Source: a virus
IMG/VR virus record: IMGVR_UViG_3300034236_000021
Reading direction: 5' to 3' (one strand)
DNA: 41,550 nt
Shown: positions 1 through 41,550 of the stretch, piece by piece
Layout: each line of letters starts with the position of its first letter
Numbering within the stretch: the first letter of the stretch is position 1
Notes under the pieces: generated by a model
The model's database searches: none
What the model saw: the letters and a program-made list of their open reading frames with translations, nothing else
What the model was told of the DNA's origin: nothing
Program-made: the position numbers and the translations under genes

Positions 1-127
1 TGATAACTGAGCTGGAGTAGATTACCCATGTCTGGCCATTACTCAGCACAATCTTAAACTTGTCACCTGTTGCACTTGAGCCTGGTGTTAGCCCATTAAT
101 AGTGACGATGCTCCCGGTGTGGGTGAT
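1..127. repeat. Terminal exact overlap, copy 1 (identical to 41424-41550); circular-assembly junction
   Basis: Read directly. tgataactgagctggag...ctcccggtgtgggtgat is present at both window ends, 127/127 identical. Confidence 0.97.
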
Positions 128-550
128 GCTTGGTGTCAGGTTGTTGTACTGCATCGTGACAAAGCCAGCACCTTGGGAGAAGCATGTCTGTAAATAGTTG
201 GCGGGGTTAGCGGTTGGCCACTTCATAGTTGCAGTTAGGTCATCCCAACCAGTAATTACCCGCTGGCTCAGTGTTTCCACGGCATTAAATGACATCTGTG
301 TCGTATTGGGGGTAGCAATATTAGTAATAGCCCCAGATACCTTGGCAGTAGTAGTTTTAATGGGGAGGCAGAAGCCGAGACCAGAAGCTGTAGGTAGTGC
401 TCCAAACGGTAGGCAGTTAATCCCAACTGAACCGACGTAAACATTTGACCACCACTGGTTAGTTGGGATAGCAGTGGTGAAGGCTGCGATTGGCGTGTGC
501 TTTGCCGTAATGTTAGCTACTGATGTGAAATGAGTTGTGTTTGTTGCCAT
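1..550 (-). CDS. GH81 endo-beta-1,3-glucanase, N-terminal part of a gene wrapping the circle junction: complement(join(39760..41550,128..550)), 737 aa
   Basis: ATG at 550-548 is preceded by AGGAAGcgcAGGAttttaat. Hand translation MATNTTHFTSVANITAKHTPIAAFTTAIPTNQWWSNVY... has no stops and runs into ...KFKIVLSNGQTWVIYSSSVI, which is the start of the 39760..41472 track ORF. The frame is continuous (550-127=423 nt). Confidence 0.9.
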   Translation of the reverse strand, partial: MATNTTHFTSVANITAKHTPIAAFTTAIPTNQWWSNVYVGSVGINCLPFGALPTASGLGFCLPIKTTTAKVSGAITNIATPNTTQMSFNAVETLSQRVITGWDDLTATMKWPTANPANYLQTCFSQGAGFVTMQYNNLTPSITHTGSIVTINGLTPGSSATGDKFKIVLSNGQTWVIYSSSVI

Positions 551-551
551 A

Positions 552-1511
552 TTAAAATCCTGCGCTTCCTATAGTAAATGTTCCGCCAAAGTCACCAGGG
601 GTAGGTTCTGCGTACGCTGGCTGGAAGTCTGATGTATCGTAGTCGGGGTCTATCGGTTCGGTATCTACAGGGATAAGGGTTGTAATCAGGTTGCCCGAAT
701 TAGATACGCTTACTTCCCATACACCACCGTCGGGGGCTGTCAGTCGGTTCAGGGGTATTGCTGCTACAGTTGTATCAACATAGTTCTTCGTGGCTGCATC
801 CTGGGCGCTTATAGGCTCGCCAACACCCGTTATGCGCTCTTGGCTCATGAAGAGCTCTTGGTACAGAGTAACTAGAGCTGCATTAAAGTCGAACAGCATC
901 AGGTGACCAGTAAATGCGCCAGTCGTATCAACTTTATCTATAGACAAATAACCTTCGCTTGCAGCTGTGTCATTTATTCCGGCATATACCATTACACCCG
1001 CTTGGTCGCCCATAGTAGAGGCAGTGTTGAGCAAGCGCATACCTGCTCCAGAATATTGGGCGGTGCTCGTGTTCTTTGCACTGTTCATGGCGTAAGCGTA
1101 TATGACGTCTATCAGACCAGTGACTTGGCCGCCGGTTAAGGATAGCTTAGCGGCTATAGCGGCGGCCTGGGCTGTGCTTACCGGCTTGTCTGCATCACTA
1201 GTATCATTCGCACTGCCTAACCCTACTTGGGCTTTAGTAACACTATGAGGGTTAGATGTATTGGCTATATGGGCAGCGGCTGTTGTTAGCGCTGTGTCTA
1301 TTTGAGCGTGAGTGTTAACGCCTATGTTGGTTAGGAGGGTGTGGTTGGTTGTGCCTGGTGGGCCTGTCTCCCCAACCCCGCCAGTAGTAATAGTGGCATC
1401 TACAGTGGAGGACTCCATAACGTTTGACTGGACAACTGAAATAACTGTAGAGCCAGAGGCATCCACGGCATTAGTTATTACGTTTACGTCCAGAGTTGAA
1501 GAGTCCGCCAT
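552..1511 (-). CDS. Tail fibre protein (319 aa)
   Basis: Fibre-type motifs NPHSVTKAQVGLGSANDTSDADKPVSTAQAAAI and ISAQDAATKNYVD. TAATG overlap with the upstream gene. Lies in the fibre cluster. Confidence 0.75.
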   Translation of the reverse strand: MADSSTLDVNVITNAVDASGSTVISVVQSNVMESSTVDATITTGGVGETGPPGTTNHTLLTNIGVNTHAQIDTALTTAAAHIANTSNPHSVTKAQVGLGSANDTSDADKPVSTAQAAAIAAKLSLTGGQVTGLIDVIYAYAMNSAKNTSTAQYSGAGMRLLNTASTMGDQAGVMVYAGINDTAASEGYLSIDKVDTTGAFTGHLMLFDFNAALVTLYQELFMSQERITGVGEPISAQDAATKNYVDTTVAAIPLNRLTAPDGGVWEVSVSNSGNLITTLIPVDTEPIDPDYDTSDFQPAYAEPTPGDFGGTFTIGSAGF

Positions 1512-1861
1512 TAAGACAACCTATTCGTTGGACTGCCATCGAGCTTAATTGTGCCTTCATCTATCTTGTACACAGTTACTCCGTCAGAGGCCACGTCTAC
1601 TTTAATGTCGTAGAAGTACTTGCCAGGAGTACGGGTCGCTGTGTCAGAAGGATTCAGTGTAATGACCGCTACGCCACCAGAGGTGCCGTTTGTAACGTTC
1701 TTTGTGACCACGGCTGTACTGTCGACTGTATCGGAGTCATACTCTGTGGTCTTCATGGTGAACCGCACAGTTGCACCTACTAAGGAAGTAGCGACACCGT
1801 TTACCTTATAGTTCACAGTACGGCTGTAGGTAGTGCCACGGTTTATATTAAGTTTTGCCAT
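1511..1861 (-). CDS. Small Ig-like/beta-sandwich virion-associated protein (116 aa)
   Basis: RBS AAGGAAAG. Pattern RGTTY..V.F.MK...D....ITL.P.DT....G.Y.YDIKV resembles small phage tail/decoration beta-sandwich proteins. The family is not certain. Confidence 0.55.
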   Translation of the reverse strand: MAKLNINRGTTYSRTVNYKVNGVATSLVGATVRFTMKTTEYDSDTVDSTAVVTKNVTNGTSGGVAVITLNPSDTATRTPGKYFYDIKVDVASDGVTVYKIDEGTIKLDGSPTNRLS

Positions 1862-1951
1862 AGTCTTTCCTTATTTCATTGAGGGGCAGCTAGTAAGCCG
1901 TAGCATCCAACGATTGATGCTATCGTGGCCGTTCTCTGTCCGAGTTGTTAA

Positions 1952-2377
1952 CTAAGCTTCGCGAGCCCAAACGCCCTTGATACTGGTAACTGACCAGGCG
2001 GTAGTGGCGCCACCTACGATACTCAGCTCGTCAAGCCCTGCACGGCTAGTAGCCTTGGTGTTAACCAAGTCTTTGTTAGCCGTAGCAGTCCCACCAACGC
2101 CGCCCTGAATCTTGTCAGCAGCAGCGGGGCTAACTGTCAAAGCGACAGAGCCGTTAGAGCCTGTTCCAACAGGGCCGTTAGTTACCTTGGCACCACCATT
2201 CAAGAAGGTGTAGTTGAGGCCTGCGCCTACAGACGGAAGGGTGATAGTTACTGCATCAGCAATAACTTTCTGTACGAACCCACAGTCATCTGCGGTCAGC
2301 GCCTTAGCGCTGTCTACGTCTACAGCCATACGGCCATCAGATAGACGGTAGGCTGCGGTGTTAGCCATGTTAGCCAT
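1952..2377 (-). CDS. Hypothetical head-associated protein (141 aa), possibly decoration/cement
   Basis: Position two genes downstream of the capsid gene. Gly/Ala/Thr-rich. 1-nt overlap with the upstream gene. Confidence 0.5.
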   Translation of the reverse strand: MANMANTAAYRLSDGRMAVDVDSAKALTADDCGFVQKVIADAVTITLPSVGAGLNYTFLNGGAKVTNGPVGTGSNGSVALTVSPAAADKIQGGVGGTATANKDLVNTKATSRAGLDELSIVGGATTAWSVTSIKGVWAREA

Positions 2378-2934
2378 TATTTACTCTCTTTCTTGCTTGA
2401 ACTTGCTTCTTTGCGATCAGCTGAAGGGGTTGCGTCAGTATTTACACCGCCGTTAGCCTCAACGTCACCGCTGTTGTCTGTACCGCGCTCCAAAGTTTTC
2501 TCTGTGGCGGCCAATTGGGCACGTAGCTGAGACTCGGTGGTTGTGTTCAACTCCTGGCTCTCGGCTTCTTTGCGTTTGTCCTGCTCGGCTTCAAGAGCTG
2601 CTAGACGAGCACGTAGGCCCTTCAGCATTTCAGCGTCAGACTCAAGCTTGCGCTCAGGCTGGGCTGCGAACTCGTCGCTGTTCAGGCCAACTTCTTTGAC
2701 GTCACCCTTTTTGACATCGCGTACCCACTCAAAACCAGCACGGACGAATCCGCGTGCTTGAGCATCACCGGTAATGGGGTCAGTTAAGGCTATGATCTCT
2801 TCCTTAGTAGCTGGGTGACGGTATACACCGCCGCTCAGTTCCTGAGAGGAGCCGCCAACTTGTCCTGTGTTACCAGAGACTTCGGGCATCTTTGCTACGC
2901 CTTGTTTAGGGCGTGCTAGTGTTCCTTCTGCCAT
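2377..2934 (-). CDS. Hypothetical head-module protein (185 aa), coiled-coil C-terminal half
   Basis: Follows the capsid gene. Charged coiled-coil segment LKGLRARLAALEAEQDKRKEAE. Confidence 0.55.
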   Translation of the reverse strand: MAEGTLARPKQGVAKMPEVSGNTGQVGGSSQELSGGVYRHPATKEEIIALTDPITGDAQARGFVRAGFEWVRDVKKGDVKEVGLNSDEFAAQPERKLESDAEMLKGLRARLAALEAEQDKRKEAESQELNTTTESQLRAQLAATEKTLERGTDNSGDVEANGGVNTDATPSADRKEASSSKKESK

Positions 2935-2954
2935 TTCATAAATCCTTTCGTTAA

Positions 2955-3803
2955 CTAGGCGATCTTGTGGTAACGGAGTCTAATGCCGCTGTTCGAGGTG
3001 ATGAAGCAGTCGTAGTAGCGGCGACCGAAGCCAACCATTCCATCGATACCAAAGTAATCACCGTCCATAGTCTTAATCTTGTTGAACTTGGTAGGAGCAA
3101 TCAGAACGTCCTTAGCCATCATCAAGAAACCAAAGTTTGCAGGGAGGTAAGTGCTAGGAACGGTATATACGTCCATGCCCATAACTGTGCCAAGCTTACC
3201 GCTAGCCTTGTCGGCTGTTGAACGGTCGGTAGCTTGCTTGAAGGTAGTGTCTAGCCATAGGTAAGCCTCGACTGTCGGCGTAACGAATACGACGATGTTG
3301 CCAAGCTTAACTTTTGCTTCCTGCAAAGCTGCACGCTGGTCAAGAATCTTAGCAAACGTGTTGCTAGATGTCAGAGCGGCTGTTGCACCTTGTGAGTTAG
3401 CAACTGCGTATGCTCCGGCGATTGCTAGGCGGTATGTGTCTACTGTAGGAACAGAGACTTCACGAACCTGACGCTTAACTGCTTCGTTGATTGCTGGAAC
3501 CATCTTGGCGTCTTCTCGGTTACCTCGGTCTATAGAGATAGCGAAAGACTTGTCCTGTGACAGTACGAATGTCTGCACAGCGTTACCAAGCTCTACCAAC
3601 TGTCCGTAACGCATAGTTCCGGAGCGCTGGTAGTCATTCTCTGTTACAACTTCCATCTGGTAGATGGTTACGGCGTTGTTACCGTTGCTGAACTCTAGCT
3701 CAACACCATTGTTGATTACGTCCTTCGTAACTGAATCAAGGTAGACTCGTTCGTCAATCTTGCCCAGTACGTCAGTCGCGTAGTTTTGGCTGTAAGTAGG
3801 CAT
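2955..3803 (-). CDS. Major capsid protein (282 aa)
   Basis: Synteny portal - small protein - scaffold - this gene. RBS AAGAGGA. The size fits an HK97-fold coat protein. No diagnostic motif recognised by eye. Confidence 0.7.
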   Translation of the reverse strand: MPTYSQNYATDVLGKIDERVYLDSVTKDVINNGVELEFSNGNNAVTIYQMEVVTENDYQRSGTMRYGQLVELGNAVQTFVLSQDKSFAISIDRGNREDAKMVPAINEAVKRQVREVSVPTVDTYRLAIAGAYAVANSQGATAALTSSNTFAKILDQRAALQEAKVKLGNIVVFVTPTVEAYLWLDTTFKQATDRSTADKASGKLGTVMGMDVYTVPSTYLPANFGFLMMAKDVLIAPTKFNKIKTMDGDYFGIDGMVGFGRRYYDCFITSNSGIRLRYHKIA

Positions 3804-3820
3804 TGCCTAATCCTCTTCTG

Positions 3821-4630
3821 TTAATCAGACCACAGGGCGAGGAGGGGATCTTGCTTCCCTGTACGGGTCGCACTAGACGATGGGTCGGCCGATGCAAGTT
3901 GCCTCTCAGCTGCTTGCTGGCCTTTTACTTGCCCGTCTATCGCTCCCAACTTCGTTGCGTCTGCATATGATTTGTAAAGTTGGTAAGGCGATACATTGGA
4001 GCCGATAACCTGCCCAGTGTTTGGGTCAAGTACTAAACTGCTGCTTAATATCTGGTCTACTTGTGCTGCCAGCTCCGGGCGGTAATCAGGGTTCGTTGGT
4101 TTGCCTTCGGCATCAAGCTTTGGGTCAAACATAGGAAAGTCCTGTAGCACGCGCTCCGCTTCTGTACGAAGGGTGAGTTGTGTCTCTGCCATCTGCTCGT
4201 TAAACTTGCCGAGTTCTATCTCTTGTCTAAGTGCTTCCACTTTCGCGTCAGTCTCAGACAAGCCTTGCTCAACAAGTTCATCTTTGCTTTGGGGCTGGTA
4301 CACCTGGGAATTTAGCTTCTCGACTTCGGAACGAATCTCATTCCGCCTGGATACTAAGTCCCGTATTTCAGTGTTAAGTTGCTGCTTGCGCTCTTCTGCT
4401 GCGCCTCGCGGCTGTTCCTCGGATTCCGTATCATCGGGCTTTTCCCCTTCGCCTTCTGGCTTCTCGGGTTGCTCTTCTGTTTCTTCTTTGGACTTGGCGT
4501 CTTCTTTCGGTTGGTTATCCCAGACCTCATTGACGTTATTTTCAGCTGCTTCAGGTTGGTTGTTTTCAGCTGTTGATGAGTCAGCGGCGGGAGAATCCTG
4601 CGTGGCTCCCTGATCGTTTACATCTGACAT
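3821..4630 (-). CDS. Scaffolding protein (269 aa)
   Basis: Very acidic, low-complexity N-terminus followed by coiled coil. Lies immediately upstream of the capsid gene. Confidence 0.65.
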   Translation of the reverse strand: MSDVNDQGATQDSPAADSSTAENNQPEAAENNVNEVWDNQPKEDAKSKEETEEQPEKPEGEGEKPDDTESEEQPRGAAEERKQQLNTEIRDLVSRRNEIRSEVEKLNSQVYQPQSKDELVEQGLSETDAKVEALRQEIELGKFNEQMAETQLTLRTEAERVLQDFPMFDPKLDAEGKPTNPDYRPELAAQVDQILSSSLVLDPNTGQVIGSNVSPYQLYKSYADATKLGAIDGQVKGQQAAERQLASADPSSSATRTGKQDPLLALWSD

Positions 4631-4721
4631 GTAGTTCTCCGTTTTTTACGTCGTTAAACACTGACGAGGCGGAAGCTGAGATAAGCTCCGTTGCGGGCTC
4701 AGGGGAAAGCCCACAGCGCAA

Positions 4722-5033
4722 CTAACCTTGCTTGTATGTGGCTTGTAATCCCTCTAAGTACTCCTTCTCGCTAACTAAGTTCTCCTTGGTCATTTGGTTG
4801 GCTAATACTGTTCGGAGGTGTTCTTCAGGCTGGGTAGACACATCACTCGGTATGGATTCGAGCGAGTCGTAAAATGCTATGCGGGCTTCAAAGTGAGCGA
4901 TTAGATCAGTAATCATCGGCATGCCAGCCAAAGCTTTAGCCTTCTCTTCGGACTCCTCGTCCTTCCGGTCTTCGGGTAGCTCTGGCTTGTAGTAAGTACC
5001 GCCATCATTGGGGTAGAGGTTCTCGTCTTGCAT
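4722..5033 (-). CDS. Hypothetical acidic protein (103 aa) between portal and scaffold
   Basis: ORF with a 1-nt overlap to the portal stop. No recognised domain. Confidence 0.55.
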   Translation of the reverse strand: MQDENLYPNDGGTYYKPELPEDRKDEESEEKAKALAGMPMITDLIAHFEARIAFYDSLESIPSDVSTQPEEHLRTVLANQMTKENLVSEKEYLEGLQATYKQG

Positions 5034-6952
5034 TACGCTGGCCCTATCGCATTAATGATTTGCTCTTCAGGAAGATCAGCTGCCAGCATTTGCATGGCCT
5101 GCTGGATGCGTGCCTCGTCATATCCAAGAGCCTGAAGCTCTTGGATAAAGGCTGCGTCCTCTGGGTCTATCTGTGGTTGCTGAGGCATTTGCTCCATGGG
5201 GGGCTGGGACTGTTGGGCGGCCATCTGCTCCTGTTGTGCTGCCTGGGCCTGCATTTGTTGCTGTTGCTGGGCTGCTTGAGCTTCAGCCTGGGCTTGCTGC
5301 TCCGCTTCCATTTGGTCTAGCTCTTCATCGGACAGGGACATGTCTTCGGGGTCTTCAACGCCGGAAGCGGCGACTATCCTGTTCCATGCACCAACGATCT
5401 TTCGTTGCGGGATGATTCCCTGTAGCACGGTAGATTTCTCAAGCCGAGTTAGTAGACCGTCCAGAGCTTCTAGCTGTACGGAGTTGTCCTTCATGCGAGA
5501 AGAGCTAGCGTCTACTTCAAACTTCAGCTTCTGAGTTTCTGTATCAAAGTCGATGCGTACCTTGTTGTCATCGCTTACTGCACCAGGGTTAAGTTCGCGT
5601 ACCTTAGAGGCGGTGGCTTTGTCCAACTGGATTTCCTGTATGCCGGTGCGTTCAGCAAAGTAAAGATTTATAGCCGTCTCAGACCATCGCTCCTTAAAGG
5701 TGGCGTACTGTTTGCTAACAAAGTTGTCATCAACTGATACGTTCTGAGCGAGTTGCTTCACGCCTGAGTCAGTCTTAGAAAATCCAGGGTTGCCTATTTC
5801 TGAGCTGATAGAGGTATCAGGGCTGGAGGCTAAGTTGAGTAACTGAGATTTCATCAGCCCGTAGTTGGCGGCGAACTGAGCAAGTGCGTTGGTGTCACGC
5901 TTTAGTACTTCCCATGAGTTGCCCGGATTAGTACCTAGATCAATAAGGGCGTTTGGTATGAGCTTGGCCTGTGACTTGTTCCAGGTGCCACGCTTAATAG
6001 TCGGAGGCTGGAGACCTAAGGCTTTCTCGAACTGGTACATCTGTAGCTCAGCGTCCATGAGGTTCTGCATAGGTGCGAGTTGCTCAGCAAGTCCCCAGCC
6101 TAATGGGTTAGAGCCGTCTGTATCGGAGTACATGGATATAAGCGGGATGTCACCCCGAGGGTCTTTGTTCTTTTTTGTACGGACAATCTTTTTAGTCTTG
6201 GGATGAAAGGAGAAGAACTCAGAGCCTACACCGCGCTGGAAACAGTGCATGATCTCTACGCCACTAGCTTGGTAGTCCCTAGCTTTCTCGCTCGGGGCTT
6301 GGTCTTCGGAGTTCTTGGCAGTGATTTCTTTCTTGATAGATTCAAGAGCGCTCAAGTCCCACTCTGATACGTACTTCTCTTTACGCTCGGTGGCTTTTTT
6401 CTCCAGCCGTTTCTCACGCTGAATAAGACCTTCTATATCCGAGGTCTGCCACCATGAGCGCATAAAGACGTAGTTCGATGCTAAGTCGGAGTTCTTGCCT
6501 GGCTGATAGAGAACGTCCTTAATGAAGGGGATGGTCATGTCAGGGCCAAAGTAATCACCTCTGAACACAAGCGGTACATATGCCGGTTGTGACCCAAAGG
6601 TGAGTGCTTTCTTTACGACCAACCAATCCTTCTGCAGGAGCGCGAAATCTTCGTTACAGTTCGGTAGGATGATGTTGGTCAAACAAAAACCAGCGACTAA
6701 GGAAAGCCAATCATCGGCGTCGCTGGTTATAGTCCCGCTAGGGAGCTGTTGAATTATTCTCCGAGGAGTTTTGTTGATGATAGCAGAGGTGCTACCGTCA
6801 GTGACTTTAGGGTATGACTTATCCGTGTTGGGATGAGGCTTGTTACGGGCAATCCGGTCGTACTCATCCAGCGGCTCGAACAAAGGAGCCATGTACGCAG
6901 AGCTATCTCGAAGAGCATCGAAAACGTCTTTTTCGTCGAGTTGTGCGGCCAA
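5033..6952 (-). CDS. Portal protein (639 aa) with Gln-rich C-terminal tract and UBA-like end
   Basis: Size and position downstream of terL. The first possible start is TTG at 6952, with an in-frame TGA 10 codons upstream. The C-terminus is AEQQAQAEAQAAQQQQQMQAQAAQQEQ... then LQALGYDEARIQQAMQML. Confidence 0.8.
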   Translation of the reverse strand: MAAQLDEKDVFDALRDSSAYMAPLFEPLDEYDRIARNKPHPNTDKSYPKVTDGSTSAIINKTPRRIIQQLPSGTITSDADDWLSLVAGFCLTNIILPNCNEDFALLQKDWLVVKKALTFGSQPAYVPLVFRGDYFGPDMTIPFIKDVLYQPGKNSDLASNYVFMRSWWQTSDIEGLIQREKRLEKKATERKEKYVSEWDLSALESIKKEITAKNSEDQAPSEKARDYQASGVEIMHCFQRGVGSEFFSFHPKTKKIVRTKKNKDPRGDIPLISMYSDTDGSNPLGWGLAEQLAPMQNLMDAELQMYQFEKALGLQPPTIKRGTWNKSQAKLIPNALIDLGTNPGNSWEVLKRDTNALAQFAANYGLMKSQLLNLASSPDTSISSEIGNPGFSKTDSGVKQLAQNVSVDDNFVSKQYATFKERWSETAINLYFAERTGIQEIQLDKATASKVRELNPGAVSDDNKVRIDFDTETQKLKFEVDASSSRMKDNSVQLEALDGLLTRLEKSTVLQGIIPQRKIVGAWNRIVAASGVEDPEDMSLSDEELDQMEAEQQAQAEAQAAQQQQQMQAQAAQQEQMAAQQSQPPMEQMPQQPQIDPEDAAFIQELQALGYDEARIQQAMQMLAADLPEEQIINAIGPA

Positions 6953-7050
6953 GAGGGAGCCTAGCTGGACAGCACGGGGTGGTCAGTTCGACCAGTGGTC
7001 TGCGATTGCTATTCAGCTACACTGCTAATCTGAGTGGATAATACCATATT
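6953..7050 (-). promoter_or_regulatory. Promoter plus conserved ~80-nt leader, copy A (upstream of portal)
   Basis: Minus strand carries TGgTATTAT (extended -10, 7046-7038). The 5' box TCAGATTAGCAGTGTAGCTGAAT and the 3' box GTGCTgtCCAGCTAGGCtCCCTC-TTG are shared with 30970-31068. Confidence 0.65.
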
Positions 7051-7067
7051 TCTAGCAGAATTAGAAG

Positions 7068-7394
7068 TCAGTTGACCCTTGTTCTTTCCGTCCATGTTTT
7101 GATGACAAGGTAAGACCCATCACCAGTGCTTTTAGGGTACTCAATGCTAAAGGATGGCAAAGACGCCGGGTCTTTATCTTTGACTACCAGTCTACCAGTA
7201 GCTCTTAGCTCGGCCACTTTGGCAGTGAAGTGATCATACTGGGACTTCTCTTCCACCGCGCTATGCACCAGTATGGCTATCCGGTATTGTTTTTGTACGT
7301 CGTTCACATCCTCACCATTGACCTTTCGTATAATTGTTACCGTTGAGCCGAGACTATCTAGCTCTGTTGTCTCTTTTTCTGTTGCGAATCTCAT
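7068..7394 (-). CDS. Hypothetical protein (108 aa)
   Basis: The track ORF 7068..7460 overlaps the terL end. The internal ATG at 7394 has GGAGG 7 nt upstream and sits 1 nt after the terL stop, so the start is trimmed to 7394. Confidence 0.6.
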   Translation of the reverse strand: MRFATEKETTELDSLGSTVTIIRKVNGEDVNDVQKQYRIAILVHSAVEEKSQYDHFTAKVAELRATGRLVVKDKDPASLPSFSIEYPKSTGDGSYLVIKTWTERTRVN

Positions 7395-7395
7395 A

Positions 7396-8733
7396 CTACC
7401 TCCATAAGCTTTGTATGTTACCTGTTGATGCGTCTTCGTCTTCCTCGACTGGAGCAACAAAATTCATAAGGGCATAGCGCAGCATGTCGTAGTCGTGATC
7501 ATCAGCCTTGGTGTCCACATCATCTACCCTAATCTTGTCGTACGGGAGCGAAGGTAGGGTACGGATTATGCTGGTGCACGTGCTAAAGATCTGGAGCTTT
7601 GGTAACCCATCTTTGGCGATACTCAGGTGGTCATGCACCACGGCCAGCCCAGCTTTGCGGTCGTTATTTGCTGGCATCCAAGTAACTTGTTCGTCAATGA
7701 ACATCTGAGCTATGGATTTACCTGTGTTATGGTCGCCTTGCCCGTTCCATATGGCAGGGTCAGCTAGCCCATAATGAATGTCTTCGCCCGCGTCAAATTG
7801 TTTAACTAGCTTGGACTTGCTTGGTATATCTACAAACTCTTCGGTTCGGTACTCACGGTACATGTAGATGCGCTCCGACATAGGGTCTTGAGCAAACCAC
7901 CCGATGCTGTTTTTGTTCCCATAGTCCATCGCCCTCCAACGCTGCCAGTGCTTGGGGATAGCGAACGGGTCGATAACATGCACATCTCTGCGGAACTCCT
8001 TGAACACCTGCCCTGCGAATACATCCCAGTCCCCGTCACGTAGCGCCCGTCTTAACTGGGGGTCGCTAATAGCGGCAAGCTTTCGGGAATAATCCTCTTT
8101 AAACTTCTGGTTAGGATGGTCGTCTACCTTAGCCGGGATAAACACACGGGTCACTGCCTGCCCTCCATCAAGGTTTACTATGTTTATATGTTCAGCAGGT
8201 ACGGGGTCAATAAAACGGGATTTAACCCAGCCATGGCCTATACCCCCAGGGTTTGTACCAGCGATAAACATTACCGGCCAGTCCGGGTTGCTCGTACGGT
8301 TACGAGTCAGCAGATACTCTATCCAAGCCTGCGGGAATTGTGTAAGCTCATCTACACCTATAACCGGCATTTCTGAACCCTGGTAGCGATAGATGTCATT
8401 ATCGTTGTCTAGGTAGTTGAGAATGAGGCTAGAGCCATTAGTCAATATGAACTTACGGTCTTGCCCGTGCCACGTCATGTGTCCGGCTCTAATGTATGCG
8501 CCAAACTGTTTGTTGATCTCAGGTATGATAGTGGCCTTCAGCTCTGGAATAGTGCGCCTAAATAGATTGATGGGTATGCCAGGATGTTCTAAGGCTATAG
8601 TGCCGCTCTCAGCAACTATAGCAGCAGTCTTGCCACCACCTGCTGCCCCGCCGTATAACTTCTCGTCTGCGACAGTAGTGTGAAAAACGGTCTGCCGATC
8701 AGAAGCCGTATAATCGGGCACCTTAATCTGCAT
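7396..8733 (-). CDS. terL: Terminase large subunit (445 aa)
   Basis: Walker A LYGGAAGGGKT. Walker B-like VIGVDELTQF. C-terminal nuclease-type acidic motifs (AMDYG, DDHDYDMLRYAL). Confidence 0.92.
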   Translation of the reverse strand: MQIKVPDYTASDRQTVFHTTVADEKLYGGAAGGGKTAAIVAESGTIALEHPGIPINLFRRTIPELKATIIPEINKQFGAYIRAGHMTWHGQDRKFILTNGSSLILNYLDNDNDIYRYQGSEMPVIGVDELTQFPQAWIEYLLTRNRTSNPDWPVMFIAGTNPGGIGHGWVKSRFIDPVPAEHINIVNLDGGQAVTRVFIPAKVDDHPNQKFKEDYSRKLAAISDPQLRRALRDGDWDVFAGQVFKEFRRDVHVIDPFAIPKHWQRWRAMDYGNKNSIGWFAQDPMSERIYMYREYRTEEFVDIPSKSKLVKQFDAGEDIHYGLADPAIWNGQGDHNTGKSIAQMFIDEQVTWMPANNDRKAGLAVVHDHLSIAKDGLPKLQIFSTCTSIIRTLPSLPYDKIRVDDVDTKADDHDYDMLRYALMNFVAPVEEDEDASTGNIQSLWR

Positions 8734-8742
8734 ATGTGCTGC

Positions 8743-9165
8743 TCACTTTGTATTCTTCGGTCTTGGCACATCGTTAATAAACGCTACGTTGCCAGTAAGC
8801 TTCTGGTCTACTTCACTCTTCTCTATATACCCATGCTTGCCGCTTAGAATTAGCTTGGCTATGGTAGGGTTGTATCTGTTAACGAGGCTATTTTGTATAA
8901 GTTTATAAGCTTGCTTTGACCGTAAATTACTAACGATGTAGGAAAACTGAAGGTGTAGTTCCACGTCTTCAGCGTTATTGTCAGTAGCTTCCGGTACCTT
9001 TTCCCAGTCGTACACAGTGTCCCTGCTGATGTTCAGCTCTAAGGCTAATCCTTCAATTGTTGGTAGCAGAGTTGCTGTCGACACATCAAACTCATCGACG
9101 TGCCTGGCTGCGGCATCTATTAGGGCCTGGCTTAGCTTGGTTGGCCTACCTCCTGCGTGCGCCAC
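8743..9165 (-). CDS. terS: Terminase small subunit (140 aa)
   Basis: N-terminal HTH-like GGRPTKLSQALIDAAARHV. Lies directly upstream of terL. GTG start with AAGGAGG. Confidence 0.75.
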   Translation of the reverse strand: MAHAGGRPTKLSQALIDAAARHVDEFDVSTATLLPTIEGLALELNISRDTVYDWEKVPEATDNNAEDVELHLQFSYIVSNLRSKQAYKLIQNSLVNRYNPTIAKLILSGKHGYIEKSEVDQKLTGNVAFINDVPRPKNTK

Positions 9166-9376
9166 GGTCTACCTCCTTCAATATCTCATCCTCTTTCAGC
9201 TGAGTTAGCTCTACTGGTACTACTTCACAGATCATCTTGCCTCTATTCATGCGTACGATCTTAAAGCTTTGGCGGTCATCTTCTATCTGGAAAGTTAGTA
9301 TCTTACCCTTGCTAGCGAACTCACTTTTAAAGAAGTCCTCGTTTAATTGGTCTGAAATGTCTATACGTTCTGCCAT
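9146..9376 (-). CDS. Hypothetical protein (76 aa)
   Basis: ATG with AAGGAGG. 20-nt overlap with terS. Confidence 0.6.
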   Translation of the reverse strand: MAERIDISDQLNEDFFKSEFASKGKILTFQIEDDRQSFKIVRMNRGKMICEVVPVELTQLKEDEILKEVDRGARRR

Positions 9377-9482
9377 TACTTAGCCTCCTTTAGTGGGGCG
9401 GCCACGCCTATGGAAGTGTCTGATGTGCCGCTCTTTAACGTTAAGCAGGCGTCGCAGTAACAAAACATATAATGGATACTAT

Positions 9483-9830
9483 TCACTGCTGCTTCTCCTC
9501 TACTGAAGCGACGCTTCTAGGGTCGTGTATGCCAACATAAAGTGGTGTAGTCGCCCAATGCTCGCGCCCTCTGCCATATCCAATCCAATCCCTTTGCATA
9601 ATTGGCGCTGATGAACCGTCTTGTGTATATAAGAATGTCTTTCTGTCAACTGCGGCAAACGCTAGCTCATAATCGTGATAACCATTACGTACTTCACTCA
9701 CAACATCACCTTCACAACAGTCATCGTAAGTCTTAACAGGGGGCCTTAGCAGTCTGATCTGCTGTAGCGGTTCAGGTAGCTGTACCGTATGCCCCTTGTG
9801 CCAGCCATCAAGAACAATGCAAGTAACCAT
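9483..9830 (-). CDS. Hypothetical protein (115 aa)
   Basis: ORF abutting the upstream gene (9831). No recognised domain. Confidence 0.6.
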   Translation of the reverse strand: MVTCIVLDGWHKGHTVQLPEPLQQIRLLRPPVKTYDDCCEGDVVSEVRNGYHDYELAFAAVDRKTFLYTQDGSSAPIMQRDWIGYGRGREHWATTPLYVGIHDPRSVASVEEKQQ

Positions 9831-10208
9831 CTATTCGCTCTCCTCTACTGGCAGGTGGGAGGCTAGGTAGGCTATACGATCTTTGGCTACGACCATTTGC
9901 TGGAGCATTCCCTGCCAATATGGAATTACGTAACCACTATAGCCAGAACCGTCCTCCTCTTCGCGCCCAGCCACGTTCCACTCTCTTTCCTCGCCCCATA
10001 AAGCTTTTGCGAACTCATGGCTGAACATCATGCCATACCAAGAATGTTCGCCCAGCGGCGCTATGTCTTTATAGCGGAAGATGACGCGTGTTCTTGATAT
10101 ATCCCATGCAAGCATCGAGGAGTCTATGCCCTCGTAAGGTTGCCATCCATTACTAATAGCCTTCTTTATAGCACGCCCTAATATGGCTTTGTGGTCTTGG
10201 TTGGTCAT
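9831..10208 (-). CDS. Hypothetical protein (125 aa)
   Basis: ORF coupled to 10205..10447 by a 4-nt overlap. Confidence 0.6.
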   Translation of the reverse strand: MTNQDHKAILGRAIKKAISNGWQPYEGIDSSMLAWDISRTRVIFRYKDIAPLGEHSWYGMMFSHEFAKALWGEEREWNVAGREEEDGSGYSGYVIPYWQGMLQQMVVAKDRIAYLASHLPVEESE

Positions 10209-10447
10209 GCGATACCTTTCGTAAGTAATATAGGAGGGTTGAGCAGTACTTGAGGCGAGTAATAGCCACGTAAGTCTAGCCGCTTAAACATGTGCTGGGC
10301 GTTGGCGTAAGCAATGCCTCTTTCTAAAGTTGGCTTTGTCTTTGGGTTCATGCGCAAGAACCTACCTTTGTTATCCCAGCGTGAATAACCTACTTTGATG
10401 CGCTTGTCGTAGACTATCTTTATTCCCGTTAGTGGATCTGTTTTCAC
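10205..10447 (-). CDS. Hypothetical protein (80 aa)
   Basis: GTG start preceded by AGGGGG. Confidence 0.55.
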   Translation of the reverse strand: MKTDPLTGIKIVYDKRIKVGYSRWDNKGRFLRMNPKTKPTLERGIAYANAQHMFKRLDLRGYYSPQVLLNPPILLTKGIA

Positions 10448-10510
10448 CTACAACCCCCTAACCTTATTAAGATCATCAACCACTATTACGGTTACTTCTA
10501 TGTCGTCCAT
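10448..10510 (-). CDS. Possible 20-aa leader ORF (MDDIEVTVIVVDDLNKVRGL)
   Basis: ATG at 10510 with AAAGGTGGG upstream. Its stop abuts the GTG of the next gene. Below the track size cutoff. Confidence 0.3.
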   Translation of the reverse strand: MDDIEVTVIVVDDLNKVRGL

Positions 10511-10540
10511 GATTGCCCACCTTTGTTAGTAACTTTTGAT

Positions 10541-10770
10541 ATGACAAATAAGCCTGCTGAGGCTTTGACTGCTCACCTACGAGCTTCTCTTGGGTATTAG
10601 TCTCCATCAGAGGCCCATGGATAGTCCACGGGCCGTGTGGGTGGGTACCTTGCATGGTTGAGTACTAAAAACTTGAGGTTCCTAGCATACTGCAAAGTCA
10701 TGAATCCAACGTACTAGACACGTGCCGAAGCAACGAGCCTCTGATGGTTACTAATTGCCTTAAACTTTAT
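10541..10770 (-). ncRNA. Candidate structured RNA between two minus-strand hairpin/T-run elements
   Basis: 11-bp long-range helix ccatcagaggc (10604-10614) / gcctctgatgg (10737-10747). Internal hairpins, including a UUCG-type loop (gcttcggc). Ends at AAGCCT-CAGC-AGGCTT-ATTTGT (10550-10565). No convincing ORF. Confidence 0.25.
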
Positions 10771-10808
10771 ACAAAAGAAAAAGGCGTCAACAGTAATTGC
10801 TAACGCCT
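10771..10808 (-). terminator. Intrinsic terminator (minus strand)
   Basis: Minus strand reads AGGCGT-15 nt loop-ACGCCT followed by TTTTTCTTTTGT. Confidence 0.5.
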
Positions 10809-10846
10809 CAAGTTGCTTGCATCATAGCATATTTAAGGGGTAATTG

Positions 10847-10978
10847 CTAGGGGCTACTACCATCTACACAACTACACCCTTCAACTTGCTCCGGTATATC
10901 TGGAGTGTTGAAGGGTACTAGGTGACCATCTACTATTTTGTAGATTGTTTTGGGTTTCTCTTTACGGAAGGGGGGCAT
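10847..10978 (-). CDS. Possible small protein (43 aa, MPPFRKEKPKTIYKIVDGHLVPF...)
   Basis: ATG sits 6 nt after TACAAT (leaderless geometry). The AGGAGG is 16 nt upstream, which is too far. Weak call. Confidence 0.3.
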   Translation of the reverse strand: MPPFRKEKPKTIYKIVDGHLVPFNTPDIPEQVEGCSCVDGSSP

Positions 10979-10999
10979 GTAGGTATTGTACTATGCCTC

Positions 11000-11092
11000 C
11001 TAGAATGGGTTATGTTTGCTGCGATAGCCAATCCACCATGGGCTGCAAATTCTAAAGCACCGTTTAGCATAGCAAAATATACTTGGCTTCAT
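11000..11092 (-). CDS. Possible small Cys-rich protein (30 aa)
   Basis: ATGA overlap with the stop of 11089..11427. MKPSIFCYAKRCFRICSPWW... Confidence 0.3.
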   Translation of the reverse strand: MKPSIFCYAKRCFRICSPWWIGYRSKHNPF

Positions 11093-11427
11093 TGTTTCTC
11101 CTTCTCTGCCTGGGACTTTAGTAGGCCGCGAATGTAATGCAATGGCACTGCCTCATAAGCCGGTGCTGGTTGATTTATCTTCGCTGCCCTATCGATAACT
11201 TTTTTATCCCACGCTTGTACGACCCTACTCTCTAATTCTTCCAGTAGTCTCTCCCTCTCTGCTTTAATGGCCGCTGAAATGGTAGTGCCGAGGCTAAGCT
11301 CTAATTCCTCTCGACTAACAATCAAGAAATCGCTAGGGCCGCCTGCATCTAAGTAAGCGTCCATGGTCTTATGTGCAGCTTCTCGTATCTCCCCCATAGG
11401 AGCGGTGGAGGGGTCAGGGCTACTCAT
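11089..11427 (-). CDS. Hypothetical protein (112 aa)
   Basis: ORF in a translationally coupled chain. Confidence 0.6.
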   Translation of the reverse strand: MSSPDPSTAPMGEIREAAHKTMDAYLDAGGPSDFLIVSREELELSLGTTISAAIKAERERLLEELESRVVQAWDKKVIDRAAKINQPAPAYEAVPLHYIRGLLKSQAEKEKQ

Positions 11428-11561
11428 ATCTTCCCATCCTTTCTCTTTTGCTTATATGTATGCCAAGCGTCAGCAGTCCATTTCCATAACCACACCGGCT
11501 TACCAGATTTGGAGCGGTTTTGCGTAGTACCGTTGCTGAATCTGAATCTACGTTTGCTCAT
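11424..11561 (-). CDS. Small basic protein (45 aa, MSKRRFRFSNGTTQNRSKSGKPVWLWKW...)
   Basis: ATGA overlaps at both ends, with 11558..11917 upstream and 11427 downstream. Fills an otherwise empty gap. Confidence 0.55.
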   Translation of the reverse strand: MSKRRFRFSNGTTQNRSKSGKPVWLWKWTADAWHTYKQKRKDGKI

Positions 11562-11917
11562 ACTTTCTTCTCCATATCTTTGAGTTGTTGCTGAAGCTCG
11601 GCTTGACGCTTACTTACGCGGCCTATCGGCACTCCAGAAACTACTTCACCATGTATTTCGGCTATCATAAGAGGGCGCCCAAAGTGATAGTTGTTTTCAT
11701 CAATCCGTGCTTTGAGCGCCCGTTCTGCTACAAGGGCTTCCGCTGCCTCACGCATTATTGTCTCCAGCTGATCAGCATACCATTGTGTGCTATCCATCTC
11801 AGGTGGTATTAGGTAGGTAACATCAGAATCAAGGAGGGTGACTATTTTAGCGCGCATTGCGGCTAAAGGCTCCTCCCTACTTTGAGGCTCGGCTGGTTGC
11901 TGGGGTTGGGCGGTCAT
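11558..11917 (-). CDS. Hypothetical protein (119 aa)
   Basis: ORF with a 4-nt overlap to the upstream gene. Confidence 0.6.
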   Translation of the reverse strand: MTAQPQQPAEPQSREEPLAAMRAKIVTLLDSDVTYLIPPEMDSTQWYADQLETIMREAAEALVAERALKARIDENNYHFGRPLMIAEIHGEVVSGVPIGRVSKRQAELQQQLKDMEKKV

Positions 11918-12270
11918 GATTGCCCCTCAATTTGTAACTGAGATAGTTCCATCGTAGGTATGGCAGTTAGCAAACCTTTGACTACAAAAATCCCTAGGTT
12001 GCGAATGAACCATTGCACAGCATAGGTACGCAGCTCGTCGCCCTCAAGAGGCTCTAAGCACTGGCTGTGTTTCTCCCAGTCATAACGATAATAGTAAGAC
12101 TTCCCACTCCGAGAGTGCTGGTTGCCGTATTTGCTGTATTGCTCGATCACCTCTGGCAGGCTTATGGTGTCACCAGCCTTATGCTTGCTAACGATGAAGC
12201 CATATAAATGCGCTTGTCCCGGTCGCAATTTAACACTTGGCGTTAAGGCTAGCGTTAATGACTTTTTCAT
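11914..12270 (-). CDS. Hypothetical protein (118 aa)
   Basis: ORF with a 4-nt overlap to the upstream gene. Confidence 0.6.
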   Translation of the reverse strand: MKKSLTLALTPSVKLRPGQAHLYGFIVSKHKAGDTISLPEVIEQYSKYGNQHSRSGKSYYYRYDWEKHSQCLEPLEGDELRTYAVQWFIRNLGIFVVKGLLTAIPTMELSQLQIEGQS

Positions 12271-12530
12271 ACCCCCTCCGCATCTGTCTCTTGGACGGGG
12301 GCAGCCTTGGCCAGCTCTTTAGCGTATTCCTCGATAAAGTCTGCCATCCGCTTTTTGTAATCGTCATAGGTTCGGGCGTTCTGCGTCAGCTTGACAACCT
12401 CGGTTGAAAACTCGTCCTCGTCAATCTCGCCTGATATGACCTTTTGCACAACTGGCAGAAACTGGTTGGCGTTGTCGAAGATGTCCTTAGTGAATGTCTC
12501 GCGCCACTTTTCTAGCTCGTATCGTGTCAT
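12267..12530 (-). CDS. Hypothetical protein (87 aa)
   Basis: ORF abutting 12531. Confidence 0.6.
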   Translation of the reverse strand: MTRYELEKWRETFTKDIFDNANQFLPVVQKVISGEIDEDEFSTEVVKLTQNARTYDDYKKRMADFIEEYAKELAKAAPVQETDAEGV

Positions 12531-12716
12531 CTATTTATCCTCCCCTATGCTCGTTTGATCAGGGGTAGAGTCTCTCTTAATTTCACATTCAGGACATGTA
12601 ACTTTAGTATGATCTGTTAGCTCACGTGCTATTGCAGCATCGAAATCAAGTTTTCCGAGGTACTTTTTGCAAGTATCGCAGTGAAGCATAACTGTAAGTA
12701 CCATATAAACTGCCAT
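12531..12716 (-). CDS. Small zinc-ribbon protein (61 aa)
   Basis: CDTC...CPEC cysteine pairs. Confidence 0.55.
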   Translation of the reverse strand: MAVYMVLTVMLHCDTCKKYLGKLDFDAAIARELTDHTKVTCPECEIKRDSTPDQTSIGEDK

Positions 12717-12748
12717 TTATTTATCCTCCATAAGTGTATTAGTAGTTA

Positions 12749-13024
12749 TTAGGAGTCAAACTCGCCATCTTGCATACGACTATCCACGTCCGTCAGCTCA
12801 ACTGCTATCAAGTCGTTGTGCATATCCATCTTGGGGAAGGTAGCCTTTGTAGCAAAATCGTGGTAATGACCATTTCGGCAACGTTCAATAATCTTCTTGT
12901 ACCTCACTGCATCTTTGGCCTCTAGCTCCTTGGCTAGAGCAAAAAGCTTCTGATGCGCTTCGTCACCAATCGTGTCTTGGCGCATCTGATCTTCAAATTT
13001 GTCAAACGCATCCTTTGCGCTCAT
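12749..13024 (-). CDS. Hypothetical protein (91 aa)
   Basis: ORF with a 4-nt overlap to the upstream gene. Confidence 0.6.
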   Translation of the reverse strand: MSAKDAFDKFEDQMRQDTIGDEAHQKLFALAKELEAKDAVRYKKIIERCRNGHYHDFATKATFPKMDMHNDLIAVELTDVDSRMQDGEFDS

Positions 13025-13530
13025 AGCTCACCGCCTTGGCGAAGCCGCTCTAGCGCTGATTGCTCATCTGGCAGAAAGTCTACCTGCTCATAGTTCTGGT
13101 CCGAGTCGTCTAAAGCGCAATCACCTCGCGTTTTGTGTTGGTCGCAGAACACTCGATAGAGGTTCCAGTCGTAGAGCGTTTCAGGGTCACCCCTATCCGT
13201 GAAGCCACGTAGACGCTTATACTTAACGTCAGCAATTTCTGCACAGGACTCCTGATCGCATAGGTAGGAATCGTCAGGTCGAGTATAGCCTTCGCCATTT
13301 TCGCGCCAGCAAACAAGTGCCCCATCTAGGTATCGCATTGCTGTGTCCACATCGCTGAAGGTCATAGTCTTTATCCTATGGCCCTTGTAATAAAGGTCGG
13401 CAGCAGCGCACACTCGCCACTCATCACCAGAGAGCTCTGACTCTTTATAGCGGGGTACCGTGTAGATGTCTACCTTGTCATAGCGTTGCCCGTCTGGGCG
13501 GCTTGCTTTGTTTTGTATAACTTTGCTCAT
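13021..13530 (-). CDS. Hypothetical Cys-rich protein (169 aa)
   Basis: Track ORF trimmed to ATG 13530 (MSKVIQNK...). GAAGGAAG RBS and ATGA overlap with the stop of 13527..13781. Confidence 0.6.
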   Translation of the reverse strand: MSKVIQNKASRPDGQRYDKVDIYTVPRYKESELSGDEWRVCAAADLYYKGHRIKTMTFSDVDTAMRYLDGALVCWRENGEGYTRPDDSYLCDQESCAEIADVKYKRLRGFTDRGDPETLYDWNLYRVFCDQHKTRGDCALDDSDQNYEQVDFLPDEQSALERLRQGGEL

Positions 13531-13781
13531 AAATCTTCCTTCTGCTTCAATGCTTTTAGTACTCGCTTGGCTTTCTGTCGCCACTGGTCAGGCGCATGAG
13601 TCCTGGCGTAGTGCTGATTAAACCCAGTACTAAAGCCGTCATACCGGCAATCTTTAATCGGGCATCTGACACGCTTATAGCCATAATCTGACATGTATAC
13701 GACAGCCGCAGGAAAGTTATGGTACTGATTAGGCACAGCCCATTCTTTACCGATTCGCTTTTCTACAGCTTCGCTAGACAC
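13527..13781 (-). CDS. Small C2H2-like zinc-finger protein (84 aa)
   Basis: CPIKDC-x12-HYARTH spacing. GTG start preceded by GAGGGAGGGG. Confidence 0.55.
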   Translation of the reverse strand: MSSEAVEKRIGKEWAVPNQYHNFPAAVVYMSDYGYKRVRCPIKDCRYDGFSTGFNQHYARTHAPDQWRQKAKRVLKALKQKEDL

Positions 13782-13992
13782 TTGCCCCTCCCTCTGGCTG
13801 TATGGAGTCCTCGGAGACGGTCATACTAACAGCTCCATTCTCCGCACCTCGTGTAGTAGTGGTCATGATATGGGTATCTCCCTTACAAATTCCTTATGTT
13901 GAGTACAGTACATTTCAGCTTTGCCACAGTACGCGCCACGAACCATCTTGTTAACTAGTCTGCATCGGGCGTGCCTCCAGACTTGGGCTACG

Positions 13993-14181
13993 CTACTTCT
14001 CCTCATAATGAGCCTCACAAAACATAGCCTCATCACGGAAGTCACGCACGCTGTCTTCAATCTGTTTACTGATACCGGGCTTAGTTGGCCCCTGGAACAT
14101 GTCGATGCTCTCATGAAACTCGCGTATCTCTGTCGTAGGTAGTTGGCATGTGGCGCACTTTCCATATTTTTTAATGGTCAC
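13993..14181 (-). CDS. Small zinc-ribbon-like protein (62 aa)
   Basis: GKCATCQ...FCEAH. Preferred over the overlapping 13863..14165 frame. Confidence 0.5.
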   Translation of the reverse strand: MTIKKYGKCATCQLPTTEIREFHESIDMFQGPTKPGISKQIEDSVRDFRDEAMFCEAHYEEK

Positions 14182-14503
14182 TTCTTTCTCCTTCGTTCAA
14201 GTCCATATGCTTAAGTACGCAGTAAGACCCCATACCTTGAGCGTCATAATGAATATTTACTCTGCTGAGTAATGGGTAGTCTGTGTCGTACGTAAGATTC
14301 ATTGGCTCTGCGTGGTGGCAAAGCTTACAGGCACGGATAATGAGGTAGCGCATCTTCATGGCGTTACTGTTCTGTGTATCGTAGATGCGGGCCATAACTG
14401 ACTGATGTTTCTGACGAGGTTTAGCAGCCTCTACGATACGAGTGTTTTTCCGTGCCTTTATTTGCTCAGCTGCGAGCCTTACGTGCTCTATGCCTTTTGG
14501 CAT
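14171..14503 (-). CDS. Hypothetical protein (110 aa)
   Basis: Start moved to ATG 14503 (MPKGIEHV...) with GGAGG 10 nt upstream. TAATG overlap with 14503..14724. Confidence 0.55.
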   Translation of the reverse strand: MPKGIEHVRLAAEQIKARKNTRIVEAAKPRQKHQSVMARIYDTQNSNAMKMRYLIIRACKLCHHAEPMNLTYDTDYPLLSRVNIHYDAQGMGSYCVLKHMDLNEGERSDH

Positions 14504-14724
14504 TACAGTAATACCTCCATCCACTCACTTATGTTTTCGACTATCCAAGCGAAGGCGAAGGTAAGCGGCCTTGGTAGTACGAATAATCCAAGTGAGCACC
14601 CGATAATTGCGACTCCCATAAGCTGCCAAAGACGCCTTTTTATTCGCTCTATTCTTTTTCTTCCTGGGAAGAAGCCGACCACGCTTAATGTGTCCGGCCT
14701 CTTCGTAATTGCTGGGCCATCCAT
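14503..14724 (-). CDS. Small membrane protein (73 aa)
   Basis: AAGGTGGA RBS. One TM segment LWQLMGVAIIGCSLGLFVLP. Coupled to the next gene. Preferred over the alternative frame 14525..14755. Confidence 0.5.
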   Translation of the reverse strand: MDGPAITKRPDTLSVVGFFPGRKRIERIKRRLWQLMGVAIIGCSLGLFVLPRPLTFAFAWIVENISEWMEVLL

Positions 14725-14744
14725 GTAAATCCACCTTTAGCCTT

Positions 14745-14945
14745 TTATTTTTCATTCATCTTTGTCCGGCGGCTTTTAAGTCCTCCGATTCGGCCAGCTC
14801 GACTCGCCAACTCCCTGTTAGCAAAGAAGCCTCCAGTACGGCCGTTTTTCCCGCCGGTAGTGCCGATAACCTTAAAAAAGTTCTCACCGTACTTTGCTTT
14901 TATAGTGGCTTGGGCCTTAGCTGCGCCTTCTTTTGTCCCGGCCAC
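14745..14945 (-). CDS. KGG-repeat (YciG/GsiB-like) stress-protein homologue (66 aa)
   Basis: GGKNGRTGGFFANRELASRAGRIGGLKS matches the KGG stress-repeat pattern (GG..G.F....E.A..AG..GG). GTG start with AAGGGGG. Confidence 0.55.
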   Translation of the reverse strand: MAGTKEGAAKAQATIKAKYGENFFKVIGTTGGKNGRTGGFFANRELASRAGRIGGLKSRRTKMNEK

Positions 14946-14946
14946 C

Positions 14947-15177
14947 TTAGGCCCCCTTTACTGAATGTTTATTAATAAGGGAGTTGAGCTGAGAAATTCG
15001 TAAGTTATCTAGAGCCCTATTACTCGGCATTTTCTTAAGCCTTACCCCTGCCTTGCGTAACATATTGGCTCGTGCAGAACACGCAGCCTTGGTCATTTTT
15101 GTGTCTCGTATTACATCTTCTAGTGATGACGAAGTAGTCCAAGCTACTACGAAATCTTCGTGGCTAACTAAGGCCAT
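14947..15177 (-). CDS. Small putative HTH DNA-binding protein (76 aa)
   Basis: FVVAWTTSSSLEDVIRDTKMTKAACSARANMLRKAGVRLKKM resembles small phage HTH proteins. Confidence 0.45.
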   Translation of the reverse strand: MALVSHEDFVVAWTTSSSLEDVIRDTKMTKAACSARANMLRKAGVRLKKMPSNRALDNLRISQLNSLINKHSVKGA

Positions 15178-15239
15178 AATTACTCTCCTTGTTATAAAAA
15201 ACGGCCCTAGGCCGCATATTGTTATTTACGCTTGGCTGA

Positions 15240-15824
15240 TCAAGCTTTTTTAATTCGTTTGATTTGAGCTGCTCGGCGCGCTGGTGTCCATCCTGATTTC
15301 TTAGTAACGGCGGGCGTGGCGGTCTTGGCCTTAGCAGGCTTGTTCTTTTGCATGAACGCCTTGTATGCTTCTAGCTCTTCAGAGGTTAACCACTCTGGGG
15401 CTGCCTTGAAAACTTCTATGAACCACTTAGGCTGTTCTTCTACAATTGAGCGCTTGGCTATGCTGATACTAAATGAGGGGTCTAGGCTATGTGTCTCAGC
15501 ATTTAACAGGGTGTATGGCTGTGTACCGTCATCGCATTGCTCTTGTAGGATTGCGCCCTTTTTCATAGTTGGGCTATCTTTGATTAATTTAAATGTACGT
15601 CGTGTCACTGATTTATCCCCATTATTTGTTGTTACAAGTTCTAGTTCGTTATCGTTCCATTCAGAATCGTCCTCATTTAACCGATAGGGGTAGGCACGGC
15701 CATAATCCGCACTGGTAATCTTATATGGTGACTTCAGTTCACCCACGTGGTAGCATGGAATGCCCTCCCCATGAATGTCACACCTTTTTATCGTGACTTC
15801 ATCGCCTACCTTAAACTTACTCAT
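15240..15824 (-). CDS. Hypothetical protein (194 aa), N-terminal KOW/SH3-like motif, basic tail
   Basis: MSKFKVGDEVTI is shared in style with 18571..19023 (MAKFKKGDRVRI). Confidence 0.6.
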   Translation of the reverse strand: MSKFKVGDEVTIKRCDIHGEGIPCYHVGELKSPYKITSADYGRAYPYRLNEDDSEWNDNELELVTTNNGDKSVTRRTFKLIKDSPTMKKGAILQEQCDDGTQPYTLLNAETHSLDPSFSISIAKRSIVEEQPKWFIEVFKAAPEWLTSEELEAYKAFMQKNKPAKAKTATPAVTKKSGWTPARRAAQIKRIKKA

Positions 15825-15839
15825 TGCATTTCTCCTCTG

Positions 15840-16220
15840 TTAATATCTCTGTCGTTGTTTTACTACTGTGTATGTATGATCTAAATTGAATGGCAGCCAG
15901 AACGTCTCTAGCCACTTACGGCGCATCTTATAATCCGCAGTCTCGACCCCTTTCGCCTCCATGAGTTCAAAGCTTCCGTCCTTGTGATGGATACGAAAAT
16001 CTACTTTATGGCTGACCTTCATGGCCTTTTTGCCGTTCTGGTCATAGGCCCACATTTCAACTTTGAACTGAGTATCGTAGTCCAGAATGTCTTTAGCCTT
16101 CTTACGCAGTTCTAGCTCTTCAGCTACACAAGCTTCAAATTTAGAGTCATACTTCTTGCCGTTAAACTCAGTCCTTTTTGCGCCATATTTGTTCCCAAAT
16201 CTTTGGCTATACATGCTCAT
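15840..16220 (-). CDS. DUF1064-family PD-(D/E)xK nuclease (126 aa)
   Basis: KYGAKRTEFNGKKYDSKFEA...KVDFRI...ELMEAKG fits the DUF1064 pattern common in Firmicutes phages. Confidence 0.7.
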   Translation of the reverse strand: MSMYSQRFGNKYGAKRTEFNGKKYDSKFEACVAEELELRKKAKDILDYDTQFKVEMWAYDQNGKKAMKVSHKVDFRIHHKDGSFELMEAKGVETADYKMRRKWLETFWLPFNLDHTYTVVKQRQRY

Positions 16221-16353
16221 GCCTCACCGGCTGATCAGTAACTGAACAGCGTAGTGTGCCATACCCTAGATCATCTATGTATGTTGGCTGATGATGCTTT
16301 GGGCATATAGCGCCTGTTTTTATTAGATACCAGAGTTTTAACTTGGCTATCAT
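16207..16353 (-). CDS. Possible small protein (48 aa)
   Basis: ATGA overlap with the stop of 16350..16601. Fills the gap. 14-nt overlap with the DUF1064 start. Confidence 0.4.
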   Translation of the reverse strand: MIAKLKLWYLIKTGAICPKHHQPTYIDDLGYGTLRCSVTDQPVRHEHV

Positions 16354-16601
16354 TCGGCGTCCCTTAACAGCTCTGTGAACACATCCGAGCTTTCATATTC
16401 AGGACGCTCACCCTTATAGGAGTATTCCCATAATCCATCTTTAATATGGCTGGAAACGATTAAGTGACCCTCGTCACGGAGTTCTTTAATGCGGGCACTA
16501 TACCGGAAGCATATTTTGTTAAGCTCACGATTGGTAACCCTGTTTTGGTTTTTGAGCATGCGTAAGATACGCGCGGTCTGCGCTTCCTTCGTTATGGCCA
16601 T
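16350..16601 (-). CDS. Winged-helix DNA-binding protein (83 aa)
   Basis: ILRMLKNQNRVTNRELNKICFRYSARIKELRDEGHLI has a wHTH-like pattern. Confidence 0.55.
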   Translation of the reverse strand: MAITKEAQTARILRMLKNQNRVTNRELNKICFRYSARIKELRDEGHLIVSSHIKDGLWEYSYKGERPEYESSDVFTELLRDAE

Positions 16602-16614
16602 CTTAAACCTCAGT

Positions 16615-16839
16615 CTAGTTATTGACTTTATTTCTCTGCTTTTCAGCCTTGAGCTGTGCCTTTGCCCTGAGCTTATCGGCTGTATGGAAATCCTCTATAT
16701 TAGAGATGTGCATCTCGACTATTTCGCCGGTTTTCTTGTTGGTAGCTCTAATAACAGGAAATAGTGACAGCTCGGGCTTAAGGTCATTCTTAGTCAGGTA
16801 ATGATTAATCGCGCGCCATTGCTTAGGTGAATAGCTCAT
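16615..16839 (-). CDS. Hypothetical protein (74 aa)
   Basis: Start trimmed to ATG 16839 (MSYSPKQW...). ATGA overlap with the stop of 16836..17063. Confidence 0.55.
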   Translation of the reverse strand: MSYSPKQWRAINHYLTKNDLKPELSLFPVIRATNKKTGEIVEMHISNIEDFHTADKLRAKAQLKAEKQRNKVNN

Positions 16840-17063
16840 CCTAGACACTCCTCGCACGATTCGCAGTCACAGTTGCATATATTGAAATGCTCGCAAGCAT
16901 CATCAGGGTCACCAAGGTCAACAACGAGCTTTAATAACCCGCTGATGTCGTTGGCCTCTTCGATAGCAAACTCTTCACTATTACGAACATTAACCACGAC
17001 AATATCTTTATCAATATTATCTTCCCGCATAAGCACCTGTATTAATGCAGCAGCGGTCATCAC
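16836..17063 (-). CDS. Small acidic Cys-rich protein (75 aa)
   Basis: C-terminal CEHFNICNCDCESCEEC. Confidence 0.55.
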   Translation of the reverse strand: MMTAAALIQVLMREDNIDKDIVVVNVRNSEEFAIEEANDISGLLKLVVDLGDPDDACEHFNICNCDCESCEECLG

Positions 17064-17350
17064 ACATCCCTCGCCAACTCATAAAACGGCCGGTCAATCC
17101 TATCTAAGCCAGGCTTTGTATAGGCAATACGTAGTATTCCTTTGTCTGCCATTTCTTCAAGACGAGCCCCTACTGTTTCTGTGTACTGGCCTACCATAGT
17201 AGCTATGGTGGTTTCACTAGCAGGTCGCTTCAAGATTCTGAAGGCCTGCATGATCTTGATGTAGTTAGTGCGTTTAGCCCTAGATACTGCTTCGTTCTGA
17301 TCTGCTACAACTTCTATCTTTACCCTTTTTAGAAGTTCTAAGTAATTCAT
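17060..17350 (-). CDS. Winged-helix (MarR-like) protein (96 aa)
   Basis: TIATMVGQYTETVGARLEEMADKGILRIAY. Confidence 0.5.
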   Translation of the reverse strand: MNYLELLKRVKIEVVADQNEAVSRAKRTNYIKIMQAFRILKRPASETTIATMVGQYTETVGARLEEMADKGILRIAYTKPGLDRIDRPFYELARDV

Positions 17351-17411
17351 CTTATACCCTTGCTTCTCCGTGTGAACACGGGATTACGCAGTCTTATTAC
17401 CCAATTTTCGT

Positions 17412-17783
17412 TTACCAGTCCTCTGGTTTGATCACGTTGCCTGGAACCTCCCCAGAAAAGTGATTAACCCTATGTACGGCTATATCTAACAGTTCTTTGA
17501 TCTCTCGCTCTTCATATCCAGCAATGCCACAGCCTATTTTGGTTAACAGGAAAGTGAGCTCTGGGTGCCTCTTGGCATAGATCAAGAAATCCTCAAGGTT
17601 ACTCGTCAGCTCAAAGATGCCGCTCATAGTGTCTATGGCATAGCATTGACCAGTCCTACCGCTGCCTACACCCCATTCAGCTCCGAATGATTCATAGGCC
17701 TGCTTAGCTGCTCCTCCCGCATGGTGGCCAGACTTATTGCTTCCAAACACAAATATTTCATTTTTCTCTAGGCTATCTATCAT
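17412..17783 (-). CDS. SLOG/A1S_2505-like phage non-structural protein (123 aa)
   Basis: Motif IFVFGSNKSGHHAGGAAKQA...FGAEWGVGSGRTGQCYAI. 1-nt overlap with the upstream pentapeptide gene. Family call is from memory. Confidence 0.55.
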   Translation of the reverse strand: MIDSLEKNEIFVFGSNKSGHHAGGAAKQAYESFGAEWGVGSGRTGQCYAIDTMSGIFELTSNLEDFLIYAKRHPELTFLLTKIGCGIAGYEEREIKELLDIAVHRVNHFSGEVPGNVIKPEDW

Positions 17784-18481
17784 CAGTATTTTTCTGCCTC
17801 AAGCCGAGTAATAAAGAAGTGAATCCCTGAGGAGCATTCATCTGTCCAATCCGGGTCAAATGGTTCTATGGGCTTAACTGTTTCTCCCTTACGGTATACA
17901 AAGTTTGAATCGTGACTACTGACCGCTTCAGTAGCACCATAGATCTGCATGACTTTTGCATATTCAGCCCGGCACTTACGACCGAAAGCATGTGACCGCT
18001 TGGCCCTTGCAGGAATTTGAAGTTTTACGATTACGCCGTTTTGGCATTTTTTCCAACCGGTGATGGTGCCCTCAGGAAGAATGCGAGTCATAGCTATGGC
18101 GTAGTCGGCGTCCTTGGCCCCGCGTAGGTCGGCCCCGCGTAGGCTGGCCTCGCGTAGGTTGGCCCCGCGTAGGTCGGCCCCGGATAGGTCGGCCCCGTAT
18201 AGGCTGGCCCCGTATAGGTCGGCCCCGGATAGGTTGGCCCCGCGTAGGTCGGCCCCGCGTAGGCTGGCCTCGCGTAGGTTGGCCCCGCGTAGGTCGGCCC
18301 CGGATAGGTCGGCCCCGTATAGGCTGGCCTCGCGTAGGTCGGCCCCGCGTAGGCTGGCCCCGGATAGGTCGGCCCCGGATAGGTCGGCCTCGTAAACCGC
18401 GTCCTTAATCGTTTCTGCTTTTTCGCTTTCAAACAGAACGGAGCCCCAGATAGACTTGATTTGTATTTTTACTTTACCCAT
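17783..18481 (-). CDS. Pentapeptide-repeat protein with a distinct C-terminal domain (232 aa)
   Basis: About 20 consecutive A(D/N)L(S/R/Y)GA units, followed by a ~100-aa non-repeat domain ending [16 protein letters not shown]. Confidence 0.85.
18114..18329. repeat. 15-nt periodic tract with a 96-nt exact tandem duplication (18114-18209 = 18234-18329)
   Basis: Rows 18121-18180 and 18241-18300 are letter-identical. This is the coding repeat of the pentapeptide gene. Confidence 0.9.
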
Positions 18482-18570
18482 AAAATACTCCTTCCGTGAA
18501 TTTAAAAGAGGCTTTCTGCGAGGGAGCCTCTTGTGTGGTGTTTGGTTGTTTGATCTGATGTACTTTTAAG

Positions 18571-19023
18571 CTAGCTTTCCTTCTTGATACGAAGCTTAGC
18601 TACGTCAATGCTGAATTTCTCTGCAATCTCTGCCAGGGAGACCTCGGTAGTGTCAGTAGATTCAGATTCTAATTTCCAGCCCTGTCTCTTAAGCTGTTCA
18701 ACTGAGCTAAGGGTTGCCATATTGTCATCAGAATCGATAGTAATTACTGCATTGCCAATTACACCTTGCACTTCGCGCTTATCATTGAGACCATCTTTTA
18801 CTAAAATATCGCCAGGTTGTAGGTTTTCCATTGTTTTCTCCAATAAAGTTAATCTATTCTCGTGAGCTGCCCAGCGACGGTCCCCCTCACCTTGATCCCA
18901 CAGCACCCACGGAGTAGAGTCGTCATCCTCATCTACAGTTCCAGCTGTGCCCCTAGGAACACTCCACGGTCCCAGGAGACCATCAATTATTCGCACCCTG
19001 TCACCTTTTTTAAACTTAGCCAT
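18571..19023 (-). CDS. Hypothetical protein (150 aa), N-terminal KOW/SH3-like motif
   Basis: MAKFKKGDRVRII. Confidence 0.6.
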   Translation of the reverse strand: MAKFKKGDRVRIIDGLLGPWSVPRGTAGTVDEDDDSTPWVLWDQGEGDRRWAAHENRLTLLEKTMENLQPGDILVKDGLNDKREVQGVIGNAVITIDSDDNMATLSSVEQLKRQGWKLESESTDTTEVSLAEIAEKFSIDVAKLRIKKES

Positions 19024-19081
19024 ATCTTCTCCTTACATACACAGAGCGGCCCTCGCAGAACCGCTCTATATTATTTAATAC

Positions 19082-19261
19082 TCAGGCCCAGGCAGCTTCT
19101 CGGCTCCCTGGTTCGTTATCTGAATCCTCAGCGTCTTTATGCCACTTGGGAACAGTTAAGCCTTCATCCTGAGTGACGCTGACCAGAGGCTTATCTATAC
19201 CGATATACCCCTGATCTTTTTTGTTTAATAGGTCTATGACCTCTTGTGGTATATCGCCCAT
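19082..19261 (-). CDS. Hypothetical acidic protein (59 aa)
   Basis: Start trimmed to ATG 19261 (MGDIPQEV...). TAATG overlap with the annealase stop. Confidence 0.5.
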   Translation of the reverse strand: MGDIPQEVIDLLNKKDQGYIGIDKPLVSVTQDEGLTVPKWHKDAEDSDNEPGSREAAWA

Positions 19262-19773
19262 TAGCTTGCCTTTGGTAACGCCCATTCGGGTAGTTGCGGG
19301 GGTGTCCAATAGTACTTAGTCTTGGTAATCTTGTCATAGTGCGTGTGGGTATTCGGCCCCTTCTCTTTGTAAAGATTCACGAACTTTCCCTCTAGGCTAT
19401 ACAAGTATCGGCCAATCCCCCACTGTGAACCTGCGCGCTTCATAGCATTACTTAGGCCACCTTTTGTAGCCTCTACAGCAGTCTTGTCTGCGCCGTCAAA
19501 CTTTATTATCCATTCGTCACCAATTTTGCACTTCAGGCCACAGACTATCCCACCGTCAGGCAGCGGCTGGTATTCGTTTTGCCATCCAGCTATACCGAAC
19601 ACCATATCTAAGCGCTCCTGAATCGCACGGTTATTAACATACGCAAGCGCCATGGCCCAGCCATATGATTGGCCCTTAGGCTGCGGGTATAAACCTGCTT
19701 GCTGCACCCGCCACTCGATGTCATCAAAGTCAAACGGTTCTTGCAATTTGGTCATAATGTCAGTTGCAGTCAT
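19261..19773 (-). CDS. Rad52/Rad22-type single-strand annealing protein (170 aa)
   Basis: YVNNRAIQERLDMVFGIAGWQNEY ... GGLSNAMKRAGSQWGIGRYLY is the Rad52/Sak-type signature. Confidence 0.75.
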   Translation of the reverse strand: MTATDIMTKLQEPFDFDDIEWRVQQAGLYPQPKGQSYGWAMALAYVNNRAIQERLDMVFGIAGWQNEYQPLPDGGIVCGLKCKIGDEWIIKFDGADKTAVEATKGGLSNAMKRAGSQWGIGRYLYSLEGKFVNLYKEKGPNTHTHYDKITKTKYYWTPPQLPEWALPKAS

Positions 19774-19782
19774 ATAGGTTCC

Positions 19783-19896
19783 TTAAAATGGCTTAGTTGG
19801 TATTGGTTTGCCGTTATCTGGCAAATCGTTAATCTCAGGTGGGTCTACATGATTCCACGGGAGCATATCGTCATCTACTGTATAGTCGAAGTTCAT
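19783..19896 (-). CDS. Small acidic peptide (37 aa, MNFDYTVDDDMLPWNHVDPPEINDLPDNGKPIPTKPF)
   Basis: Strong RBS AAGGAGtcatagATG. Stop lies 9 nt before the annealase ATG. Confidence 0.55.
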   Translation of the reverse strand: MNFDYTVDDDMLPWNHVDPPEINDLPDNGKPIPTKPF

Positions 19897-19938
19897 CCTA
19901 TGACTCCTTAACCGCTACGCCGTTAGATAAACTCGTCA

Positions 19939-20232
19939 TTACTTGCTCCCTCCATAATTCCGTACAAGCCTAGACCAGGCTGTAAGTGCAAAGATCAATA
20001 CAAAGCCGCTGGCAACGTAGACTGAAAGCTGCGTGATGCTGTGATATGGCTCTTCCCGAGCTTGAGTAACTGCGTAATAGATGAGCCATGTTAATGTAGC
20101 GGCTGTTAAGAAGTCCCGAATAAATAAGAATGCGTGTGTTATCACATCCCAGGCTGCGCGCATATTGGCCGTAAAGTTATCCCAGTGCTTTTTGAAAGCG
20201 CTACTTTTCTGGTCTTCAGTTGATTTTTTCAT
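19939..20232 (-). CDS. Membrane protein (97 aa, 2 TM)
   Basis: Hydrophobic segments AFLFIRDFLTAATLTWLIYYAV and LSVYVASGFVLIFALTAW. RBS AAAGGGGA. Confidence 0.6.
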   Translation of the reverse strand: MKKSTEDQKSSAFKKHWDNFTANMRAAWDVITHAFLFIRDFLTAATLTWLIYYAVTQAREEPYHSITQLSVYVASGFVLIFALTAWSRLVRNYGGSK

Positions 20233-20255
20233 GATAATTCCCCTTTCTGTGAGGT

Positions 20256-20399
20256 TTAATTTAGTACTTCTTTAATTTTTTGAACTGCCTTATCGGCTAT
20301 CTCTAAAATGGGTGCGGGCCCCTCAAGACTAGCGTGGGCGTAATCGGATATGGCGGTGACGACCGCTAGCTTAATGTCGATTTCCTGTAACTCTGTCAT
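20256..20399 (-). CDS. Small protein (47 aa, MTELQEIDIKLAVVTAISDYAHASLEG...)
   Basis: ATG 20399 preceded by AAAGGACAGGGGG. Below the track cutoff. Confidence 0.5.
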   Translation of the reverse strand: MTELQEIDIKLAVVTAISDYAHASLEGPAPILEIADKAVQKIKEVLN

Positions 20400-20437
20400 C
20401 CCCCTGTCCTTTCGTTATTGTTTTCAGTGCATAGTAA

Positions 20438-20700
20438 AACCAGCAACAACGGTGCCGTTATTTGCTCCGCACTACTGCTTGTAGCGACGGTCATTTTACG
20501 GTTGCTGGTTCAGCAATACCCTGGTAACCGCCTATTACGTATCTACCTGACGCGCGATGTTGGTAGAGGAATAGGACGGATAACAGGGTACTGGTGTAGA
20601 GCGCATGTGTAAGGCAAGCCGGTAACTATCCGGTTGGCTAAGTCTTGGCTACTGTCGTGAACAGATGGACTTATATACTTACCTTGCAACTGCGCTCTAC
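20438..20700. ncRNA. Three-domain highly structured non-coding element (RNA or ssDNA); strand unresolved
   Basis: Helix I 20438-47/20501-10 (10 bp). Helix II 20517-23/20584-90, continued by ccg/cgg, cctatt/aatagg and ctacc/ggtag. Helix III 20596-605/20691-700 (10 bp) with inner hairpin 20614-38. No ORF with an RBS. Confidence 0.4.
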
Positions 20701-20703
20701 TTC

Positions 20704-21204
20704 TTACCACCAGTGCCCTACATCTCTTCCATTTATCGGGACTCTAGCCAACCAGAAAGCCTTAGCCTTCTGCCATGACCCATATCGGCGTTCCATGTAA
20801 TCGGTGAAGAAAGCATCCTGACATTTATAGTCAGCACCGCATCTCTCCTTTACTATGCCGTTACAATCTTGCCCGAGGCCGTAGCAACCTAAATGGTTTT
20901 CTGCTGCTGGGTTAGTAGTCGATTCTTTATGGTAGATAAAAGCTTTCGCCTCACCTTCCGATGTAGTGACTGGTAGTGTTTCTTGCACCGCAACGGTTGC
21001 TTCCGCTTTTGGTGTCTCCGGCTCAGTTGGCTTTTGCGGTTGTATTACAGGCTGCTCTTGCTCAATAGGCATAGGCTCATTGGCAGCTGTCGTCACCGCT
21101 TGCACTTGTTTGTGCTCGCTAACTAAATTGTTAAATTGCGCCGGAGTGTTCGGTTTCAAAGCAACCAAGGTCGCAATGAACAGAACTGTGATGATGTATT
21201 TCAT
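20704..21204 (-). CDS. Secreted protein with Apf-type C-terminal cell-wall domain (166 aa)
   Basis: Start trimmed to ATG 21204 (AGGAG RBS). Signal peptide MKYIITVLFIATLVALKP, a P/E/T-rich linker, then KES..NP.A.N..GCYGLGQ...RRYGSWQKAKAFW...HWW. Confidence 0.65.
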   Translation of the reverse strand: MKYIITVLFIATLVALKPNTPAQFNNLVSEHKQVQAVTTAANEPMPIEQEQPVIQPQKPTEPETPKAEATVAVQETLPVTTSEGEAKAFIYHKESTTNPAAENHLGCYGLGQDCNGIVKERCGADYKCQDAFFTDYMERRYGSWQKAKAFWLARVPINGRDVGHWW

Positions 21205-21340
21205 CCAGCTTTCTCCTAACTGTTTTGACTGATTTACCCCAGTCATAGGTCTCTCACTTGGACAGCTACCTAATGCCATACTCTGTATGGATTTTGTTTC
21301 GGTTAACTGTCCGGGGTTGTAATCACCATGACTACAGCCC

Positions 21341-21375
21341 CAAATTAATAACCGACGCTTGTCTTCGCGTCGGTT
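21341..21375 (-). terminator. Hairpin/terminator downstream of the recombinase gene
   Basis: Minus strand reads AACCGACGC-GAAGACAA-GCGTCGGTT followed by ATTAATTT. Confidence 0.5.
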
Positions 21376-21516
21376 AGTCTGTTAGGATTAACAGATGATG
21401 AATTTTTGTAATTGTGCCTTCTACATGAAGGGCGCTATTACAAACGTTCAGTAACCGGGCGAAACATTTGTTGTGAACTTTAAGGTTCTAGAAGTTATTC
21501 TAGCAAATCTTATCGC

Positions 21517-22365
21517 TTATGTCAATACGCTTATGTGGTGCTGGTTAAACGCGTCCTGCAAATCTTGGTTTTCAACGTGCGTGTATATCTGGGTTGTGCT
21601 GATAAAGGCATGGCCCAGGATTAACTGGATATGTCTCATATTAGCACCATTATGCAATAAGTCAGTTGCCCCGCTATGCCGTAGCATGTGTGTGTACACT
21701 CGACGCTCTATGCCTGCTCGGCTTGCATTTCTTTTTACTACCCCATTTATTCCGCCCCTGGAGTAACGGACTTTCTTGGTGCTCAGGAATAGGGCCGGAG
21801 ATTCATCTTTCCTGCTGGCTAAGTACTCCGCTAACAAGATTCGTGTGTCTTTGTCTATAAAGACAGTCCGTGAGCGGGCATATTTGCCAAAACGTATGTA
21901 CACGAGATTATCACTTACGTCCGTTCGATTCAGGGAGGAAAGCTCCTTGGAACGTATACATGTATTAAATATGAAAGATAGCAACAATCGTTCCCGCAGA
22001 ATCGGGGCAGCTGCTATTAGGTCAACAATTTCACTATGCTTTAGATACTGAGGAAGAGCCTGGGGTAATCGAGGTAGGAATATCTCTGTCGTGTCGAATT
22101 TGGTATAGCCTTTTTTATTGGCATACTCCAGTATATTTTTGACCTTAGAAAGATAGAGTCTTACCGTTGCCGGGGCTTTATCTTTCGCCATATCGTTTCG
22201 CCATAAGGCAATATCAACCGGCGTCAGGCTTTTTATGTCGACGTTCCCGCGGCTACATACAAGTGCCTTTACGGCGTCACGGTAGCTTTGCTCAGAGCTA
22301 TCGGTTAAGCCGCGGACTTGTATGTAGTTGACTCTGAAATCTTCCAGGGCTTGTAATATTGTCAT
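21517..22365 (-). CDS. int: Tyrosine recombinase, XerC/D-like small integrase (282 aa)
   Basis: CIRSKEL (box I Arg), HMLRHSGATDLL and LGHAFISTTQIYTHV (H-R-H...Y). N-terminal SAM-like core-binding domain. No arm-binding domain is evident. Confidence 0.9.
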   Translation of the reverse strand: MTILQALEDFRVNYIQVRGLTDSSEQSYRDAVKALVCSRGNVDIKSLTPVDIALWRNDMAKDKAPATVRLYLSKVKNILEYANKKGYTKFDTTEIFLPRLPQALPQYLKHSEIVDLIAAAPILRERLLLSFIFNTCIRSKELSSLNRTDVSDNLVYIRFGKYARSRTVFIDKDTRILLAEYLASRKDESPALFLSTKKVRYSRGGINGVVKRNASRAGIERRVYTHMLRHSGATDLLHNGANMRHIQLILGHAFISTTQIYTHVENQDLQDAFNQHHISVLT

Positions 22366-22385
22366 GTTAAATACCGATCACAAAA

Positions 22386-22412
22386 ATGAAAAAGAACGGC
22401 CTTTAACGCCGT
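22386..22412 (-). terminator. Attenuator-like hairpin plus T-run inside the int leader
   Basis: Minus strand reads ACGGC-gttaaag-GCCGT followed by TCTTTTTCATTTTTG, about 20 nt before the int ATG, which lacks a clear SD. The stem is short. Confidence 0.4.
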
Positions 22413-22421
22413 CCCTCTATT

Positions 22422-22464
22422 ATTGCAATCGCCCACCCACCGGTAGACTGATTGCAATATAGCA
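22422..22464 (-). promoter_or_regulatory. Putative int promoter (extended -10 TGcTATATT) overlapping a 9-bp inverted repeat
   Basis: attgcaatc (22422-30) and gattgcaat (22450-58). The -10 hexamer is the reverse complement of 22456-61, with TG at 22463-64. Confidence 0.4.
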
Positions 22465-23233
22465 AAATTATGTTAATGTTACTAACTTCTACGTATAACG
22501 TGTGTATTTTTGGGCATGTTTAAAAGCCTGCTTTTTGTTTAACCCCTAGGGTACAGGCAACCTCACACTAGCACTGGCTCCGTAATGGGGTTTATTCCAG
22601 TCACTAGACCTTCATACTCCAACTGTAACCATGCGAAAGACCGAAATATAACAAATTGCAGCTTCTAGCAGATCATCAGACCCATAGAGAGATAAACAGT
22701 TTGTAACTATTCAGTGTTTGTTAAGCAGCGAGGTGCCTTTGATTTAATACCCTCAAAGTTCTAACTTTGCATACCCTCATTGTTAGATTGACGCATTACG
22801 TCACCAGCCCGTATAACATCCGCCATACGGGAAGCGGGGGAGAGTTTGTGAGTCAGGCTTTTTAAAGTCGGCCCTTCGGGTGCTATGTCATCGTTTCAGA
22901 GACAGCTCTCAAACCCTTTGCCACGACTACTGAAAGGCCACCAACGAATTGATGACCAAAAACCAGATAATTACATATTTGTGATACAAGTGCTCCATTA
23001 AGCAGCCTGTCCTACCGATGGCTTGACACACCGGCGGGACAGCGCTGGCAGCTGGGGTATGGGCCCTCATAGTTTATGCTCTGTTACGGAGATCCCAGGT
23101 TTGCTACCAGCTAACACAGCAAGTGTTCTTTACTCAGTCCGTACATTTAATTACGGCCCTCTCTTACTGCGCTGTTACGCTGCTCAACTTGCTATATATG
23201 GCGTACAGGCCAGCAACAAGTGCTGGACACTGA

Positions 23234-23425
23234 CTAGGCTTCTGGCGCGGAGTCTCTGCGCTTCATTTCTTCTTCAGTGAAATTCTGTACATAGTAATCA
23301 TCTGATTCTAGCTCTCTCCATTCCATGCCAGTTGCTTCAGTAATGAAATTTATGGCCTCCTGCTCGCTGTCGAACCAAGGTGATTCCACCCAGCCTTCAT
23401 CGGCGTTAAAAATTGCATAGCTCAT
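23234..23425 (-). CDS. Small very acidic protein (63 aa, MSYAIFNADEGWVESPWFDSEQEAINF...)
   Basis: Start trimmed to ATG 23425 with AAGGAG. Confidence 0.6.
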   Translation of the reverse strand: MSYAIFNADEGWVESPWFDSEQEAINFITEATGMEWRELESDDYYVQNFTEEEMKRRDSAPEA

Positions 23426-23479
23426 ACATGTCTCCTTATTACTGACATGCACGCCATATATAGCTTTCTATGTGAGTGT

Positions 23480-23494
23480 GATTAGTGCAGGTTG
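23480..23494. repeat. 15-bp inverted repeat, left arm (gattagtgcaggttg)
   Basis: Exact reverse complement of 23800-23814. The flanks extend the match imperfectly (cgg[g/a]...). Confidence 0.85.
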
Positions 23495-23518
23495 CCCGCA
23501 ACTATGTGCGGGCCAGCG

Positions 23519-23776
23519 TTACACCTTGTTACTAATGTACCAACACCAAAAGCTGTTGAGGCTTATGTCGTAGTACCCGTAGCCATCATAAGCAGGACTT
23601 TTCTGTGCTGCCAGGTTGCCAGACATGGACCTATCGTCTTCAAGGTCTTTCAACGCTTCCATTCGCATGCGGCTAAATTCTTCCTCTCTCTCAGCCCGTT
23701 TCTTGGTGAAGGCCAAAAACTCGAGCCAGTTTTCCTCGATGATATTTTGGCAGATTGGCATTAGTCCCTCGTGCAT
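23519..23776 (-). CDS. Hypothetical protein (85 aa)
   Basis: AAGGAGacaacATG. Charged helical centre and aromatic C-terminus. Confidence 0.6.
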   Translation of the reverse strand: MHEGLMPICQNIIEENWLEFLAFTKKRAEREEEFSRMRMEALKDLEDDRSMSGNLAAQKSPAYDGYGYYDISLNSFWCWYISNKV

Positions 23777-23799
23777 GTTGTCTCCTTATTTATTACGGA

Positions 23800-23814
23800 C
23801 AACCTGCACTAATC
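23800..23814. repeat. 15-bp inverted repeat, right arm (caacctgcactaatc)
   Basis: Exact reverse complement of 23480-23494. The two arms bracket the 85-aa gene together with its RBS. Confidence 0.85.
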
Positions 23815-23825
23815 GCTTGTATTAC

Positions 23826-24047
23826 GAGTGTGTTGTGGGTATGAAGCTAGTAGTAAGGTGAGGAATTCTTGCAGACACGGATTCGCGTATAGCAGAGCCG
23901 TTTCCATGCTTTACACCCTCGTCAGGAGCAGTACAATCCCACAATCAGTCACCTCACAATGAATCTGCGATAGGTTACAGATTCTATCAGCCTTACTTCT
24001 TGGATACTTACTACCAGCCTAATACCCACAACTAACACATACACTCA
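23826..24047. repeat. Long imperfect inverted repeat / hairpin (arms ~23826-23863 and ~23988-24047)
   Basis: Aligned by hand. Shared blocks are gagtgt, gttgtgggtat, gct and gtagtaag; about 30 of ~38 left-arm nt pair. The loop contains the hairpin gaatctg...cagattc (23961-23985). Confidence 0.7.
23910..23937 (+). promoter_or_regulatory. Candidate plus-strand promoter TTTACA-16-TACAAT inside the hairpin loop (antisense to the 85-aa gene leader)
   Basis: tttaca at 23910-15 and tacaat at 23932-37. Confidence 0.35.
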
Positions 24048-24069
24048 TATATGTAATTACCAGGTTTTT

Positions 24070-24098
24070 AAATTAGGGCTTGACAATAAATAGGTCAA
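24070..24098 (-). promoter_or_regulatory. Candidate minus-strand promoter TTGACC-17-TAATTT for the 85-aa/63-aa gene pair
   Basis: Reverse complement of 24093-98 and 24070-75. Would give a leader of about 285 nt containing the long hairpin. Confidence 0.4.
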
Positions 24099-24143
24099 AA
24101 GTCCTTTTAGCCATTTATGGTCATTTTTTGCAGTGTTACCAAC

Positions 24144-24168
24144 GCAAAAAGCCCCAAGCATTGGGGCT
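24144..24168 (-). terminator. Intrinsic terminator (minus strand)
   Basis: AGCCCCA-atgct-TGGGGCT followed by TTTTTGCG on the minus strand. Confidence 0.6.
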
Positions 24169-24221
24169 GTAGTCATGGTGATTAGATTTAATATACCAAA
24201 TTAACCGATTTTAGGCAAACG

Positions 24222-24266
24222 AAAAGGACGTGTCGCCCGGTTAAGAGTGTTCCACGTCCTTTTCTT
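24222..24266. terminator. Bidirectional hairpin terminator
   Basis: 11-bp stem aaaaggacgtg / cacgtcctttt with a 20-nt loop. T-runs follow on both strands. Confidence 0.5.
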
Positions 24267-24372
24267 GCTTTAACTGTATCATGCGGAATATATGTTGTCA
24301 CTAGTAGATAGCTAACAAAAAAGCTCATAAGCCCCCTCTTTGGCAAACATAAGTAGCATGAAACGCTAGACA

Positions 24373-24388
24373 TGCTTATACTTGCTTC
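24373..24388 (+). promoter_or_regulatory. Extended -10 promoter (TGcTTATACT) giving a leaderless mRNA for 24389..24922
   Basis: TATACT at 24377-82 is followed by 6 nt and then the ATG. There is no SD upstream of the ATG. Confidence 0.45.
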
Positions 24389-24922
24389 ATGGTCAGATCA
24401 AATCTCCCGGCAGAACAAAACACACCACAAGATGGTTCGGGGGTAGAGTCGCTTAAAATCATCATCGAAGAACAGCGCCGTGACTATGATTATCTATTGC
24501 ACATCTATAATCGAACGCGTGCGACCGAAAGCATATTACTAACTGCTACTTTTGGTGTAGTTGCGTATCTATACTACTCCGCTCCTGTTGGGTCTAAGAC
24601 GACAATAGCTACGAGACTGTTCTTTCCTACGGAGGACTATGGCAAGGTTATATACGTCATAGCGGCTGGATTCTTCGCTTACGGCATTCTCAAGTTGATG
24701 CTAACCGTCTTTGGCAATAACCCGTGGGAGACTGCATATGATGGCAATGACCCCCAGAATGGCACGGAACAGTCTACGCTAGAGTACATTAAAAAGAGAT
24801 ATAATGAGTGTCACGCCTTTAACTCTCAAACGTACATTAAGCGTAAGGATAATCTTGAATTTTTATTTTTCTCAATAATCATCAGTGCTATAATACTTAT
24901 AGTAATAAAAACCTTAAGATAA
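24389..24922 (+). CDS. Membrane protein (177 aa, ~3 TM), plus-strand moron
   Basis: TM segments ILLTATFGVVAYLYY, VIYVIAAGFFAYGILKLMLTVF and FLFFSIIISAIILIVI. Own promoter and own terminator. Confidence 0.7.
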   Translation: MVRSNLPAEQNTPQDGSGVESLKIIIEEQRRDYDYLLHIYNRTRATESILLTATFGVVAYLYYSAPVGSKTTIATRLFFPTEDYGKVIYVIAAGFFAYGILKLMLTVFGNNPWETAYDGNDPQNGTEQSTLEYIKKRYNECHAFNSQTYIKRKDNLEFLFFSIIISAIILIVIKTLR

Positions 24923-24972
24923 GCGAGGTTTTCATGGCAGTATACGTATACAACTCATAACAAAATTATCAC

Positions 24973-24994
24973 AAGCCCTTCACGGGGCTTTTTT
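24973..24994 (+). terminator. Intrinsic terminator (plus strand)
   Basis: AAGCCC-ttcacg-GGGCTT-TTTT. Confidence 0.7.
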
Positions 24995-25100
24995 AATTAG
25001 CGCCTAGTAACAAAAAAGCCCGCTTGTCCCTGAGTGACTTACGAGCTTTATGCCCCGCTTCCAATGCGCTGTTAAAGCGGATATCTTTGCGCTTTCCCAT

Positions 25101-25138
25101 TTTAACAAATAACCGCCTCCTCGCAATGAGTGGCGGTT
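25101..25138 (-). terminator. Hairpin terminator at the end of the late/lysis operon
   Basis: Minus strand reads AACCGCC-13 nt-GGCGGTT followed by ATTTGTT. Confidence 0.45.
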
Positions 25139-25238
25139 ATTCGGCCTAGTCAGCATACAAGCTTTCGCTCATGCCTGTATTATATCAAATCTATATCCCG
25201 TAACCACGGCCAAGCGTTTACTTCTTATTAACTAACGC

Positions 25239-25589
25239 TTAACGTACACCTTCTGCGAAGTCTTGTGCTTCATTTACCTTCTGAGTATCGTAAAGTTTTT
25301 GGCGCAGCAGATAGCCCTCTAGGGCCCAGATTTTATTCCGAGCGTTCTCGCGAGCTATCTTGCGTCCGATTTCTTCATCGAAGTTCTTGGGGCTAGCAGC
25401 TGCGCTCTCGCCCGTAACGGTGAACCCGTTTCGCAAGACCAAGCAGCATATAGTCAAAGTCGTGCCATCAAAAACGTGGTACTTCTCGTCTACTATGGAA
25501 GCATCTATGTCCTCGGGCTTAAGCCGAGGAGCATTAAGCCCCTTCTCATTAATCTCTTTTTCGATTGCCTTTTCATCATGTCCAGCCAT
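25239..25589 (-). CDS. N4 Gp49 / Sf6 gp66-family protein (116 aa)
   Basis: TLTICCLVLRNGFTVTGESAAASPKNFDEEIGRKIARENARNKIWALEGYLLRQKL matches that family pattern. AAGGAG RBS. Confidence 0.7.
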   Translation of the reverse strand: MAGHDEKAIEKEINEKGLNAPRLKPEDIDASIVDEKYHVFDGTTLTICCLVLRNGFTVTGESAAASPKNFDEEIGRKIARENARNKIWALEGYLLRQKLYDTQKVNEAQDFAEGVR

Positions 25590-25648
25590 ATTAGGTCTCC
25601 TTCTATGATGCTCGGCCGCAGATAGGGATATAGATTTTTAAAGTGCAG

Positions 25649-25810
25649 TTAAAACGGCTTAGCAGCAATCACAAATAGTCCTGACAAAGACGCTATGAGG
25701 AATGAAGTACTAGTATCCCTGTCCAACCCTTTGAGTAAGCCGAACACCAGTACATAGACACCTAAAGCTGCTAGTACGTTAAGGGTTAATGACCTATGTT
25801 CCTTGCTCAT
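25649..25810 (-). CDS. Small 2-TM membrane protein (53 aa), possible second holin/antiholin
   Basis: MSKEHRSLTLNVLAALGVYVLVFGLL...FLIASLSGLFVIAA. Starts 7 nt after the holin stop. No clear SD. Confidence 0.45.
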   Translation of the reverse strand: MSKEHRSLTLNVLAALGVYVLVFGLLKGLDRDTSTSFLIASLSGLFVIAAKPF

Positions 25811-25816
25811 TGACCG

Positions 25817-25999
25817 TTAACGGCCGTCTGTATTCTTTTTGGCAAAGAAGATAGACGCACCAACGATAACTACGCCAATTAGTATTTCTATAGCGTCATG
25901 TAACTCATCAGTGATGATGATGTTCATTTTAGTCAATATCATGACTAGCAGGGTCGCTGCGGCACCGGCGATTGCTTTGTTGTATGGGCTTAAGTTCAT
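25817..25999 (-). CDS. Holin-like 2-TM protein (60 aa)
   Basis: Two TM segments, charged C-terminus KKNTDGR. Directly downstream of the lysin. AAGGAG RBS. Confidence 0.65.
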   Translation of the reverse strand: MNLSPYNKAIAGAAATLLVMILTKMNIIITDELHDAIEILIGVVIVGASIFFAKKNTDGR

Positions 26000-26010
26000 A
26001 GTAGTACTCC

Positions 26011-26868
26011 TTATTTGAATATTACGTTTATCTTCTGGCGAGTAGCCGCTGTATCTGCGGCTATTTGTTTTAACAGTTCATCAGCATTGGTACTGCCGTT
26101 TGGGGGCTGTTGACTGCCCTGCTGCTGGGCTGCGGTGAGCCTGCGCTGAAGTTCTGCGTTCTGGTTCTGAAGACTGACGATCTCACTTTGCTTTTGATCT
26201 ATCACCTTCTGGAACTGTCCTAATTGTCCTTTCGCTGCAAATGCTGCTTGAATTTCAGCCTCTACTAGCCCTGCCTCATGGCTATGGAATACGTCGTTCA
26301 TGACGAACTCGGCCCCGCTATATTGGCCTGAGCCGTAATGGCGATATGCCTCTTCATCAGCGGGTCGCCGTAACCTGGACCTGAAGACCTGATCGATAAA
26401 TTGATTTGTTGCCATGTCACCTCCTTGTGTGTTGTTCGGCTGCGCCTTGGGTGATAACCAACCCAGGACGCCGTTATAATTCGGATATTGACGAATCTCT
26501 AATGAGGTAAAGACTGGGGTTCCTAATTGCTGCCAGACTCGTAACGGATTGGCGCTTACAACCATGCCTACATGACCATACCGGCCCATGTAGCCGCCCC
26601 AGACAATGAGATCGCCAGGGTTTGGGAACTGTTCCCAGTTATTCGGGTCGTTAGCTATACGGTCAAAGTGCCGGGGGATCGTGCCATCAAACTGTTCGAA
26701 GAGATCACGGGCCCCGCCAGTTTCAGAACAATACAGCGTGCCATAAGGAACGCTGTATACGTCGTGCATAGCCCGTATGACCGCCGATACACACTCGCCC
26801 TTATACCCGCCTTGGCCGTTGTCCATCTGGCCGCCTATGTTTGATTGTGCATATTGAATGGGACTCAT
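26011..26868 (-). CDS. Endolysin with N-terminal CHAP domain (285 aa)
   Basis: Catalytic-type GECVSAV (Cys) and YGHVGMVVS (His). C-terminal half is a helical/coiled coil of unknown function. Confidence 0.8.
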   Translation of the reverse strand: MSPIQYAQSNIGGQMDNGQGGYKGECVSAVIRAMHDVYSVPYGTLYCSETGGARDLFEQFDGTIPRHFDRIANDPNNWEQFPNPGDLIVWGGYMGRYGHVGMVVSANPLRVWQQLGTPVFTSLEIRQYPNYNGVLGWLSPKAQPNNTQGGDMATNQFIDQVFRSRLRRPADEEAYRHYGSGQYSGAEFVMNDVFHSHEAGLVEAEIQAAFAAKGQLGQFQKVIDQKQSEIVSLQNQNAELQRRLTAAQQQGSQQPPNGSTNADELLKQIAADTAATRQKINVIFK

Positions 26869-27036
26869 GCTATTACCTTTGATGGTGATTTATCGCACAG
26901 CCTTATGCTGGCGCTAGGCGTATTATTAAAGAATGAATGATCTACACTTAATCGAAACCGAGACAAGAGCCATTGTTGAGGCTGATGTCTTTCTATGGCT
27001 AATGAATCTCCGGCTGCGCGGTGTCGGGTCAGCATG

Positions 27037-27369
27037 TTAACCCTGCCTCGTTAGGTAATAGAGAACTAGCCCACCGACAACGGAACTCATTAGGCCAAAC
27101 GCCCACTTAACTAAGGCGCGTAAGTCATCTACCTGAGTTTGGTCGGCTTTGTCATTGATTTTGGACTGGAGATCAACACGGAACTCGATAAGTCTGGCTG
27201 CGAGTGTATCTTGAAATTCCTTAAGGTCTGACCGCTTGATATTGTCCTGTCGGTCCACTTTAGTGCCAACCTCTTTCACGGCTGACTCTACACGGTCGAG
27301 TCGATACAAAATGAGCACTTCGTTGTCCATCTTGCTTGTATCTTGGTTTCGGTTCTTAGTATCTACCAT
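27037..27369 (-). CDS. XhlA-like membrane protein (110 aa)
   Basis: Start trimmed to ATG 27369 (GAGG RBS). Coiled coil followed by a C-terminal TM segment WAFGLMSSVVGGLVLYYL. Lies upstream of the lysin. Confidence 0.5.
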   Translation of the reverse strand: MVDTKNRNQDTSKMDNEVLILYRLDRVESAVKEVGTKVDRQDNIKRSDLKEFQDTLAARLIEFRVDLQSKINDKADQTQVDDLRALVKWAFGLMSSVVGGLVLYYLTRQG

Positions 27370-27424
27370 ATGTATCTGCCTCGTTAACAACCATCGCCTG
27401 CCTTTACCACCCGTGAACTTTGCA

Positions 27425-28276
27425 TTACAGCGGCACCACTGAGATTCTTCTAAAGGTAAATGTTCCGGTAGCTGCACCAACTCTGTACTTAGCAGCGAAC
27501 GTCGTGCTGCCTGGCGTTAGGCCTGTCATTAGGAACGTACCGCTGACAGACATGTTTGCCGTAGCTGTAGTGAGGCGTGTTGATACTGAGTAATTATCCG
27601 CAGCTGCCAGGGTGTTTGCTCCAGACAACGCGAAGCCCATGACAGTGGTACCGTCTGCGCCGCTGTTACCACCGTTGTAGGAAATAGCTACTAGAGCTAG
27701 ACCGTTTGCCCCGACTGTTACTGTCACTGTATCTGTAGCAGTTGCAAGGGATACGTAGGAAGTAGAAGTAGTTGTCTCGCCTGTAGCAACATAGGCGGTG
27801 GCTGCTCCAGTGGCTAGTTTGTTGGCCGTAACAGCAGCGTTGGATATCTTCGCCGTAGTCACTACGTCAGAGCCCAGCATCGTAGCACTGCTAACCGCCC
27901 CAGCCTTTACGGTACCGTCCGGGTTAAGGGATACTAGGATACCTCGCGCTAGCTCATCTGCCCATGCTGCTGTTGGCATACACTCTACTGTTTGACCAAT
28001 GGAGTTGCCTACGTCAGTCCCTGCTGTAAGCGTTAGGTTGGTTATCGTGGAGCCGGAGACTATACCCGACCAGTCACATTGTGAGCTGTCTATCTTGTCT
28101 CCAGAGGCGTCTGTAGAATATGTGGCGAAGTGTACCTTTGTAGCTGTCTCCCAACCTGTTAGTGCAGCACAGGTTAAAGTCGTACCGGCAGCGCTTCTAG
28201 TAGCCGTGACCGTTGTGGCTACGGGCCTGGTGGAGCCTGATACTACTTGCGTTATTAAATCTGTTGTGGCAGCCAT
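27425..28276 (-). CDS. Tail fibre/receptor-binding protein (283 aa)
   Basis: Thr/Ala/Gly-rich beta-type composition with KISNAAVTANKLATGA. Follows the tail-tube genes. Confidence 0.6.
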   Translation of the reverse strand: MAATTDLITQVVSGSTRPVATTVTATRSAAGTTLTCAALTGWETATKVHFATYSTDASGDKIDSSQCDWSGIVSGSTITNLTLTAGTDVGNSIGQTVECMPTAAWADELARGILVSLNPDGTVKAGAVSSATMLGSDVVTTAKISNAAVTANKLATGAATAYVATGETTTSTSYVSLATATDTVTVTVGANGLALVAISYNGGNSGADGTTVMGFALSGANTLAAADNYSVSTRLTTATANMSVSGTFLMTGLTPGSTTFAAKYRVGAATGTFTFRRISVVPL

Positions 28277-28288
28277 AGTTGTCCCTTT

Positions 28289-30280
28289 CTAGGTCAAATC
28301 CTTAGTTCCGACTAATACGTAACGGATAATCACATCGGATAATTGGTAGTCGACGCCTGCAGTTGTGGTATTCAATTCCCAAGTAAGCCACTGCAATTCT
28401 TCATCAACTTCAATCACGACTGGCTTATTGGCATCCCCGAACTGCGTAGGAACTGCGGTGGAACTTGACCAACCGAAAGAAGACCAGGCGGCTTCTGACC
28501 AACCGGCGATAGATGCAGAAGACGTATAGGTATCACCTCCTACGGTTGTGAGGGAGGCGTCTTCTGTTTTGCCTGCTACGTTAAGGGTTATCTGGCCCTG
28601 TGGCCTTTGGATAAAGAACGTAACGTCAATAACCTTTGCCCAGTCCAGGCCGTCCTCAGAGAACTTCAGTAATCCTGAGGTAGCAGACGTGATGAATGCT
28701 GAGCCGTTATCATTTGTCGCTTGGGCGTAGCTAAATTCGTAAACCTGGTTATTCGAGAGGACGCAGAAGTGTGTAGTGCCGCTATTGTCGTTGTAGAGCC
28801 ACATCCAGTCAGCTGCTACGGTCCAAGGCTTCATCCATGCACCATCACGGTCAAGGTCAAGCACCCATATTTCGTTATTGCTGGTCGTTCCGAAAGGTAC
28901 CGCCCAGTAAAGCTTTCCTTCAAAACCTAGCCCGACACACATATCCATGGCGGAGTTATCCAAGCTTTTAATACTGTTCTGGATAGTGTTAGAAACTCTA
29001 TTAGTTGAGAGTAGATTCTGTAGCTGGGGCTTCGTGCCAGTGGTCTTGAACCCGTCACGCGATGGGTACCATAAGGAGTCGTTGTATAGAATTACACCGT
29101 CTGGTGAGTCGGTGCCGTCCTGCCCGTTATCTTCAGTCACACCGAAGAAATCGATAATGGTATCACCGACCGTCAGGGTTTCTTTAGACATAAGGTAGCG
29201 TTTGCCTCGGCCGTTGGTGCCACGGCACATGACGGTAATTTGAGGGTTGCCTCGGCCATCACGGAAAGGCCGAACACATACTGGAAACTCTTTTGTACCT
29301 TTGCCTATCTCAACATTGCCACCACCGTTAAAGGGAGAGAAGTCTAATACAGAATTAGCCGTACCACCAAACCACACATAGCGCGGGTGGTCTTTGTCTC
29401 CGGTTAGGAAAACCTGACCGTTAATTACCTCACCCCTGGTAACCTTGGGGCCTGCGGTGGAGTCAGTGGTAGGTGCCTGTCGAGTAGGGTCTTTGGCTAT
29501 TTGGCCATCATCCTTAAAAGACAATCCATTGATGCCAGCTGCGATTAGGAAAAGGCTGCCGGACACGTCACCTTGGTATAGGTTATAGCTTGCAGCGCTA
29601 GCAACCGCTGACCACGATACCGTTACGTGATTAGTGCTAGAATCCCATGCCTCTCTGAGTGACCCTACCTGCACAGAGGCAGAGGCGGCTGCGGCTGTCT
29701 CACCCACCGTACTGTTGGCTGTAACAGTGTAGTAGTAGGTGTAGGTTGTTCCAGCTAGCCCTGACTTTACTGGTGTTGGAGCCGAGGGGGTGCTTAGGGC
29801 AACGAAGGGAACAACTGTCGGGGTTGTAGTTGAGGTGGAGATATTAAAATAACTAAGGTTATCCTCGCCATTCATTACGAGCACCTTGTCATCTATCTGG
29901 CAGAAATGGGCACGCGCGGCAGTGTCGTAGGTCTTGCCGGTAGTAGCCGTCCAAGCCCCACCGTCCTTGCTGATATAGGGCCTGGCTGTACCGCTAACAT
30001 TCTGCATACAGATAAGCCAGTTGGTGCTGCCAGTTGCCGTAGCCTCTACATACTCGAAAACCCCGCCTAGAATCGTACCCGTAGGTTGTATGCCGTAGGA
30101 GATGAGGGAGGGCCGGGGGCGAAGGGTGCCGTCCTGGTCAAGTACTACGTTGCCAGAGCTGCGTAGACCGTCAGTAGGCGTGCGTCCATCATCATTAGCT
30201 GTAACAGTTCCCTTTAGCCAGTCCCGATAGCTAAGCCTCCGTATCTTGGGTTTGGGTCGTCTAACAGCCTGGGAAATCAT
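28289..30280 (-). CDS. Large tail protein (663 aa), tail tubular B/nozzle-like with an FN3-like insert
   Basis: Size and position. Segment PSAPTPV...YTYYYTVTANS...VTVSWSAVASAASYNLYQG looks FN3-like. ATGA overlap with the upstream gene. Confidence 0.5.
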   Translation of the reverse strand: MISQAVRRPKPKIRRLSYRDWLKGTVTANDDGRTPTDGLRSSGNVVLDQDGTLRPRPSLISYGIQPTGTILGGVFEYVEATATGSTNWLICMQNVSGTARPYISKDGGAWTATTGKTYDTAARAHFCQIDDKVLVMNGEDNLSYFNISTSTTTPTVVPFVALSTPSAPTPVKSGLAGTTYTYYYTVTANSTVGETAAAASASVQVGSLREAWDSSTNHVTVSWSAVASAASYNLYQGDVSGSLFLIAAGINGLSFKDDGQIAKDPTRQAPTTDSTAGPKVTRGEVINGQVFLTGDKDHPRYVWFGGTANSVLDFSPFNGGGNVEIGKGTKEFPVCVRPFRDGRGNPQITVMCRGTNGRGKRYLMSKETLTVGDTIIDFFGVTEDNGQDGTDSPDGVILYNDSLWYPSRDGFKTTGTKPQLQNLLSTNRVSNTIQNSIKSLDNSAMDMCVGLGFEGKLYWAVPFGTTSNNEIWVLDLDRDGAWMKPWTVAADWMWLYNDNSGTTHFCVLSNNQVYEFSYAQATNDNGSAFITSATSGLLKFSEDGLDWAKVIDVTFFIQRPQGQITLNVAGKTEDASLTTVGGDTYTSSASIAGWSEAAWSSFGWSSSTAVPTQFGDANKPVVIEVDEELQWLTWELNTTTAGVDYQLSDVIIRYVLVGTKDLT

Positions 30281-30969
30281 ACATAGCCCGCCATGCTGTC
30301 ATCGATGGTGTGCCCAAGAGGATTCCAGGGGCTGAGTATGGTTATAGACTGCGAATCATTGTCTTCGCGCATCCGCTCCATGCGGTCGTTGGCCTCAGCA
30401 ATAAGATCAGCTCGCAAGTCTTGGCGAGTTACATCATTACGGACGTAATCAGCGGCCACTACATATACGAGCCAGTCTGGGTCATCTACGGTAAGGTCAT
30501 CGGTCGCGCCTGTCAGAACTTCTGGGAACAGGTACACAGGGAGATAGATTGTGCCGCCGAACTGTGGGCTAGACGAATTGAACGCATTATTAAACCGGAT
30601 GGTCCGGCCTATCCTCGCCGCATAGTTTCCTGTATCCATGTTCCGTAGCCGGTTGGCGTCAACAATTGTGTAATCTGACCAAACAGTGGTGCTACCTGAG
30701 TGCGTAATGCGGATAACATCAGACTCTTGTTGGCTGATTTTCCGTATTTCATCATCTAGGTCAAATGTCTGGGCAGCAGTAACAGTGCCTGCGCTATATG
30801 CAGGGTCGTATAGTGAGTTCCAATCGATTCCAGGGGTACGCGCCCAGACCCTTTGGTACCGGTTTCCGGCAGCTAAAAGGTTATTCCATTTCGTAGAGCC
30901 AACAGCAAAAGTAGGTATTTTACCAGTGGCAGCTTGGAATGCGTCAGAGATGAACTCTTCGACGGTCAA
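30277..30969 (-). CDS. Tail adaptor / tail tubular A-like protein (230 aa)
   Basis: Position upstream of the 663-aa protein. The only possible start is TTG 30969 (in-frame TGA 14 codons upstream, no other start codon). Function inferred from synteny only. Confidence 0.5.
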   Translation of the reverse strand: MTVEEFISDAFQAATGKIPTFAVGSTKWNNLLAAGNRYQRVWARTPGIDWNSLYDPAYSAGTVTAAQTFDLDDEIRKISQQESDVIRITHSGSTTVWSDYTIVDANRLRNMDTGNYAARIGRTIRFNNAFNSSSPQFGGTIYLPVYLFPEVLTGATDDLTVDDPDWLVYVVAADYVRNDVTRQDLRADLIAEANDRMERMREDNDSQSITILSPWNPLGHTIDDSMAGYV

Positions 30970-31068
30970 GAGGGTGCCTAGCTGATAGCACGAAGGTTGA
31001 GCAGTGGCTCAAGCGTTCTGCACTCGTGTATTCAGCTACGCTGCTAATCTGACTGGATTATACCATTT
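30970..31068 (-). promoter_or_regulatory. Promoter plus conserved ~80-nt leader, copy B
   Basis: Minus strand carries TGgTATAAT (31065-31057) immediately after the 1345-aa gene stop. The 5' box TCAGATTAGCAGCGTAGCTGAAT and 3' box GTGCTatCAGCTAGGCaCCCTC-TTG are shared with copy A. Confidence 0.7.
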
Positions 31069-31069
31069 G

Positions 31070-34000
31070 TCAGGAGACTTTGCGACTGGTTTGTACGAGC
31101 TTAGCCCTACGTAGTTTCGGTGTCCTTACACTAGCTGTAAACTTGGGTATGGACGGACGGGAAGCCTTAATAGTAGACTGACGCGCGCGCCCTATGGTTG
31201 GGGTCTTTAGGGCTAGGCCAATAGCTTTGGCGCTCCTGGCCTTAGCCTGACCCTCACCTTTAGCTTTAGGTTTTATTGATACGTTCCCGTACTTATCTCG
31301 AAGCTTGCTCTTTTCCTGTAGGCCTGCCTTAGTTAAGGCGTCGTCATAGTCGAGCAAACGCCCTACGAGGTCAGTATCATTACCCTTACTTTCTAGGTAC
31401 TTAGATATTTCTGATTTATTCATCTCATAGAGATCACGCACGTTCTTGTCGTACTTTGAGCCAACTTCCAGCTTTTGTAATTTTCTTTTTCTTGTGATGT
31501 CTTTGACCTCTGTAATCTTGCCCTCAGATTTGTCTTGGTCATACTTGTCTTTTGCGGCTATATACTCTGCCTCGGGTGAGGAGTAGAACTCAGTCTCTTT
31601 TTGTTCCTCGGTCTGTGTATAAGACTTTGGATTGAACTTGCCCTGAGCAAGCTGTTTTTGCCCAAACGAAAGTTTCTTTTCTTCGCCTTCATATCCTGGT
31701 GCATATTGACCAACCTGGTTCTCAGCAGCGTACTTAGCCTTCTCTACCGCCAGAATATCTTTTGAGAGGTTAGCCAGTGCTTTCTTTTGTTCTTCATCGC
31801 CTAGAGCTTTATATTCAGGTGTAGCTACTAGACTCTTCCATCCTGCTCCAACTTGCTGCCCCACCTGATCTTGTAGCGCCTTTAACTGGGGCTTTTCTAG
31901 CTTCGTGTCTTTTCCGAAGGTGTCTGACTTGATCTGTGAAGGGATAGCACCCATGTCCACATCCTTAAGCGCACGTAGCTCCTGTGAAACTGCGTCACCT
32001 TCCCGGACAAGACTCGGCTTAAAGGGGTTAACGTACTGGTTTAAGAAGTTATCTTTAGCGGGTAATGGTTGGCCAAACAGATCAGTCTTTGGTGCGGTCT
32101 GACCACGCAGCCCAGGCACCCCAGATTTGATACCTTCAATAATGCCCTCAGGCTTTCTTTGAATCTCATCAGCAGCGCGTGCAGCCGAACGTACAAAGTT
32201 GGGGGTAAGAGAAGACGTACTATTCTCTACAAACTTCTTAGCGGTACCGTCGGGGTCATTAATTGCGTCTAGTACACCACTAATACCTTTCAAGAAGGAT
32301 TGCTCTTGCATGGCCTGCGCTGCGGTCGCAATCGCGCTGAAAGTCTTGTCTGTCGTGCCCTTACCTTCTTGGCCACTATCGTGTATGTCGCCGCCAATAG
32401 CCAGGAGCATACCAAACGGCTGTAGGTAGTTCAGGGAATACCAGCGGTTGCCTACTCGAACAGAGTACGGTTGTTTGCCTTCCGCTTCCCATAGCTTGCG
32501 TTCTTTTTCGTCACGAGGATAACCGAATGTCATGTCTCCCGCTTTAGCTAGAGCAAGCCCTGCGCCAATAGCTACAACTCCAAACGTACCGTTGCCTATC
32601 GCCTGTGACATGGCCCTTTGATCGAACGGCTCACCAGCTTTCACAGCTTTAATCTGCGTAACCATCTCCTTGGCAATCCCGACTGGGGTACGTTCTACAA
32701 GACGTGTGGCTATCGCGGACGGCACTTGAGTAAACGGTATTACAAAGTCTACTACTGGCTTGGCTGGGCCCGCGCTTCTCTTAAGCCCACTCGCCATATT
32801 GCCTAATATTGTTTTGTTCTTAAACGTAGCGTAATCGGATTCCTTTGTCGCGCGCTCCAGCGCCTGGGTTGGCGGGTTAGCCATAAACTTTTGTACAAAT
32901 GAACTCCTGGCGTTACCCTTAAGCCCCCGGTTAGTAGCCTCAGCCTTAGCGATGCTACTAAGCGCTTCTTTCTGGGCCGAGGTGCTAAACGGTGCATCCG
33001 CCGTCCCCATGAGGCGGTAGACGCCGTTAACGTATCCCCCGAGTGCTTTGCCAAATGGGCTGTTACCATAGCTCAGATCAGCCTTCTGTTCGTATTTCTG
33101 CCCGTTGTTACGAGGGTCATAGCCTGTCTTTATATAGTCAGGGAGTGTCTTGGCGCCTTCCTTAAAGCCGGAACCGGCAGCACCCGGTAGTGCTAGCGTC
33201 TGAGTTCGTTTCCCAGTAGCAAGGCTCATTAACATATCTGCTCCAGTGGCCACAGGGTTAACAAACCCCTTTCGCACCAGTGCCTCACCCGTGTTACCAA
33301 GCAAGTTACCAGCGGTAGTTGTTGGGGCGGTTAGTAGCCCAGCTCGCCAGAAGTTTATAATGCGGTCGCCTGCCCCGGACGGGATGTTATCGTTTACCAG
33401 TTTCTGTACTTCGAACACCGCCCGCTGTTTATCAGTGGCGGTCTTTGTCTTGGCTATGAGAGCATTAAGCTGTGTCTGTAGTTCAGGCGTTACTTTTACT
33501 CCTGCCTGATTCAGTTGCTTAGTAGCCCAGTAGCGAAGCCCCTCGGGAGTACGGCGAGATAAGATAGCCGCAGCTTGGACAGTTTGACCGGCGGCCGTCA
33601 GGTGTTCGCTTAGGCGCTCATACAGCTCGGTGGCTTTCTGCAAACTAGCTGGGTCGGCTTTGGCGTCAAGGATTGCAGCGAGTGATTGGGTATCGGCCAC
33701 ATCTTGACTGCTAATCTTGCCGCTTGGCGCTTCTAATCGAGTGCGGACGTCTATCTCGAACGTGTCCTCGCCCTGAGCCTTTAGTCGTCCTAGGGAGTCT
33801 GTATATCGAGCTCTTTCGGTTTGCACATCGTATTGTGGGGCACCTGCCTTAACGTCTCGGCGCACCTGCTCACTTACAAATTCACTTTCAGGTACAGTTT
33901 TCCCAGCATAACGGGAAGTCTTCTGTTTGCTTACAGGGTCAAACGTTGCCACAGCTTGATTGGGTGGGAGGCTCATGTCTCCAGCTGGAGCAGTAAGCGT

Positions 34001-35107
34001 CTGTACTGGCGGCTTCATAGGAGGCGGCACTTGTGGGGCCGTTGCTAGAGCGGCTTGTGGCCGAGGACGAATAGGCATAGGCTGTGGTGTCCGCTCTGCA
34101 AGTCGCAGTGGGTCGAGTGCTCCAGCGGGAACTGAACCGGCCGAGGCCTGGTTCTTACTGCGTTGCCTGACAGTATCCAGCATAAGGTTCACCTTCTCCA
34201 GTTGGTCTACCTTACTACCAGTAGCAAGTTCTATCCCGTTCCGTTTTGCAACGTCACGACTTCTTGCAATAGTATCTGATAGCTCGCGGCCCGAAAGCTG
34301 CTTTGCTCCTGCGAGGTGATTAGACAACGCCTCAAGTGTATATTGATCGTTTAGCTGGACACGGGGAGTAAACGCCCGTTGCTCGACCTTCTGGGCGGTT
34401 TGGGCAGTCTTTGCGGCGCCAGCCTTCACAACAGGGGCGGCCTTTCTCGCAGCTGCTCCAACTACAGGGATGGCGCCACCAAGTGCCGCGCCATACTTAG
34501 CGCCGGTTACAGCGCTCTCCTGTAAACCCTGCCTAGTAATAGGCTGGTTGCCTTCGCCGATGTACGCCGCAACATTACCCGCTGCTCCTGCCGGAGCCCC
34601 GACTGCCGCACCTGAAATAACTTTGGGTATAACCTTCGGTACTGCTTTTGGTAGTACTTTGGTTGCCGCTTGGGTTACTAATTTGGAGCTGCCGGGAGCG
34701 GCCACATTGACTACAGTACCAAGCGCCGCTCCTGCGAGCTGCCTTTTAGTACCTTTATAGTCAACCATGCTGTTGAAGCCCGGTATCTTTCCATAGGATT
34801 GCTGTGTAAATTGCTGCGCGTCAAGGGTAGGCCGACCAGCTAATTTGTTTAGGGCGTTATACGCGCCCTGGTTTAAGCCAATACTCAGCTGTGCTGCGGG
34901 CTTCGTCACAGTACCAACCGCGTTTGTCAGCCCGTTATGTGTTGCTTGCTGGATTACTGATGAATGGGCGCGAGGAGCTGGTGCGTTGTCCATGACCGTG
35001 CGGTAGGTGCGCCCGTTGTCTAGTGGATTAACCTGAGCAACGGTTGCCCCTACTCCACGCTCTACCTTTTTCTTTGCATTACTAAGCCAAGGTACTAGGG
35101 ATGCCAT
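31070..35107 (-). CDS. Very large virion protein (1345 aa), internal/ejection-type
   Basis: Size. Ala/Gly/Lys-rich with several hydrophobic Gly/Ala stretches. AAGGAGG RBS. No enzymatic motif recognised. Confidence 0.6.
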   Translation of the reverse strand: MASLVPWLSNAKKKVERGVGATVAQVNPLDNGRTYRTVMDNAPAPRAHSSVIQQATHNGLTNAVGTVTKPAAQLSIGLNQGAYNALNKLAGRPTLDAQQFTQQSYGKIPGFNSMVDYKGTKRQLAGAALGTVVNVAAPGSSKLVTQAATKVLPKAVPKVIPKVISGAAVGAPAGAAGNVAAYIGEGNQPITRQGLQESAVTGAKYGAALGGAIPVVGAAARKAAPVVKAGAAKTAQTAQKVEQRAFTPRVQLNDQYTLEALSNHLAGAKQLSGRELSDTIARSRDVAKRNGIELATGSKVDQLEKVNLMLDTVRQRSKNQASAGSVPAGALDPLRLAERTPQPMPIRPRPQAALATAPQVPPPMKPPVQTLTAPAGDMSLPPNQAVATFDPVSKQKTSRYAGKTVPESEFVSEQVRRDVKAGAPQYDVQTERARYTDSLGRLKAQGEDTFEIDVRTRLEAPSGKISSQDVADTQSLAAILDAKADPASLQKATELYERLSEHLTAAGQTVQAAAILSRRTPEGLRYWATKQLNQAGVKVTPELQTQLNALIAKTKTATDKQRAVFEVQKLVNDNIPSGAGDRIINFWRAGLLTAPTTTAGNLLGNTGEALVRKGFVNPVATGADMLMSLATGKRTQTLALPGAAGSGFKEGAKTLPDYIKTGYDPRNNGQKYEQKADLSYGNSPFGKALGGYVNGVYRLMGTADAPFSTSAQKEALSSIAKAEATNRGLKGNARSSFVQKFMANPPTQALERATKESDYATFKNKTILGNMASGLKRSAGPAKPVVDFVIPFTQVPSAIATRLVERTPVGIAKEMVTQIKAVKAGEPFDQRAMSQAIGNGTFGVVAIGAGLALAKAGDMTFGYPRDEKERKLWEAEGKQPYSVRVGNRWYSLNYLQPFGMLLAIGGDIHDSGQEGKGTTDKTFSAIATAAQAMQEQSFLKGISGVLDAINDPDGTAKKFVENSTSSLTPNFVRSAARAADEIQRKPEGIIEGIKSGVPGLRGQTAPKTDLFGQPLPAKDNFLNQYVNPFKPSLVREGDAVSQELRALKDVDMGAIPSQIKSDTFGKDTKLEKPQLKALQDQVGQQVGAGWKSLVATPEYKALGDEEQKKALANLSKDILAVEKAKYAAENQVGQYAPGYEGEEKKLSFGQKQLAQGKFNPKSYTQTEEQKETEFYSSPEAEYIAAKDKYDQDKSEGKITEVKDITRKRKLQKLEVGSKYDKNVRDLYEMNKSEISKYLESKGNDTDLVGRLLDYDDALTKAGLQEKSKLRDKYGNVSIKPKAKGEGQAKARSAKAIGLALKTPTIGRARQSTIKASRPSIPKFTASVRTPKLRRAKLVQTSRKVS

Positions 35108-35118
35108 AGTAGGCCTCC

Positions 35119-36282
35119 TTAGTATCCAAGAGCGTTATTTTGCCGACGCTGGTTCAGCAAAGAGTACAAGGCGGGGGATATGTTATCTGTGTAAGCACTG
35201 TCATTCGTCATCCCTGCCCCAAGCGGTTGCTCGTAGTTGTACTGTTGCAGGTTCGGGTTGGCGTAAGTAGGCTGCTGTACGTTTATTGGTGCAGCGTACT
35301 GTGCGCCAAGATTTACGATGTCACCCTGTAAGGAGTCAATCTGGTTCATGTAAGGGTTGGCAGCGGCTAGAGCGGCAGCACTGTTTCCGCCCTGGGCTAG
35401 ACTCCGCTGGGAGTTCAGCTCTGCTAGTTGCTGTAGTATAGAAGCCCGCTTTTCTGCCACGCCTGCCTTTAGGGACTGCCTGTTTTGGAATGCGCCCTGG
35501 TCAAGCTCTTGCTTCGACTGTTCCACACCGGTTGAGTAGTTGTTCCAGTTTGTGTCAAGGTCTTGCATGTTCTGCTGGTAAGCGTCACCAACTTGCCTCA
35601 ATTGCTGCGTTCCTTGTAGGGCAGCTGCGTAAGGGGCTGCAACACGAGCTGCGCTGGAGTTACCGGCACCTTTAGCACCCAGAAGGCGCTGCAAGCCATT
35701 GGCCTGCCGTCCGACTGACGCGTTGATGTCATTACGGGTATTTATATTATCTTGTGTAGAACGAGACCTAGTTGTGTCAAACTGCTGCTTGGCTTGTGTC
35801 TGGCCACTCATCAGGCGATTTAGTGCGCTGCTGTAGGAGCTGTTGATATTCTCATCGCCAACTTGCTGCTGTCGGTCTAACAAGCCAAGTGAATTGGTTG
35901 CGCGACCAATACCTGAGTTAAGAACGGCTATGTCGTTAGGATTAACACTAGAATAGCCATTAGACCCACCGTTACTAACCTGAGCCCCGGTTGTGCCTCC
36001 TGGGTTTTGAGATGTGGTACTGGCGCTATCATCAACAGCCCCAGGTACCGCATTGCCTCCTCGTTGCATCCCGGGCACACCTGGGAGGCCATTGGTCATT
36101 GTTACGCCTTGGTTCATGGAGGCGTTAGGGTTGGTTATGTTAGACGCTTGTCTGAAATACCCTTGGGCCGAGCGATCTGCACCCACTACGTCTGCAACAG
36201 CGCCCGCACCACGGAATGCGGTCGCCGTAGTGGGCTGGATTATATTGCGGCCAATCCAATTTGAACTACCATAAAAAGCCAT
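35119..36282 (-). CDS. Gln/Asn/Gly-rich virion protein (387 aa)
   Basis: AGGAG RBS. Low-complexity Q/N-rich composition. Lies upstream of the 1345-aa protein. Confidence 0.6.
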   Translation of the reverse strand: MAFYGSSNWIGRNIIQPTTATAFRGAGAVADVVGADRSAQGYFRQASNITNPNASMNQGVTMTNGLPGVPGMQRGGNAVPGAVDDSASTTSQNPGGTTGAQVSNGGSNGYSSVNPNDIAVLNSGIGRATNSLGLLDRQQQVGDENINSSYSSALNRLMSGQTQAKQQFDTTRSRSTQDNINTRNDINASVGRQANGLQRLLGAKGAGNSSAARVAAPYAAALQGTQQLRQVGDAYQQNMQDLDTNWNNYSTGVEQSKQELDQGAFQNRQSLKAGVAEKRASILQQLAELNSQRSLAQGGNSAAALAAANPYMNQIDSLQGDIVNLGAQYAAPINVQQPTYANPNLQQYNYEQPLGAGMTNDSAYTDNISPALYSLLNQRRQNNALGY

Positions 36283-36299
36283 ATGAACTCCTCGAAAGA

Positions 36300-36323
36300 T
36301 AGAGAAGTTTTAGGATTTGGCTA
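36300..36323. repeat. 24-bp perfect inverted repeat, left arm (tagagaagttttaggatttggcta)
   Basis: Exact reverse complement of 37257-37280. The inner 3 nt are the TAG stop of the CAP gene. Confidence 0.95.
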
Positions 36324-36824
36324 CTTTACGAAATGCTGTACGATTAGTGTTTCACCTATTTTGTTCTTGCAGATTCCAAAACCAATATTCGTAAAACGCT
36401 TGTCTAGTATGTTGTCCTTGTGTGTCTTGCTATTCATCCACCCGCTAATCGCCTCATCAACACTATCATTGCCTTTGTAGAGGTTCTCGGCCGCAACATC
36501 ATACTCGGAAACGGTTTTCTTTATAAATACCCAAGGCTCGGTACCCTCTGGCGAGTTATGGCTCCAGTAGTCTTTTGTTGCCATATCCTGGCATTTGGCC
36601 AAAGCCGAGGCATTAAGGCGTTCGTCTAACGCCGTCCTACTCACCCCCACCTCAGCCCTTTCTGAGTTAGTTCGCCTCCATAGGTCATATACTACAAGGC
36701 TGTTCGCACTTGAATTGCCCGGTTTACTCATTGTAGGTTTTATCGTCGAATCACGGATTGACGCGCCAATCCAGGTAAAAACTATAGCGACGAGCGCTAG
36801 CAAAGCAATGTGCTTGCGGTTCAT
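36321..36824 (-). CDS. CAP/SCP (YkwD-like, PR-1 superfamily) domain protein with N-terminal signal anchor (167 aa)
   Basis: LWRRTNSERAEVGVSRTALDERLNASALAKCQDMATKDYWSH...AENL...AISGWMNSKTHKDNIL...FTNIGFG matches the CAP/SCP pattern. N-terminal IALLALVAIVFTWIG. Confidence 0.8.
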   Translation of the reverse strand: MNRKHIALLALVAIVFTWIGASIRDSTIKPTMSKPGNSSANSLVVYDLWRRTNSERAEVGVSRTALDERLNASALAKCQDMATKDYWSHNSPEGTEPWVFIKKTVSEYDVAAENLYKGNDSVDEAISGWMNSKTHKDNILDKRFTNIGFGICKNKIGETLIVQHFVK

Positions 36825-36832
36825 GCTAATAA

Positions 36833-36875
36833 CTTATACAGTAATTCACTTGATTTGTCAATCCTCTGATACAAT
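36833..36875. promoter_or_regulatory. Back-to-back divergent promoters inside the cassette
   Basis: Minus strand: TTGACA (36861-56) - 17 nt - TATAAG (36838-33) with an upstream TG, and the ATG follows 8 nt later (near-leaderless). Plus strand: extended -10 TGaTACAAT (36867-75), then a GGGGA RBS. Confidence 0.6.
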
Positions 36876-36899
36876 CATTAGCATAAGCAGGGGAATAGG

Positions 36900-37259
36900 A
36901 TGAGCGTACTTGGAAAAATAGTGGGAGGCCTCTTCCTCCTATTCGTGGCATTTTGCATCGGCGCTACTGTCGGTGATACGACAGCCAGGAACGAGCTAAC
37001 GCAAAAGAATACCGAGGCAAGCGCTCAGCTCAACCAGGCTATTGCCGAACGTGACAAGTCGTTAGCGGAGCTACGAGGAGTTCACGAAGACCTTATTGCG
37101 AAATGGAACCAGCAACAGAATGACATTGGCGCGGGAAAGTATACCCGTACACAGTATGTGCAATCGCCTAATTACTCGAGCATATTCCCTAAAACTACTA
37201 GATGCGAAACGCGAGACTCTTACTACACGAACGGTGGCTTTACTACCACATGCCAATAG
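36900..37259 (+). CDS. Membrane-anchored coiled-coil protein (119 aa)
   Basis: N-terminal TM IVGGLFLLFVAFCIGATV, coiled-coil middle, C-terminus with 2 Cys. Plus strand with its own promoter. Confidence 0.7.
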   Translation: MSVLGKIVGGLFLLFVAFCIGATVGDTTARNELTQKNTEASAQLNQAIAERDKSLAELRGVHEDLIAKWNQQQNDIGAGKYTRTQYVQSPNYSSIFPKTTRCETRDSYYTNGGFTTTCQ

Positions 37260-37280
37260 CCAAATCCTAAAACTTCTCTA
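37257..37280. repeat. 24-bp perfect inverted repeat, right arm (tagccaaatcctaaaacttctcta)
   Basis: Exact reverse complement of 36300-36323. The first 3 nt are the TAG stop of 36900..37259. Confidence 0.95.
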
Positions 37281-37318
37281 ATTGTTAAGATACTATTTTC
37301 TAAATAGCACCTCATGTG

Positions 37319-37430
37319 TCGTGACCCGTTGGTTACTGGCCTGTGCGAACCACGCCTGTATGCGTTAACGTTCTCTTGCACTTGGAACTATACTTAGCTC
37401 GTTCGTGACTCGTTGGTTTAAGAGCCTGTG
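37319..37430. repeat. Imperfect direct repeat tcgtgac[c/t]cgttggtt-n4/5-gcctgtg (37319-45 and 37403-30)
   Basis: 15/16 and 7/7 matches with an 84-nt period. Related tcgtggcccgt at 37750-60 and ttcgtgact at 37812-20. Confidence 0.7.
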
Positions 37431-37494
37431 TCGCGGTACATTGTATTGCCTAAGGCGTACGGCGAGCTGTGATAGTCTGATTATATCACTATTT

Positions 37495-37514
37495 AAAAAA
37501 GCCCCTTAGGGCTT
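37495..37514 (-). terminator. Intrinsic terminator (minus strand)
   Basis: Minus strand reads AAGCCC-TAAG-GGGCTT-TTTT. Confidence 0.65.
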
Positions 37515-37620
37515 TCATACTAGAGTGTCAGTTAATGGGGTGAGTGTGCCACGTAAGACAAAACCGCTTATGTTATCCACAGATATAGCTTCCACATTCT
37601 TGTTAGTAACAACATTGGGG

Positions 37621-37650
37621 TTGACCCAATCCGTTGAACGCATGTAATAT
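37621..37650 (+). promoter_or_regulatory. Promoter TTGACC-18-TAATAT for the plus-strand sRNA
   Basis: ttgacc at 37621-26 and taatat at 37645-50. The predicted +1 (~37657) coincides with the first base of the 5' hairpin. Confidence 0.6.
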
Positions 37651-37656
37651 ATGAAT

Positions 37657-37750
37657 GCAAGCACGCGCTTGTTAGCACCCCCACCAAGTGTGCTTGCACA
37701 TTATCCTTCGTAGCGAGAAAGATTTAACCGGCTGATATGGCCGGTTTTTT
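37657..37750 (+). ncRNA. Candidate sRNA (~94 nt): 5' hairpin with C-rich loop, single-stranded ACAUUAUCCUUCGUAGCGA, intrinsic terminator
   Basis: Stem gcaagcac (37657-64) / gtgcttgc (37690-97) with loop uuagcacccccac. Terminator AACCGGC-tgatatg-GCCGGTT-TTTT (37726-50). Contains no ATG. Confidence 0.6.
37698..37716. repeat. 19-nt perfect direct repeat, copy 1 (acattatccttcgtagcga)
   Basis: Identical to 37847-37865. The flanking bases differ on both sides. Confidence 0.95.
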
Positions 37751-37779
37751 CGTGGCCCGTGAAGGTATGAAATCGTAAG

Positions 37780-37921
37780 CATAAGAAAAGACCGGCAAGA
37801 TGCCGGTCTACTTCGTGACTTCGAGCTACCCCAATGTAGATCAATAACATTATCCTTCGTAGCGATACGTCGGTAGGGCGGTATACTCTCAAAACCCTCT
37901 TGGCAAGGCCTTGCCGCGATT
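37780..37921 (-). ncRNA. Candidate sRNA (~140 nt) convergent with the plus-strand sRNA; carries UCGCUACGAAGGAUAAUGU
   Basis: Predicted +1 ~37921. 5' palindromic hairpin GGCAAGGCCTTGCC. Terminator GACCGGCA-tct-TGCCGGTC-TTTTCTT (37808-37780). The terminator lies inside the 74-aa track ORF, which argues against that ORF. Confidence 0.55.
37847..37865. repeat. 19-nt perfect direct repeat, copy 2
   Basis: Identical to 37698-37716. Confidence 0.95.
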
Positions 37922-37927
37922 GCATTT

Positions 37928-37957
37928 AGTATAATCCCATACCTTTCAGTCTGTCAA
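37928..37957 (-). promoter_or_regulatory. Promoter TTGACA-18-TATACT for the minus-strand sRNA
   Basis: Reverse complement of 37952-57 (TTGACA) and 37928-33 (TATACT), just downstream of the fibre gene stop. Confidence 0.6.
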
Positions 37958-37969
37958 CAACGGTGCTGC

Positions 37970-39760
37970 TTATCTAGTCAAAGCCCGTCCATTACCAAAC
38001 GCTACACACTGGTAGTCTAGGTGTATTAGGTCAGTAGCCACAACACCTGAGTTAGTAGTATTGATAGCAGCTCCAGTTTCCCTACCGGTAGCGGTTGGGA
38101 TATTAGTCGTAAGAGTGTCTGTCCACAGTAAGGTGCCACTATCGTTAAATATTTCAAAAGTAATGCTGGTAGCTCCAGCGTTTACTGTTACTCGTGATCG
38201 ATACCACGTAGCTACCGTCAGCGTATAAGTTGTGCCAGTACTGCTACGGGTATTAGCAGTCGCAGTTTTGCCGGTAGCCACACCAGCCGAGTCTATTTCA
38301 ATATAGGCACCATCGGCCGCGTCAGCGCTACTTGAAGTATCGAGAAAGCCCATACGAGTAGTAGTGGCAGTAAAAACTTCTGGCATCCAGATACATTCAA
38401 AGACTTCACCGCCTCCTAATAGTATTTGGGCGGTGTTAAGAGCTACAGTATAGCCGGAATTGGTTGTTGTTGAGCTACGGAGCCTCACTTGTCCCGGATG
38501 AGAGGCAGTTACACGGCCAGCATTGGGTGCATTTATCGTACCTGATGCTATGGCGATACCCGAGAATGGGTCAATCATGTTTGAAGAGCTAAGCCCTGCA
38601 AAGTCTGAGTAGTAAATAGGCTTTTTACGTATAGCATCCATCATCGCGTAGCCGTAATCTATATAGGCCGAGACATTATTAGGAGTAGACGAATCTTTTT
38701 GCCACTTTACGTTTTGCCCGCCAGCAGGAGCAGCAACTACGGAATCACTTAGATTGGCGTCAGTCGCGGCAACACCGTTGACGCTGACACTGTCTCCAGA
38801 GCCGCCTGAAGGCGTAGACCAAGTACCGTCACCGCGTAGGTAGGTACTAGAACTTGGTGTACCAGTCGCACTTATTCCAGTACTAACTGGCAGGCCTGTA
38901 GCGTTGGTTAAGACTGCTGCACTAGGCGTTCCAAGTGCAGGAGTAACTAATGTTGGCGATGTTCCGCGTACTATGGAACCGGTGCCAGTTGTCGTATTTC
39001 CTAGTAGGGTTACATTTGGATCATAAGCCTGTACGTCAGTCCCGATTACAAGCCCCAAGTTCGTACGAGCGCCCGCCGCGGTACTAGCCCCAGTGCCACC
39101 ATCAGCCACTGCCACGTCAGTACCACCCGGAGCATATTTTCCATCCAGGGTTGCCTGCAAGCCAGTAACTGTACTGATTGCCTGAGCGCCCGTGTGGTTA
39201 GTCCGATTCTTTAGGTTCGCGTCAGTGTCGTTAGCCGTTGCACCAGTAGCAATGCCCGCAACTTTAGTTTTCTCCGTAGCTGTATAGGCTTTGTTAGTCG
39301 TTCCGTCTGGCACTGCATCTTGGTTAAGCGCCTGCATTGTCTTATCGCCCCGGTAATATTGAGATGACGTTCCTGCGGCAATGGTAGTCTCTTTTGTGTC
39401 CAACTGGCTCTTATTCACAGCGTCAGCGGCGTTCGTACCATTGGCTAGACTAGTGACCTTATTCCCATTAACGTCTACTCCGGCTGCTTCAGTAATGGTA
39501 GCCACAGTTGTGCCAGCGCTATTCTTCAACCGTATACCAGCTCCTGCGCTCCGAAGGTCCGTATGGTCTGATGTGGATACATTCAGTATATCTGGGTTGT
39601 TACCAATGCTATCCGTTCCCTTTATGGGTATGTTATGCGGCATGTAGAACGATGTATAGCCTTGGACGCTACCCCCAGCGATGCTATCAAGAAATGCACT
39701 TTGGTTTTGTTTGCCGACCAATTCAGCAGCTAGGTCGGATTCTTGTATATGTGTTCCCAT
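37970..39760 (-). CDS. Tail fibre / receptor-binding protein (596 aa) with lectin-like C-terminal domain
   Basis: NKVTSLANGTNAADAVNKSQLD and TNHTGAQAISTVTGLQATLDGK fibre motifs. C-terminal ~200 aa is beta-rich and jelly-roll/LamG-like by composition. TAATG overlap with the GH81 stop. Confidence 0.75.
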   Translation of the reverse strand: MGTHIQESDLAAELVGKQNQSAFLDSIAGGSVQGYTSFYMPHNIPIKGTDSIGNNPDILNVSTSDHTDLRSAGAGIRLKNSAGTTVATITEAAGVDVNGNKVTSLANGTNAADAVNKSQLDTKETTIAAGTSSQYYRGDKTMQALNQDAVPDGTTNKAYTATEKTKVAGIATGATANDTDANLKNRTNHTGAQAISTVTGLQATLDGKYAPGGTDVAVADGGTGASTAAGARTNLGLVIGTDVQAYDPNVTLLGNTTTGTGSIVRGTSPTLVTPALGTPSAAVLTNATGLPVSTGISATGTPSSSTYLRGDGTWSTPSGGSGDSVSVNGVAATDANLSDSVVAAPAGGQNVKWQKDSSTPNNVSAYIDYGYAMMDAIRKKPIYYSDFAGLSSSNMIDPFSGIAIASGTINAPNAGRVTASHPGQVRLRSSTTTNSGYTVALNTAQILLGGGEVFECIWMPEVFTATTTRMGFLDTSSSADAADGAYIEIDSAGVATGKTATANTRSSTGTTYTLTVATWYRSRVTVNAGATSITFEIFNDSGTLLWTDTLTTNIPTATGRETGAAINTTNSGVVATDLIHLDYQCVAFGNGRALTR

Positions 39761-41550
39761 TATCTTGTAGCTATCCAGTGAAGCAAGTTAGTTAATGTTG
39801 CACCATTATCAAAGGTGGTGAGCGCATTCGCCTCAGTCCATGCAGCTGCTGGGTCGAGTACCGCCTTAGCGGAGTTCATAACCCCTTGCCAGGCATCAGT
39901 CATTTCTATATGGAGAGTGCCTGTTGCACCCGTACCTCCTCCACCGACGACAGTGATGGTATCGCCGTCAACATAACCACTCCCCGTCCACTCATACGCT
40001 GAGCCTATCTTTGGAGTTATAGAAGTGACAGCACCTCCCGATACAGCAATAGTGACGAGAAGGCCTGTACCGCTACCCCCAGTTGTTGCTAGGCTGCTTC
40101 CTGCGGTATAGCCTGAGCCACCCGTGAGCTTGGTTATCCGGTAAGGCGTACTACGGCTATCGATACGTGACATAACGGCCGGGTACTCATCCGCAACCCA
40201 GTCAGCCTCCAAGAAAAGTTCTGATATCGGTACGCAAGGGAGCATCTGGATTCCATGTATATACTCTTCCTGGGTTCCGAAGAAGGTGTTGTAGTCCATC
40301 TTAAAGTCGAACAAGATACCCACTGAGCCTTGCTGTTTGAAGTTCTCGGGCCAGATCGGTGAGTCAAGCTTAACGTGGTAGTAGCGCCGGACCGAGTGCA
40401 GTTCGGTGGCAGTCAGTAGTTGTCCGGTTGCAGCCATGTAGTCGCTGCCGCTCGCCAGTCCCCATAGTGTCAGTGCATAGTAGGCATTGATTGATTCACT
40501 GGAAGATTCTTGGTTCTTTGAGCTACTAGCTGCGCTTAAGCCATGGGCCCACGAATGGCCGTGGTACCAGTCTTTGTGACGGAATAGTGGGAAGCTGGTT
40601 TCACTTGGGTATGGGTTAGCTATATCTTTAGCTAGAACATTTACTTTTGTTTGGTAGCTAGCTAGGAACGCTGCGTCAGTCTTAGCAAGTATGGCGGCTG
40701 CGTAGAGCATGTATCCGTAGTGGAAGTGATGATCATTGTATATGCCATTGCCGAAGTCACCACCCGTAGATGTTGAGCCGTTTGTGGAGATGATGCCCCC
40801 GAAAGTCGTGTCATACAGTAGCTTATTTGTGTTAGTAGCGTCTAGCCAGGCTACAAGGCTTGGCTTGAACTTTGTACGAGCACTGGCCGCTAGAGTAGTC
40901 TCACCAAGTTCATCAGCTATTTGGGCTAGGCGGGCCCACTTCGCTAAGTACTTCCCACCGTAGTAGGGGTCAGCCTGCGCGGTAGTGGTACTGAATGTTG
41001 CACCAATGTCAGCGGTTAGCGCTGTCGTAATGGCTGCTATGCGGGTAGGGTCAATAGCATTCGGCGGCTTAAACCCAAATGTTGGGAGCACTTCACGCAT
41101 CGTCCATGAGGTGCCGCTTATCCCAGTCGTATCACCTTTAAGCACGTTATAGGTAATACCGGCTAGTGTTGGGTCCTGTATACCATCCATGTGATGGGGC
41201 AGTACGTGTGTCAGAAGCGTACCGCTTCCACTTGTCGTGTAAGTGAATACGATTGTACCCACGTTGTTATTTACGGTAAGAGTGAGATCAGCCCCAGTAA
41301 CGTATATGCCATGGGCAGCATCAAGTACGGCCTCATCTTCAGGCACGGATATAATGGCAGCCTGCAAAATTCCGGTGAAGGTGCTAGTAGCCACCAGCGC
41401 AGCAGTTGCGTGAGTGGATATGGTGATAACTGAGCTGGAGTAGATTACCCATGTCTGGCCATTACTCAGCACAATCTTAAACTTGTCACCTGTTGCACTT
41501 GAGCCTGGTGTTAGCCCATTAATAGTGACGATGCTCCCGGTGTGGGTGAT
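39760..41550 (-). CDS. GH81 endo-beta-1,3-glucanase, C-terminal 596 codons of the junction-spanning gene
   Basis: GH81 signature blocks YNDHHFHYGYMLYAAAILAK, FRHKDWYHGHSWAHGL, NQESSSESINAYYALTLWG and YIHGIQMLP. The frame stays open upstream of the track start at 41472, through 41550 and into 128-550. Confidence 0.88.
   Translation of the reverse strand: MTHTGSIVTINGLTPGSSATGDKFKIVLSNGQTWVIYSSSVITISTHATAALVATSTFTGILQAAIISVPEDEAVLDAAHGIYVTGADLTLTVNNNVGTIVFTYTTSGSGTLLTHVLPHHMDGIQDPTLAGITYNVLKGDTTGISGTSWTMREVLPTFGFKPPNAIDPTRIAAITTALTADIGATFSTTTAQADPYYGGKYLAKWARLAQIADELGETTLAASARTKFKPSLVAWLDATNTNKLLYDTTFGGIISTNGSTSTGGDFGNGIYNDHHFHYGYMLYAAAILAKTDAAFLASYQTKVNVLAKDIANPYPSETSFPLFRHKDWYHGHSWAHGLSAASSSKNQESSSESINAYYALTLWGLASGSDYMAATGQLLTATELHSVRRYYHVKLDSPIWPENFKQQGSVGILFDFKMDYNTFFGTQEEYIHGIQMLPCVPISELFLEADWVADEYPAVMSRIDSRSTPYRITKLTGGSGYTAGSSLATTGGSGTGLLVTIAVSGGAVTSITPKIGSAYEWTGSGYVDGDTITVVGGGGTGATGTLHIEMTDAWQGVMNSAKAVLDPAAAWTEANALTTFDNGATLTNLLHWIATR
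41424..41550. repeat. Terminal exact overlap, copy 2 (identical to 1-127)
   Basis: Same 127-nt string as 1-127. An ORF reads through it in frame, so it is the same locus written twice. Confidence 0.97.

Follow-up and report, generated by a model that had tools for sequence, protein, structure and literature searches.

Paralogous promoter-leader cassettes with a candidate regulatory RNA fold precede the predicted portal and tail adaptor genes of a probable Saccharibacteria podophage

Results

Genes and features at the two loci

The window, by which we mean the whole 41,550-nucleotide stretch of viral DNA analysed (IMG/VR virus record IMGVR_UViG_3300034236_000021), is probably derived from an uncultured podophage of Saccharibacteria. 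Two related promoter-leader cassettes, A and B, lie on its minus strand, one directly before a gene for a 639-aa protein and the other directly before a gene for a 230-aa protein (Table 1). In Foldseek searches the predicted structure of the former matched the podovirus portals of Pan3, SU10, A4, VP1, N4, and T7 (E 3e-13 to 1e-8), and that of the latter matched, at probability 1.0, the adaptors of cyanophage A4, SU10, VP1, and GP4 as well as T7 gp11/KP32 tail tubular protein A (E 3e-9 to 1e-4, TM 0.48-0.62). These predicted-fold matches bear out the earlier assignment of the two products: by predicted fold one is a podovirus portal and the other a tail adaptor of the T7 gp11 type, and a virion needs 12 copies of each. 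At the level of primary sequence, no Pfam domain scored above threshold in these two window proteins, and a homologue of the portal reached 28.2 bits against PF23899 (SU10_portal), just under the 30-bit cut-off. The terminase gene terL (7396..8733) lies upstream of the portal gene, which, judging from gene order and a weak capsid-family match in a relative, would be followed by scaffold and capsid genes. The adaptor stop codon overlaps the ATG of the next gene, a 663-aa ORF (28289..30280; overlap -4), and this protein and a tail protein come after the adaptor. Searched by sequence against the PDB, neither the 663-aa protein nor the portal alignment profile gave an informative match.

Table 1. 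Coordinates of the downstream genes and of the predicted cassette elements in the window.
Feature	Position	Strand	Remark
Portal gene (predicted), 639 aa, TTG start	5033..6952	-	AF2 pLDDT 75
Tail adaptor gene (predicted), 230 aa, TTG start	30277..30969	-	AF2 pLDDT 88
Cassette A, full extent	7046→6950	-	
A, extended -10 TGGTATTAT	7038..7046	-	motif also at the orthologous site of L094, L096, L100-L102, and of many relatives from IMG/VR and GTDB
A, predicted +1 (7031, 7 nt past the -10) and 5' box AGATTAGCAGTGTAGCTGAATA	7010..7031	-	conservation onset at +1
A, unpaired tail; P1 5' strand	7031..7023; 7022..7014	-	fold prediction
A, interior	6969..7012	-	P2 = 7012..7007 with 6974..6969; conserved J2/3 GCAGACCAC
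A, P3 hairpin	6994..6990 with 6984..6980; loop 6989..6985	-	fold prediction
A, 3' part	6950..6967	-	P1 3' strand CAGCTAGGC at 6967..6959, contains SD-like UAGG
A, pyrimidine spacer TCCCTC; TTG start	6958..6953; 6952..6950	-	
Cassette B, full extent	31065→30967	-	
B, extended -10 TGGTATAAT	31057..31065	-	conserved in L095, L097, L099, L104-L122
B, predicted +1 (31050) and 5' box AGATTAGCAGCGTAGCTGAATA	31029..31050	-	
B, unpaired tail; P1 5' strand	31050..31042; 31041..31033	-	fold prediction
B, interior	30985..31031	-	P2 = 31031..31024 with 30993..30985, register-shifted, bulged C; J2/3 GTGCAGAACGC
B, P3 hairpin	31012..31007 with 31002..30997; loop 31006..31003	-	fold prediction
B, 3' part	30967..30984	-	P1 3' strand CAGCTAGGC at 30984..30976
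B, spacer ACCCTC; TTG start	30975..30970; 30969..30967	-	

Common to both cassettes are an extended -10 element of the type TGnTATAAT, a 24-nt box starting at the predicted +1, and a 22-nt box with the TTG at its end. A repeat search of the window aligned 7010-7052 with 31029-31071 at 88% identity across 43 nt, and both copies were found on the minus strand where a previous sequence-only reading had placed them. The 5' box TCAGATTAGCAGYGTAGCTGAATA had exactly two matches in the whole window with three mismatches allowed (expected 0.00), both in the cassettes, and the 3' box CAGCTAGGCWCCCTCTTGRCCG likewise had two (expected 0.01). No third copy of the cassette was detected in the window with nhmmer and the family profile, and the frequency of the 10-mer AGATTAGCAG in the window was at chance level. 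The middle part is unlike between A and B, yet folds into a hairpin in both (UGGUC/GACCA in A, UUGAGC/GCUCAA in B), in agreement with the earlier description of a divergent but hairpin-forming centre. The same reading had noted conservation running through the start codon into codons 2-3, which did not hold among relatives, where RCC-G is replaced by TCG-G, GGC-T, or ACT-G; from these comparisons the similarity of the two window copies at codons 2-3 is best read as chance.

Promoter elements

At both genes the distance from TGnTATAAT to the start codon amounts to 88-90 nt, and in cassette B the -10 element begins 4 nt past the stop codon of the gene for a 1345-aa internal virion protein. The coding strand has about 10 further -10 sites of similar sequence, several of which fall in wide gaps of the 25.2-21.5 kb region, and the TGnTATAAT-like element looks like the normal promoter type of this phage. 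Among relatives, the element was present in loci L001, L005, L007-L029, L094-L102, and L104-L122 and in many of L143-L241, including portal and adaptor genes whose leaders differ wholly in sequence and length, and the strict TG-extended form was found in 34 of 72 non-redundant upstream regions of the clade. That the -10 recurs ahead of portal and adaptor genes in many relatives, independently of the sequence of the leader, upholds the idea of a shared promoter-leader cassette. The discriminator between the -10 and +1 (7037..7032 in A) is variable among relatives and conservation starts at the predicted +1, which coincides with the sites proposed earlier (7031 and 31050); these positions are predictions from -10 spacing and conservation onset. 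The elements are consistent with a host-type (sigma-70/sigma-A) extended -10 promoter heading each cassette, which we consider, jointly with the translational role of the leader discussed below, to be somewhat more probable than improbable.

Fold and conservation of the leader

The leader, a putative 79-81-nt 5'-UTR, is predicted to fold into one long interrupted hairpin, composed of a closing helix P1 (GYGUAGCUG with CAGCUAGGC), a helix P2 stacked on P1, an asymmetric internal loop that holds the conserved GCAGA(A/C)C, and a variable apical hairpin P3. In the predicted folds P1 and P2 together amount to 14-17 bp in the window leaders and to more in those of relatives. Single-sequence folds recovered P1, P2, and P3, with base-pair probabilities of approximately 1.0 for P1 in five of five window-type leaders and 0.9-1.0 for P3. 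The proposed pairing of the 5' box with the 3' box is thereby confirmed at the level of prediction, and P1 covaries in relatives. As to the suggested alternative folds, a weak local 5' hairpin (-4.2 kcal/mol) does compete with P1, but it is devoid of covariation and is missing from distant relatives.

In a curated alignment of 10 leaders, 91.8% of the cells were paired, versus 28-42% with the partners slid, and both sides changed at 11 of 29 pairs (five of five in the P3 core, three of nine in P1), a score matched by 0 of 500 shuffles; the alignment was curated by hand and fitted to the structure, which biases these counts towards the structure. A C/U difference in P1 retains the pair with G in the RNA. 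MAFFT followed by RNAalifold gave no consensus fold with 11 sequences and only P1 and part of P2 with 5, and this unsupervised folding fails because the helices are out of register, as is P3 of the two paralogue types in the MAFFT columns. Identity between orthologues was 81-87% in the leader, 67-81% in the adjacent coding sequence, 42-58% at third codon positions, and 50-64% in upstream DNA. Judged from these sequence comparisons, the leader appears to be under selection at the RNA level. The window leaders are no stabler than shuffled sequence (z -0.5 to -1.8).

Two unpaired segments, the 5' tail AGAUUAGCA and J2/3 GCAGA(A/C)C, are near-invariant, while the stems covary and the loops drift. 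Simple occlusion of the initiation region leaves the conservation of these two segments unexplained.

Rfam 15 returned no match at gathering score in the window and 13 relatives' loci, and at E-values up to 10 only chance-level matches appeared, such as c-di-GMP-I with 13.9 bits against a 35-bit threshold. Since relatives keep its design, the leader is regarded as a real and most likely regulatory RNA; it matches no Rfam family and is a candidate RNA for that database.

Other candidate features of the cassettes were rejected. No tRNA or tmRNA was found. A leader peptide read from the ATG of ATGGTAT would have 12 codons in A but would end as 'M V stop' in B, and none of the remaining frames is conserved. 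The frames differ from those of the upstream ORFs, the upstream genes are unrelated, and a promoter intervenes, which speaks against bypass, fusion, or read-through from upstream. A mobile element or MITE was dismissed because there are just two copies and relatives carry both at orthologous positions. An AGA/UCU pairing between the 5' tail and the start codon is too short and is not kept in L095.

Translation initiation region

The TTG codons had been described as the only possible starts. For the adaptor this stands, as its TTG is the first start codon past an in-frame TGA 14 codons upstream and no other ATG, GTG, or TTG occurs in the first approximately 50 codons. For the portal it was overstated, since an in-frame ATG occurs at codon 21 and is used by the gene caller in one relative. 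TTG is nevertheless the best start call for the portal, because residues 2-20 are conserved as protein and homology begins at residue 5 or earlier. Non-ATG starts (GTG or TTG) were found in 31 of the 43 portal genes of the clade, and most other genes in the window start with ATG.

Standard SD motifs (GGAG, GAGG, AGGA, or AAGG within 25 nt of the start) precede approximately 60% of the other called genes; as had been claimed, the two cassette genes lack them. Both do carry a conserved SD-like UAGG, which lies 7-8 nt upstream of the TTG in window-type leaders and in three closer relatives and 9 nt upstream in L122, and by sequence the cassette genes are better described as SD-poor than as SD-less. 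P1 pairs the 5'-proximal leader with this UAGG, and the TTG itself lies outside P1, with a paired probability of 0.60 in the portal and 0.13 in the adaptor leader. Over positions -15 to +6, predicted pairing was 0.63 (portal) and 0.47 (adaptor), within the range of the other 43 genes, and in the window the degree of predicted occlusion is unexceptional.

Relatives and the design across the clade

Relatives with 40-85% protein identity, among which the adaptor homologues were reached by alignment-based search, reside mostly within Candidatus Saccharibacteria genomes, including prophages in cultured TM7 strains, among them Nanosynbacter TM7-076 with a leader of the L148 type. The homologues number 710 for the portal and 117 for the adaptor, and more than 100 leaders are reachable through them. 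GenBank phages gave no DNA match to the window, the exact window 5' box is absent from IMG/VR, and single-protein back-translation searches with the adaptor and the 1345-aa protein returned nothing. A two-gap pattern search of JGI metagenomes found only the chance match L103, which comes from a bacterial contig of high GC content carrying a toxin-antitoxin-like pair of ORFs.

Many relatives carry a -10 element and a leader of 45-90 nt before both genes. Among the clade's leaders of 40 nt or more, 23 of 30 fold at z -2 or lower, and in 26 of these 30 the first 30 nt of the transcript are predicted to pair with at least 5 of the 15 nt spanning -12 to +3. In relatives the start codon itself is paired within P1, and pairings of the initiation region include AAGGCCACCUA/UAGGUGGCUUU in L100, AAAGGCCAC/GUGGCCUUU in L101, AAAUCACUGA/UCAGUGAUUU in L147, and AGCUACCU/AGGUAGCU+AUG in L113.

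Portal and adaptor leaders of the same genome resembled each other with similarity scores of 65, 41, 33, and 39 versus a background of 10-22, and 4 of 720 permutations equalled this. Two of the six genome pairs lack such similarity (3300037466_1497, score 14; SRR23479355, an uncertain same-sample pair, score 12). The leaders track each other in at least three lineages, i.e., the window clade, ERZ27228614 (shared sequence CACCUAAAAAAGYAMGGAAC), and 3300002067_7 (AACCAAGUAAARCACGGCA). Moreover, when the 60 nt preceding the portal or adaptor match were scanned with a U-tract regular expression, 19 of 36 leaders from relatives gave a hit; the tract comes after the hairpin, terminator-like, in several of the adaptor leaders and some of the portal leaders, and in others it lies beyond the start codon.

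Discussion

To our knowledge, almost nothing is known of gene regulation in phages of Saccharibacteria or other CPR bacteria, or in their hosts. The loci described here define, at exact positions, a conserved type of putative promoter and a family of covarying leader RNAs, both of which precede the same two genes across a wide phage clade. The interpretation that we favour, with modest confidence, is that a promoter and a cis-acting structured 5'-UTR throttle the first, low-copy cistron of two late operons. Transcripts would start at A7031 and A31050 and fold into one long interrupted hairpin in which P1 ties the 5'-proximal leader to the sole SD-like element (UAGG, 7 nt before the start), and a weak TTG behind a pyrimidine spacer would further limit initiation. 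The leader would act as a translational throttle in cis, possibly also as a 5'-end stabiliser, on transcripts whose first cistrons are portal and adaptor and which would continue to higher-copy genes downstream, and through the unpaired boxes that they share, both leaders are probably open to a single factor or a single physical property. Most likely, then, the leader holds down the synthesis of two 12-copy virion proteins, and it is reasonable to infer that portal and adaptor expression is low and matched. This offers a concrete model in which these two proteins are kept low while downstream genes, probably of higher copy number, share the transcripts, and the leader could serve as a marker for late operons in such genomes.

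The proposed throttle resembles RBS-sequestering 5'-UTRs, such as ROSE and fourU thermometers and translational riboswitch platforms, in being cis-acting and directly before the regulated gene, and in having an upstream strand that pairs with the SD-like element or, in relatives, with the start codon; the pairing strand of relatives is often CACCU-like and resembles an anti-SD. Unlike in those systems, the leaders are devoid of a known sensing function, the start codon in the window is not part of the helix, the SD amounts to no more than UAGG, and the cassette is present as two paralogous copies with unpaired boxes that are conserved in sequence. Initiation regions of phage structural or late genes inside RNA structure are also found in the T4 e, soc, and I-TevI hairpins and in the gp32 pseudoknot and RegA operators, the latter with one operator type common to several mRNAs. 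In T4 e and soc the late promoter lies inside the hairpin, so that late transcripts escape occlusion, whereas in the cassettes the whole clamp is downstream of the promoter, and unlike for gp32 and RegA no regulator of the cassettes is known.

In an alternative reading, the conserved boxes are the operator of a dedicated trans-acting regulator that switches or balances portal and adaptor synthesis, with the structure serving to display them. We regard it as rather unlikely. The regulator could be a small RNA, a phage RNA-binding protein, or one of the virion proteins controlling the mRNA that encodes it. The near-invariance of the 5' tail and J2/3 amid covarying stems and drifting loops fits this alternative, as do the P3 loop ACGUAAGA, which is identical in L097 and L099 and reads AAGUAAGA in L107, and the tracking of leaders within genomes in at least three lineages; the tracking of the unpaired boxes hints at a shared trans factor for both leaders. 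However, the analysis turned up no candidate regulator, gene conversion between the two copies could also yield co-variation, and the independent genome pairs are few, two of the six having the low scores given above. In an extended form, equally tentative, the leaders would be operators of a post-transcriptional regulon that couples the two 12-mer rings of the head-tail joint, through a phage-encoded factor, unassembled portal or adaptor protein, or a small ligand, and the boxes would co-evolve per lineage. If the shared boxes do bind a factor, this would be a new case of virion assembly governed by coordinated translational control, and such a regulon, if it exists, would amount to assembly-feedback control of a new class, in phages that infect the ultra-small Saccharibacteria.

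The U-tracts hint at transcriptional control in the family, and the leader might be a transcription attenuator or antitermination site like lambdoid PR'-qut-tR' (6S RNA) or HK022 putL/putR, where only a modified RNA polymerase would transcribe beyond the leader, or where the leader RNA would itself confer terminator resistance on the polymerase. As in those systems, a conserved leader lies directly behind the promoter and heads long co-directional, late operons; many relatives' leaders have, like the lambdoid late leader, a terminator-like hairpin and U-tract, and in several (e.g., L097, L099, L105, L108, L122, L143, and L221) a GC-rich P2 hairpin with a flanking A-tract is followed by U5-6 near the start. 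HK022 put shares with the cassettes two paralogous structured RNAs per genome, a resemblance of position and copy number alone. The 19 U-tract matches, on the other hand, include runs after the start codon. In the window copies P2 runs into AUCAGCUAGG or GUCCAGCUAGG instead of a U-tract, and no terminator-like site was found at either cassette; termination cannot be the common function because the structure is conserved in the window without a U-tract. Moreover, P1 always involves the ribosome-binding region in which the leader ends, which antitermination does not need, and no Q-like gene or put-like sequence was recognised. Attenuation or antitermination is, on this evidence, quite improbable as the main role. 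A similarly small chance is given to the P1-P2 helix being a processing or stability element, i.e., an RNase III site or a 5' stem that shields the mRNA of the operon against 5'-end-dependent decay, with secondary effects on translation. T7-type podoviruses use paralogous intergenic RNase III hairpins, and the cassettes may be analogous to the irregular hairpins R0.3 and R1.1 that shape the expression of flanking genes; the stacked P1-P2 helix is irregular, with approximately 15-17 bp in the window, and in relatives it reaches 20 bp or more and starts approximately 5 nt from the predicted 5' end. Unlike the T7 sites (approximately 20 bp), the cassettes occur in two copies only, each with its own promoter and, in the window, with a helix that is short for RNase III; the 9-nt unpaired 5' tail of the window leaders fits poorly with a 5' stabiliser, and the constant pairing with the SD or start region would be left unexplained. 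Finally, the cassettes could be a DNA-level feature only, a duplicated promoter with an operator over +1 for a DNA-binding regulator or a neutral duplication remnant, in which the RNA structure has no function. Repressors often bind around the transcription start, which the box overlaps, and there are just two copies. This is nonetheless highly improbable, given compensatory changes in P1, P2, and P3, the C/U change that retains G-U pairing, a box without dyad symmetry, the same architecture in relatives with unrelated sequence, and leader conservation above that of synonymous sites.

As a family, the leaders can be compared with candidate cis-regulatory RNAs of phage structural genes that were recognised by comparative genomics, namely GP20-a (RF02991) and GP20-b (RF03003) of Rfam and those of the csRNA catalogue (PMC10690425). 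Unlike these, they match no Rfam model in the window or 13 relatives and precede proteins with no above-threshold Pfam domain; like these, they are covarying structures positioned directly upstream of phage genes.

Two cassettes and the genes behind them

The cassettes upstream of the portal and adaptor genes (see table) are a genuine duplicated element, as the sequence-only reading had proposed. A repeat finder aligned 7010-7052 with 31029-31071 at 88% identity over 43 nt, and with up to 3 mismatches allowed, the 5' box (24 nt, beginning at the predicted +1) and the 3' box (22 nt, ending in TTG) each had exactly 2 matches in the window, against 0.00 and 0.01 expected, respectively. A profile search of the window found no third copy, and the cassette interiors are unlike in sequence yet form a hairpin in both; together, these results exclude a chance resemblance.

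Features of the window discussed in the text
Feature	Coordinates	Strand	Remarks
Cassette A	7046→6950	minus	~105 nt; before portal ORF
Cassette B	31065→30967	minus	~105 nt; before adaptor ORF
Portal ORF	5033..6952	minus	after cassette A; AF2 pLDDT 75; Foldseek portal fold
Adaptor ORF	30277..30969	minus	after cassette B; AF2 pLDDT 88; Foldseek probability 1.0
TerL gene, 445 aa	7396-8733	minus	
663-aa gene	28289-30280	minus	ATG overlaps adaptor stop (ATGA)
Divergent ORF	24389..24922	plus	within region 21500-25200
Pentapeptide-repeat protein, 232 aa	17783-18481	minus	15-nt tandem array at 18069-18443

The designation of the two proteins as portal and adaptor was correct, since the predicted folds match the Pan3, SU10, A4, VP1, N4, and T7 portals (Foldseek E 3e-13) and the podovirus adaptors T7 gp11, SU10, and A4; moreover, TerL lies upstream of the portal ORF. 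TTG had been considered the only possible start of both genes, which holds for the adaptor, where no other start codon lies between the TTG and an in-frame stop 14 codons upstream, but not for the portal, which also has an in-frame ATG at codon 21. Portal residues 2-20 are kept as protein, the aligned start codon in relatives is TTG or GTG, and these codons start 31 of the 43 portal genes of the clade. The overlap of the adaptor stop with the start of the 663-aa gene suggests translational coupling of these two genes. The 663-aa gene matched no family in PHROG or Pfam, and its best PDB sequence match was non-significant (E 0.37); judged from its position, its product may be a T7 gp12-like nozzle. 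A 130-aa ORF with a TTG start (7068-7460, minus strand) shares 65 nt with the 3' end of the TerL gene. In relatives, the interval from TerL to portal contains one or two small genes (66-115 aa), and the true start of the 130-aa ORF is therefore probably further downstream than called.

Phage clade and host

The window looks like a complete phage genome, and its ends (1-127 and 41424-41550) are identical over 127 bp, representing either a short terminal repeat or overlap from circular assembly. The same phage occurs in other samples as contigs of 41,267 and 41,444 bp. No DNA relatives of the window were found among GenBank phages; protein searches yielded 710 portal and 117 adaptor homologues. 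Contig look-ups provided close relatives of the portal (loci L094 and L096, 85% and 69% identity) and the adaptor (L095 and L097, 78% and 67%), as well as both loci of a second complete phage (L099 and L100). Scans driven by alignments recovered a further 39 adaptor and 80 portal loci in IMG/VR, plus 20 loci in GTDB genomes, 19 of them in genomes of Candidatus Saccharibacteria, Nanosynbacter, or Nanosyncoccus. The GTDB portal loci (L143-L162, e.g., L148 in NZ_JAJQJS010000002.1 and L155 in CAURZF010000001.1) are nearly all from Candidatus Saccharibacteria (TM7), and because the GTDB loci include 164-714 kb contigs and one cultured TM7 (Nanosynbacter) strain, prophages are among them. The clade thus comprises Saccharibacteria phages and prophages, and on this sequence kinship the host of the window phage is very probably a member of the Saccharibacteria.

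Putative promoter elements

TGnTATAAT precedes the portal and adaptor genes in many relatives irrespective of leader type, with leaders of 12 to 90 nt behind it. In window-type leaders the 6 bases that separate the -10 from the predicted +1 are free to vary, and conservation sets in at A7031 and A31050, coinciding with the transcription starts predicted earlier; the -10 elements are regarded as putative promoters. Approximately 10 other TGnTAnnnT extended -10 sites occur on the coding strand of the window, including 37488, 10829, and several in the wide gaps (411-630 nt between genes) of 21500-25200 (minus strand), which is probably an early or regulatory region. Back-to-back terminator-like hairpins on both strands (37726-37809), inside a 74-aa ORF near its 3' end, and a near-consensus promoter TTGACA-18-TATACT (37957..37928) look like an operon boundary.

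Conserved fold of the leader RNA

Among orthologues, leader identity (81-87%) exceeds that of adjacent coding DNA (67-81%), third codon positions (42-58%), and upstream DNA (50-64%). Every leader folded singly gave the same nested architecture, in which GYGUAGCUG pairs with CAGCUAGGC (closing helix P1), AUAGCA pairs with UGCUAU (P2, register-shifted in copy B), and an asymmetric internal loop bearing GCAGA(A/C)C leads to the apical helix P3. Portal leaders have UGGUC/GACCA as P3 and adaptor leaders UUGAGC/GCUCAA, with GUCGU/ACGAC, GUUGC/GCAAC, and others in more distant ones. In a hand-curated alignment of ten leaders, fitted to the structure, 91.8% of alignment cells were paired against 28-42% with partners slid, both sides changed in 11 of 29 pairs, all 5 pairs of the P3 core covaried, and the observed score was reached by 0 of 500 shuffles. 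MAFFT and RNAalifold alone gave no consensus structure.

The octamer ACGUAAGA forms the P3 apical loop identically in loci L097 (2940-2990) and L099 (1940-1990), and AAGUAAGA in L107 (1440-1490). The P3 stems of these three differ through compensatory changes, and the sequence-conserved loop points to a putative specific contact. A two-gap pattern search of JGI metagenomes gave a single match (L103, 1313-1377), which neighbours a toxin-antitoxin-like ORF pair on a bacterial contig of high GC content and lacks a -10 and phage genes; this match was put down to chance.

The leader and the initiation region

The sole SD-like element in the window leaders, UAGG, lies inside P1, 7-8 nt from the start in window-type leaders and three closer relatives; in L122 this distance is 9 nt. 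The window TTG is 6 nt outside P1. Predicted pairing at the initiation region was unexceptional relative to other window genes, and the window leaders showed no excess stability over shuffles (z -0.5 to -1.8). Relatives have a far stronger clamp that covers the start codon (z -3 to -8), for example AAGGCCACCUA/UAGGUGGCUUU in L100, AAAGGCCAC/GUGGCCUUU in L101, AAAUCACUGA/UCAGUGAUUU in L147, where a codon 2 change is matched in the 5' strand, and AGCUACCU/AGGUAGCU followed by AUG in L113. Among 30 non-redundant leaders of at least 40 nt, z was -2 or lower in 23, and in 26 the initial 30 nt of the transcript pair with at least 5 of the 15 nt spanning -12 to +3.

Proposed function and alternatives

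The best-supported reading of each cassette is a promoter with a cis-acting structured 5'-UTR that would limit translation of the first cistron. The structure, weak initiation codon, and minimal SD would together keep translation low for portal and adaptor, both 12-copy ring proteins, while the same transcripts would run on into downstream genes, probably of higher copy. We infer that scaffold and capsid follow the portal, given the gene order and a weak match in a relative to a capsid family; the adaptor is followed by the 663-aa gene, with its overlapping start, and then a tail gene.

Simple occlusion leaves near-invariant unpaired segments unaccounted for, namely the 5' tail AGAUUAGCA and the sequence of the internal loop, which would suit a trans-acting partner common to both leaders. 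Such a partner would also fit the way leaders of one genome track each other: the boxes are common to both window leaders, CACCUAAAAAAGYAMGGAAC to the ERZ27228614 pair, and AACCAAGUAAARCACGGCA to the 3300002067_7 pair, with within-genome scores of 65, 41, 33, and 39 compared with 10-22 for the background (equalled in only 4 of 720 permutations). P3 is gene-specific throughout the window, L094/L095, and L096, which counts against recent wholesale gene conversion as the source of this likeness; taken together, the observations suggest a shared partner, though at low confidence. The alternative folds proposed earlier have some physical grounding, in that P1 faces competition from a local UUAGC/GCUGA hairpin (-4.2 kcal/mol), with CAGC/GCUG instead in L095, but this hairpin lacks covariation and a counterpart in distant relatives.

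Part of the family may use attenuation: of 36 leaders from relatives searched by regex, 19 carry a U-tract in the 60 nt preceding the portal or adaptor match, and in several it follows a GC-rich hairpin close to the start codon. An A-tract, GC-rich hairpin, and U5-6 occupy the promoter-to-start interval of portal leaders L143/L197, L167, L183, L207, L218, and L221 and adaptor leaders L097, L099, L105, L108, L122, and L135. However, the U-run falls 3' of the start codon in some leaders, and the window copies keep the structure without a U-tract, so termination is not the common function. RNase III processing or 5' stabilisation is possible as well.

In mode of working, the proposed translational limitation by the leader is nearest to RBS-sequestering leaders, and among phages it recalls T4, with its late genes controlled by hairpins and its shared translational operators; the likeness to lambda PR'-tR' and HK022 put units is in position and copy number only. 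The leader matches no Rfam family and is filed as a cis-regulatory structured leader outside the families catalogued there. Phage structured RNAs have been surveyed on a large scale (PMC10690425). The new points here are the host clade, the paired use upstream of both portal and adaptor, and the co-variation of leaders within a genome.

Elsewhere in the window, the middle of the 232-aa protein consists of about 20 or more tandem pentapeptides of the A[DN]L[SR][GE] type, followed by a cysteine-containing C-terminal domain, and this protein is possibly a DNA mimic.

What the first reader, a model, noticed from the sequence alone, without database searches (positions are those of the whole stretch)
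36300..37280. Divergent two-gene secreted/membrane cassette (CAP/SCP protein plus TM coiled-coil protein) bounded by a perfect 24-bp inverted repeat that includes both stop codons
**Seen directly.**
- tagagaagttttaggatttggcta (36300-23) is the exact reverse complement of 37257-80.
- The arms begin precisely at the TAG stops of the two outward-facing genes, so both mRNAs carry the same 21-nt 3' tag AGCCAAAUCCUAAAACUUCUCUA after the stop.
- Between the genes are back-to-back promoters: TTGACA-17-TATAAG, near-leaderless, for the CAP gene, and an extended -10 TGaTACAAT for the plus gene.
- The cassette interrupts the late virion operon, between the 596-aa fibre/sRNA island and the 387-aa virion protein. 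The plus gene is antisense to late transcription.

**Inference.** Three readings fit.
- An invertible segment. Flipping would swap which gene is co-oriented with late read-through transcription. The genome encodes a small tyrosine recombinase, and Fim/Bacteroides-type invertases use inverted repeats of this size.
- A horizontally acquired moron with terminal inverted repeats. No target-site duplication is visible.
- A long-range dsRNA stem in the late transcript that acts as a processing site.

A CAP/SCP (YkwD-like) protein carried by a phage is itself uncommon and has no assigned role.
Basis: partly seen in the sequence, partly recalled or inferred. Interest (0 to 1): 0.72.

Follow-up and report, generated by a model that had tools for sequence, protein, structure and literature searches.

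The report
Conserved RNA bracket around nested phage gene
The perfect 24-base inverted repeat is real, but comparison with related phages suggests it is a conserved long-range RNA pairing, not a DNA flip-switch or transposon end: it encloses a self-promoted secreted-protein gene and probably decides whether the next virion gene can be translated.

Summary
The arms 36300-36323 and 37257-37280 are 24/24 complementary, each starts at a TAG stop, and chance does not explain them. The window is a complete 41.4-kb genome of an uncultured temperate phage.

The interpretation needs revising.
- The CAP gene is not a recent moron. It lies directly upstream of the 387-aa gene homolog, on the same strand, in 17 related lineages.
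- In 8 lineages with a short (29-46 nt) CAP-to-next-gene spacer, an inverted repeat brackets CAP and its leaderless promoter.
- The arm sequences differ between lineages but stay complementary. Cognate arms are each other's best partners.
- The downstream arm (D) also pairs locally with the Shine-Dalgarno (SD) of the 387-aa gene, using the same bases.
- The upstream arm (U) lies in the operon's 5' leader, upstream of the CAP promoter.

Best reading: a three-element RNA switch. Operon transcripts carry U, which captures D and frees the SD. CAP-promoter transcripts lack U, so D closes the SD.

The 119-aa gene is a lineage-specific orphan inserted between U and the CAP promoter. Relative L059 has the same layout with an unrelated gene.

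No inverted copy appears in 13 contigs. This is a new variant of promoter-dependent RNA control, supported by computation only.

The parts
37480..37488 (-). Predicted operon promoter P_L: extended -10 TGATATAAT, directly after a small terminator-like hairpin with a T-run (about 37491-37513).
   Evidence: Sequence. An equivalent extended -10 or TATAAT box lies about 175-205 nt upstream of the TTAACAAY motif in L014, L022, L035 and L026. This is prediction only; no transcript data.
37289..37473 (-). Predicted ~185-nt 5' leader of the 387-aa operon. It contains two copies of AACCAACGRGTCACGA (37418-37403 and 37334-37319) and a hairpin just before TTAACAAT.
   Evidence: CAP-less and subgroup-B relatives have a promoter plus a ~200-nt leader directly before the 387-aa homolog.
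37281..37288 (-). TTAACAAT motif that precedes the upstream arm.
   Evidence: TTAACAAY precedes U in all 8 subgroup-A lineages: immediately in seven, and 13 nt before it in L059.
37257..37280 (-). Upstream arm U (RNA: UAGAGAAGUUUUAGGAUUUGGCUA). It resembles an SD region with a spoiled core (GAGAAG against GAGGAG). On the plus strand its last 3 nt are the stop codon of the 119-aa gene.
36900..37259 (+). 119-aa orphan gene with an N-terminal TM segment and a coiled-coil-like middle. It is a lineage-specific insertion (about 36862-37256, including its promoter) between U and P_CAP.
   Evidence: The only match in 5.8 billion proteins is itself. It is absent from L014, where U abuts P_CAP. TM segment at residues 7-25.
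36867..36875 (+). Extended -10 (TGaTACAAT) for the 119-aa gene. An SD-like AGGGGA lies about 6 nt before its ATG.
   Evidence: Sequence. Consensus match only.
36833..36861 (-). P_CAP: TTGACA, 17 nt, TATAAG. The -10 ends 8 nt before the CAP ATG and there is no SD, so the mRNA is leaderless or nearly so.
   Evidence: A promoter whose -10 ends 6-9 nt before the CAP start, with no SD, was read in each of the 13 CAP-carrying relatives whose upstream region was inspected.
36321..36824 (-). CAP/SCP-domain secreted protein, 167 aa, with an N-terminal signal or anchor.
   Evidence: PF00188, E=1.3e-17. phrog_16914. Invariant H89, E113 and H135 in alignment A2. Syntenic in 17 lineages.
36300..36323 (-). 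Downstream arm D (RNA: UAGCCAAAUCCUAAAACUUCUCUA). It begins at the CAP stop codon.
36286..36309 (-). Local hairpin: the anti-SD part of D (AACUUCUC, 36309-36302) pairs with the SD region of the 387-aa gene (GAGGAGUU, 36293-36286). This pairing and U-D cannot form at the same time.
   Evidence: MFE -8.6 kcal/mol, z=-2.6. The same arrangement occurs in 8 of 8 subgroup-A lineages.
35119..36282 (-). 387-aa virion-module gene, the first translated gene downstream of the switch. It is followed by a 1345-aa internal-virion-protein-like gene.
   Evidence: 45 homologs, all from uncultured sequences. The 1345-aa protein matches phrog_6651, internal virion protein.

Best explanation
The two arms work as RNA on the minus (sense) strand, not as DNA sites.

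**Layout, read 5' to 3' on the minus strand.** Terminator; predicted promoter P_L (37488-37480); a ~185-nt leader ending in TTAACAAT; arm U; the antisense of the inserted 119-aa gene; P_CAP; the leaderless CAP gene; arm D, starting at the CAP stop; the SD; the 387-aa gene. CAP is therefore a self-promoted gene nested in the 5' untranslated region of the virion-protein operon.

**The three elements.** D can pair in two ways, using the same bases each time.
- Locally, with the SD of the 387-aa gene (8 bp, -8.6 kcal/mol). This closes the ribosome-binding site. In some relatives the hairpin is followed by a U-run and looks like a weak terminator.
- At long range, with U (24 bp, -41 kcal/mol).

**The proposed logic.**
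- Transcripts that start at P_L contain U. U is made first, captures D and leaves the SD open, so the virion gene is translated.
- Transcripts that start at P_CAP lack U, so D folds onto the SD. The 387-aa gene then stays silent, or is translated only through coupling to ribosomes terminating on CAP.
- The bracket thus lets an independently expressed secreted-protein gene sit inside the operon leader without switching on, or blocking, the virion genes.
- In the window and in L059, the 21-24-bp perfect duplex is also long enough to be an RNase III substrate.

**Shown.** The repeat; its conservation and covariation; the overlap of the U-D and D-SD pairings; synteny; constant orientation.

**Inferred.** The promoters and transcript ends; that the pairings form in vivo; the regulatory outcome.
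For: **1. The repeat is conserved while its sequence changes.** Eight lineages share the arrangement: the window, L014, L059, L022, L029, L035, L041 and L026. Their 387-aa homologs are 34-68% identical to the window's. In each, an inverted repeat brackets CAP and its promoter.
- Pairing ranges from 15-26 pairs and from -17 to -41 kcal/mol.
- Both L014 arms read TCTTAGAAC where both window arms read TCCTAAAAC.

**2. Cognate arms match each other best.**
- In an 8x8 matrix of duplex energies, each cognate pair is the best in its row.
- None of 20,000 non-identity permutations reaches the observed sum.
- In the seven lineages scanned, and in L059 over its whole locus, the best partner of D among the 32-nt windows scanned (within about +-3 kb where the locus allows) is the site after TTAACAAY.

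**3. D also closes the SD.**
- The spacer from CAP stop to next start folds so that D's 3' part pairs with the SD in 8 of 8 lineages (z from -1.8 to -4.5).
- The bases used overlap those that pair with U.
- D matches U perfectly but the SD imperfectly. In the window, CUUCUC pairs with GAGAAG in U, and with GAGGAG in the SD only through a G-U wobble. In L059, U has GAGCAG and the SD has GAGGAG.
- The GGAG core is spoiled in U in 7 of 8 lineages.

**4. The repeat goes with the short spacer.**
- It occurs in the lineages where the next gene's SD follows CAP within 29-46 nt.
- Relatives with a 110-756-nt spacer, four of which (L015, L017, L025, L054) show an extended -10 box right after CAP, have no significant repeat.

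**5. U is placed where the model needs it.** It lies upstream of, or overlapping, the -35 of P_CAP, and about 200 nt downstream of a conserved extended -10 box.

**6. Whole-transcript folds agree.** The MFE and centroid folds of the operon 5' region have the U-D stem closing the CAP domain in both the window and L014.

**7. An independent lineage repeats the layout.** L059 has a 21-bp perfect repeat around an opposite-strand 127-aa gene plus P_CAP plus CAP. That gene is not homologous to the window's. The two lineages with loops of about 950 nt have the two strongest stems.

**8. There is precedent.** RBS-sequestering hairpins that depend on the promoter of origin are known for T4 e, soc, 49 and I-TevI (PMC3014915). 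Long-range aSD-like pairing over hundreds of nucleotides has been shown in vivo (PMC12697547).
Against: - No transcript data exist. P_L, P_CAP and co-transcription of U and D are consensus-based predictions.
- Two inverted copies of one protein-binding or recombination site would also covary, so covariation alone does not prove RNA pairing.
- Non-Watson-Crick positions in the U-D helices do not favour the sense strand: 2 G-U against 2 A-C (from the arm sequences).
- U's direct similarity to the SD region beats shuffles only in L059.
- Ribosomes terminating at the CAP stop could open the D-SD hairpin in P_CAP transcripts, which would weaken the insulation logic.
- In the window, antisense transcription of the 119-aa gene could interfere with U.
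- Only L059 passes the terminator scan. L026 and L035 do not, and the window's hairpin has no U-run.
- L061 has the D-SD hairpin, but its contig is too short to show whether U is present.
Confidence: 0.55

Rival explanations
1. The stem is only an RNase III processing site, with no role at the SD. U-D forms a long duplex in the operon transcript, like the stems that flank 16S and 23S rRNA. Cleavage removes the CAP domain from the virion mRNA or sets its stability. This can coexist with the best explanation.
For: Perfect or near-perfect duplexes of 21-25 bp in the window, L014 and L059. Whole-transcript folds keep the stem.
Against: In L022, L029, L035, L041 and L026 the longest uninterrupted run of pairs is only 9-10 bp; the helices total 15-21 pairs but are broken by bulges or interior loops. 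That is short of the roughly two uninterrupted helical turns RNase III usually needs (general knowledge). It does not explain why D overlaps an SD-pairing hairpin in 8 of 8 lineages. The host and its RNases are unknown.
Confidence: 0.13
2. The arms are two inverted copies of a DNA site for a phage or host DNA-binding protein, such as a regulator that loops DNA around P_CAP. Both copies track the protein's specificity, which would produce the covariation.
For: The covariation fits this as well as it fits RNA pairing. U abuts or overlaps the P_CAP -35 in L014, L022 and L035.
Against: Arm length varies from 9 to 26 pairs. U has a 1-nt bulge in L026 and L041. In the window and L059, U lies 400 nt from P_CAP. 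The model gives no reason for D to be complementary to the next gene's SD. No candidate binding protein was identified.
Confidence: 0.1
3. The repeat is a leftover with no function. It arose when the translation-initiation region was duplicated as CAP inserted, and gene conversion has kept the arms alike.
For: U resembles the SD region: 14 of 15 bases in L059. The phage encodes a Rad52-family annealing protein.
Against: The complementarity persists across lineages whose flanking protein has fallen to about 34% identity, while the arm sequences themselves have turned over. The window and L059 arms are perfect, and D is always a better match to U than to the SD. Unselected inverted repeats 0.5-1 kb apart would be expected to decay or cause inversions (general knowledge).
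Confidence: 0.1
4. The segment is an invertible DNA switch. A site-specific recombinase (the 282-aa tyrosine recombinase), or homologous recombination, flips 36300-37280 and so changes which gene faces the operon's transcription.
For: A perfect 24-bp inverted repeat. A tyrosine recombinase and a Rad52-like protein are encoded in the genome.
Against: - All 13 contigs of this phage that were read (10 listed, from JGI, ENA and Logan samples) have the same orientation. The 10 listed differ from the window at no more than 1 position over the up to 3 kb compared.
- In all 17 CAP-carrying lineages CAP is on the same strand as the operon.
- The arms vary in sequence and length, and some have a bulge, unlike recombinase core sites.
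- The recombinase gene is 14 kb away and has its own, unrelated, perfect 24-bp repeat around it.
- Both genes in the block have their own promoters, so a flip would change little.

Rare inversion cannot be excluded without read-level data.
Confidence: 0.06
5. The block is a moron or non-autonomous mobile cassette bounded by terminal inverted repeats and acquired horizontally as one 981-bp unit.
For: Terminal inverted repeats. Own promoters. GC content slightly below the genome's (0.459 against 0.486). PHROG places the CAP family in the moron category.
Against: - CAP is syntenic in 17 lineages.
- In L014 homologous arms bracket CAP alone, so the arms predate the 119-aa gene.
- There is no target-site duplication.
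- The arm 20-mer has 0 hits in viral contigs and 1 hit in 596 Gb of genomes, against about 1 expected by chance.
- There are no other copies in the window.
Confidence: 0.03

Closest known systems
Promoter-dependent RBS sequestration in phage T4 (genes e, soc, 49, I-TevI; review PMC3014915)
   Same: Whether a hairpin closes the SD or start codon depends on which promoter made the transcript, that is, on whether the 5' strand of a helix is present. This separates the expression programmes of overlapping transcripts.
   Different: - In T4 the long, early transcript is closed and the short, late one is open. Here the polarity is reversed.
- A third element, U, is needed as an anti-anti-SD.
- U lies 0.5-0.95 kb from D, and the helix encloses a whole gene with its own promoter.
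hok/sok-type mRNAs: long-range 5'-3' pairing (tac/fbi) competing with local SD-sequestering helices (from general knowledge)
   Same: A long-range helix closes the whole coding region, and alternative pairings decide whether the SD is accessible.
   Different: hok/sok is a toxin-antitoxin system switched by 3' processing and an antisense RNA. Here the choice is proposed to be set by the transcript's start site, and the regulated gene lies outside the enclosed loop.
Terminator/antiterminator attenuation (trp-type alternative hairpins; general knowledge)
   Same: Three segments with mutually exclusive pairings. In L059 the D-SD hairpin with its U-run passes a terminator scan.
   Different: The antiterminator strand is hundreds of nucleotides upstream, and its presence depends on promoter choice, not on a ligand or a ribosome. 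In the window the hairpin has no U-run.
Morons of lambdoid phages, e.g. HK97 gene 15 (PMC3594210)
   Same: A gene with its own sigma-70-type promoter, unrelated to virion assembly, nested in a late operon of a phage that encodes an integrase.
   Different: - CAP is syntenic across deep relatives, not a sporadic addition, and its GC content is close to the genome's.
- Lambdoid late transcription passes moron terminators through Q antitermination (general knowledge). Here a cis RNA pairing is proposed to do that job.
- The 119-aa gene, and the 127-aa gene of L059, fit the moron idea better.
rRNA-operon and T7-type RNase III processing stems (general knowledge)
   Same: Flanking complementary sequences 0.5-1 kb apart form a duplex that encloses a functional unit. 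The duplex is 21-25 bp in three lineages.
   Different: The unit enclosed is a protein-coding gene with its own promoter. Several lineages have stems too short or too interrupted for canonical RNase III cleavage.
Site-specific invertible segments (fimS, Bacteroides invertons, Mu G / P1 C)
   Same: Short inverted repeats around about 1 kb of DNA, in a genome that encodes a tyrosine recombinase.
   Different: No second orientation is seen anywhere. The arms are not conserved as a recombinase site. The recombinase is distant. The segment holds whole genes with their own promoters, not a promoter or alternative gene ends.
Long-range anti-SD-like sequences in bacterial mRNAs (PMC12697547)
   Same: [quoted passage not shown]
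   Different: In that study the distant element is the repressor. Here the repressor is local and the distant element, U, is the proposed de-repressor.

Membership tests
Site-specific invertible DNA segment (inverton) | Inverted repeats flank the segment. | tested here: met
   24/24 inverted repeat.
Site-specific invertible DNA segment (inverton) | Both orientations exist in populations. | tested here: not met
   13 contigs of this phage (10 listed) and 17 CAP-carrying lineages all show one orientation. No read-level data, so rare inversion is not excluded.
Site-specific invertible DNA segment (inverton) | A dedicated recombinase, and arms conserved as its recognition site. | tested here: inconclusive
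   A tyrosine recombinase is present but 14 kb away. The arm sequences turn over between relatives. A different perfect 24-bp repeat flanks the recombinase gene itself.
TIR-bounded mobile cassette (MITE/MIC-like) or moron acquired as a unit | Target-site duplication next to the terminal repeats. | tested here: not met
   The flanks are cgaaaga| and |attgtta.
TIR-bounded mobile cassette (MITE/MIC-like) or moron acquired as a unit | The same terminal repeats occur at other loci or in other genomes. | tested here: not met
   0 hits in viral contigs; 1 hit in 596 Gb of genomes, the number expected by chance; no other copy in the window.
TIR-bounded mobile cassette (MITE/MIC-like) or moron acquired as a unit | Presence or absence among relatives, with boundaries exactly at the repeats. 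| tested here: not met
   CAP is syntenic in 17 lineages. In L014 the homologous arms bracket CAP alone. Only the 119-aa gene is variable, and it lies inside the arms.
Alternative-pairing RNA switch at a ribosome-binding site | Complementarity is maintained by covarying changes among homologs. | tested here: met
   Cognate versus non-cognate duplex energies: 0 of 20,000 permutations reach the observed sum. U is D's best partner among the windows scanned (within about +-3 kb where the locus allows) in 8 of 8 lineages.
Alternative-pairing RNA switch at a ribosome-binding site | Mutually exclusive pairing that involves the SD or start codon. | tested here: met
   The D-SD hairpin appears in the MFE fold in 8 of 8 lineages and overlaps the bases that pair with U. 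Prediction only.
Alternative-pairing RNA switch at a ribosome-binding site | Both strands are present on one transcript, and one transcript class lacks the 5' strand. | tested here: inconclusive
   Consensus promoters are placed consistently in relatives.
Alternative-pairing RNA switch at a ribosome-binding site | A measured effect on translation or termination. | not testable with these tools
   Needs reporter fusions and structure probing.
RNase III processing stem | A continuous duplex of about two helical turns. | tested here: inconclusive
   Met in the window (24 bp), L014 (25 bp with 1 mismatch and 2 wobbles) and L059 (21 bp). Not met in L022 and L029, where the longest perfect run is 9-10 bp.
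CAP/SCP/PR-1 superfamily (the 167-aa protein) | A Pfam PF00188 match above the gathering score, and conserved His/Glu cavity residues. | tested here: met
   65.1 bits against a cut-off of 21.1. H89, E113 and H135 are invariant in 9 phage homologs. Assigning them to the CAP cavity rests on general knowledge; no structure was modelled.

The most novel reading that the evidence does not exclude
A group of uncultured temperate phages uses a covarying long-range RNA 'bracket' to insulate a self-promoted, leaderless gene nested in the 5' leader of a virion operon.

- The bracket's 3' arm is an anti-SD, and in some lineages terminator-like, element for the next gene.
- Its 5' arm, present only in operon transcripts, neutralises that element. 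Expression of the virion gene therefore depends on which promoter made the transcript.
- The bracketed space has become a landing site for unrelated opposite-strand membrane-protein genes (the window's 119-aa gene and L059's 127-aa gene). The stems are strongest in the two lineages where the loop has grown.
- This would be an RNA-based alternative to Q-type antitermination for carrying morons inside late operons.
Probability: 0.4. Interest if true: 0.68.

Novelty: new variant of a known kind. Interest (0 to 1): 0.58.

Why it matters
Phages often carry independently expressed accessory genes inside their late operons. How such a gene avoids disturbing the operon is understood mainly for lambdoid phages, through Q antitermination.

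If this model is right, it offers a compact, purely cis-acting RNA solution. One short sequence closes the next gene's ribosome-binding site, and a decoy half a kilobase or more upstream reopens it only in the correct transcript.

The model can be tested directly with reporter fusions and compensatory mutations. It would add a natural example of functional mRNA pairing over 0.5-1 kb. It would also give a rule for finding similar brackets in other phage genomes: an inverted repeat whose 3' arm overlaps an anti-SD.

There is a practical lesson as well. A perfect inverted repeat around a gene cassette is not by itself evidence of an inverton or a transposon.

Tried and rejected
**Searches that found nothing useful**
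- Near-identity DNA search of 35000-39800 against 50,697 phage records: no match.
- tblastn of the 387-aa protein against the same records: no match.
- Single-protein scans of viral contigs with the 387-aa, CAP and recombinase proteins: no relatives. Relatives were reached only through the protein database and a profile.
- tRNA and Rfam scans of the whole window: nothing.

**Readings rejected**
- TIR mobile element: the arm 20-mer has 0 hits in viral contigs and 1 chance-level hit in genomes.
- Homology between the 119-aa protein and the opposite-strand TM proteins next to CAP in relatives: none. L017_128, L058_125 and L059_127 form a family of their own.

**Tests that were inconclusive or weak**
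- G-U against A-C counts in the U-D helices, as a test of which strand matters: 2 against 2.
- U as a direct copy of the SD region: significant only in L059. It is reported only as a qualitative resemblance.
- The D-SD hairpin as an intrinsic terminator: passes the scan only in L059. Kept as a secondary possibility.

**Limits reached**
- The 15-nt repeat around CAP in L015 (P about 0.14) was treated as chance, or as similarity between promoter -10 boxes.
Encoding-contig look-ups were also exhausted.
Full report
**1. The observation**

The repeat is exactly as described. Arms 36300-36323 and 37257-37280 are 24 nt, 100% complementary, with 933 nt between them. A search allowing up to 3 mismatches finds only these two copies in the window, and 100 dinucleotide-preserving shuffles gave none.

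The inner three bases of the arms are the TAG stops of two outward-facing genes:
- a 167-aa gene at 36321-36824, minus strand;
- a 119-aa gene at 36900-37259, plus strand.

The 167-aa protein is a CAP/SCP-domain protein (PF00188, E=1.3e-17) with an N-terminal signal or anchor. The 119-aa protein has one N-terminal hydrophobic segment and no homolog other than itself among 5.8 billion proteins.

Between the genes, the sequence shows two promoters:
- TTGACA, 17 nt, TATAAG on the minus strand. It ends 8 nt before the CAP ATG, and there is no SD.
- TGaTACAAT on the plus strand.

**2. The genome**

- The first and last 127 nt of the window are identical, so this is a circular assembly of a 41,423-bp genome.
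- Almost all genes are on the minus strand. They include large and small terminase, a Rad52-like protein, a 282-aa tyrosine recombinase (21517-22365), a CHAP-domain protein, a 1345-aa internal-virion-protein-like gene, a fibre and a GH81 tail protein.
- Nothing similar exists among 50,697 sequenced phage records.

**3. Orientation**

- The exact 119-aa protein is encoded on 13 contigs from independent JGI, ENA and Logan samples.
- The 10 shown differ from the window at no more than 1 position over the part of 35000-38080 that each covers (up to 3 kb), and all have the same orientation.

**4. Relatives change the picture**

The 387-aa protein has 45 homologs. I fetched their contigs and searched them for CAP.

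- In 17 distinct lineages a CAP gene lies upstream of the 387-aa homolog, always on the same strand. In most it is directly adjacent; in L057 and L058 one small gene lies between.
- Other relatives lack CAP.
- CAP is therefore an old, syntenic member of this module, not a recent acquisition.
- In each of the 13 CAP-carrying relatives whose upstream region was inspected, CAP has a sigma-70-like promoter whose -10 ends 6-9 nt before the start codon, with no SD. That implies a leaderless mRNA.

**5. The repeat is conserved, but not its sequence**

Eight lineages have a spacer of only 29-46 nt between the CAP stop and the next start: the window, L014, L059, L022, L029, L035, L041 and L026. Their flanking proteins are 34-68% identical to the window's.

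- In each, an inverted repeat brackets CAP and its promoter.
- The upstream arm (U) follows a conserved TTAACAAY motif.
- The downstream arm (D) starts at, or within 14 nt after, the CAP stop.
- In the closest relative, L014 (68%), homologous arms (22 of 25 matched) bracket CAP alone, and U abuts the -35 of P_CAP.
- So the window's 119-aa gene and its promoter (about 36862-37256) are an insertion between U and P_CAP.
- Both L014 arms read TCTTAGAAC where both window arms read TCCTAAAAC.

Quantitatively:
- In an 8x8 matrix of duplex energies, the cognate U/D pair is the best in every row.
- None of 20,000 non-identity permutations reaches the observed sum.
- In every lineage, the best partner of D among the 32-nt windows scanned (within about +-3 kb where the locus allows) is the U site.

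L059 is a striking independent case. It has a perfect 21-bp repeat (1980-2000 and 2959-2979) around an opposite-strand 127-aa TM gene plus P_CAP plus CAP. The layout matches the window's, but the inserted gene is not homologous to the window's. It belongs with L017_128 and L058_125.

**6. D has a second partner**

- In 8 of 8 of these lineages, the spacer between CAP and the next gene folds so that the 3' part of D pairs with the SD of the 387-aa homolog.
- In the window this is AACUUCUC (36309-36302) with GAGGAGUU (36293-36286): -8.6 kcal/mol, z=-2.6. Across lineages z runs from -1.8 to -4.5.
- These bases overlap those that pair with U, so the two pairings cannot coexist.
- D is perfectly complementary to U but only imperfectly to the SD. 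In 7 of 8 lineages U looks like the SD region with its GGAG core spoiled (GAGAAG, GAGCAG, GGCAG, GGAAU).
- Relatives with a long spacer between CAP and the next gene (110-756 nt), four of which show an extended -10 box right after CAP, have no significant repeat.

**7. Where U sits**

- About 175-205 nt upstream of TTAACAAY, each lineage with enough sequence has an extended -10 or TATAAT box. In the window it is TGATATAAT at 37488-37480, just after a small terminator-like hairpin.
- CAP-less relatives have the same promoter and ~200-nt leader directly before the SD of the 387-aa homolog.
- So in the eight lineages CAP is nested between the operon's leader and its first SD.
- U lies in the leader, upstream of P_CAP. 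D lies after CAP.
- The MFE and centroid folds of the whole 5' region keep the U-D stem as the closing helix, in both the window and L014.

**8. Mechanism (inferred)**

- Operon transcripts from P_L contain U. U captures D (-41 against -8.6 kcal/mol, and U is transcribed first), so the SD stays open.
- Leaderless transcripts from P_CAP lack U, so D closes the SD.
- In L059 the same hairpin with its U-run also passes a terminator scan. L026 and L035 do not, and the window's hairpin has no U-run.
- The 21-25-bp duplexes of the window, L014 and L059 could also be RNase III substrates. The shorter, interrupted stems of the other lineages make that an unlikely common function.
- The two lineages with loops of about 950 nt have the two strongest stems. 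With only two such lineages this is suggestive at most.

**9. Why the DNA-level readings fail**

Inversion:
- only one orientation is seen, in 13 contigs and 17 lineages;
- the arms turn over in sequence, vary from 9 to 26 pairs, and carry a 1-nt bulge in L026 and L041;
- the recombinase gene is 14 kb away.

Mobile cassette:
- CAP is syntenic across the group;
- the arms predate the 119-aa gene;
- there is no target-site duplication;
- the arm 20-mer has 0 hits in viral contigs and 1 in 596 Gb of genomes, about the number expected by chance.

A pair of inverted protein-binding sites would also covary. It would not explain the complementarity to the SD or the bulges.

**10. Caveats**

- Everything about transcripts and structure is prediction.
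- G-U against A-C counts in the helices do not discriminate between strands.
- U's similarity to the SD region is statistically significant only in L059.
- Ribosomes terminating on CAP might open the hairpin, giving translational coupling.
- The host is unknown.

**11. Comparison and novelty**

- The nearest documented logic is T4's promoter-dependent sequestration of the RBS of e, soc, 49 and I-TevI (PMC3014915). Here the polarity is reversed and a distant third element is added.
- Long-range pairing with an RBS has been shown to work in vivo (PMC12697547).
- Morons with their own promoter and terminator in late operons are known (PMC3594210). The 119-aa and 127-aa insertions fit that idea better than CAP does.
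- Phage CAP proteins are rare, at 25 of 50,697 records, and have no known role (PMC4541274).
- I rate this a new variant of a known kind, of moderate to good interest, and directly testable.

Noticed in passing
window 21320-21343 and 24161-24184: A second perfect 24-nt inverted repeat (TAATCACCATGACTACAGCCCCAA), 2817 nt apart. It brackets the tyrosine recombinase gene (21517-22365) and an ORF-poor region that holds two further repeats: 23191-23220/23435-23464 (30 nt, 83%) and 23480-23501/23793-23814 (22 nt, 91%). The arms are unrelated to the CAP arms. On the minus strand the left arm lies in a strongly structured stretch (z=-7), and the right arm overlaps a terminator-like hairpin, AGCCCCAA-tgc-TTGGGGCT followed by T5. 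It could be a true invertible or lysogeny-module feature, or another RNA bracket.
   Followed up: partly
window 1-127 and 41424-41550: The first and last 127 nt are identical, so the window is a circular assembly of a 41,423-bp genome. The GH81 tail gene runs across the junction; it is 737 aa on contigs L003, L004 and L006.
   Followed up: yes
window 39760-41472 (-): A tail-module protein with glycoside hydrolase family 81 (endo-beta-1,3-glucanase) domains (PF17652, E=5e-96). This is an unusual depolymerase for a phage and hints at a host with a beta-1,3-glucan surface polymer.
   Followed up: no
window 37289-37969 (-): The non-coding 'island' between the fibre gene and U contains:
- a strong promoter, TTGACA-18-TATACT (37957-37928);
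- terminator-like hairpins at 37809-37789 and 37746-37726, the second one bidirectional;
- a 19-nt direct repeat (37698-37716 and 37847-37865);
- the predicted P_L;
- a leader with two copies of AACCAACGRGTCACGA (37418-37403 and 37334-37319).

It probably encodes one or more small RNAs as well as a structured operon leader. There is no Rfam match.
   Followed up: partly
L056 ~1560-1760, L057 ~3800-4000, L060 ~2810-3000: Relatives share a conserved ~190-nt leader upstream of the 387-aa homolog (...ttctaggatgaaacccaaaacgggtatgccgcaagc...). L027, L030, L031, L032 and L036 share a different one (...ctgatgccaaccgaaacaaggtagctagaaatag...). These are candidate structured 5' UTR RNAs with no known family.
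   Followed up: no
L017 5724-6110, L058 3409-3786, L059 2000-2383, L014 3734-3898, window 36900-37259: Small opposite-strand genes encoding proteins with an N-terminal TM anchor recur next to CAP in this phage group. L017_128, L058_125 and L059_127 are homologous to each other (E 5e-25 to 8e-39). The window's 119-aa and L014's 54-aa proteins are unrelated to them. This is a hot spot for moron-like insertions.
   Followed up: partly
CAP genes in the 13 relatives whose upstream region was inspected (e.g. window 36824, L014 4462, L035 572, L026 about 3151): CAP is consistently predicted to be leaderless: the -10 box ends 6-9 nt before the start codon and there is no SD. Every other gene start examined in this region (the 387-aa homologs and the 119-aa gene) has an SD-like sequence. 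Gene callers disagree on the CAP start, giving 107, 136 or 167 aa for identical DNA.
   Followed up: partly
window 17783-18481 (-): A pentapeptide-repeat protein fused to DUF5758 (PF00805, E=2e-54) sits in the early/middle region, in a local GC peak of about 0.53 against 0.44 in the flanks. It may be a DNA mimic or an anti-defence gene.
   Followed up: no

Follow-up and report, generated by a model that had tools for sequence, protein, structure and literature searches.

What is the function of a perfect 19-nt direct repeat whose two copies lie in facing, predicted transcription units and are therefore read in opposite senses? We examined such a repeat within a window of 41,550 nt (the whole stretch of DNA analysed) from a virus. 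The phage that carries it is uncultured, temperate and podovirus-like; it encodes a tyrosine recombinase, and its closest terminase match is just 38% identical. A preliminary description had proposed that the locus is a convergent pair of small-RNA genes with mutual complementarity. The predicted RNA pair is located between a 119-aa cargo gene and the tail-fibre gene, and a check of the sequence found the repeat, the promoters, the terminators and the other described features in their expected places:

37621-37650, plus strand: plus promoter TTGACC-18-TAATAT, sigma-70-like, 9 of 12 matches
37657-37752, plus strand: predicted plus RNA, approximately 96 nt
37657-37697, plus strand: 5' stem-loop of the plus RNA with a 10-bp stem (37657-37666 pairs with 37688-37697), found in both the MFE and centroid structures
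37698-37716, plus strand: first box copy, ACATTATCCTTCGTAGCGA, which has the form ACAUUAUCCUUCGUAGCGA in the predicted plus RNA and is mostly single-stranded by prediction
37726-37752, plus strand: plus intrinsic terminator, AACCGGCTGATATGGCCGGTT followed by TTTTTT, with its stem at 37726-37746
37781-37809, minus strand: minus intrinsic terminator, AGACCGGCATCTTGCCGGTCT followed by TTTCTTAT, with its stem at 37809-37789 and then TTTCTT
37781-37921, minus strand: predicted minus RNA, approximately 140 nt
37847-37865, second box copy: form in the minus-strand RNA UCGCUACGAAGGAUAAUGU, the exact complement of the plus-RNA box
37902-37915, minus strand: palindrome GGCAAGGCCTTGCC near the 5' end of the minus RNA (inverted repeat I5)
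37957-37928, minus strand: minus promoter TTGACA-18-TATACT, 11 of 12 matches

The two copies of the repeat (the box) are 100% identical and both are on the plus strand of the DNA. As originally described, the two units are convergent and do not overlap, and the opposite reading of the repeat gives their RNAs 19 nt of perfect complementarity. When up to 3 mismatches were allowed, the box matched just these 2 sites in the window, and no match was found in 100 shuffles (0 by chance). The edges of the repeat are sharp, with similarity stopping right at the 19-nt limits. The copies are 149 bp apart with the two convergent intrinsic terminators between them, and each lies downstream of a sigma-70-like promoter and upstream of the strong terminator of its own unit. 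The box has no dyad symmetry, is limited to two copies, and has no motif in common with the inverted-repeat arms described below. Across positions 37260-37970 (711 nt), 13 contigs assembled from other samples (JGI, ENA, Logan) are 100% identical, so the repeat is not an assembly artefact. A perfect repeat within a clonal population may, however, simply be young.

The plus promoter, with 9 of 12 matches, is no better than the genome background (chance level) and draws its support from its position, because the 5' hairpin has its base at the predicted +1 (~37657). This hairpin had been described as having "8+4" bp but it has a 10-bp stem and three inner pairs; the C5 run attributed to its loop is present (37678-37682). 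The stem coincides with inverted repeat I6, which has 9-nt perfect arms. The plus RNA (37657-37752) has a predicted fold of -32.2 kcal/mol, significantly better than shuffled sequences (z = -3.4), and its box is largely open, with a mean unpaired probability of 0.76 and an opening cost of 1.3 kcal/mol. The predicted plus RNA may also double as the 3'-terminal part of the 119-aa gene's mRNA.

The minus promoter is one of only two sites with 11 of 12 matches in the 41.4-kb genome (the other is at 21525-21497). Its -35 box starts 13 nt past the stop codon of the tail-fibre gene (37970-37972). Because no terminator separates them, the sequence of the minus unit also serves the tail-fibre operon as its 3' UTR, and the minus terminator is the first to be met downstream of that operon. 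The two units had been called self-contained, which is accurate for the plus unit but not for the minus unit with its second role in the tail-fibre mRNA. The fold of the minus RNA (37922-37781; -44.3 kcal/mol, z = -1.8) is not significantly stabler than those of shuffled sequences, and its box is half-buried, being partly sequestered with an opening cost of 6.4 kcal/mol.

Folding the two predicted RNAs together yielded the full 19-bp duplex, at -102.2 kcal/mol versus -76.5 kcal/mol for the two monomers. The net gain from the box duplex is therefore about -26 kcal/mol (the co-fold gains ~25.7). The terminators of the two units are near-copies of one palindromic hairpin (ACCGGC..GCCGGU-UUUUC), with an equal score in just 3-6 of 1000 shuffles, and as near-identical palindromes their stems would be mutually complementary in the two RNAs. 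There are two separate terminators and none is shared, so the predicted RNAs do not overlap at all. Both rank among the four strongest terminators in the 20-40 kb interval of the genome, and the surrounding 1.6-kb region has 8 terminator-like sites versus 1.5 expected, although two terminators are to be expected anyway where convergent operons meet. The sequence AATGCAA right after the -10 box is also common to both units.

In the minus RNA the box contains GAAGGA-UA-AUG, which had been read as mimicry of a ribosome-binding site and start codon. The motif is present, but the mimicry is weak because the spacing between the Shine-Dalgarno (SD)-like element and the AUG is only 2 nt, compared to 5-9 nt after AAGGAG-type SDs in the phage's own genes. 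A 49-codon ORF from the box AUG runs past both terminators and stops at a UAA inside the other box. Its peptide (MLLIYIGVARSHEVDRHLAGLFLCL...) has neither a transmembrane-length hydrophobic helix nor a PXXXG motif and it has no family match, which agrees with the initial judgement that a classical toxin is unsupported. No genes were called in the region of the pair in any of 13 independent contigs, Pfam and PHROG searches of the region's ORFs returned no match, and these ORFs were not found in a collection of 15 billion proteins. For a 74-aa ORF, no family was found among 1.84 billion representatives, and its codon usage is decoy-like (-0.16 per codon versus +0.25 for real genes). Coding hypotheses for the region were rejected on these grounds (no gene calls, no family matches and decoy-like codon usage). 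Codon usage resembles that of genes (+0.17 per codon) in an ORF at 37515-37664, the end of which coincides exactly with a strong terminator on the minus strand.

Searches for related loci and RNA families found no relatives of the pair. There was no Rfam match at the gathering score in the whole window, and at E <= 10 the interval 37200-38000 matched just anti-hemB (14.6 bits) and IS128 (13.2 bits), both of which are at chance level and far below threshold. Neither predicted RNA was assigned to a family, and no tRNA or tmRNA genes were found. The locus had no match among GenBank phages and plasmids, IMG/VR contained neither a match to the box nor relatives of the flanking proteins, and no diverged homologue of the locus was detected in any collection searched. 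The 19-mer occurs twice in 185,579 species genomes, both times amid unrelated sequence that looks like coding DNA (about 4 matches are expected by chance, as a rough estimate), and a 17-mer gave 29 single-copy matches with dissimilar flanks in metagenome contigs. Target searches within the phage were also negative. Pairing of its translation-initiation regions with the C-rich loop, the box or the middle of the minus RNA was no better than in shuffled controls. There were 3 exact matches of at least 11 nt inside the phage versus 6.7 expected, and neither the 24-nt inverted-repeat "tags" nor units A and B showed significant pairing. The sole detectable partner of each predicted RNA is the other RNA.

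Distant relatives of the phage were identified using its 1345-aa internal virion protein and tail fibre. Gene order is kept in them, but none has an equivalent of the box region. The content of the slot is variable, differing in every relative, with other small genes in this position: relatives L029-L034, L068 and L069 have other cargo in the same slot, and L069 has small membrane-protein genes at the corresponding place. The neighbouring 119-aa gene is an orphan among 5.8 billion proteins searched. Perfect 24-nt inverted repeats bracket the neighbouring gene cassette (36300/37257), and a second set is located at 21320/24161. The repeats around the neighbouring cassette are also present in two relatives, in which both arms are altered in step, and they may be of greater interest than the RNA pair. 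A trailer of 65 nt at 37257-37320 is conserved.

The reading that we prefer, tentatively and with a probability of roughly 45%, is that the locus is a toxin-less, par-like pair of antisense or sponge RNAs that is carried as a moron. The synthesis of either RNA, their pairing in vivo, the direction that regulation would take and its physiological output are inferred. Under this model the cargo module would give rise to two non-coding RNAs, convergent but without overlap, and these would pair in trans. In the manner of a trans-acting antisense RNA, the plus RNA would be protected at its 5' end by a stem-loop, expose a 19-nt seed and end in a Rho-independent terminator. The minus RNA would arise from the near-consensus promoter and bear the exact complement of the seed, and all tail-fibre operon transcripts would also have it at their 3' end. 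First contact would be made through the open box of the plus RNA, possibly helped by the complementary terminator stems, and would lead to a 19-bp duplex, long enough to be a substrate for RNase III. The plus and minus RNAs may then titrate or co-degrade one another, such that the pair might act as a threshold switch, with the late tail-fibre transcript tied to an RNA expressed in the lysogen, or might combine a regulator and its built-in decoy. A more specific version, which we consider rather improbable, is a protein-free par-like switch in which the direct repeat and the duplicated palindromic terminators keep two convergent non-coding RNAs complementary, and a lysogen-expressed antisense RNA directly gates the late tail-fibre transcript through its stability or through translation-coupled terminator read-through. 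[quoted passage not shown]

The main alternative is that these are ordinary convergent operon ends, where one terminator closes the tail-fibre operon and the other the plus-strand cargo transcript, and that the repeat is a feature of the DNA, either a recombination or cassette-boundary scar or a set of protein-binding sites, with no role in RNA. The lack of a terminator in the gap from the tail-fibre stop codon to the minus "promoter", the chance-level match of the plus promoter, the different contents of the slot in each relative and the long perfect repeats at other cassette boundaries (the 24-nt inverted repeats of this genome and its relatives) would all fit this explanation. Tandem duplication repeats a whole unit, and target-site duplications are shorter than 19 nt. 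A sharp 19-nt direct repeat at a distance of 149 bp is not explained by known scar mechanisms, a Campbell insertion would require a 149-bp circle, and no deletion variant occurs across the 13 assemblies. The box, limited to two copies, also lacks a dyad and any motif in common with the inverted-repeat arms, and the 11/12 promoter facing the second box would have to be a coincidence. We regard this explanation as unlikely, while giving it real weight. The same direct orientation, with the repeats placed around exactly both terminators, raises the idea of a programmed or accidental deletion substrate, in which recombination between the boxes removes the 149-bp segment and fuses the convergent units. 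The tyrosine recombinase and the other perfect repeats in the genome would suit such an event, but none of the 13 contigs shows the deleted variant (0/13), the box lacks a recombinase-core-like dyad and is unlike the inverted-repeat arms, and loss of the segment would be irreversible; this is the most improbable of the explanations weighed here. A MITE or target-site duplication was rejected because the 130-bp interior has no terminal inverted repeats. Readings as attP, iterons, cos/pac or a mini-CRISPR were rejected on geometry (two copies, 149 bp apart, no dyad), and the genes for the recombinase (21.5 kb) and the terminase (7.4-8.7 kb) also lie far from the box.

Two further alternatives assign a coding role to the minus RNA. 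It could be a toxin mRNA, initiated at the box AUG (37851-37849) or at an in-frame UUG two codons on (37845-37843), with the plus RNA as an antitoxin that masks the initiation region, as in a true par/Fst-like type I TA system. The convergent promoters, the repeat over an SD-like element and AUG, the 5' stem-loops and the complementary terminator stems reproduce the par layout, TA modules are frequent in cargo slots, and relative L069 has small membrane-protein genes here. The ORF itself is hard to reconcile with a toxin: it has no stop before the terminator and continues for 49 codons through both, its start is 2 nt from the SD-like element, and its peptide lacks the hydrophobic helix and the PXXXG motif. 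There is also no Pfam, PHROG or family match, codon usage is decoy-like, and the Fst/par RNA of Rfam was not matched, all of which makes a toxin highly improbable. In pyrBI-type attenuators, ribosomes translating through a terminator hairpin prevent termination. By analogy, ribosomes on the box ORF could block termination of the minus RNA so that late transcription continues, whereas pairing of the plus RNA at the box would block initiation and so restore termination. The arrangement of ORFs fits this proposal: the box ORF stops at UAAUG in the second box encountered, a 9-codon ORF is next, and a 49-codon ORF (37664-37515) follows with its stop codon abutting a strong terminator (37515-37497). 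This three-ORF chain would span 37850-37515 with a single 7-nt gap, and its last ORF is the one with gene-like codon usage (+0.17 per codon). Against this, the initiation context is poor, ORFs of such length are not rare by chance (~0.1 each), no pipeline calls any of them, and the downstream CAP gene apparently has a promoter-like site of its own (TTGACA-17-TATAAG, 36861-36833). Antisense-gated read-through is accordingly improbable too, by a shade less than the toxin.

Returning to the toxin-less RNA pair, its organisation can be compared to several known systems. The preliminary description had likened it to C-rich, anti-SD sRNAs of Firmicutes such as RsaE/RoxS. The likeness consists of a hairpin loop with one C5 run and a CCUUC that is single-stranded. 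The label was not borne out: there is a single C-run, no Rfam match and no SD-region target in the phage above the level of shuffles, and nothing identifies the host as a Firmicute. MicL and DapZ are 3'-UTR-derived sRNAs with an internal promoter that act on distant mRNAs. The minus unit resembles them in that its strong promoter is just past a stop codon and its terminator is shared with the upstream mRNA, but their targets are distant mRNAs and not a convergent neighbour reached via a direct repeat.

In lambdoid prophages, pairs of convergent sRNAs are located with a moron CDS on one side and a conserved phage ORF on the other (AsxR/EcOnc02 with EcOnc27, AgvB; Tree et al. 2014, PMC4104026). 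In the sections of that paper drawn on here, one member of the pair is proposed to be a target-mimicking "anti-sRNA" or sponge, and the sRNAs are 51-60 nt, have a conserved 3' domain (homologous to EcOnc01-03), are Hfq-bound and are directed at the host core sRNAs GcvB and FnrS (PMC4104026). Our locus also belongs to a temperate phage, and its predicted convergent pair is placed similarly, flanked by the 119-aa cargo (moron) gene and the conserved tail-fibre gene. Compared with what those sections report, it differs in its predicted sizes (96 and 140 nt versus 51-60 nt) and in the mutual complementarity of the convergent partners, which they do not describe (PMC4104026). It also has no sequence relationship to the lambdoid pairs and no match in phage or plasmid collections.

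If both RNAs are made and pair, phages would carry regulator-plus-decoy RNA pairs as mobile cargo, and the locus would be a compact natural case in which a trans-antisense RNA controls a late structural mRNA via the 3' UTR. Otherwise the locus is just a place in a cargo hot spot where two transcription units converge, with one 19-nt repeat left over unexplained. The closest parallel is par of the Enterococcus faecalis plasmid pAD1 (RNA I/RNA II, Fst), which has convergent promoters and direct repeats read in opposite senses, with a repeat over the SD-like element and start codon of the longer RNA, 5' stem-loops and complementary terminator stem-loops (PMC7472228). In contrast to par, our locus has one repeat where par has two (DRa and DRb), and two separate, near-identical terminators 33-40 nt apart where par has one shared bidirectional terminator. 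It lacks a hydrophobic Fst-like peptide ORF closing before the terminator, has no sequence or covariance-model similarity to par, and comes from a phage whose host is not identified as a Firmicute. The resemblance to par noted at the outset nevertheless agrees with the published layout (PMC7472228): both loci combine convergent promoters, direct-repeat DNA read in opposite senses, stem-loops at the 5' ends and terminator stems that are complementary. The repeat of our locus also covers an SD-like element and AUG on its longer predicted RNA, but with a 2-nt spacing that is atypical of this phage. If the two RNAs are made and pair, the par-type design would exist beyond TA biology and beyond the Fst family.

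The locus between the 119-aa gene and the tail-fibre gene may be a toxin-less antisense RNA pair resembling par, the RNA I/RNA II (Fst) type I toxin-antitoxin locus of the Enterococcus faecalis plasmid pAD1, a reading to which we assign a probability of roughly 0.45. It centres on the 19-mer ACATTATCCTTCGTAGCGA, which has exactly two copies in the window, in direct orientation and with sharp edges. No matches to it were found in shuffled sequence, even with 3 mismatches permitted. The two copies enclose two convergent intrinsic terminators. The repeat, promoters, hairpins and terminators that the preliminary description listed at 37621-37957 were all located, including:

37621-37650, + strand: plus-unit promoter, TTGACC-18-TAATAT (9/12 match, which is background level)
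37698-37716: box 1, the repeat copy in the plus RNA
37726-37746, + strand: plus-unit terminator stem
37809-37789, - strand: minus-unit terminator stem
37847-37865: box 2, the repeat copy in the minus RNA
37957-37928, - strand: minus-unit promoter, TTGACA-18-TATACT (11/12 match, upstream of box 2)

Both terminators are within the top four terminator-like sites by strength in the half of the genome that was scanned. Read in the same transcriptional sense, each is close to a copy of a single palindromic hairpin (ACCGGC-loop-GCCGGU-UUUUC), a similarity equalled by only 3-6 of 1000 shuffles; because each is palindromic, the terminator stems of the two predicted RNAs would be mutually complementary. 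The minus-unit promoter is one of only two 11/12 matches in the whole genome. The predicted start of the plus promoter falls at the base of a stable hairpin, and both units have AATGCAA directly after the -10 box. The minus-unit -35 box begins 13 nt past the tail-fibre stop codon with no terminator between them, so the tail-fibre operon has the entire minus RNA as its 3' UTR and 37809-37781 as its terminator. The earlier view of two self-contained units therefore needs amending for the minus unit. The region is identical in 13 contigs from many samples and three independent assembly pipelines, so the repeat is not an artefact; the sampled population is clonal across it and hence uninformative about its evolution.

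The plus RNA (37657-37752) is more stably folded than shuffled sequences (z = -3.4) and leaves its box open, while the minus RNA (37921-37781) has a less distinctive fold (z = -1.8) and a partly paired box. When both RNAs were co-folded, all 19 bp of the duplex formed, gaining a net ~26 kcal/mol, in agreement with the complementarity through an exact direct repeat that had been noted. The sole significant pairing partner of each RNA in the window genome was the other, and exact matches of at least 11 nt between the RNAs and the rest of the genome showed no excess over expectation. The preliminary description had also called for target prediction against phage Shine-Dalgarno (SD) regions; pairing of each RNA with the translation-initiation regions of the phage did not exceed shuffled controls. 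With this result and no Rfam match, the label of a C-rich anti-SD sRNA of the Firmicute type is unsupported. The suggested SD/AUG mimicry by the minus RNA is weak: its SD-like GAAGGA is just 2 nt from the AUG, unlike genuine starts in this phage, where a canonical AAGGAG-type SD lies 5-9 nt before the start codon.

The window is a complete, circularly assembled phage genome of 41,550 bases, its circularity following from a 127-nt terminal redundancy (1-127 = 41424-41550). Almost all genes are on the minus strand, and those identifiable include a large terminase, a 1345-aa internal virion protein, a tail fibre, an amidase and a CAP-domain protein. A 282-aa tyrosine recombinase is also encoded, so a temperate lifestyle is probable. 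No DNA-level relatives were found among GenBank phages or IMG/VR contigs. The ORF running off the window end (39760-41550, continuing at 1) encodes a 737-aa tail protein with a glycoside hydrolase 81 (beta-1,3-glucanase) domain. A pentapeptide-repeat protein with a C-terminal DUF5758 domain is encoded at 17783-18481 (-), and a 15-nt periodic DNA repeat (18069-18443) is part of its coding sequence. Upstream of two structural-gene blocks lie the two copies of a ~120-nt non-coding element (6946-7062 and 30963-31080; 76% identity, 88% in a 43-nt core), possibly a promoter or leader element specific to the phage. After each block come ORFs whose called TTG starts are preceded by AGCTAGGC(T/A)CCCTC.

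Related phage contigs, found by means of the 1345-aa internal virion protein, preserve the order tail fibre, variable slot, CAP-domain gene, ~375-aa gene and ~1400-aa gene, and the slot content is different in every relative. The slot holds 76-aa and 129-aa genes in contig L029, 97-aa and 127-aa genes in L031, and two small membrane-protein genes plus a single GC-rich terminator facing the tail-fibre gene in L069. The L069 genes sit where the window has the RNA pair, and encode a 54-aa product with a transmembrane helix and charged tail (3734-3898, -) and an ~88-aa ORF with two hydrophobic segments (~3890-4157, -); the terminator comes after them. Colinearity with L069 covers ~240 nt (37257-37500), and the non-coding sequence common to the window and L031 is only ~65 nt past the small gene's stop codon. 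Since 37520-37960 has no counterpart in either L031 or L069, the RNA pair is, on this comparison, lineage-specific cargo in a moron hot spot, which is consistent with a module bringing promoters and terminators of its own. Exact-pattern scans with the 19-mer in 185,579 species genomes and with a 17-mer in a metagenome contig collection returned chance-level single matches only.

The conserved, non-coding ~65-nt trailer after the small-gene stop (window 37257-37320; L031 ~7830-7896, -; L069 4382-4423) consists of the inverted-repeat arm followed by AATTGTTAAGATACTATTT and a small hairpin, CTATTT/AAATAG. Over 42 nt it shares 88% identity with L069, and it can also be recognised in L031, although the genes beside it are unrelated. 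Two units ~84 nt apart at 37300-37480 have TCGTGACYCGTTGGTT..GCCTGTG..TGTAT in common (0 of 1000 shuffles scored as well), and colinear homologous blocks in L069 (GTACA..GTATTGCCTAAGGC, CCTGTG..TTGTATGCC) lie upstream of its cargo promoter; the units and blocks are conserved non-coding elements. TCGTGRCYCGT occurs three times on the + strand within 450 bp (37319, 37403 and 37750), with the third copy between the two convergent terminators.

The neighbouring cassette has two genes, the CAP-domain gene (-) and the 119-aa gene (+), and divergent promoters in the stretch that separates them. A perfect 24-nt inverted repeat (36300-36323 and 37257-37280; TAGCCAAATCCTAAAACTTCTCTA read outward) frames this cassette, and each arm starts at the TAG stop codon of one of the two genes. 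In L031 the arms at these positions are perfect over 21 nt (7874-7894/8853-8873), diverged from those of the window apart from the common core CCTAAAA(A)CT.CTC, and L069 has 25-nt arms, 88% complementary (4402-4426/4960-4984), that enclose only the CAP gene. The two arms thus vary in concert from phage to phage, and the small gene between them is non-homologous in L031 and absent from L069, a pattern suggestive of a cassette that can be inverted or exchanged, or of a long-range RNA stem. There was no sign of active inversion at the 36300/37257 arms, and no contig breaks at them. These inverted repeats are possibly more interesting than the RNA pair. The orphan 119-aa protein (36900-37259, +) carries a transmembrane segment at its N-terminus and, after it, a coiled-coil-like region; its weak PHROG matches to Rz-like i-spanins (E = 0.0014) are perhaps only compositional, and if not would be a hint that the host is Gram-negative (diderm).

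A second perfect 24-nt inverted repeat (21320-21343 and 24161-24184, 2817 nt apart; TTGGGGCTGTAGTCATGGTGATTA read outward) encloses the tyrosine recombinase gene (21517-22365) and an ORF-poor 1.8-kb stretch (22.4-24.2 kb), and is like the hin/H-segment in having a recombinase gene inside. Its arms lie in the leaders of outward-pointing genes (191-aa, -; 177-aa, +) and are unrelated in sequence to the CAP/119-aa arms and the 19-nt box. The other 11/12 sigma-70 promoter (TTGACA-17-TAGAAT, extended TG; 21497-21525, -) lies at the recombinase gene's 3' end. It faces outward, reading across a 10-bp hairpin and then the inverted-repeat arm in the direction of the 191-aa gene; the observation also takes in 21349-21376 (-). 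This may be an invertible promoter or a small leader RNA. Downstream of the recombinase gene, a ~70-aa gene is surrounded by a 30-nt imperfect inverted repeat (80-83% complementary, arms ~215 nt apart) both in the window (23191-23220/23435-23464) and in the related contig L032 (23330-23359/23577-23606).

The interval from the 119-aa gene to the tail-fibre gene contains no gene call in any contig. Six small ORFs of the region had no match in Pfam or PHROG, nor in a 15-billion-protein collection (0/6). The 74-aa ORF that encloses the 49-codon box-to-box frame has decoy-like codon usage (-0.16 to -0.17 per codon; real genes score +0.25 +/- 0.09 and decoy ORFs -0.15 +/- 0.14). The box-to-box peptide contains no hydrophobic segment of transmembrane length, and its frame has no stop codon ahead of the terminator. 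For all these reasons a classical type I toxin is not supported, as had been concluded before, and we regard a real type I toxin-antitoxin system as very improbable. A search of 1.84 billion representatives gave the 74-aa ORF one marginal match, to a 1217-aa protein (E = 4e-5), which we discounted as spurious. Antisense to the plus-unit promoter is a 49-codon ORF at 37515-37664 (-; GTG start, internal ATG at 37643) with gene-like codon usage (+0.17 per codon), whose UGA stop abuts a strong minus-strand terminator at 37515-37497 (AAAGCCCTAAGGGGCTTTTTT); no SD, homologue or gene call was found for it.

Our observations of the RNA pair concern sequence features, energetics and non-coding status. 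From these we infer its transcription, pairing in vivo and output. The plus RNA, with its 5' hairpin, open seed and terminator, would bind the complementary box on the minus RNA and also every late tail-fibre transcript, since these have the minus RNA sequence as their 3' UTR. The 19-bp duplex would be a plausible RNase III substrate, and the outcome could be mutual titration or co-degradation, which would make the pair a threshold switch, or a regulator that brings its own decoy. An unlikely explanation is that these are ordinary convergent operon ends, with the repeat being a DNA-level scar or binding site. Terminators are expected at such a junction and the slot is recombinogenic, but known mechanisms do not leave a 19-nt direct repeat with sharp edges and a 149-bp spacing, and the minus promoter, at 11/12, would become a coincidence. 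The antisense RNA might instead gate a translation-coupled read-through of the tail-fibre terminator, which seems very improbable, and it is scarcely credible that the repeat is a deletion substrate.

In lambdoid prophages, Tree et al. found convergent sRNA pairs, some of them acting as anti-sRNAs, with a moron gene on one side and a conserved phage ORF on the other (PMC4104026). The putative antisense pair has the same genomic setting, from moron gene to conserved phage ORF, but differs from them in sizes and sequences, and the mutual complementarity of its convergent partners is undescribed for the prophage pairs in the portions of that study drawn on here (PMC4104026). In par, the terminator-stem complementarity arises from one shared bidirectional terminator (PMC7472228), whereas our locus has no shared terminator, Fst-type ORF or model match. 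By analogy, the locus would nevertheless work most like par of pAD1, with which it has in common convergent promoters, oppositely read direct repeats, complementary terminator stems and 5' stem-loops (PMC7472228).

Follow-up and report, generated by a model that had tools for sequence, protein, structure and literature searches.

In the window, the whole 41,550-nt stretch of viral DNA analysed here, bases 1-127 repeat 41424-41550; with this terminal duplication of 127 nt the contig is circular, and the true circle is 41,423 bp. On the minus strand, the frame at 39760-41550 is open with no stop up to the window end, and re-circularising the contig joins 550 down to 128 with 41550 down to 39760 in a single 737-aa frame that ends in TAA at 39762-39760. 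An initial sequence-only reading had described this frame as an intact glycoside hydrolase family 81 (GH81) gene that is split by the linearisation point and starts at the ATG at 550 behind a ribosome-binding site; the terminal duplication, the re-joined frame and an AGGA 7 nt 5' of the ATG all bear this out. Two contigs from other assemblies, which may have reads in common with the sample behind the window, span the junction with 100% identical nucleotides: the 41,267-nt Logan contig SRR10953936 and the ENA MEGAHIT contig ERZ27253098. Both yield the same 737-aa protein. As these two other assemblies carry the gene uninterrupted, the join across the linearisation point is no artefact.

Features of the GH81 locus (strand as in the window; residue numbers refer to the 737-aa protein)
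Feature	Position	Strand	Remarks
Assembly overlap	1..127	.	Exact duplicate of 41424-41550; marks a circular or circularly permuted contig, no extra sequence
GH81 gene, 5' part (residues 1-141)	128..550	-	ATG 550-548; N-terminal beta-sandwich from about residue 22 (487)
Upstream 319-aa fibre-like protein	552..1511	-	Motifs NPHSVTKAQVGLG and ISAQDAATKNYVD; C-terminus kept 5' of the L003 GH81 homologue
Shine-Dalgarno-like AGGA	558..561	-	7 nt 5' of the GH81 ATG, inside the end of the upstream gene
116-aa protein	1511..1861	-	phrog_1084; first gene of the variable cassette 3' of the conserved MCP, 185-aa and 141-aa genes
Terminator-like hairpin	37789..37809	-	9 bp, 6 GC, T-rich tail; directly 3' of the 596-aa gene
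Downstream 596-aa fibre-like protein	37970..39760	-	YadA-stalk-like motif near N-terminus; SO2946-like, ConA/LamG-type C-terminal domain
GH81 gene, 3' part	39760..41550	-	Residues 142-737 and TAA 39762-39760
Insertion domain, residues 606-690 (~85 aa)	39904..40158	-	All-beta, Gly-rich (GGSGY...GGSGTG...GSGY...GGGGTG), inside the C-terminal domain
Glu489-Glu493 codons (ESSSE)	40495..40509	-	RmLam81A catalytic Glu553, Glu557; invariant in 61 sequences
Asp414 codon (in NDHHFHYGY)	40732..40734	-	RmLam81A Asp475; invariant in 61 sequences

Gene context and relatives of the phage

The gene lies near the end of a series that runs TerS, TerL, a 639-aa gene (called portal by position only), MCP, genes for 185-, 141- and 116-aa proteins, the 319-aa fibre-like gene, GH81, the 596-aa fibre-like gene and a terminator-like hairpin, at which the late head/fibre transcript with GH81 probably ends. 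The TAA of the 319-aa gene (554-552) leaves a 1-nt gap before the GH81 ATG, and the 596-aa gene starts at 39760 with a 1-nt overlap with the GH81 stop, reading TAATG, so that GH81 is translationally coupled to both fibre-like genes within a late head/fibre operon. The AGGA and the 1-nt gap are kept at the locus of a 70%-identical homologue (L003), where the spacer is one base different. By its context, the gene is thus encoded in a tail/receptor-binding cluster and co-expressed with structural genes, as is looked for in depolymerases. The coupling claimed in the earlier reading therefore stands, but its description of the neighbours as bona fide fibre proteins does not go beyond motif level: their PHROG tail-fibre matches have E values of 1e-7 to 1e-5, the 596-aa protein has an SO2946-like domain at its C-terminus, and its YadA-stalk match (E 4e-4) is below Pfam's cutoff. 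The 596-aa protein is probably a receptor-binding protein.

The phage is temperate, with an integrase gene at 21517-22365. In contigs with an MCP 85-89% identical to its own, the stretch from the conserved MCP/185/141 genes to the tail adaptor contains either a gene for a beta-helix protein of 444 aa or genes for an SGNH esterase of 477 aa and an SO2946-like protein, and these beta-helix and SGNH proteins are classic tailspike or depolymerase types. As these closest-MCP contigs share only three genes with the phage, the comparison of the variable region is suggestive only. The relatives of its MCP and TerL are all environmental, the only named ones being an Acidobacteria MAG, a Naasia lichenicola prophage and a Manatee Spring phage; together with a genome GC content of 48.6%, this does not favour the lactic-acid-bacterium host that had been suggested.

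Family, fold and catalytic residues

The 737-aa protein is unambiguously a member of GH81, as had been proposed; profile searches, sequence matches in the PDB, the predicted fold and the catalytic residues all agree. Both Pfam domains scored far above their cut-off of 25.6 bits, Glyco_hydro81C (PF17652, C-terminal) with 321 bits (E 1.2e-95) and Glyco_hydro_81 (PF03639, N-terminal) with 139 bits (E 2.7e-40), and PDB sequences matched at E 1.2e-77 for RmLam81A and about 1e-33 for BhGH81 and CtLam81A. An AF2 model (pLDDT 94.7, pTM 0.92) has the three-domain GH81 fold of a beta-sandwich, a small linker domain and an (alpha/alpha)6 barrel, and was superposed by Foldseek on RmLam81A (4k35/5xc2) with a TM of 0.82-0.85 (E 5e-50) and on BhGH81 with a TM of 0.77. 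In the 3' part of the gene, the N domain ends at about 41065; the (alpha/alpha)6 catalytic domain on the C-terminal side spans about 41046-40162 and resumes at 39903-39763 after an insertion. All five hallmark motifs quoted in the sequence-only reading are found in the protein (IPTNQWW from residue 28, NDHHFHYGY from 413, HGHSWAHGL from 471, NQESSSE from 487 and GIQMLP from 574). D414, E489 and E493, aligned with RmLam81A D475, E553 and E557, are unsubstituted and invariant among the 61 homologues aligned; their catalytic roles we take to be those of the equivalent residues in published GH81 structures. The phage protein is thus apparently an active beta-1,3-glucanase, as judged from its sequence and model, and endo-beta-1,3-glucanase is the sole activity reported for the family (PMC9609564).

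The Pfam match to GH81 begins at residue 22, and order in the model sets in at about residue 10, with residues 10-27 already part of the GH81 fold and the N-terminal strand common to cellular GH81s. We found no N-terminal particle-binding or adaptor domain or docking peptide in the protein, in line with the earlier reading, and no signal peptide or other secretion signal. The only phage-specific element is the internal insertion at residues 606-690.

RmLam81A from Rhizomucor miehei shares the N-terminal beta-sandwich, linker domain and (alpha/alpha)6 barrel at about 25% identity by structure alignment. Unlike RmLam81A, the phage protein has no signal peptide and almost no N-terminal extension, has an 85-aa all-beta insertion that separates helices in its C-terminal domain, and comes from a gene in a phage tail-fibre cassette. 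BhGH81/BH0236, CtLam81A (which also carries a dockerin), PsLam81A and myxobacterial homologues have the same family, fold and catalytic motif; by sequence, the phage enzyme is nearer to fungal and myxobacterial proteins (265 bits) than to those of Bacillus and Clostridium (about 118 bits). Characterised bacterial GH81s are secreted and have appended modules such as CBM6 and CBM56 (PMC7915573, PMC9609564), whereas the phage enzyme has no CBM6, CBM56 or dockerin and contains an internal phage-type repeat domain instead. In the viral structure library, full-length matches to GH81 were confined to giant-virus proteins, the glucan endo-1,3-beta-D-glucosidase of Pithovirus LCPAC101, a virus of eukaryotes, and A0A1X7QGG0; their similarity is much lower (TM 0.76 and 0.40, respectively), and neither was among the matches to the ~85-aa insertion domain listed by the library search.

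The inserted repeat and GH81 in other phages

By structure, the insertion, which the sequence-only reading had overlooked, matched domains of ~85 aa in fibre and structural proteins of phages (prob 1.0, rmsd 1.7-3.4 A). A profile of it found 3,700 representatives; most of these are large proteins, in which the module occurs in up to 34 tandem copies. All nine non-GH81 examples of the domain matched virion structural, baseplate wedge, tail fibre or hub PHROGs (E 1e-40 to 1e-67). The insertion is homologous to a module that recurs as a repeat in structural proteins of the phage tail, baseplate and virion. It is absent from the cellular GH81s examined, namely those of Chondromyces, Sorangium, Conidiobolus and the cellular locus L024, and the contexts of insertion-bearing GH81 genes were phage-like in seven of seven cases examined. 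Most phage GH81s carry it, but as the phage homologue P0002, from locus L001, has none, it is not essential for phage GH81.

The gene is one of a small group of GH81 genes in phages that had not been described before; the group spans otherwise unrelated podovirus-like, siphovirus-like and about 100-kb phage contigs, a spread that had also been overlooked. In at least six other phage contigs, a GH81 homologue lies in or beside the structural module. The 70%-identical homologue of L003 is found in the same fibre/GH81 pair; elsewhere, GH81 is located two genes 3' of a capsid gene (L004), between a LamG protein and an SU10 adaptor (L005/6), just after the adaptor (L002), downstream of a P22-type portal (L001), about 4 kb from a tailspike (L014), or distally in a siphovirus tail module, where the tape-measure and Sipho_Gp37 genes precede it and an M15 peptidase follows (L023). 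In a 107-kb phage (L007/L008) the order is r1t-type holin, Gp80, GH81, which suggests a lysis or release role there. GH81 was found in none of 50,697 GenBank phage genomes, in no PHROG, and in only 6 of 2.9 M IMG/VR contigs, and, of the 14 papers that name both GH81 and phage, none seemed relevant from its title or abstract. These results agree with the earlier statement that GH81 is no described phage depolymerase family, as far as titles and abstracts reveal. Tentatively, cassette exchange may have spread a phage-specific GH81 lineage, marked by the inserted virion repeat, through podovirus-like, siphovirus-like and ~100-kb phages whose GC contents range from 41% to 62%, a scenario that we consider possible but somewhat doubtful.

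Proposed role of the phage GH81

The most likely role of the enzyme, and one that we think probable, is that of a virion-associated beta-1,3-glucan depolymerase, its presence in the virion being judged from context. GH81 would be made late, on the same transcript as the capsid and fibre genes, with its translation coupled to that of the 319-aa fibre-like protein on the 5' side and the lectin-tipped 596-aa fibre protein on the 3' side and, having no signal peptide, would stay in the cytoplasm. It may then ride on the tail via the flanking fibre proteins, the ~85-aa beta insertion, or both. At cell contact it would cleave a beta-1,3-glucan layer, such as a curdlan-like capsule, EPS or sheath, after which the virion could reach a secondary receptor. 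Most of the phage depolymerases known so far belong to the beta-helix lyases and hydrolases, the sialidases or the esterases, and relevant comparators include the P22 and K1F-type beta-helix spikes, SGNH esterases, lyases, and the two-RBP systems of KP32 and G7C. Like the genes of these tailspike and fibre depolymerases, GH81 is located in a receptor-binding cassette of the tail module, in a region that corresponds to the one holding the beta-helix or SGNH protein in the closest-MCP contigs, and the proposed logic of stripping a surface polysaccharide to reach the cell is the same. In contrast to tailspike depolymerases, its catalytic fold is the GH81 (alpha/alpha)6 barrel rather than a trimeric beta-helix, and it has no anchor domain.

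Several points count against a virion role, namely the lack of an N-terminal anchor or adaptor domain, the position of the L007/L008 homologue after a holin, the lack of the insertion in the L001 homologue, and that characterised GH81 enzymes are known as monomers whereas most tailspikes are trimeric beta-helices. These features of the protein and of L007 would also fit a soluble, non-virion enzyme that is made late, is released at lysis and digests the surrounding beta-1,3-glucan so that progeny escape and spread, the matrix being either EPS or biofilm of the host itself or glucan from fungi, algae or lichen nearby. With neither anchor nor signal peptide, release of such an enzyme would depend on lysis, and the organisms with TerL relatives are of soil and lichen type, settings rich in fungal glucan. 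We nevertheless regard this alternative as rather unlikely, given the tight coupling of GH81 between two fibre-like genes and the retention of the fibre/GH81 pair in L003, the gain of a repeat module that otherwise belongs to virion structural proteins, and the recurrence of GH81 within tail modules of podovirus-like and siphovirus-like contigs. The gene order in L007/L008, and the position of GH81 three small genes 5' of the M15 peptidase in the siphovirus-like L023, could also be read as signs of a lysis accessory, or 'exolysin', that degrades envelope beta-1,3-glucan from within, late, alongside holin and endolysin. This is improbable, as the neighbours of GH81 in the window are fibre-like genes and the slot just before the lysis cassette, as in L023, is also normal for siphovirus receptor-binding proteins. 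In the window no holin, endolysin or spanin gene adjoins GH81, an adjacency seen only in the distant relative L007, and the candidate endolysin, a CHAP-domain protein (26011-26868), lies with neighbouring small ORFs about 13 kb away, past a terminator-like hairpin.

Two further explanations seem very improbable. The integrase, and the origin of the nearest cellular GH81s in predatory or saprophytic myxobacteria, would be compatible with lysogenic-conversion or metabolic cargo, a beta-1,3-glucanase for a host feeding on laminarin or fungal wall glucan; the lack of a secretion signal, the embedding and coupling of the gene in a late structural operon rather than in a separately transcribed moron near att, and the virion-type repeat inserted in the enzyme all speak against it. 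Some phage receptor-binding proteins derive from inactivated enzymes, and GH81 might by analogy be a catalytically dead module that solely binds beta-glucan for receptor recognition, yet the predicted fold is intact, the three catalytic residues are retained, and the DHHFH, HSWA and QESxSE blocks are strictly kept in the phage group and in cellular enzymes.

The existence of a phage GH81 group with a virion repeat domain suggests that, for some phages, the way to the bacterial cell leads through a beta-1,3-glucan layer that has to be cut. If the proposed lineage is real, phages of several uncultured bacterial groups would meet such layers repeatedly, as a barrier or as a receptor; curdlan-like capsules or sheaths are candidates, as are the fungal, algal or lichen glucan matrices that house the hosts. 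In that case the insertion would be a new means of mounting a monomeric glycosidase on the tail of a phage with no need of an N-terminal anchor. It combines an enzyme with a widespread phage virion repeat of unsolved structure in a new arrangement and offers a testable route for attaching cargo enzymes to tails. As compact beta-1,3-glucanases with no signal peptide or CBM, the phage GH81s may serve against curdlan or fungal-glucan biofilms. A GH81 depolymerase would extend the phage repertoire by a new CAZy family and, with beta-1,3-glucan, by a new class of substrate, and would point to hosts whose surface or habitat is dominated by this glucan.

Integrity and family assignment of the GH81 gene

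Bases 1-127 of the window are an exact copy of its final 127 bases, and the window therefore represents a circle of 41,423 bp that was opened inside a gene. The minus-strand frame entering from the right-hand end is open until its terminal TAA, and the frame beginning at ATG 550 continues into the duplicated segment; when joined, the two form a single ORF of 737 codons plus stop, with an AGGA motif 7 nt upstream of the ATG. The junction is crossed at 100% nucleotide identity by Logan contig SRR10953936 (41,267 nt) and by ENA MEGAHIT contig ERZ27253098, and in each of these a called 737-aa gene is identical to the joined GH81. As both assemblies pass through the junction uninterrupted, the join was not produced by misassembly of the window. 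This confirms the sequence-only reading of a 737-aa GH81 gene split by the linearisation point and preceded by a ribosome binding site.

Searches of the joined protein against Pfam revealed N-terminal (2.7e-40, residues 22-303) and C-terminal (1.2e-95, residues 310-604) GH81 domains, both far over threshold, and among solved relatives the fungal enzyme RmLam81A scored best (E 1.2e-77), followed by the bacterial enzymes BhGH81 and CtLam81A (~1e-33). An AlphaFold2 model generated with 61 homologues (mean pLDDT 94.7, pTM 0.92) superposed on RmLam81A with a TM-score of 0.82-0.85 and on BhGH81 with 0.77. D414, E489, and E493 align with D475, E553, and E557 of RmLam81A in the HMMER alignment, and neither these three positions nor the flanking DHHFH, HSWA, and QESxSE blocks vary among the 61 aligned sequences. 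We take these residues to be catalytic on the basis of published GH81 structures. The motifs from which family membership had been proposed are all present, at residues 28, 413, 471, 487, and 574, and the catalytic Glu and Asp residues are unsubstituted. The assignment to GH81 is secure. Endo-beta-1,3-glucanase is the sole activity reported to date for this family (PMC9609564).

The junction between the 319-aa gene upstream and GH81 reads GGA TTT TAA T ATG. Slippage from UUU to UUU at this stop, a programmed +1 frameshift, would carry translation of the 319-aa fibre protein into the GH81 frame and fuse the two. The corresponding junction at the locus of a 70%-identical homologue reads GGA TTA TAA T ATG and lacks the slippery run, and the frameshift was rejected on this basis. 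The AGGA and the 1-nt gap are kept at that locus, with the spacer differing by one base, a pattern that is consistent with a ribosome binding site and ordinary coupling.

Genome organisation, mosaicism, and host

The genome is that of a temperate tailed phage from a group without cultured members. On the minus strand, TerS and TerL come first, and then a 639-aa gene (portal, by position only), a 269-aa gene, the gene for the major head protein (MCP), 185-, 141-, 116-, and 319-aa genes, GH81, and a 596-aa gene. Beyond these lie genes for a CAP-domain protein, a 387-aa protein, a 1345-aa internal-virion-protein homologue, proteins of 230, 663, and 283 aa, and a candidate endolysin with a CHAP domain; the early region encodes an integrase, Rad52, and a pentapeptide-repeat/DUF5758 protein. 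A gap of 1 nt lies between GH81 and the gene before it, and a 1-nt overlap links it to the gene after it, in agreement with the coupling to two fibre genes noted previously. Both neighbours are fibre-like: the 319-aa protein contains the typical fibre motifs NPHSVTKAQVGLG and DAATKNYVD and gives numerous short PHROG tail-fibre matches, and in the 596-aa protein a YadA-stalk-like motif gives a sub-threshold Pfam match (E 4e-4) and the C-terminal domain is SO2946-like (ConA/LamG-type; E 3.9e-33). Downstream of the 596-aa gene lies a strong terminator-like hairpin, which places GH81 in a late head/fibre transcript that is distant from the CHAP-domain candidate endolysin.

Coordinates of features in the window and in related contigs
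Feature	Contig	Coordinates (strand)
Terminal duplication, first copy	window	1-127
GH81, 5' part	window	550-128 (-)
GH81, 3' part	window	41550-39760 (-)
Insertion in GH81	window	39904-40158
MCP gene	window	2955-3803
Pentapeptide-repeat/DUF5758 gene	window	17783-18481 (-)
CAP/SCP-domain gene	window	36321-36824 (-)
119-aa ORF	window	36900-37259 (+)
74-aa 'ORF'	window	37701-37925
Bidirectional hairpin	window	37726-37746
Terminator-like hairpin	window	37809-37789 (-)
Sigma-70-like promoter match	window	37957-37928
CAP/SCP-domain gene	L005	15057-15554
Sugar-related cluster	L005	262-5546
Sugar-related cluster	L002	3689-7474
GH81 region with holin and Gp80-family genes, and GH16 match	L007/L008	9131-12685, 22305-22685
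Tandem GH81 genes	L024	5139-10634

Several other features of the window were observed. Past the 596-aa fibre gene, a 74-aa 'ORF' contains two strong hairpins, the terminator-like one and a bidirectional one, close to a sigma-70-like promoter match of 11/12, and this region is probably a terminator/promoter boundary and not a gene. A 119-aa ORF on the strand opposite to the surrounding late genes, flanked by the CAP-domain gene and the fibre cassette, has a weak Phage_scaffold hit (E 0.003) as its sole match and may be a moron or spurious. The pentapeptide-repeat protein with its C-terminal DUF5758 (E 2e-54 and 1e-25) may be a DNA mimic or an anti-defence protein. The CAP/SCP-domain protein followed by a ~385-aa protein recurs in L005, an otherwise unrelated GH81 phage, directly after an SU10-type adaptor and a 636-aa gene, and may represent a conserved ejection or tail-associated pair.

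Searches for related prophages in 185,579 GTDB species genomes found no relative, either with the MCP by itself or with a profile built from 25 MCP sequences. MCP relatives number at least 965, all of them environmental and metagenomic. The nearest GenBank relative of the phage is an uncultured phage from Manatee Spring that lacks GH81, and relatives among cultured phages are 38% identical at most. TerL does not identify the host, as its relatives at 66-69% identity come from an Acidobacteria MAG as well as from a prophage of the actinobacterium Naasia lichenicola. The genome has 48.6% GC, a scan of it found no tRNA and no Rfam family, and SD-like motifs precede 30 of its 52 ORFs, a frequency that is weak evidence against a host poor in SD motifs, such as Bacteroidota. 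Nothing in these results points to the lactic acid bacteria that had been suggested as possible hosts. GC content among GH81-bearing phages ranges from 41% to 62%, suggesting that several host groups are probably involved. Many metagenomic contigs of 41-46 kb (including L016, L017, and L009) encode an MCP with 85-93% identity to that of the window, and the contigs with the closest MCP have only this gene and the two that follow in common with the window, with TerL, portal, and tail genes differing. The surroundings of this conserved head block of three genes are thus strongly mosaic.

A virion-type domain inserted in phage GH81 proteins

Alignment of the homologues revealed a Gly-rich segment of 81-104 residues between the last catalytic-domain helices, corresponding to residues 606-690 of the window protein. 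It is carried by window GH81 and by P0001, P0003, P0004, P0006, P0007, P0012, P0014, P0016, P0017, P0019, and P0023, and is absent from the Chondromyces, Sorangium, and Conidiobolus GH81s, the cellular P0045, P0013, and the phage protein P0002. All insertion-bearing genes with visible context (7/7) are in phage-like contigs, and in a crude NJ tree calculated without support values the insertion-bearing sequences group together, beside bacterial GH81s. The insertion forms a compact all-beta domain in the full model (pLDDT 91-96). When modelled separately (pLDDT 84) it had no significant neighbour in the PDB (best E-value 0.13), and tblastn against GenBank phages returned nothing, probably because the query is both short and low in complexity. 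Comparison with predicted viral structures matched it to ~85-residue domains of phage tail-fibre and structural proteins (probability 1.0, rmsd 1.7-3.4 A, identity 27-42%), including proteins of Synechococcus phages ACG-2014d, metaG-MbCM1, and S-PM2, an Alteromonas ZP6 beta-helix protein, an Achromobacter fibre, and a P22 gp10-like protein.

A profile of the insertion searched against 1.84 billion representatives matched 3,700 proteins at E ≤ 1e-3, many of them 1,000-6,000 aa long and with up to 34 tandem copies. All nine non-GH81 carriers compared with PHROGs gave matches (E 1e-40 to 1e-67), annotated as virion structural protein, baseplate wedge, tail fibre, baseplate hub, and internal virion protein, and none of the nine matched Pfam. 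As the repeat otherwise builds phage virion proteins, the phage GH81 lineage has taken up one unit of it. The domain is part of a very large family without a Pfam model (P0370-P0515) and seems to be a structurally uncharacterised virion repeat that is widespread among phages.

Distribution and proposed role of phage GH81

In a search of ~5.8 billion proteins, one GH81 homologue each was found at 70%, 54%, and 48% identity, followed by a mainly metagenomic series at 36-41% and then by myxobacterial and fungal GH81s. Inspection of the contigs of nine homologues revealed seven distinct phage-like contexts which, GH81 aside, have nothing in common with the window, except that L003 has the same fibre/GH81 pair and conserves the AGGA, the 1-nt gap, and the C-terminal end of the protein encoded upstream. 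In L004 GH81 is two genes downstream of a capsid gene; in L005/L006 it is flanked by a LamG protein and an SU10-type tail adaptor; in L002, with an SU10-type MCP and adaptor, it is the third gene after the adaptor; in L001 a P22-type portal lies upstream; and in L023 it follows tape measure, Sipho_Gp37, and PKD proteins in a siphovirus-like tail module and precedes an M15 peptidase. The remaining context, L007/L008, is a 107-kb phage of 62% GC in which an r1t-type holin precedes GH81. There a Gp80-family protein is also ahead of GH81, a weak GH16 match lies ~10 kb downstream, and GH81 itself has a ~150-aa C-terminal extension of Ser/Thr-rich repeats; its role in this phage may differ.

The only cellular context inspected, L024, has tandem secreted-type GH81s amid housekeeping genes. 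Both possess a Big_3_5 domain and lack the insertion, and their proximity to phage GH81s in the NJ tree makes them a candidate cellular source lineage. The SU10-like contigs L002 and L005 contain sugar-related gene clusters, each of them with glycosyltransferases; the L005 cluster has an epimerase, an RGP-family protein, and a UDP-glucose dehydrogenase, and that of L002 has a methyltransferase. Chaperonin genes are also present (Cpn60 in L002, Cpn10 in L005). Besides cutting a glycan on the host surface, these phages may also remodel one.

GH81 genes were found in six of 2.9 million viral contigs in an IMG/VR scan, one of the six being a giant-virus MAG. GH81 as a PHROG or otherwise known phage family was ruled out, as no PHROG family matched and tblastn of 50,697 GenBank phage records found none. 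A full-text literature search for GH81 and phage gave nothing relevant by title or abstract, in keeping with the earlier statement that GH81 is not among the described phage depolymerase families.

The best-supported reading, plausible and in our judgement rather probable, is that GH81 is a virion-associated beta-1,3-glucan depolymerase. This is suggested by its operon position, its coupling to fibre genes, the conserved fibre/GH81 pair, its recurrence in tail modules of different phage types, the inserted virion-type domain, and the absence of a signal peptide. In contigs whose MCP is 85-89% identical, the interval from the conserved head genes to the tail adaptor encodes a beta-helix protein or an SGNH esterase, both of them classic types of depolymerase; as only the MCP and two following genes are common to these contigs and the window, this 'same region, different enzyme' argument is suggestive and does not amount to strict synteny.

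Other observations count against a virion-bound enzyme. As the sequence-only reading had recognised, there is no separate N-terminal anchor, residues 10-27 already belonging to the GH81 fold common to cellular enzymes; characterised GH81s are, to our knowledge, monomers; and a holin adjoins GH81 in one relative (L007/L008). We consider it unlikely that GH81 is instead a soluble enzyme released at lysis, and we give small weight to a lysis-accessory, a metabolic, or a binding-only role. As a depolymerase, GH81 would represent a known enzyme family in a known kind of phage function, and it is the combination and the domain arrangement that have not been described before. The novelty is thus real yet moderate, and GH81 defines a small phage lineage and not a lone oddity.
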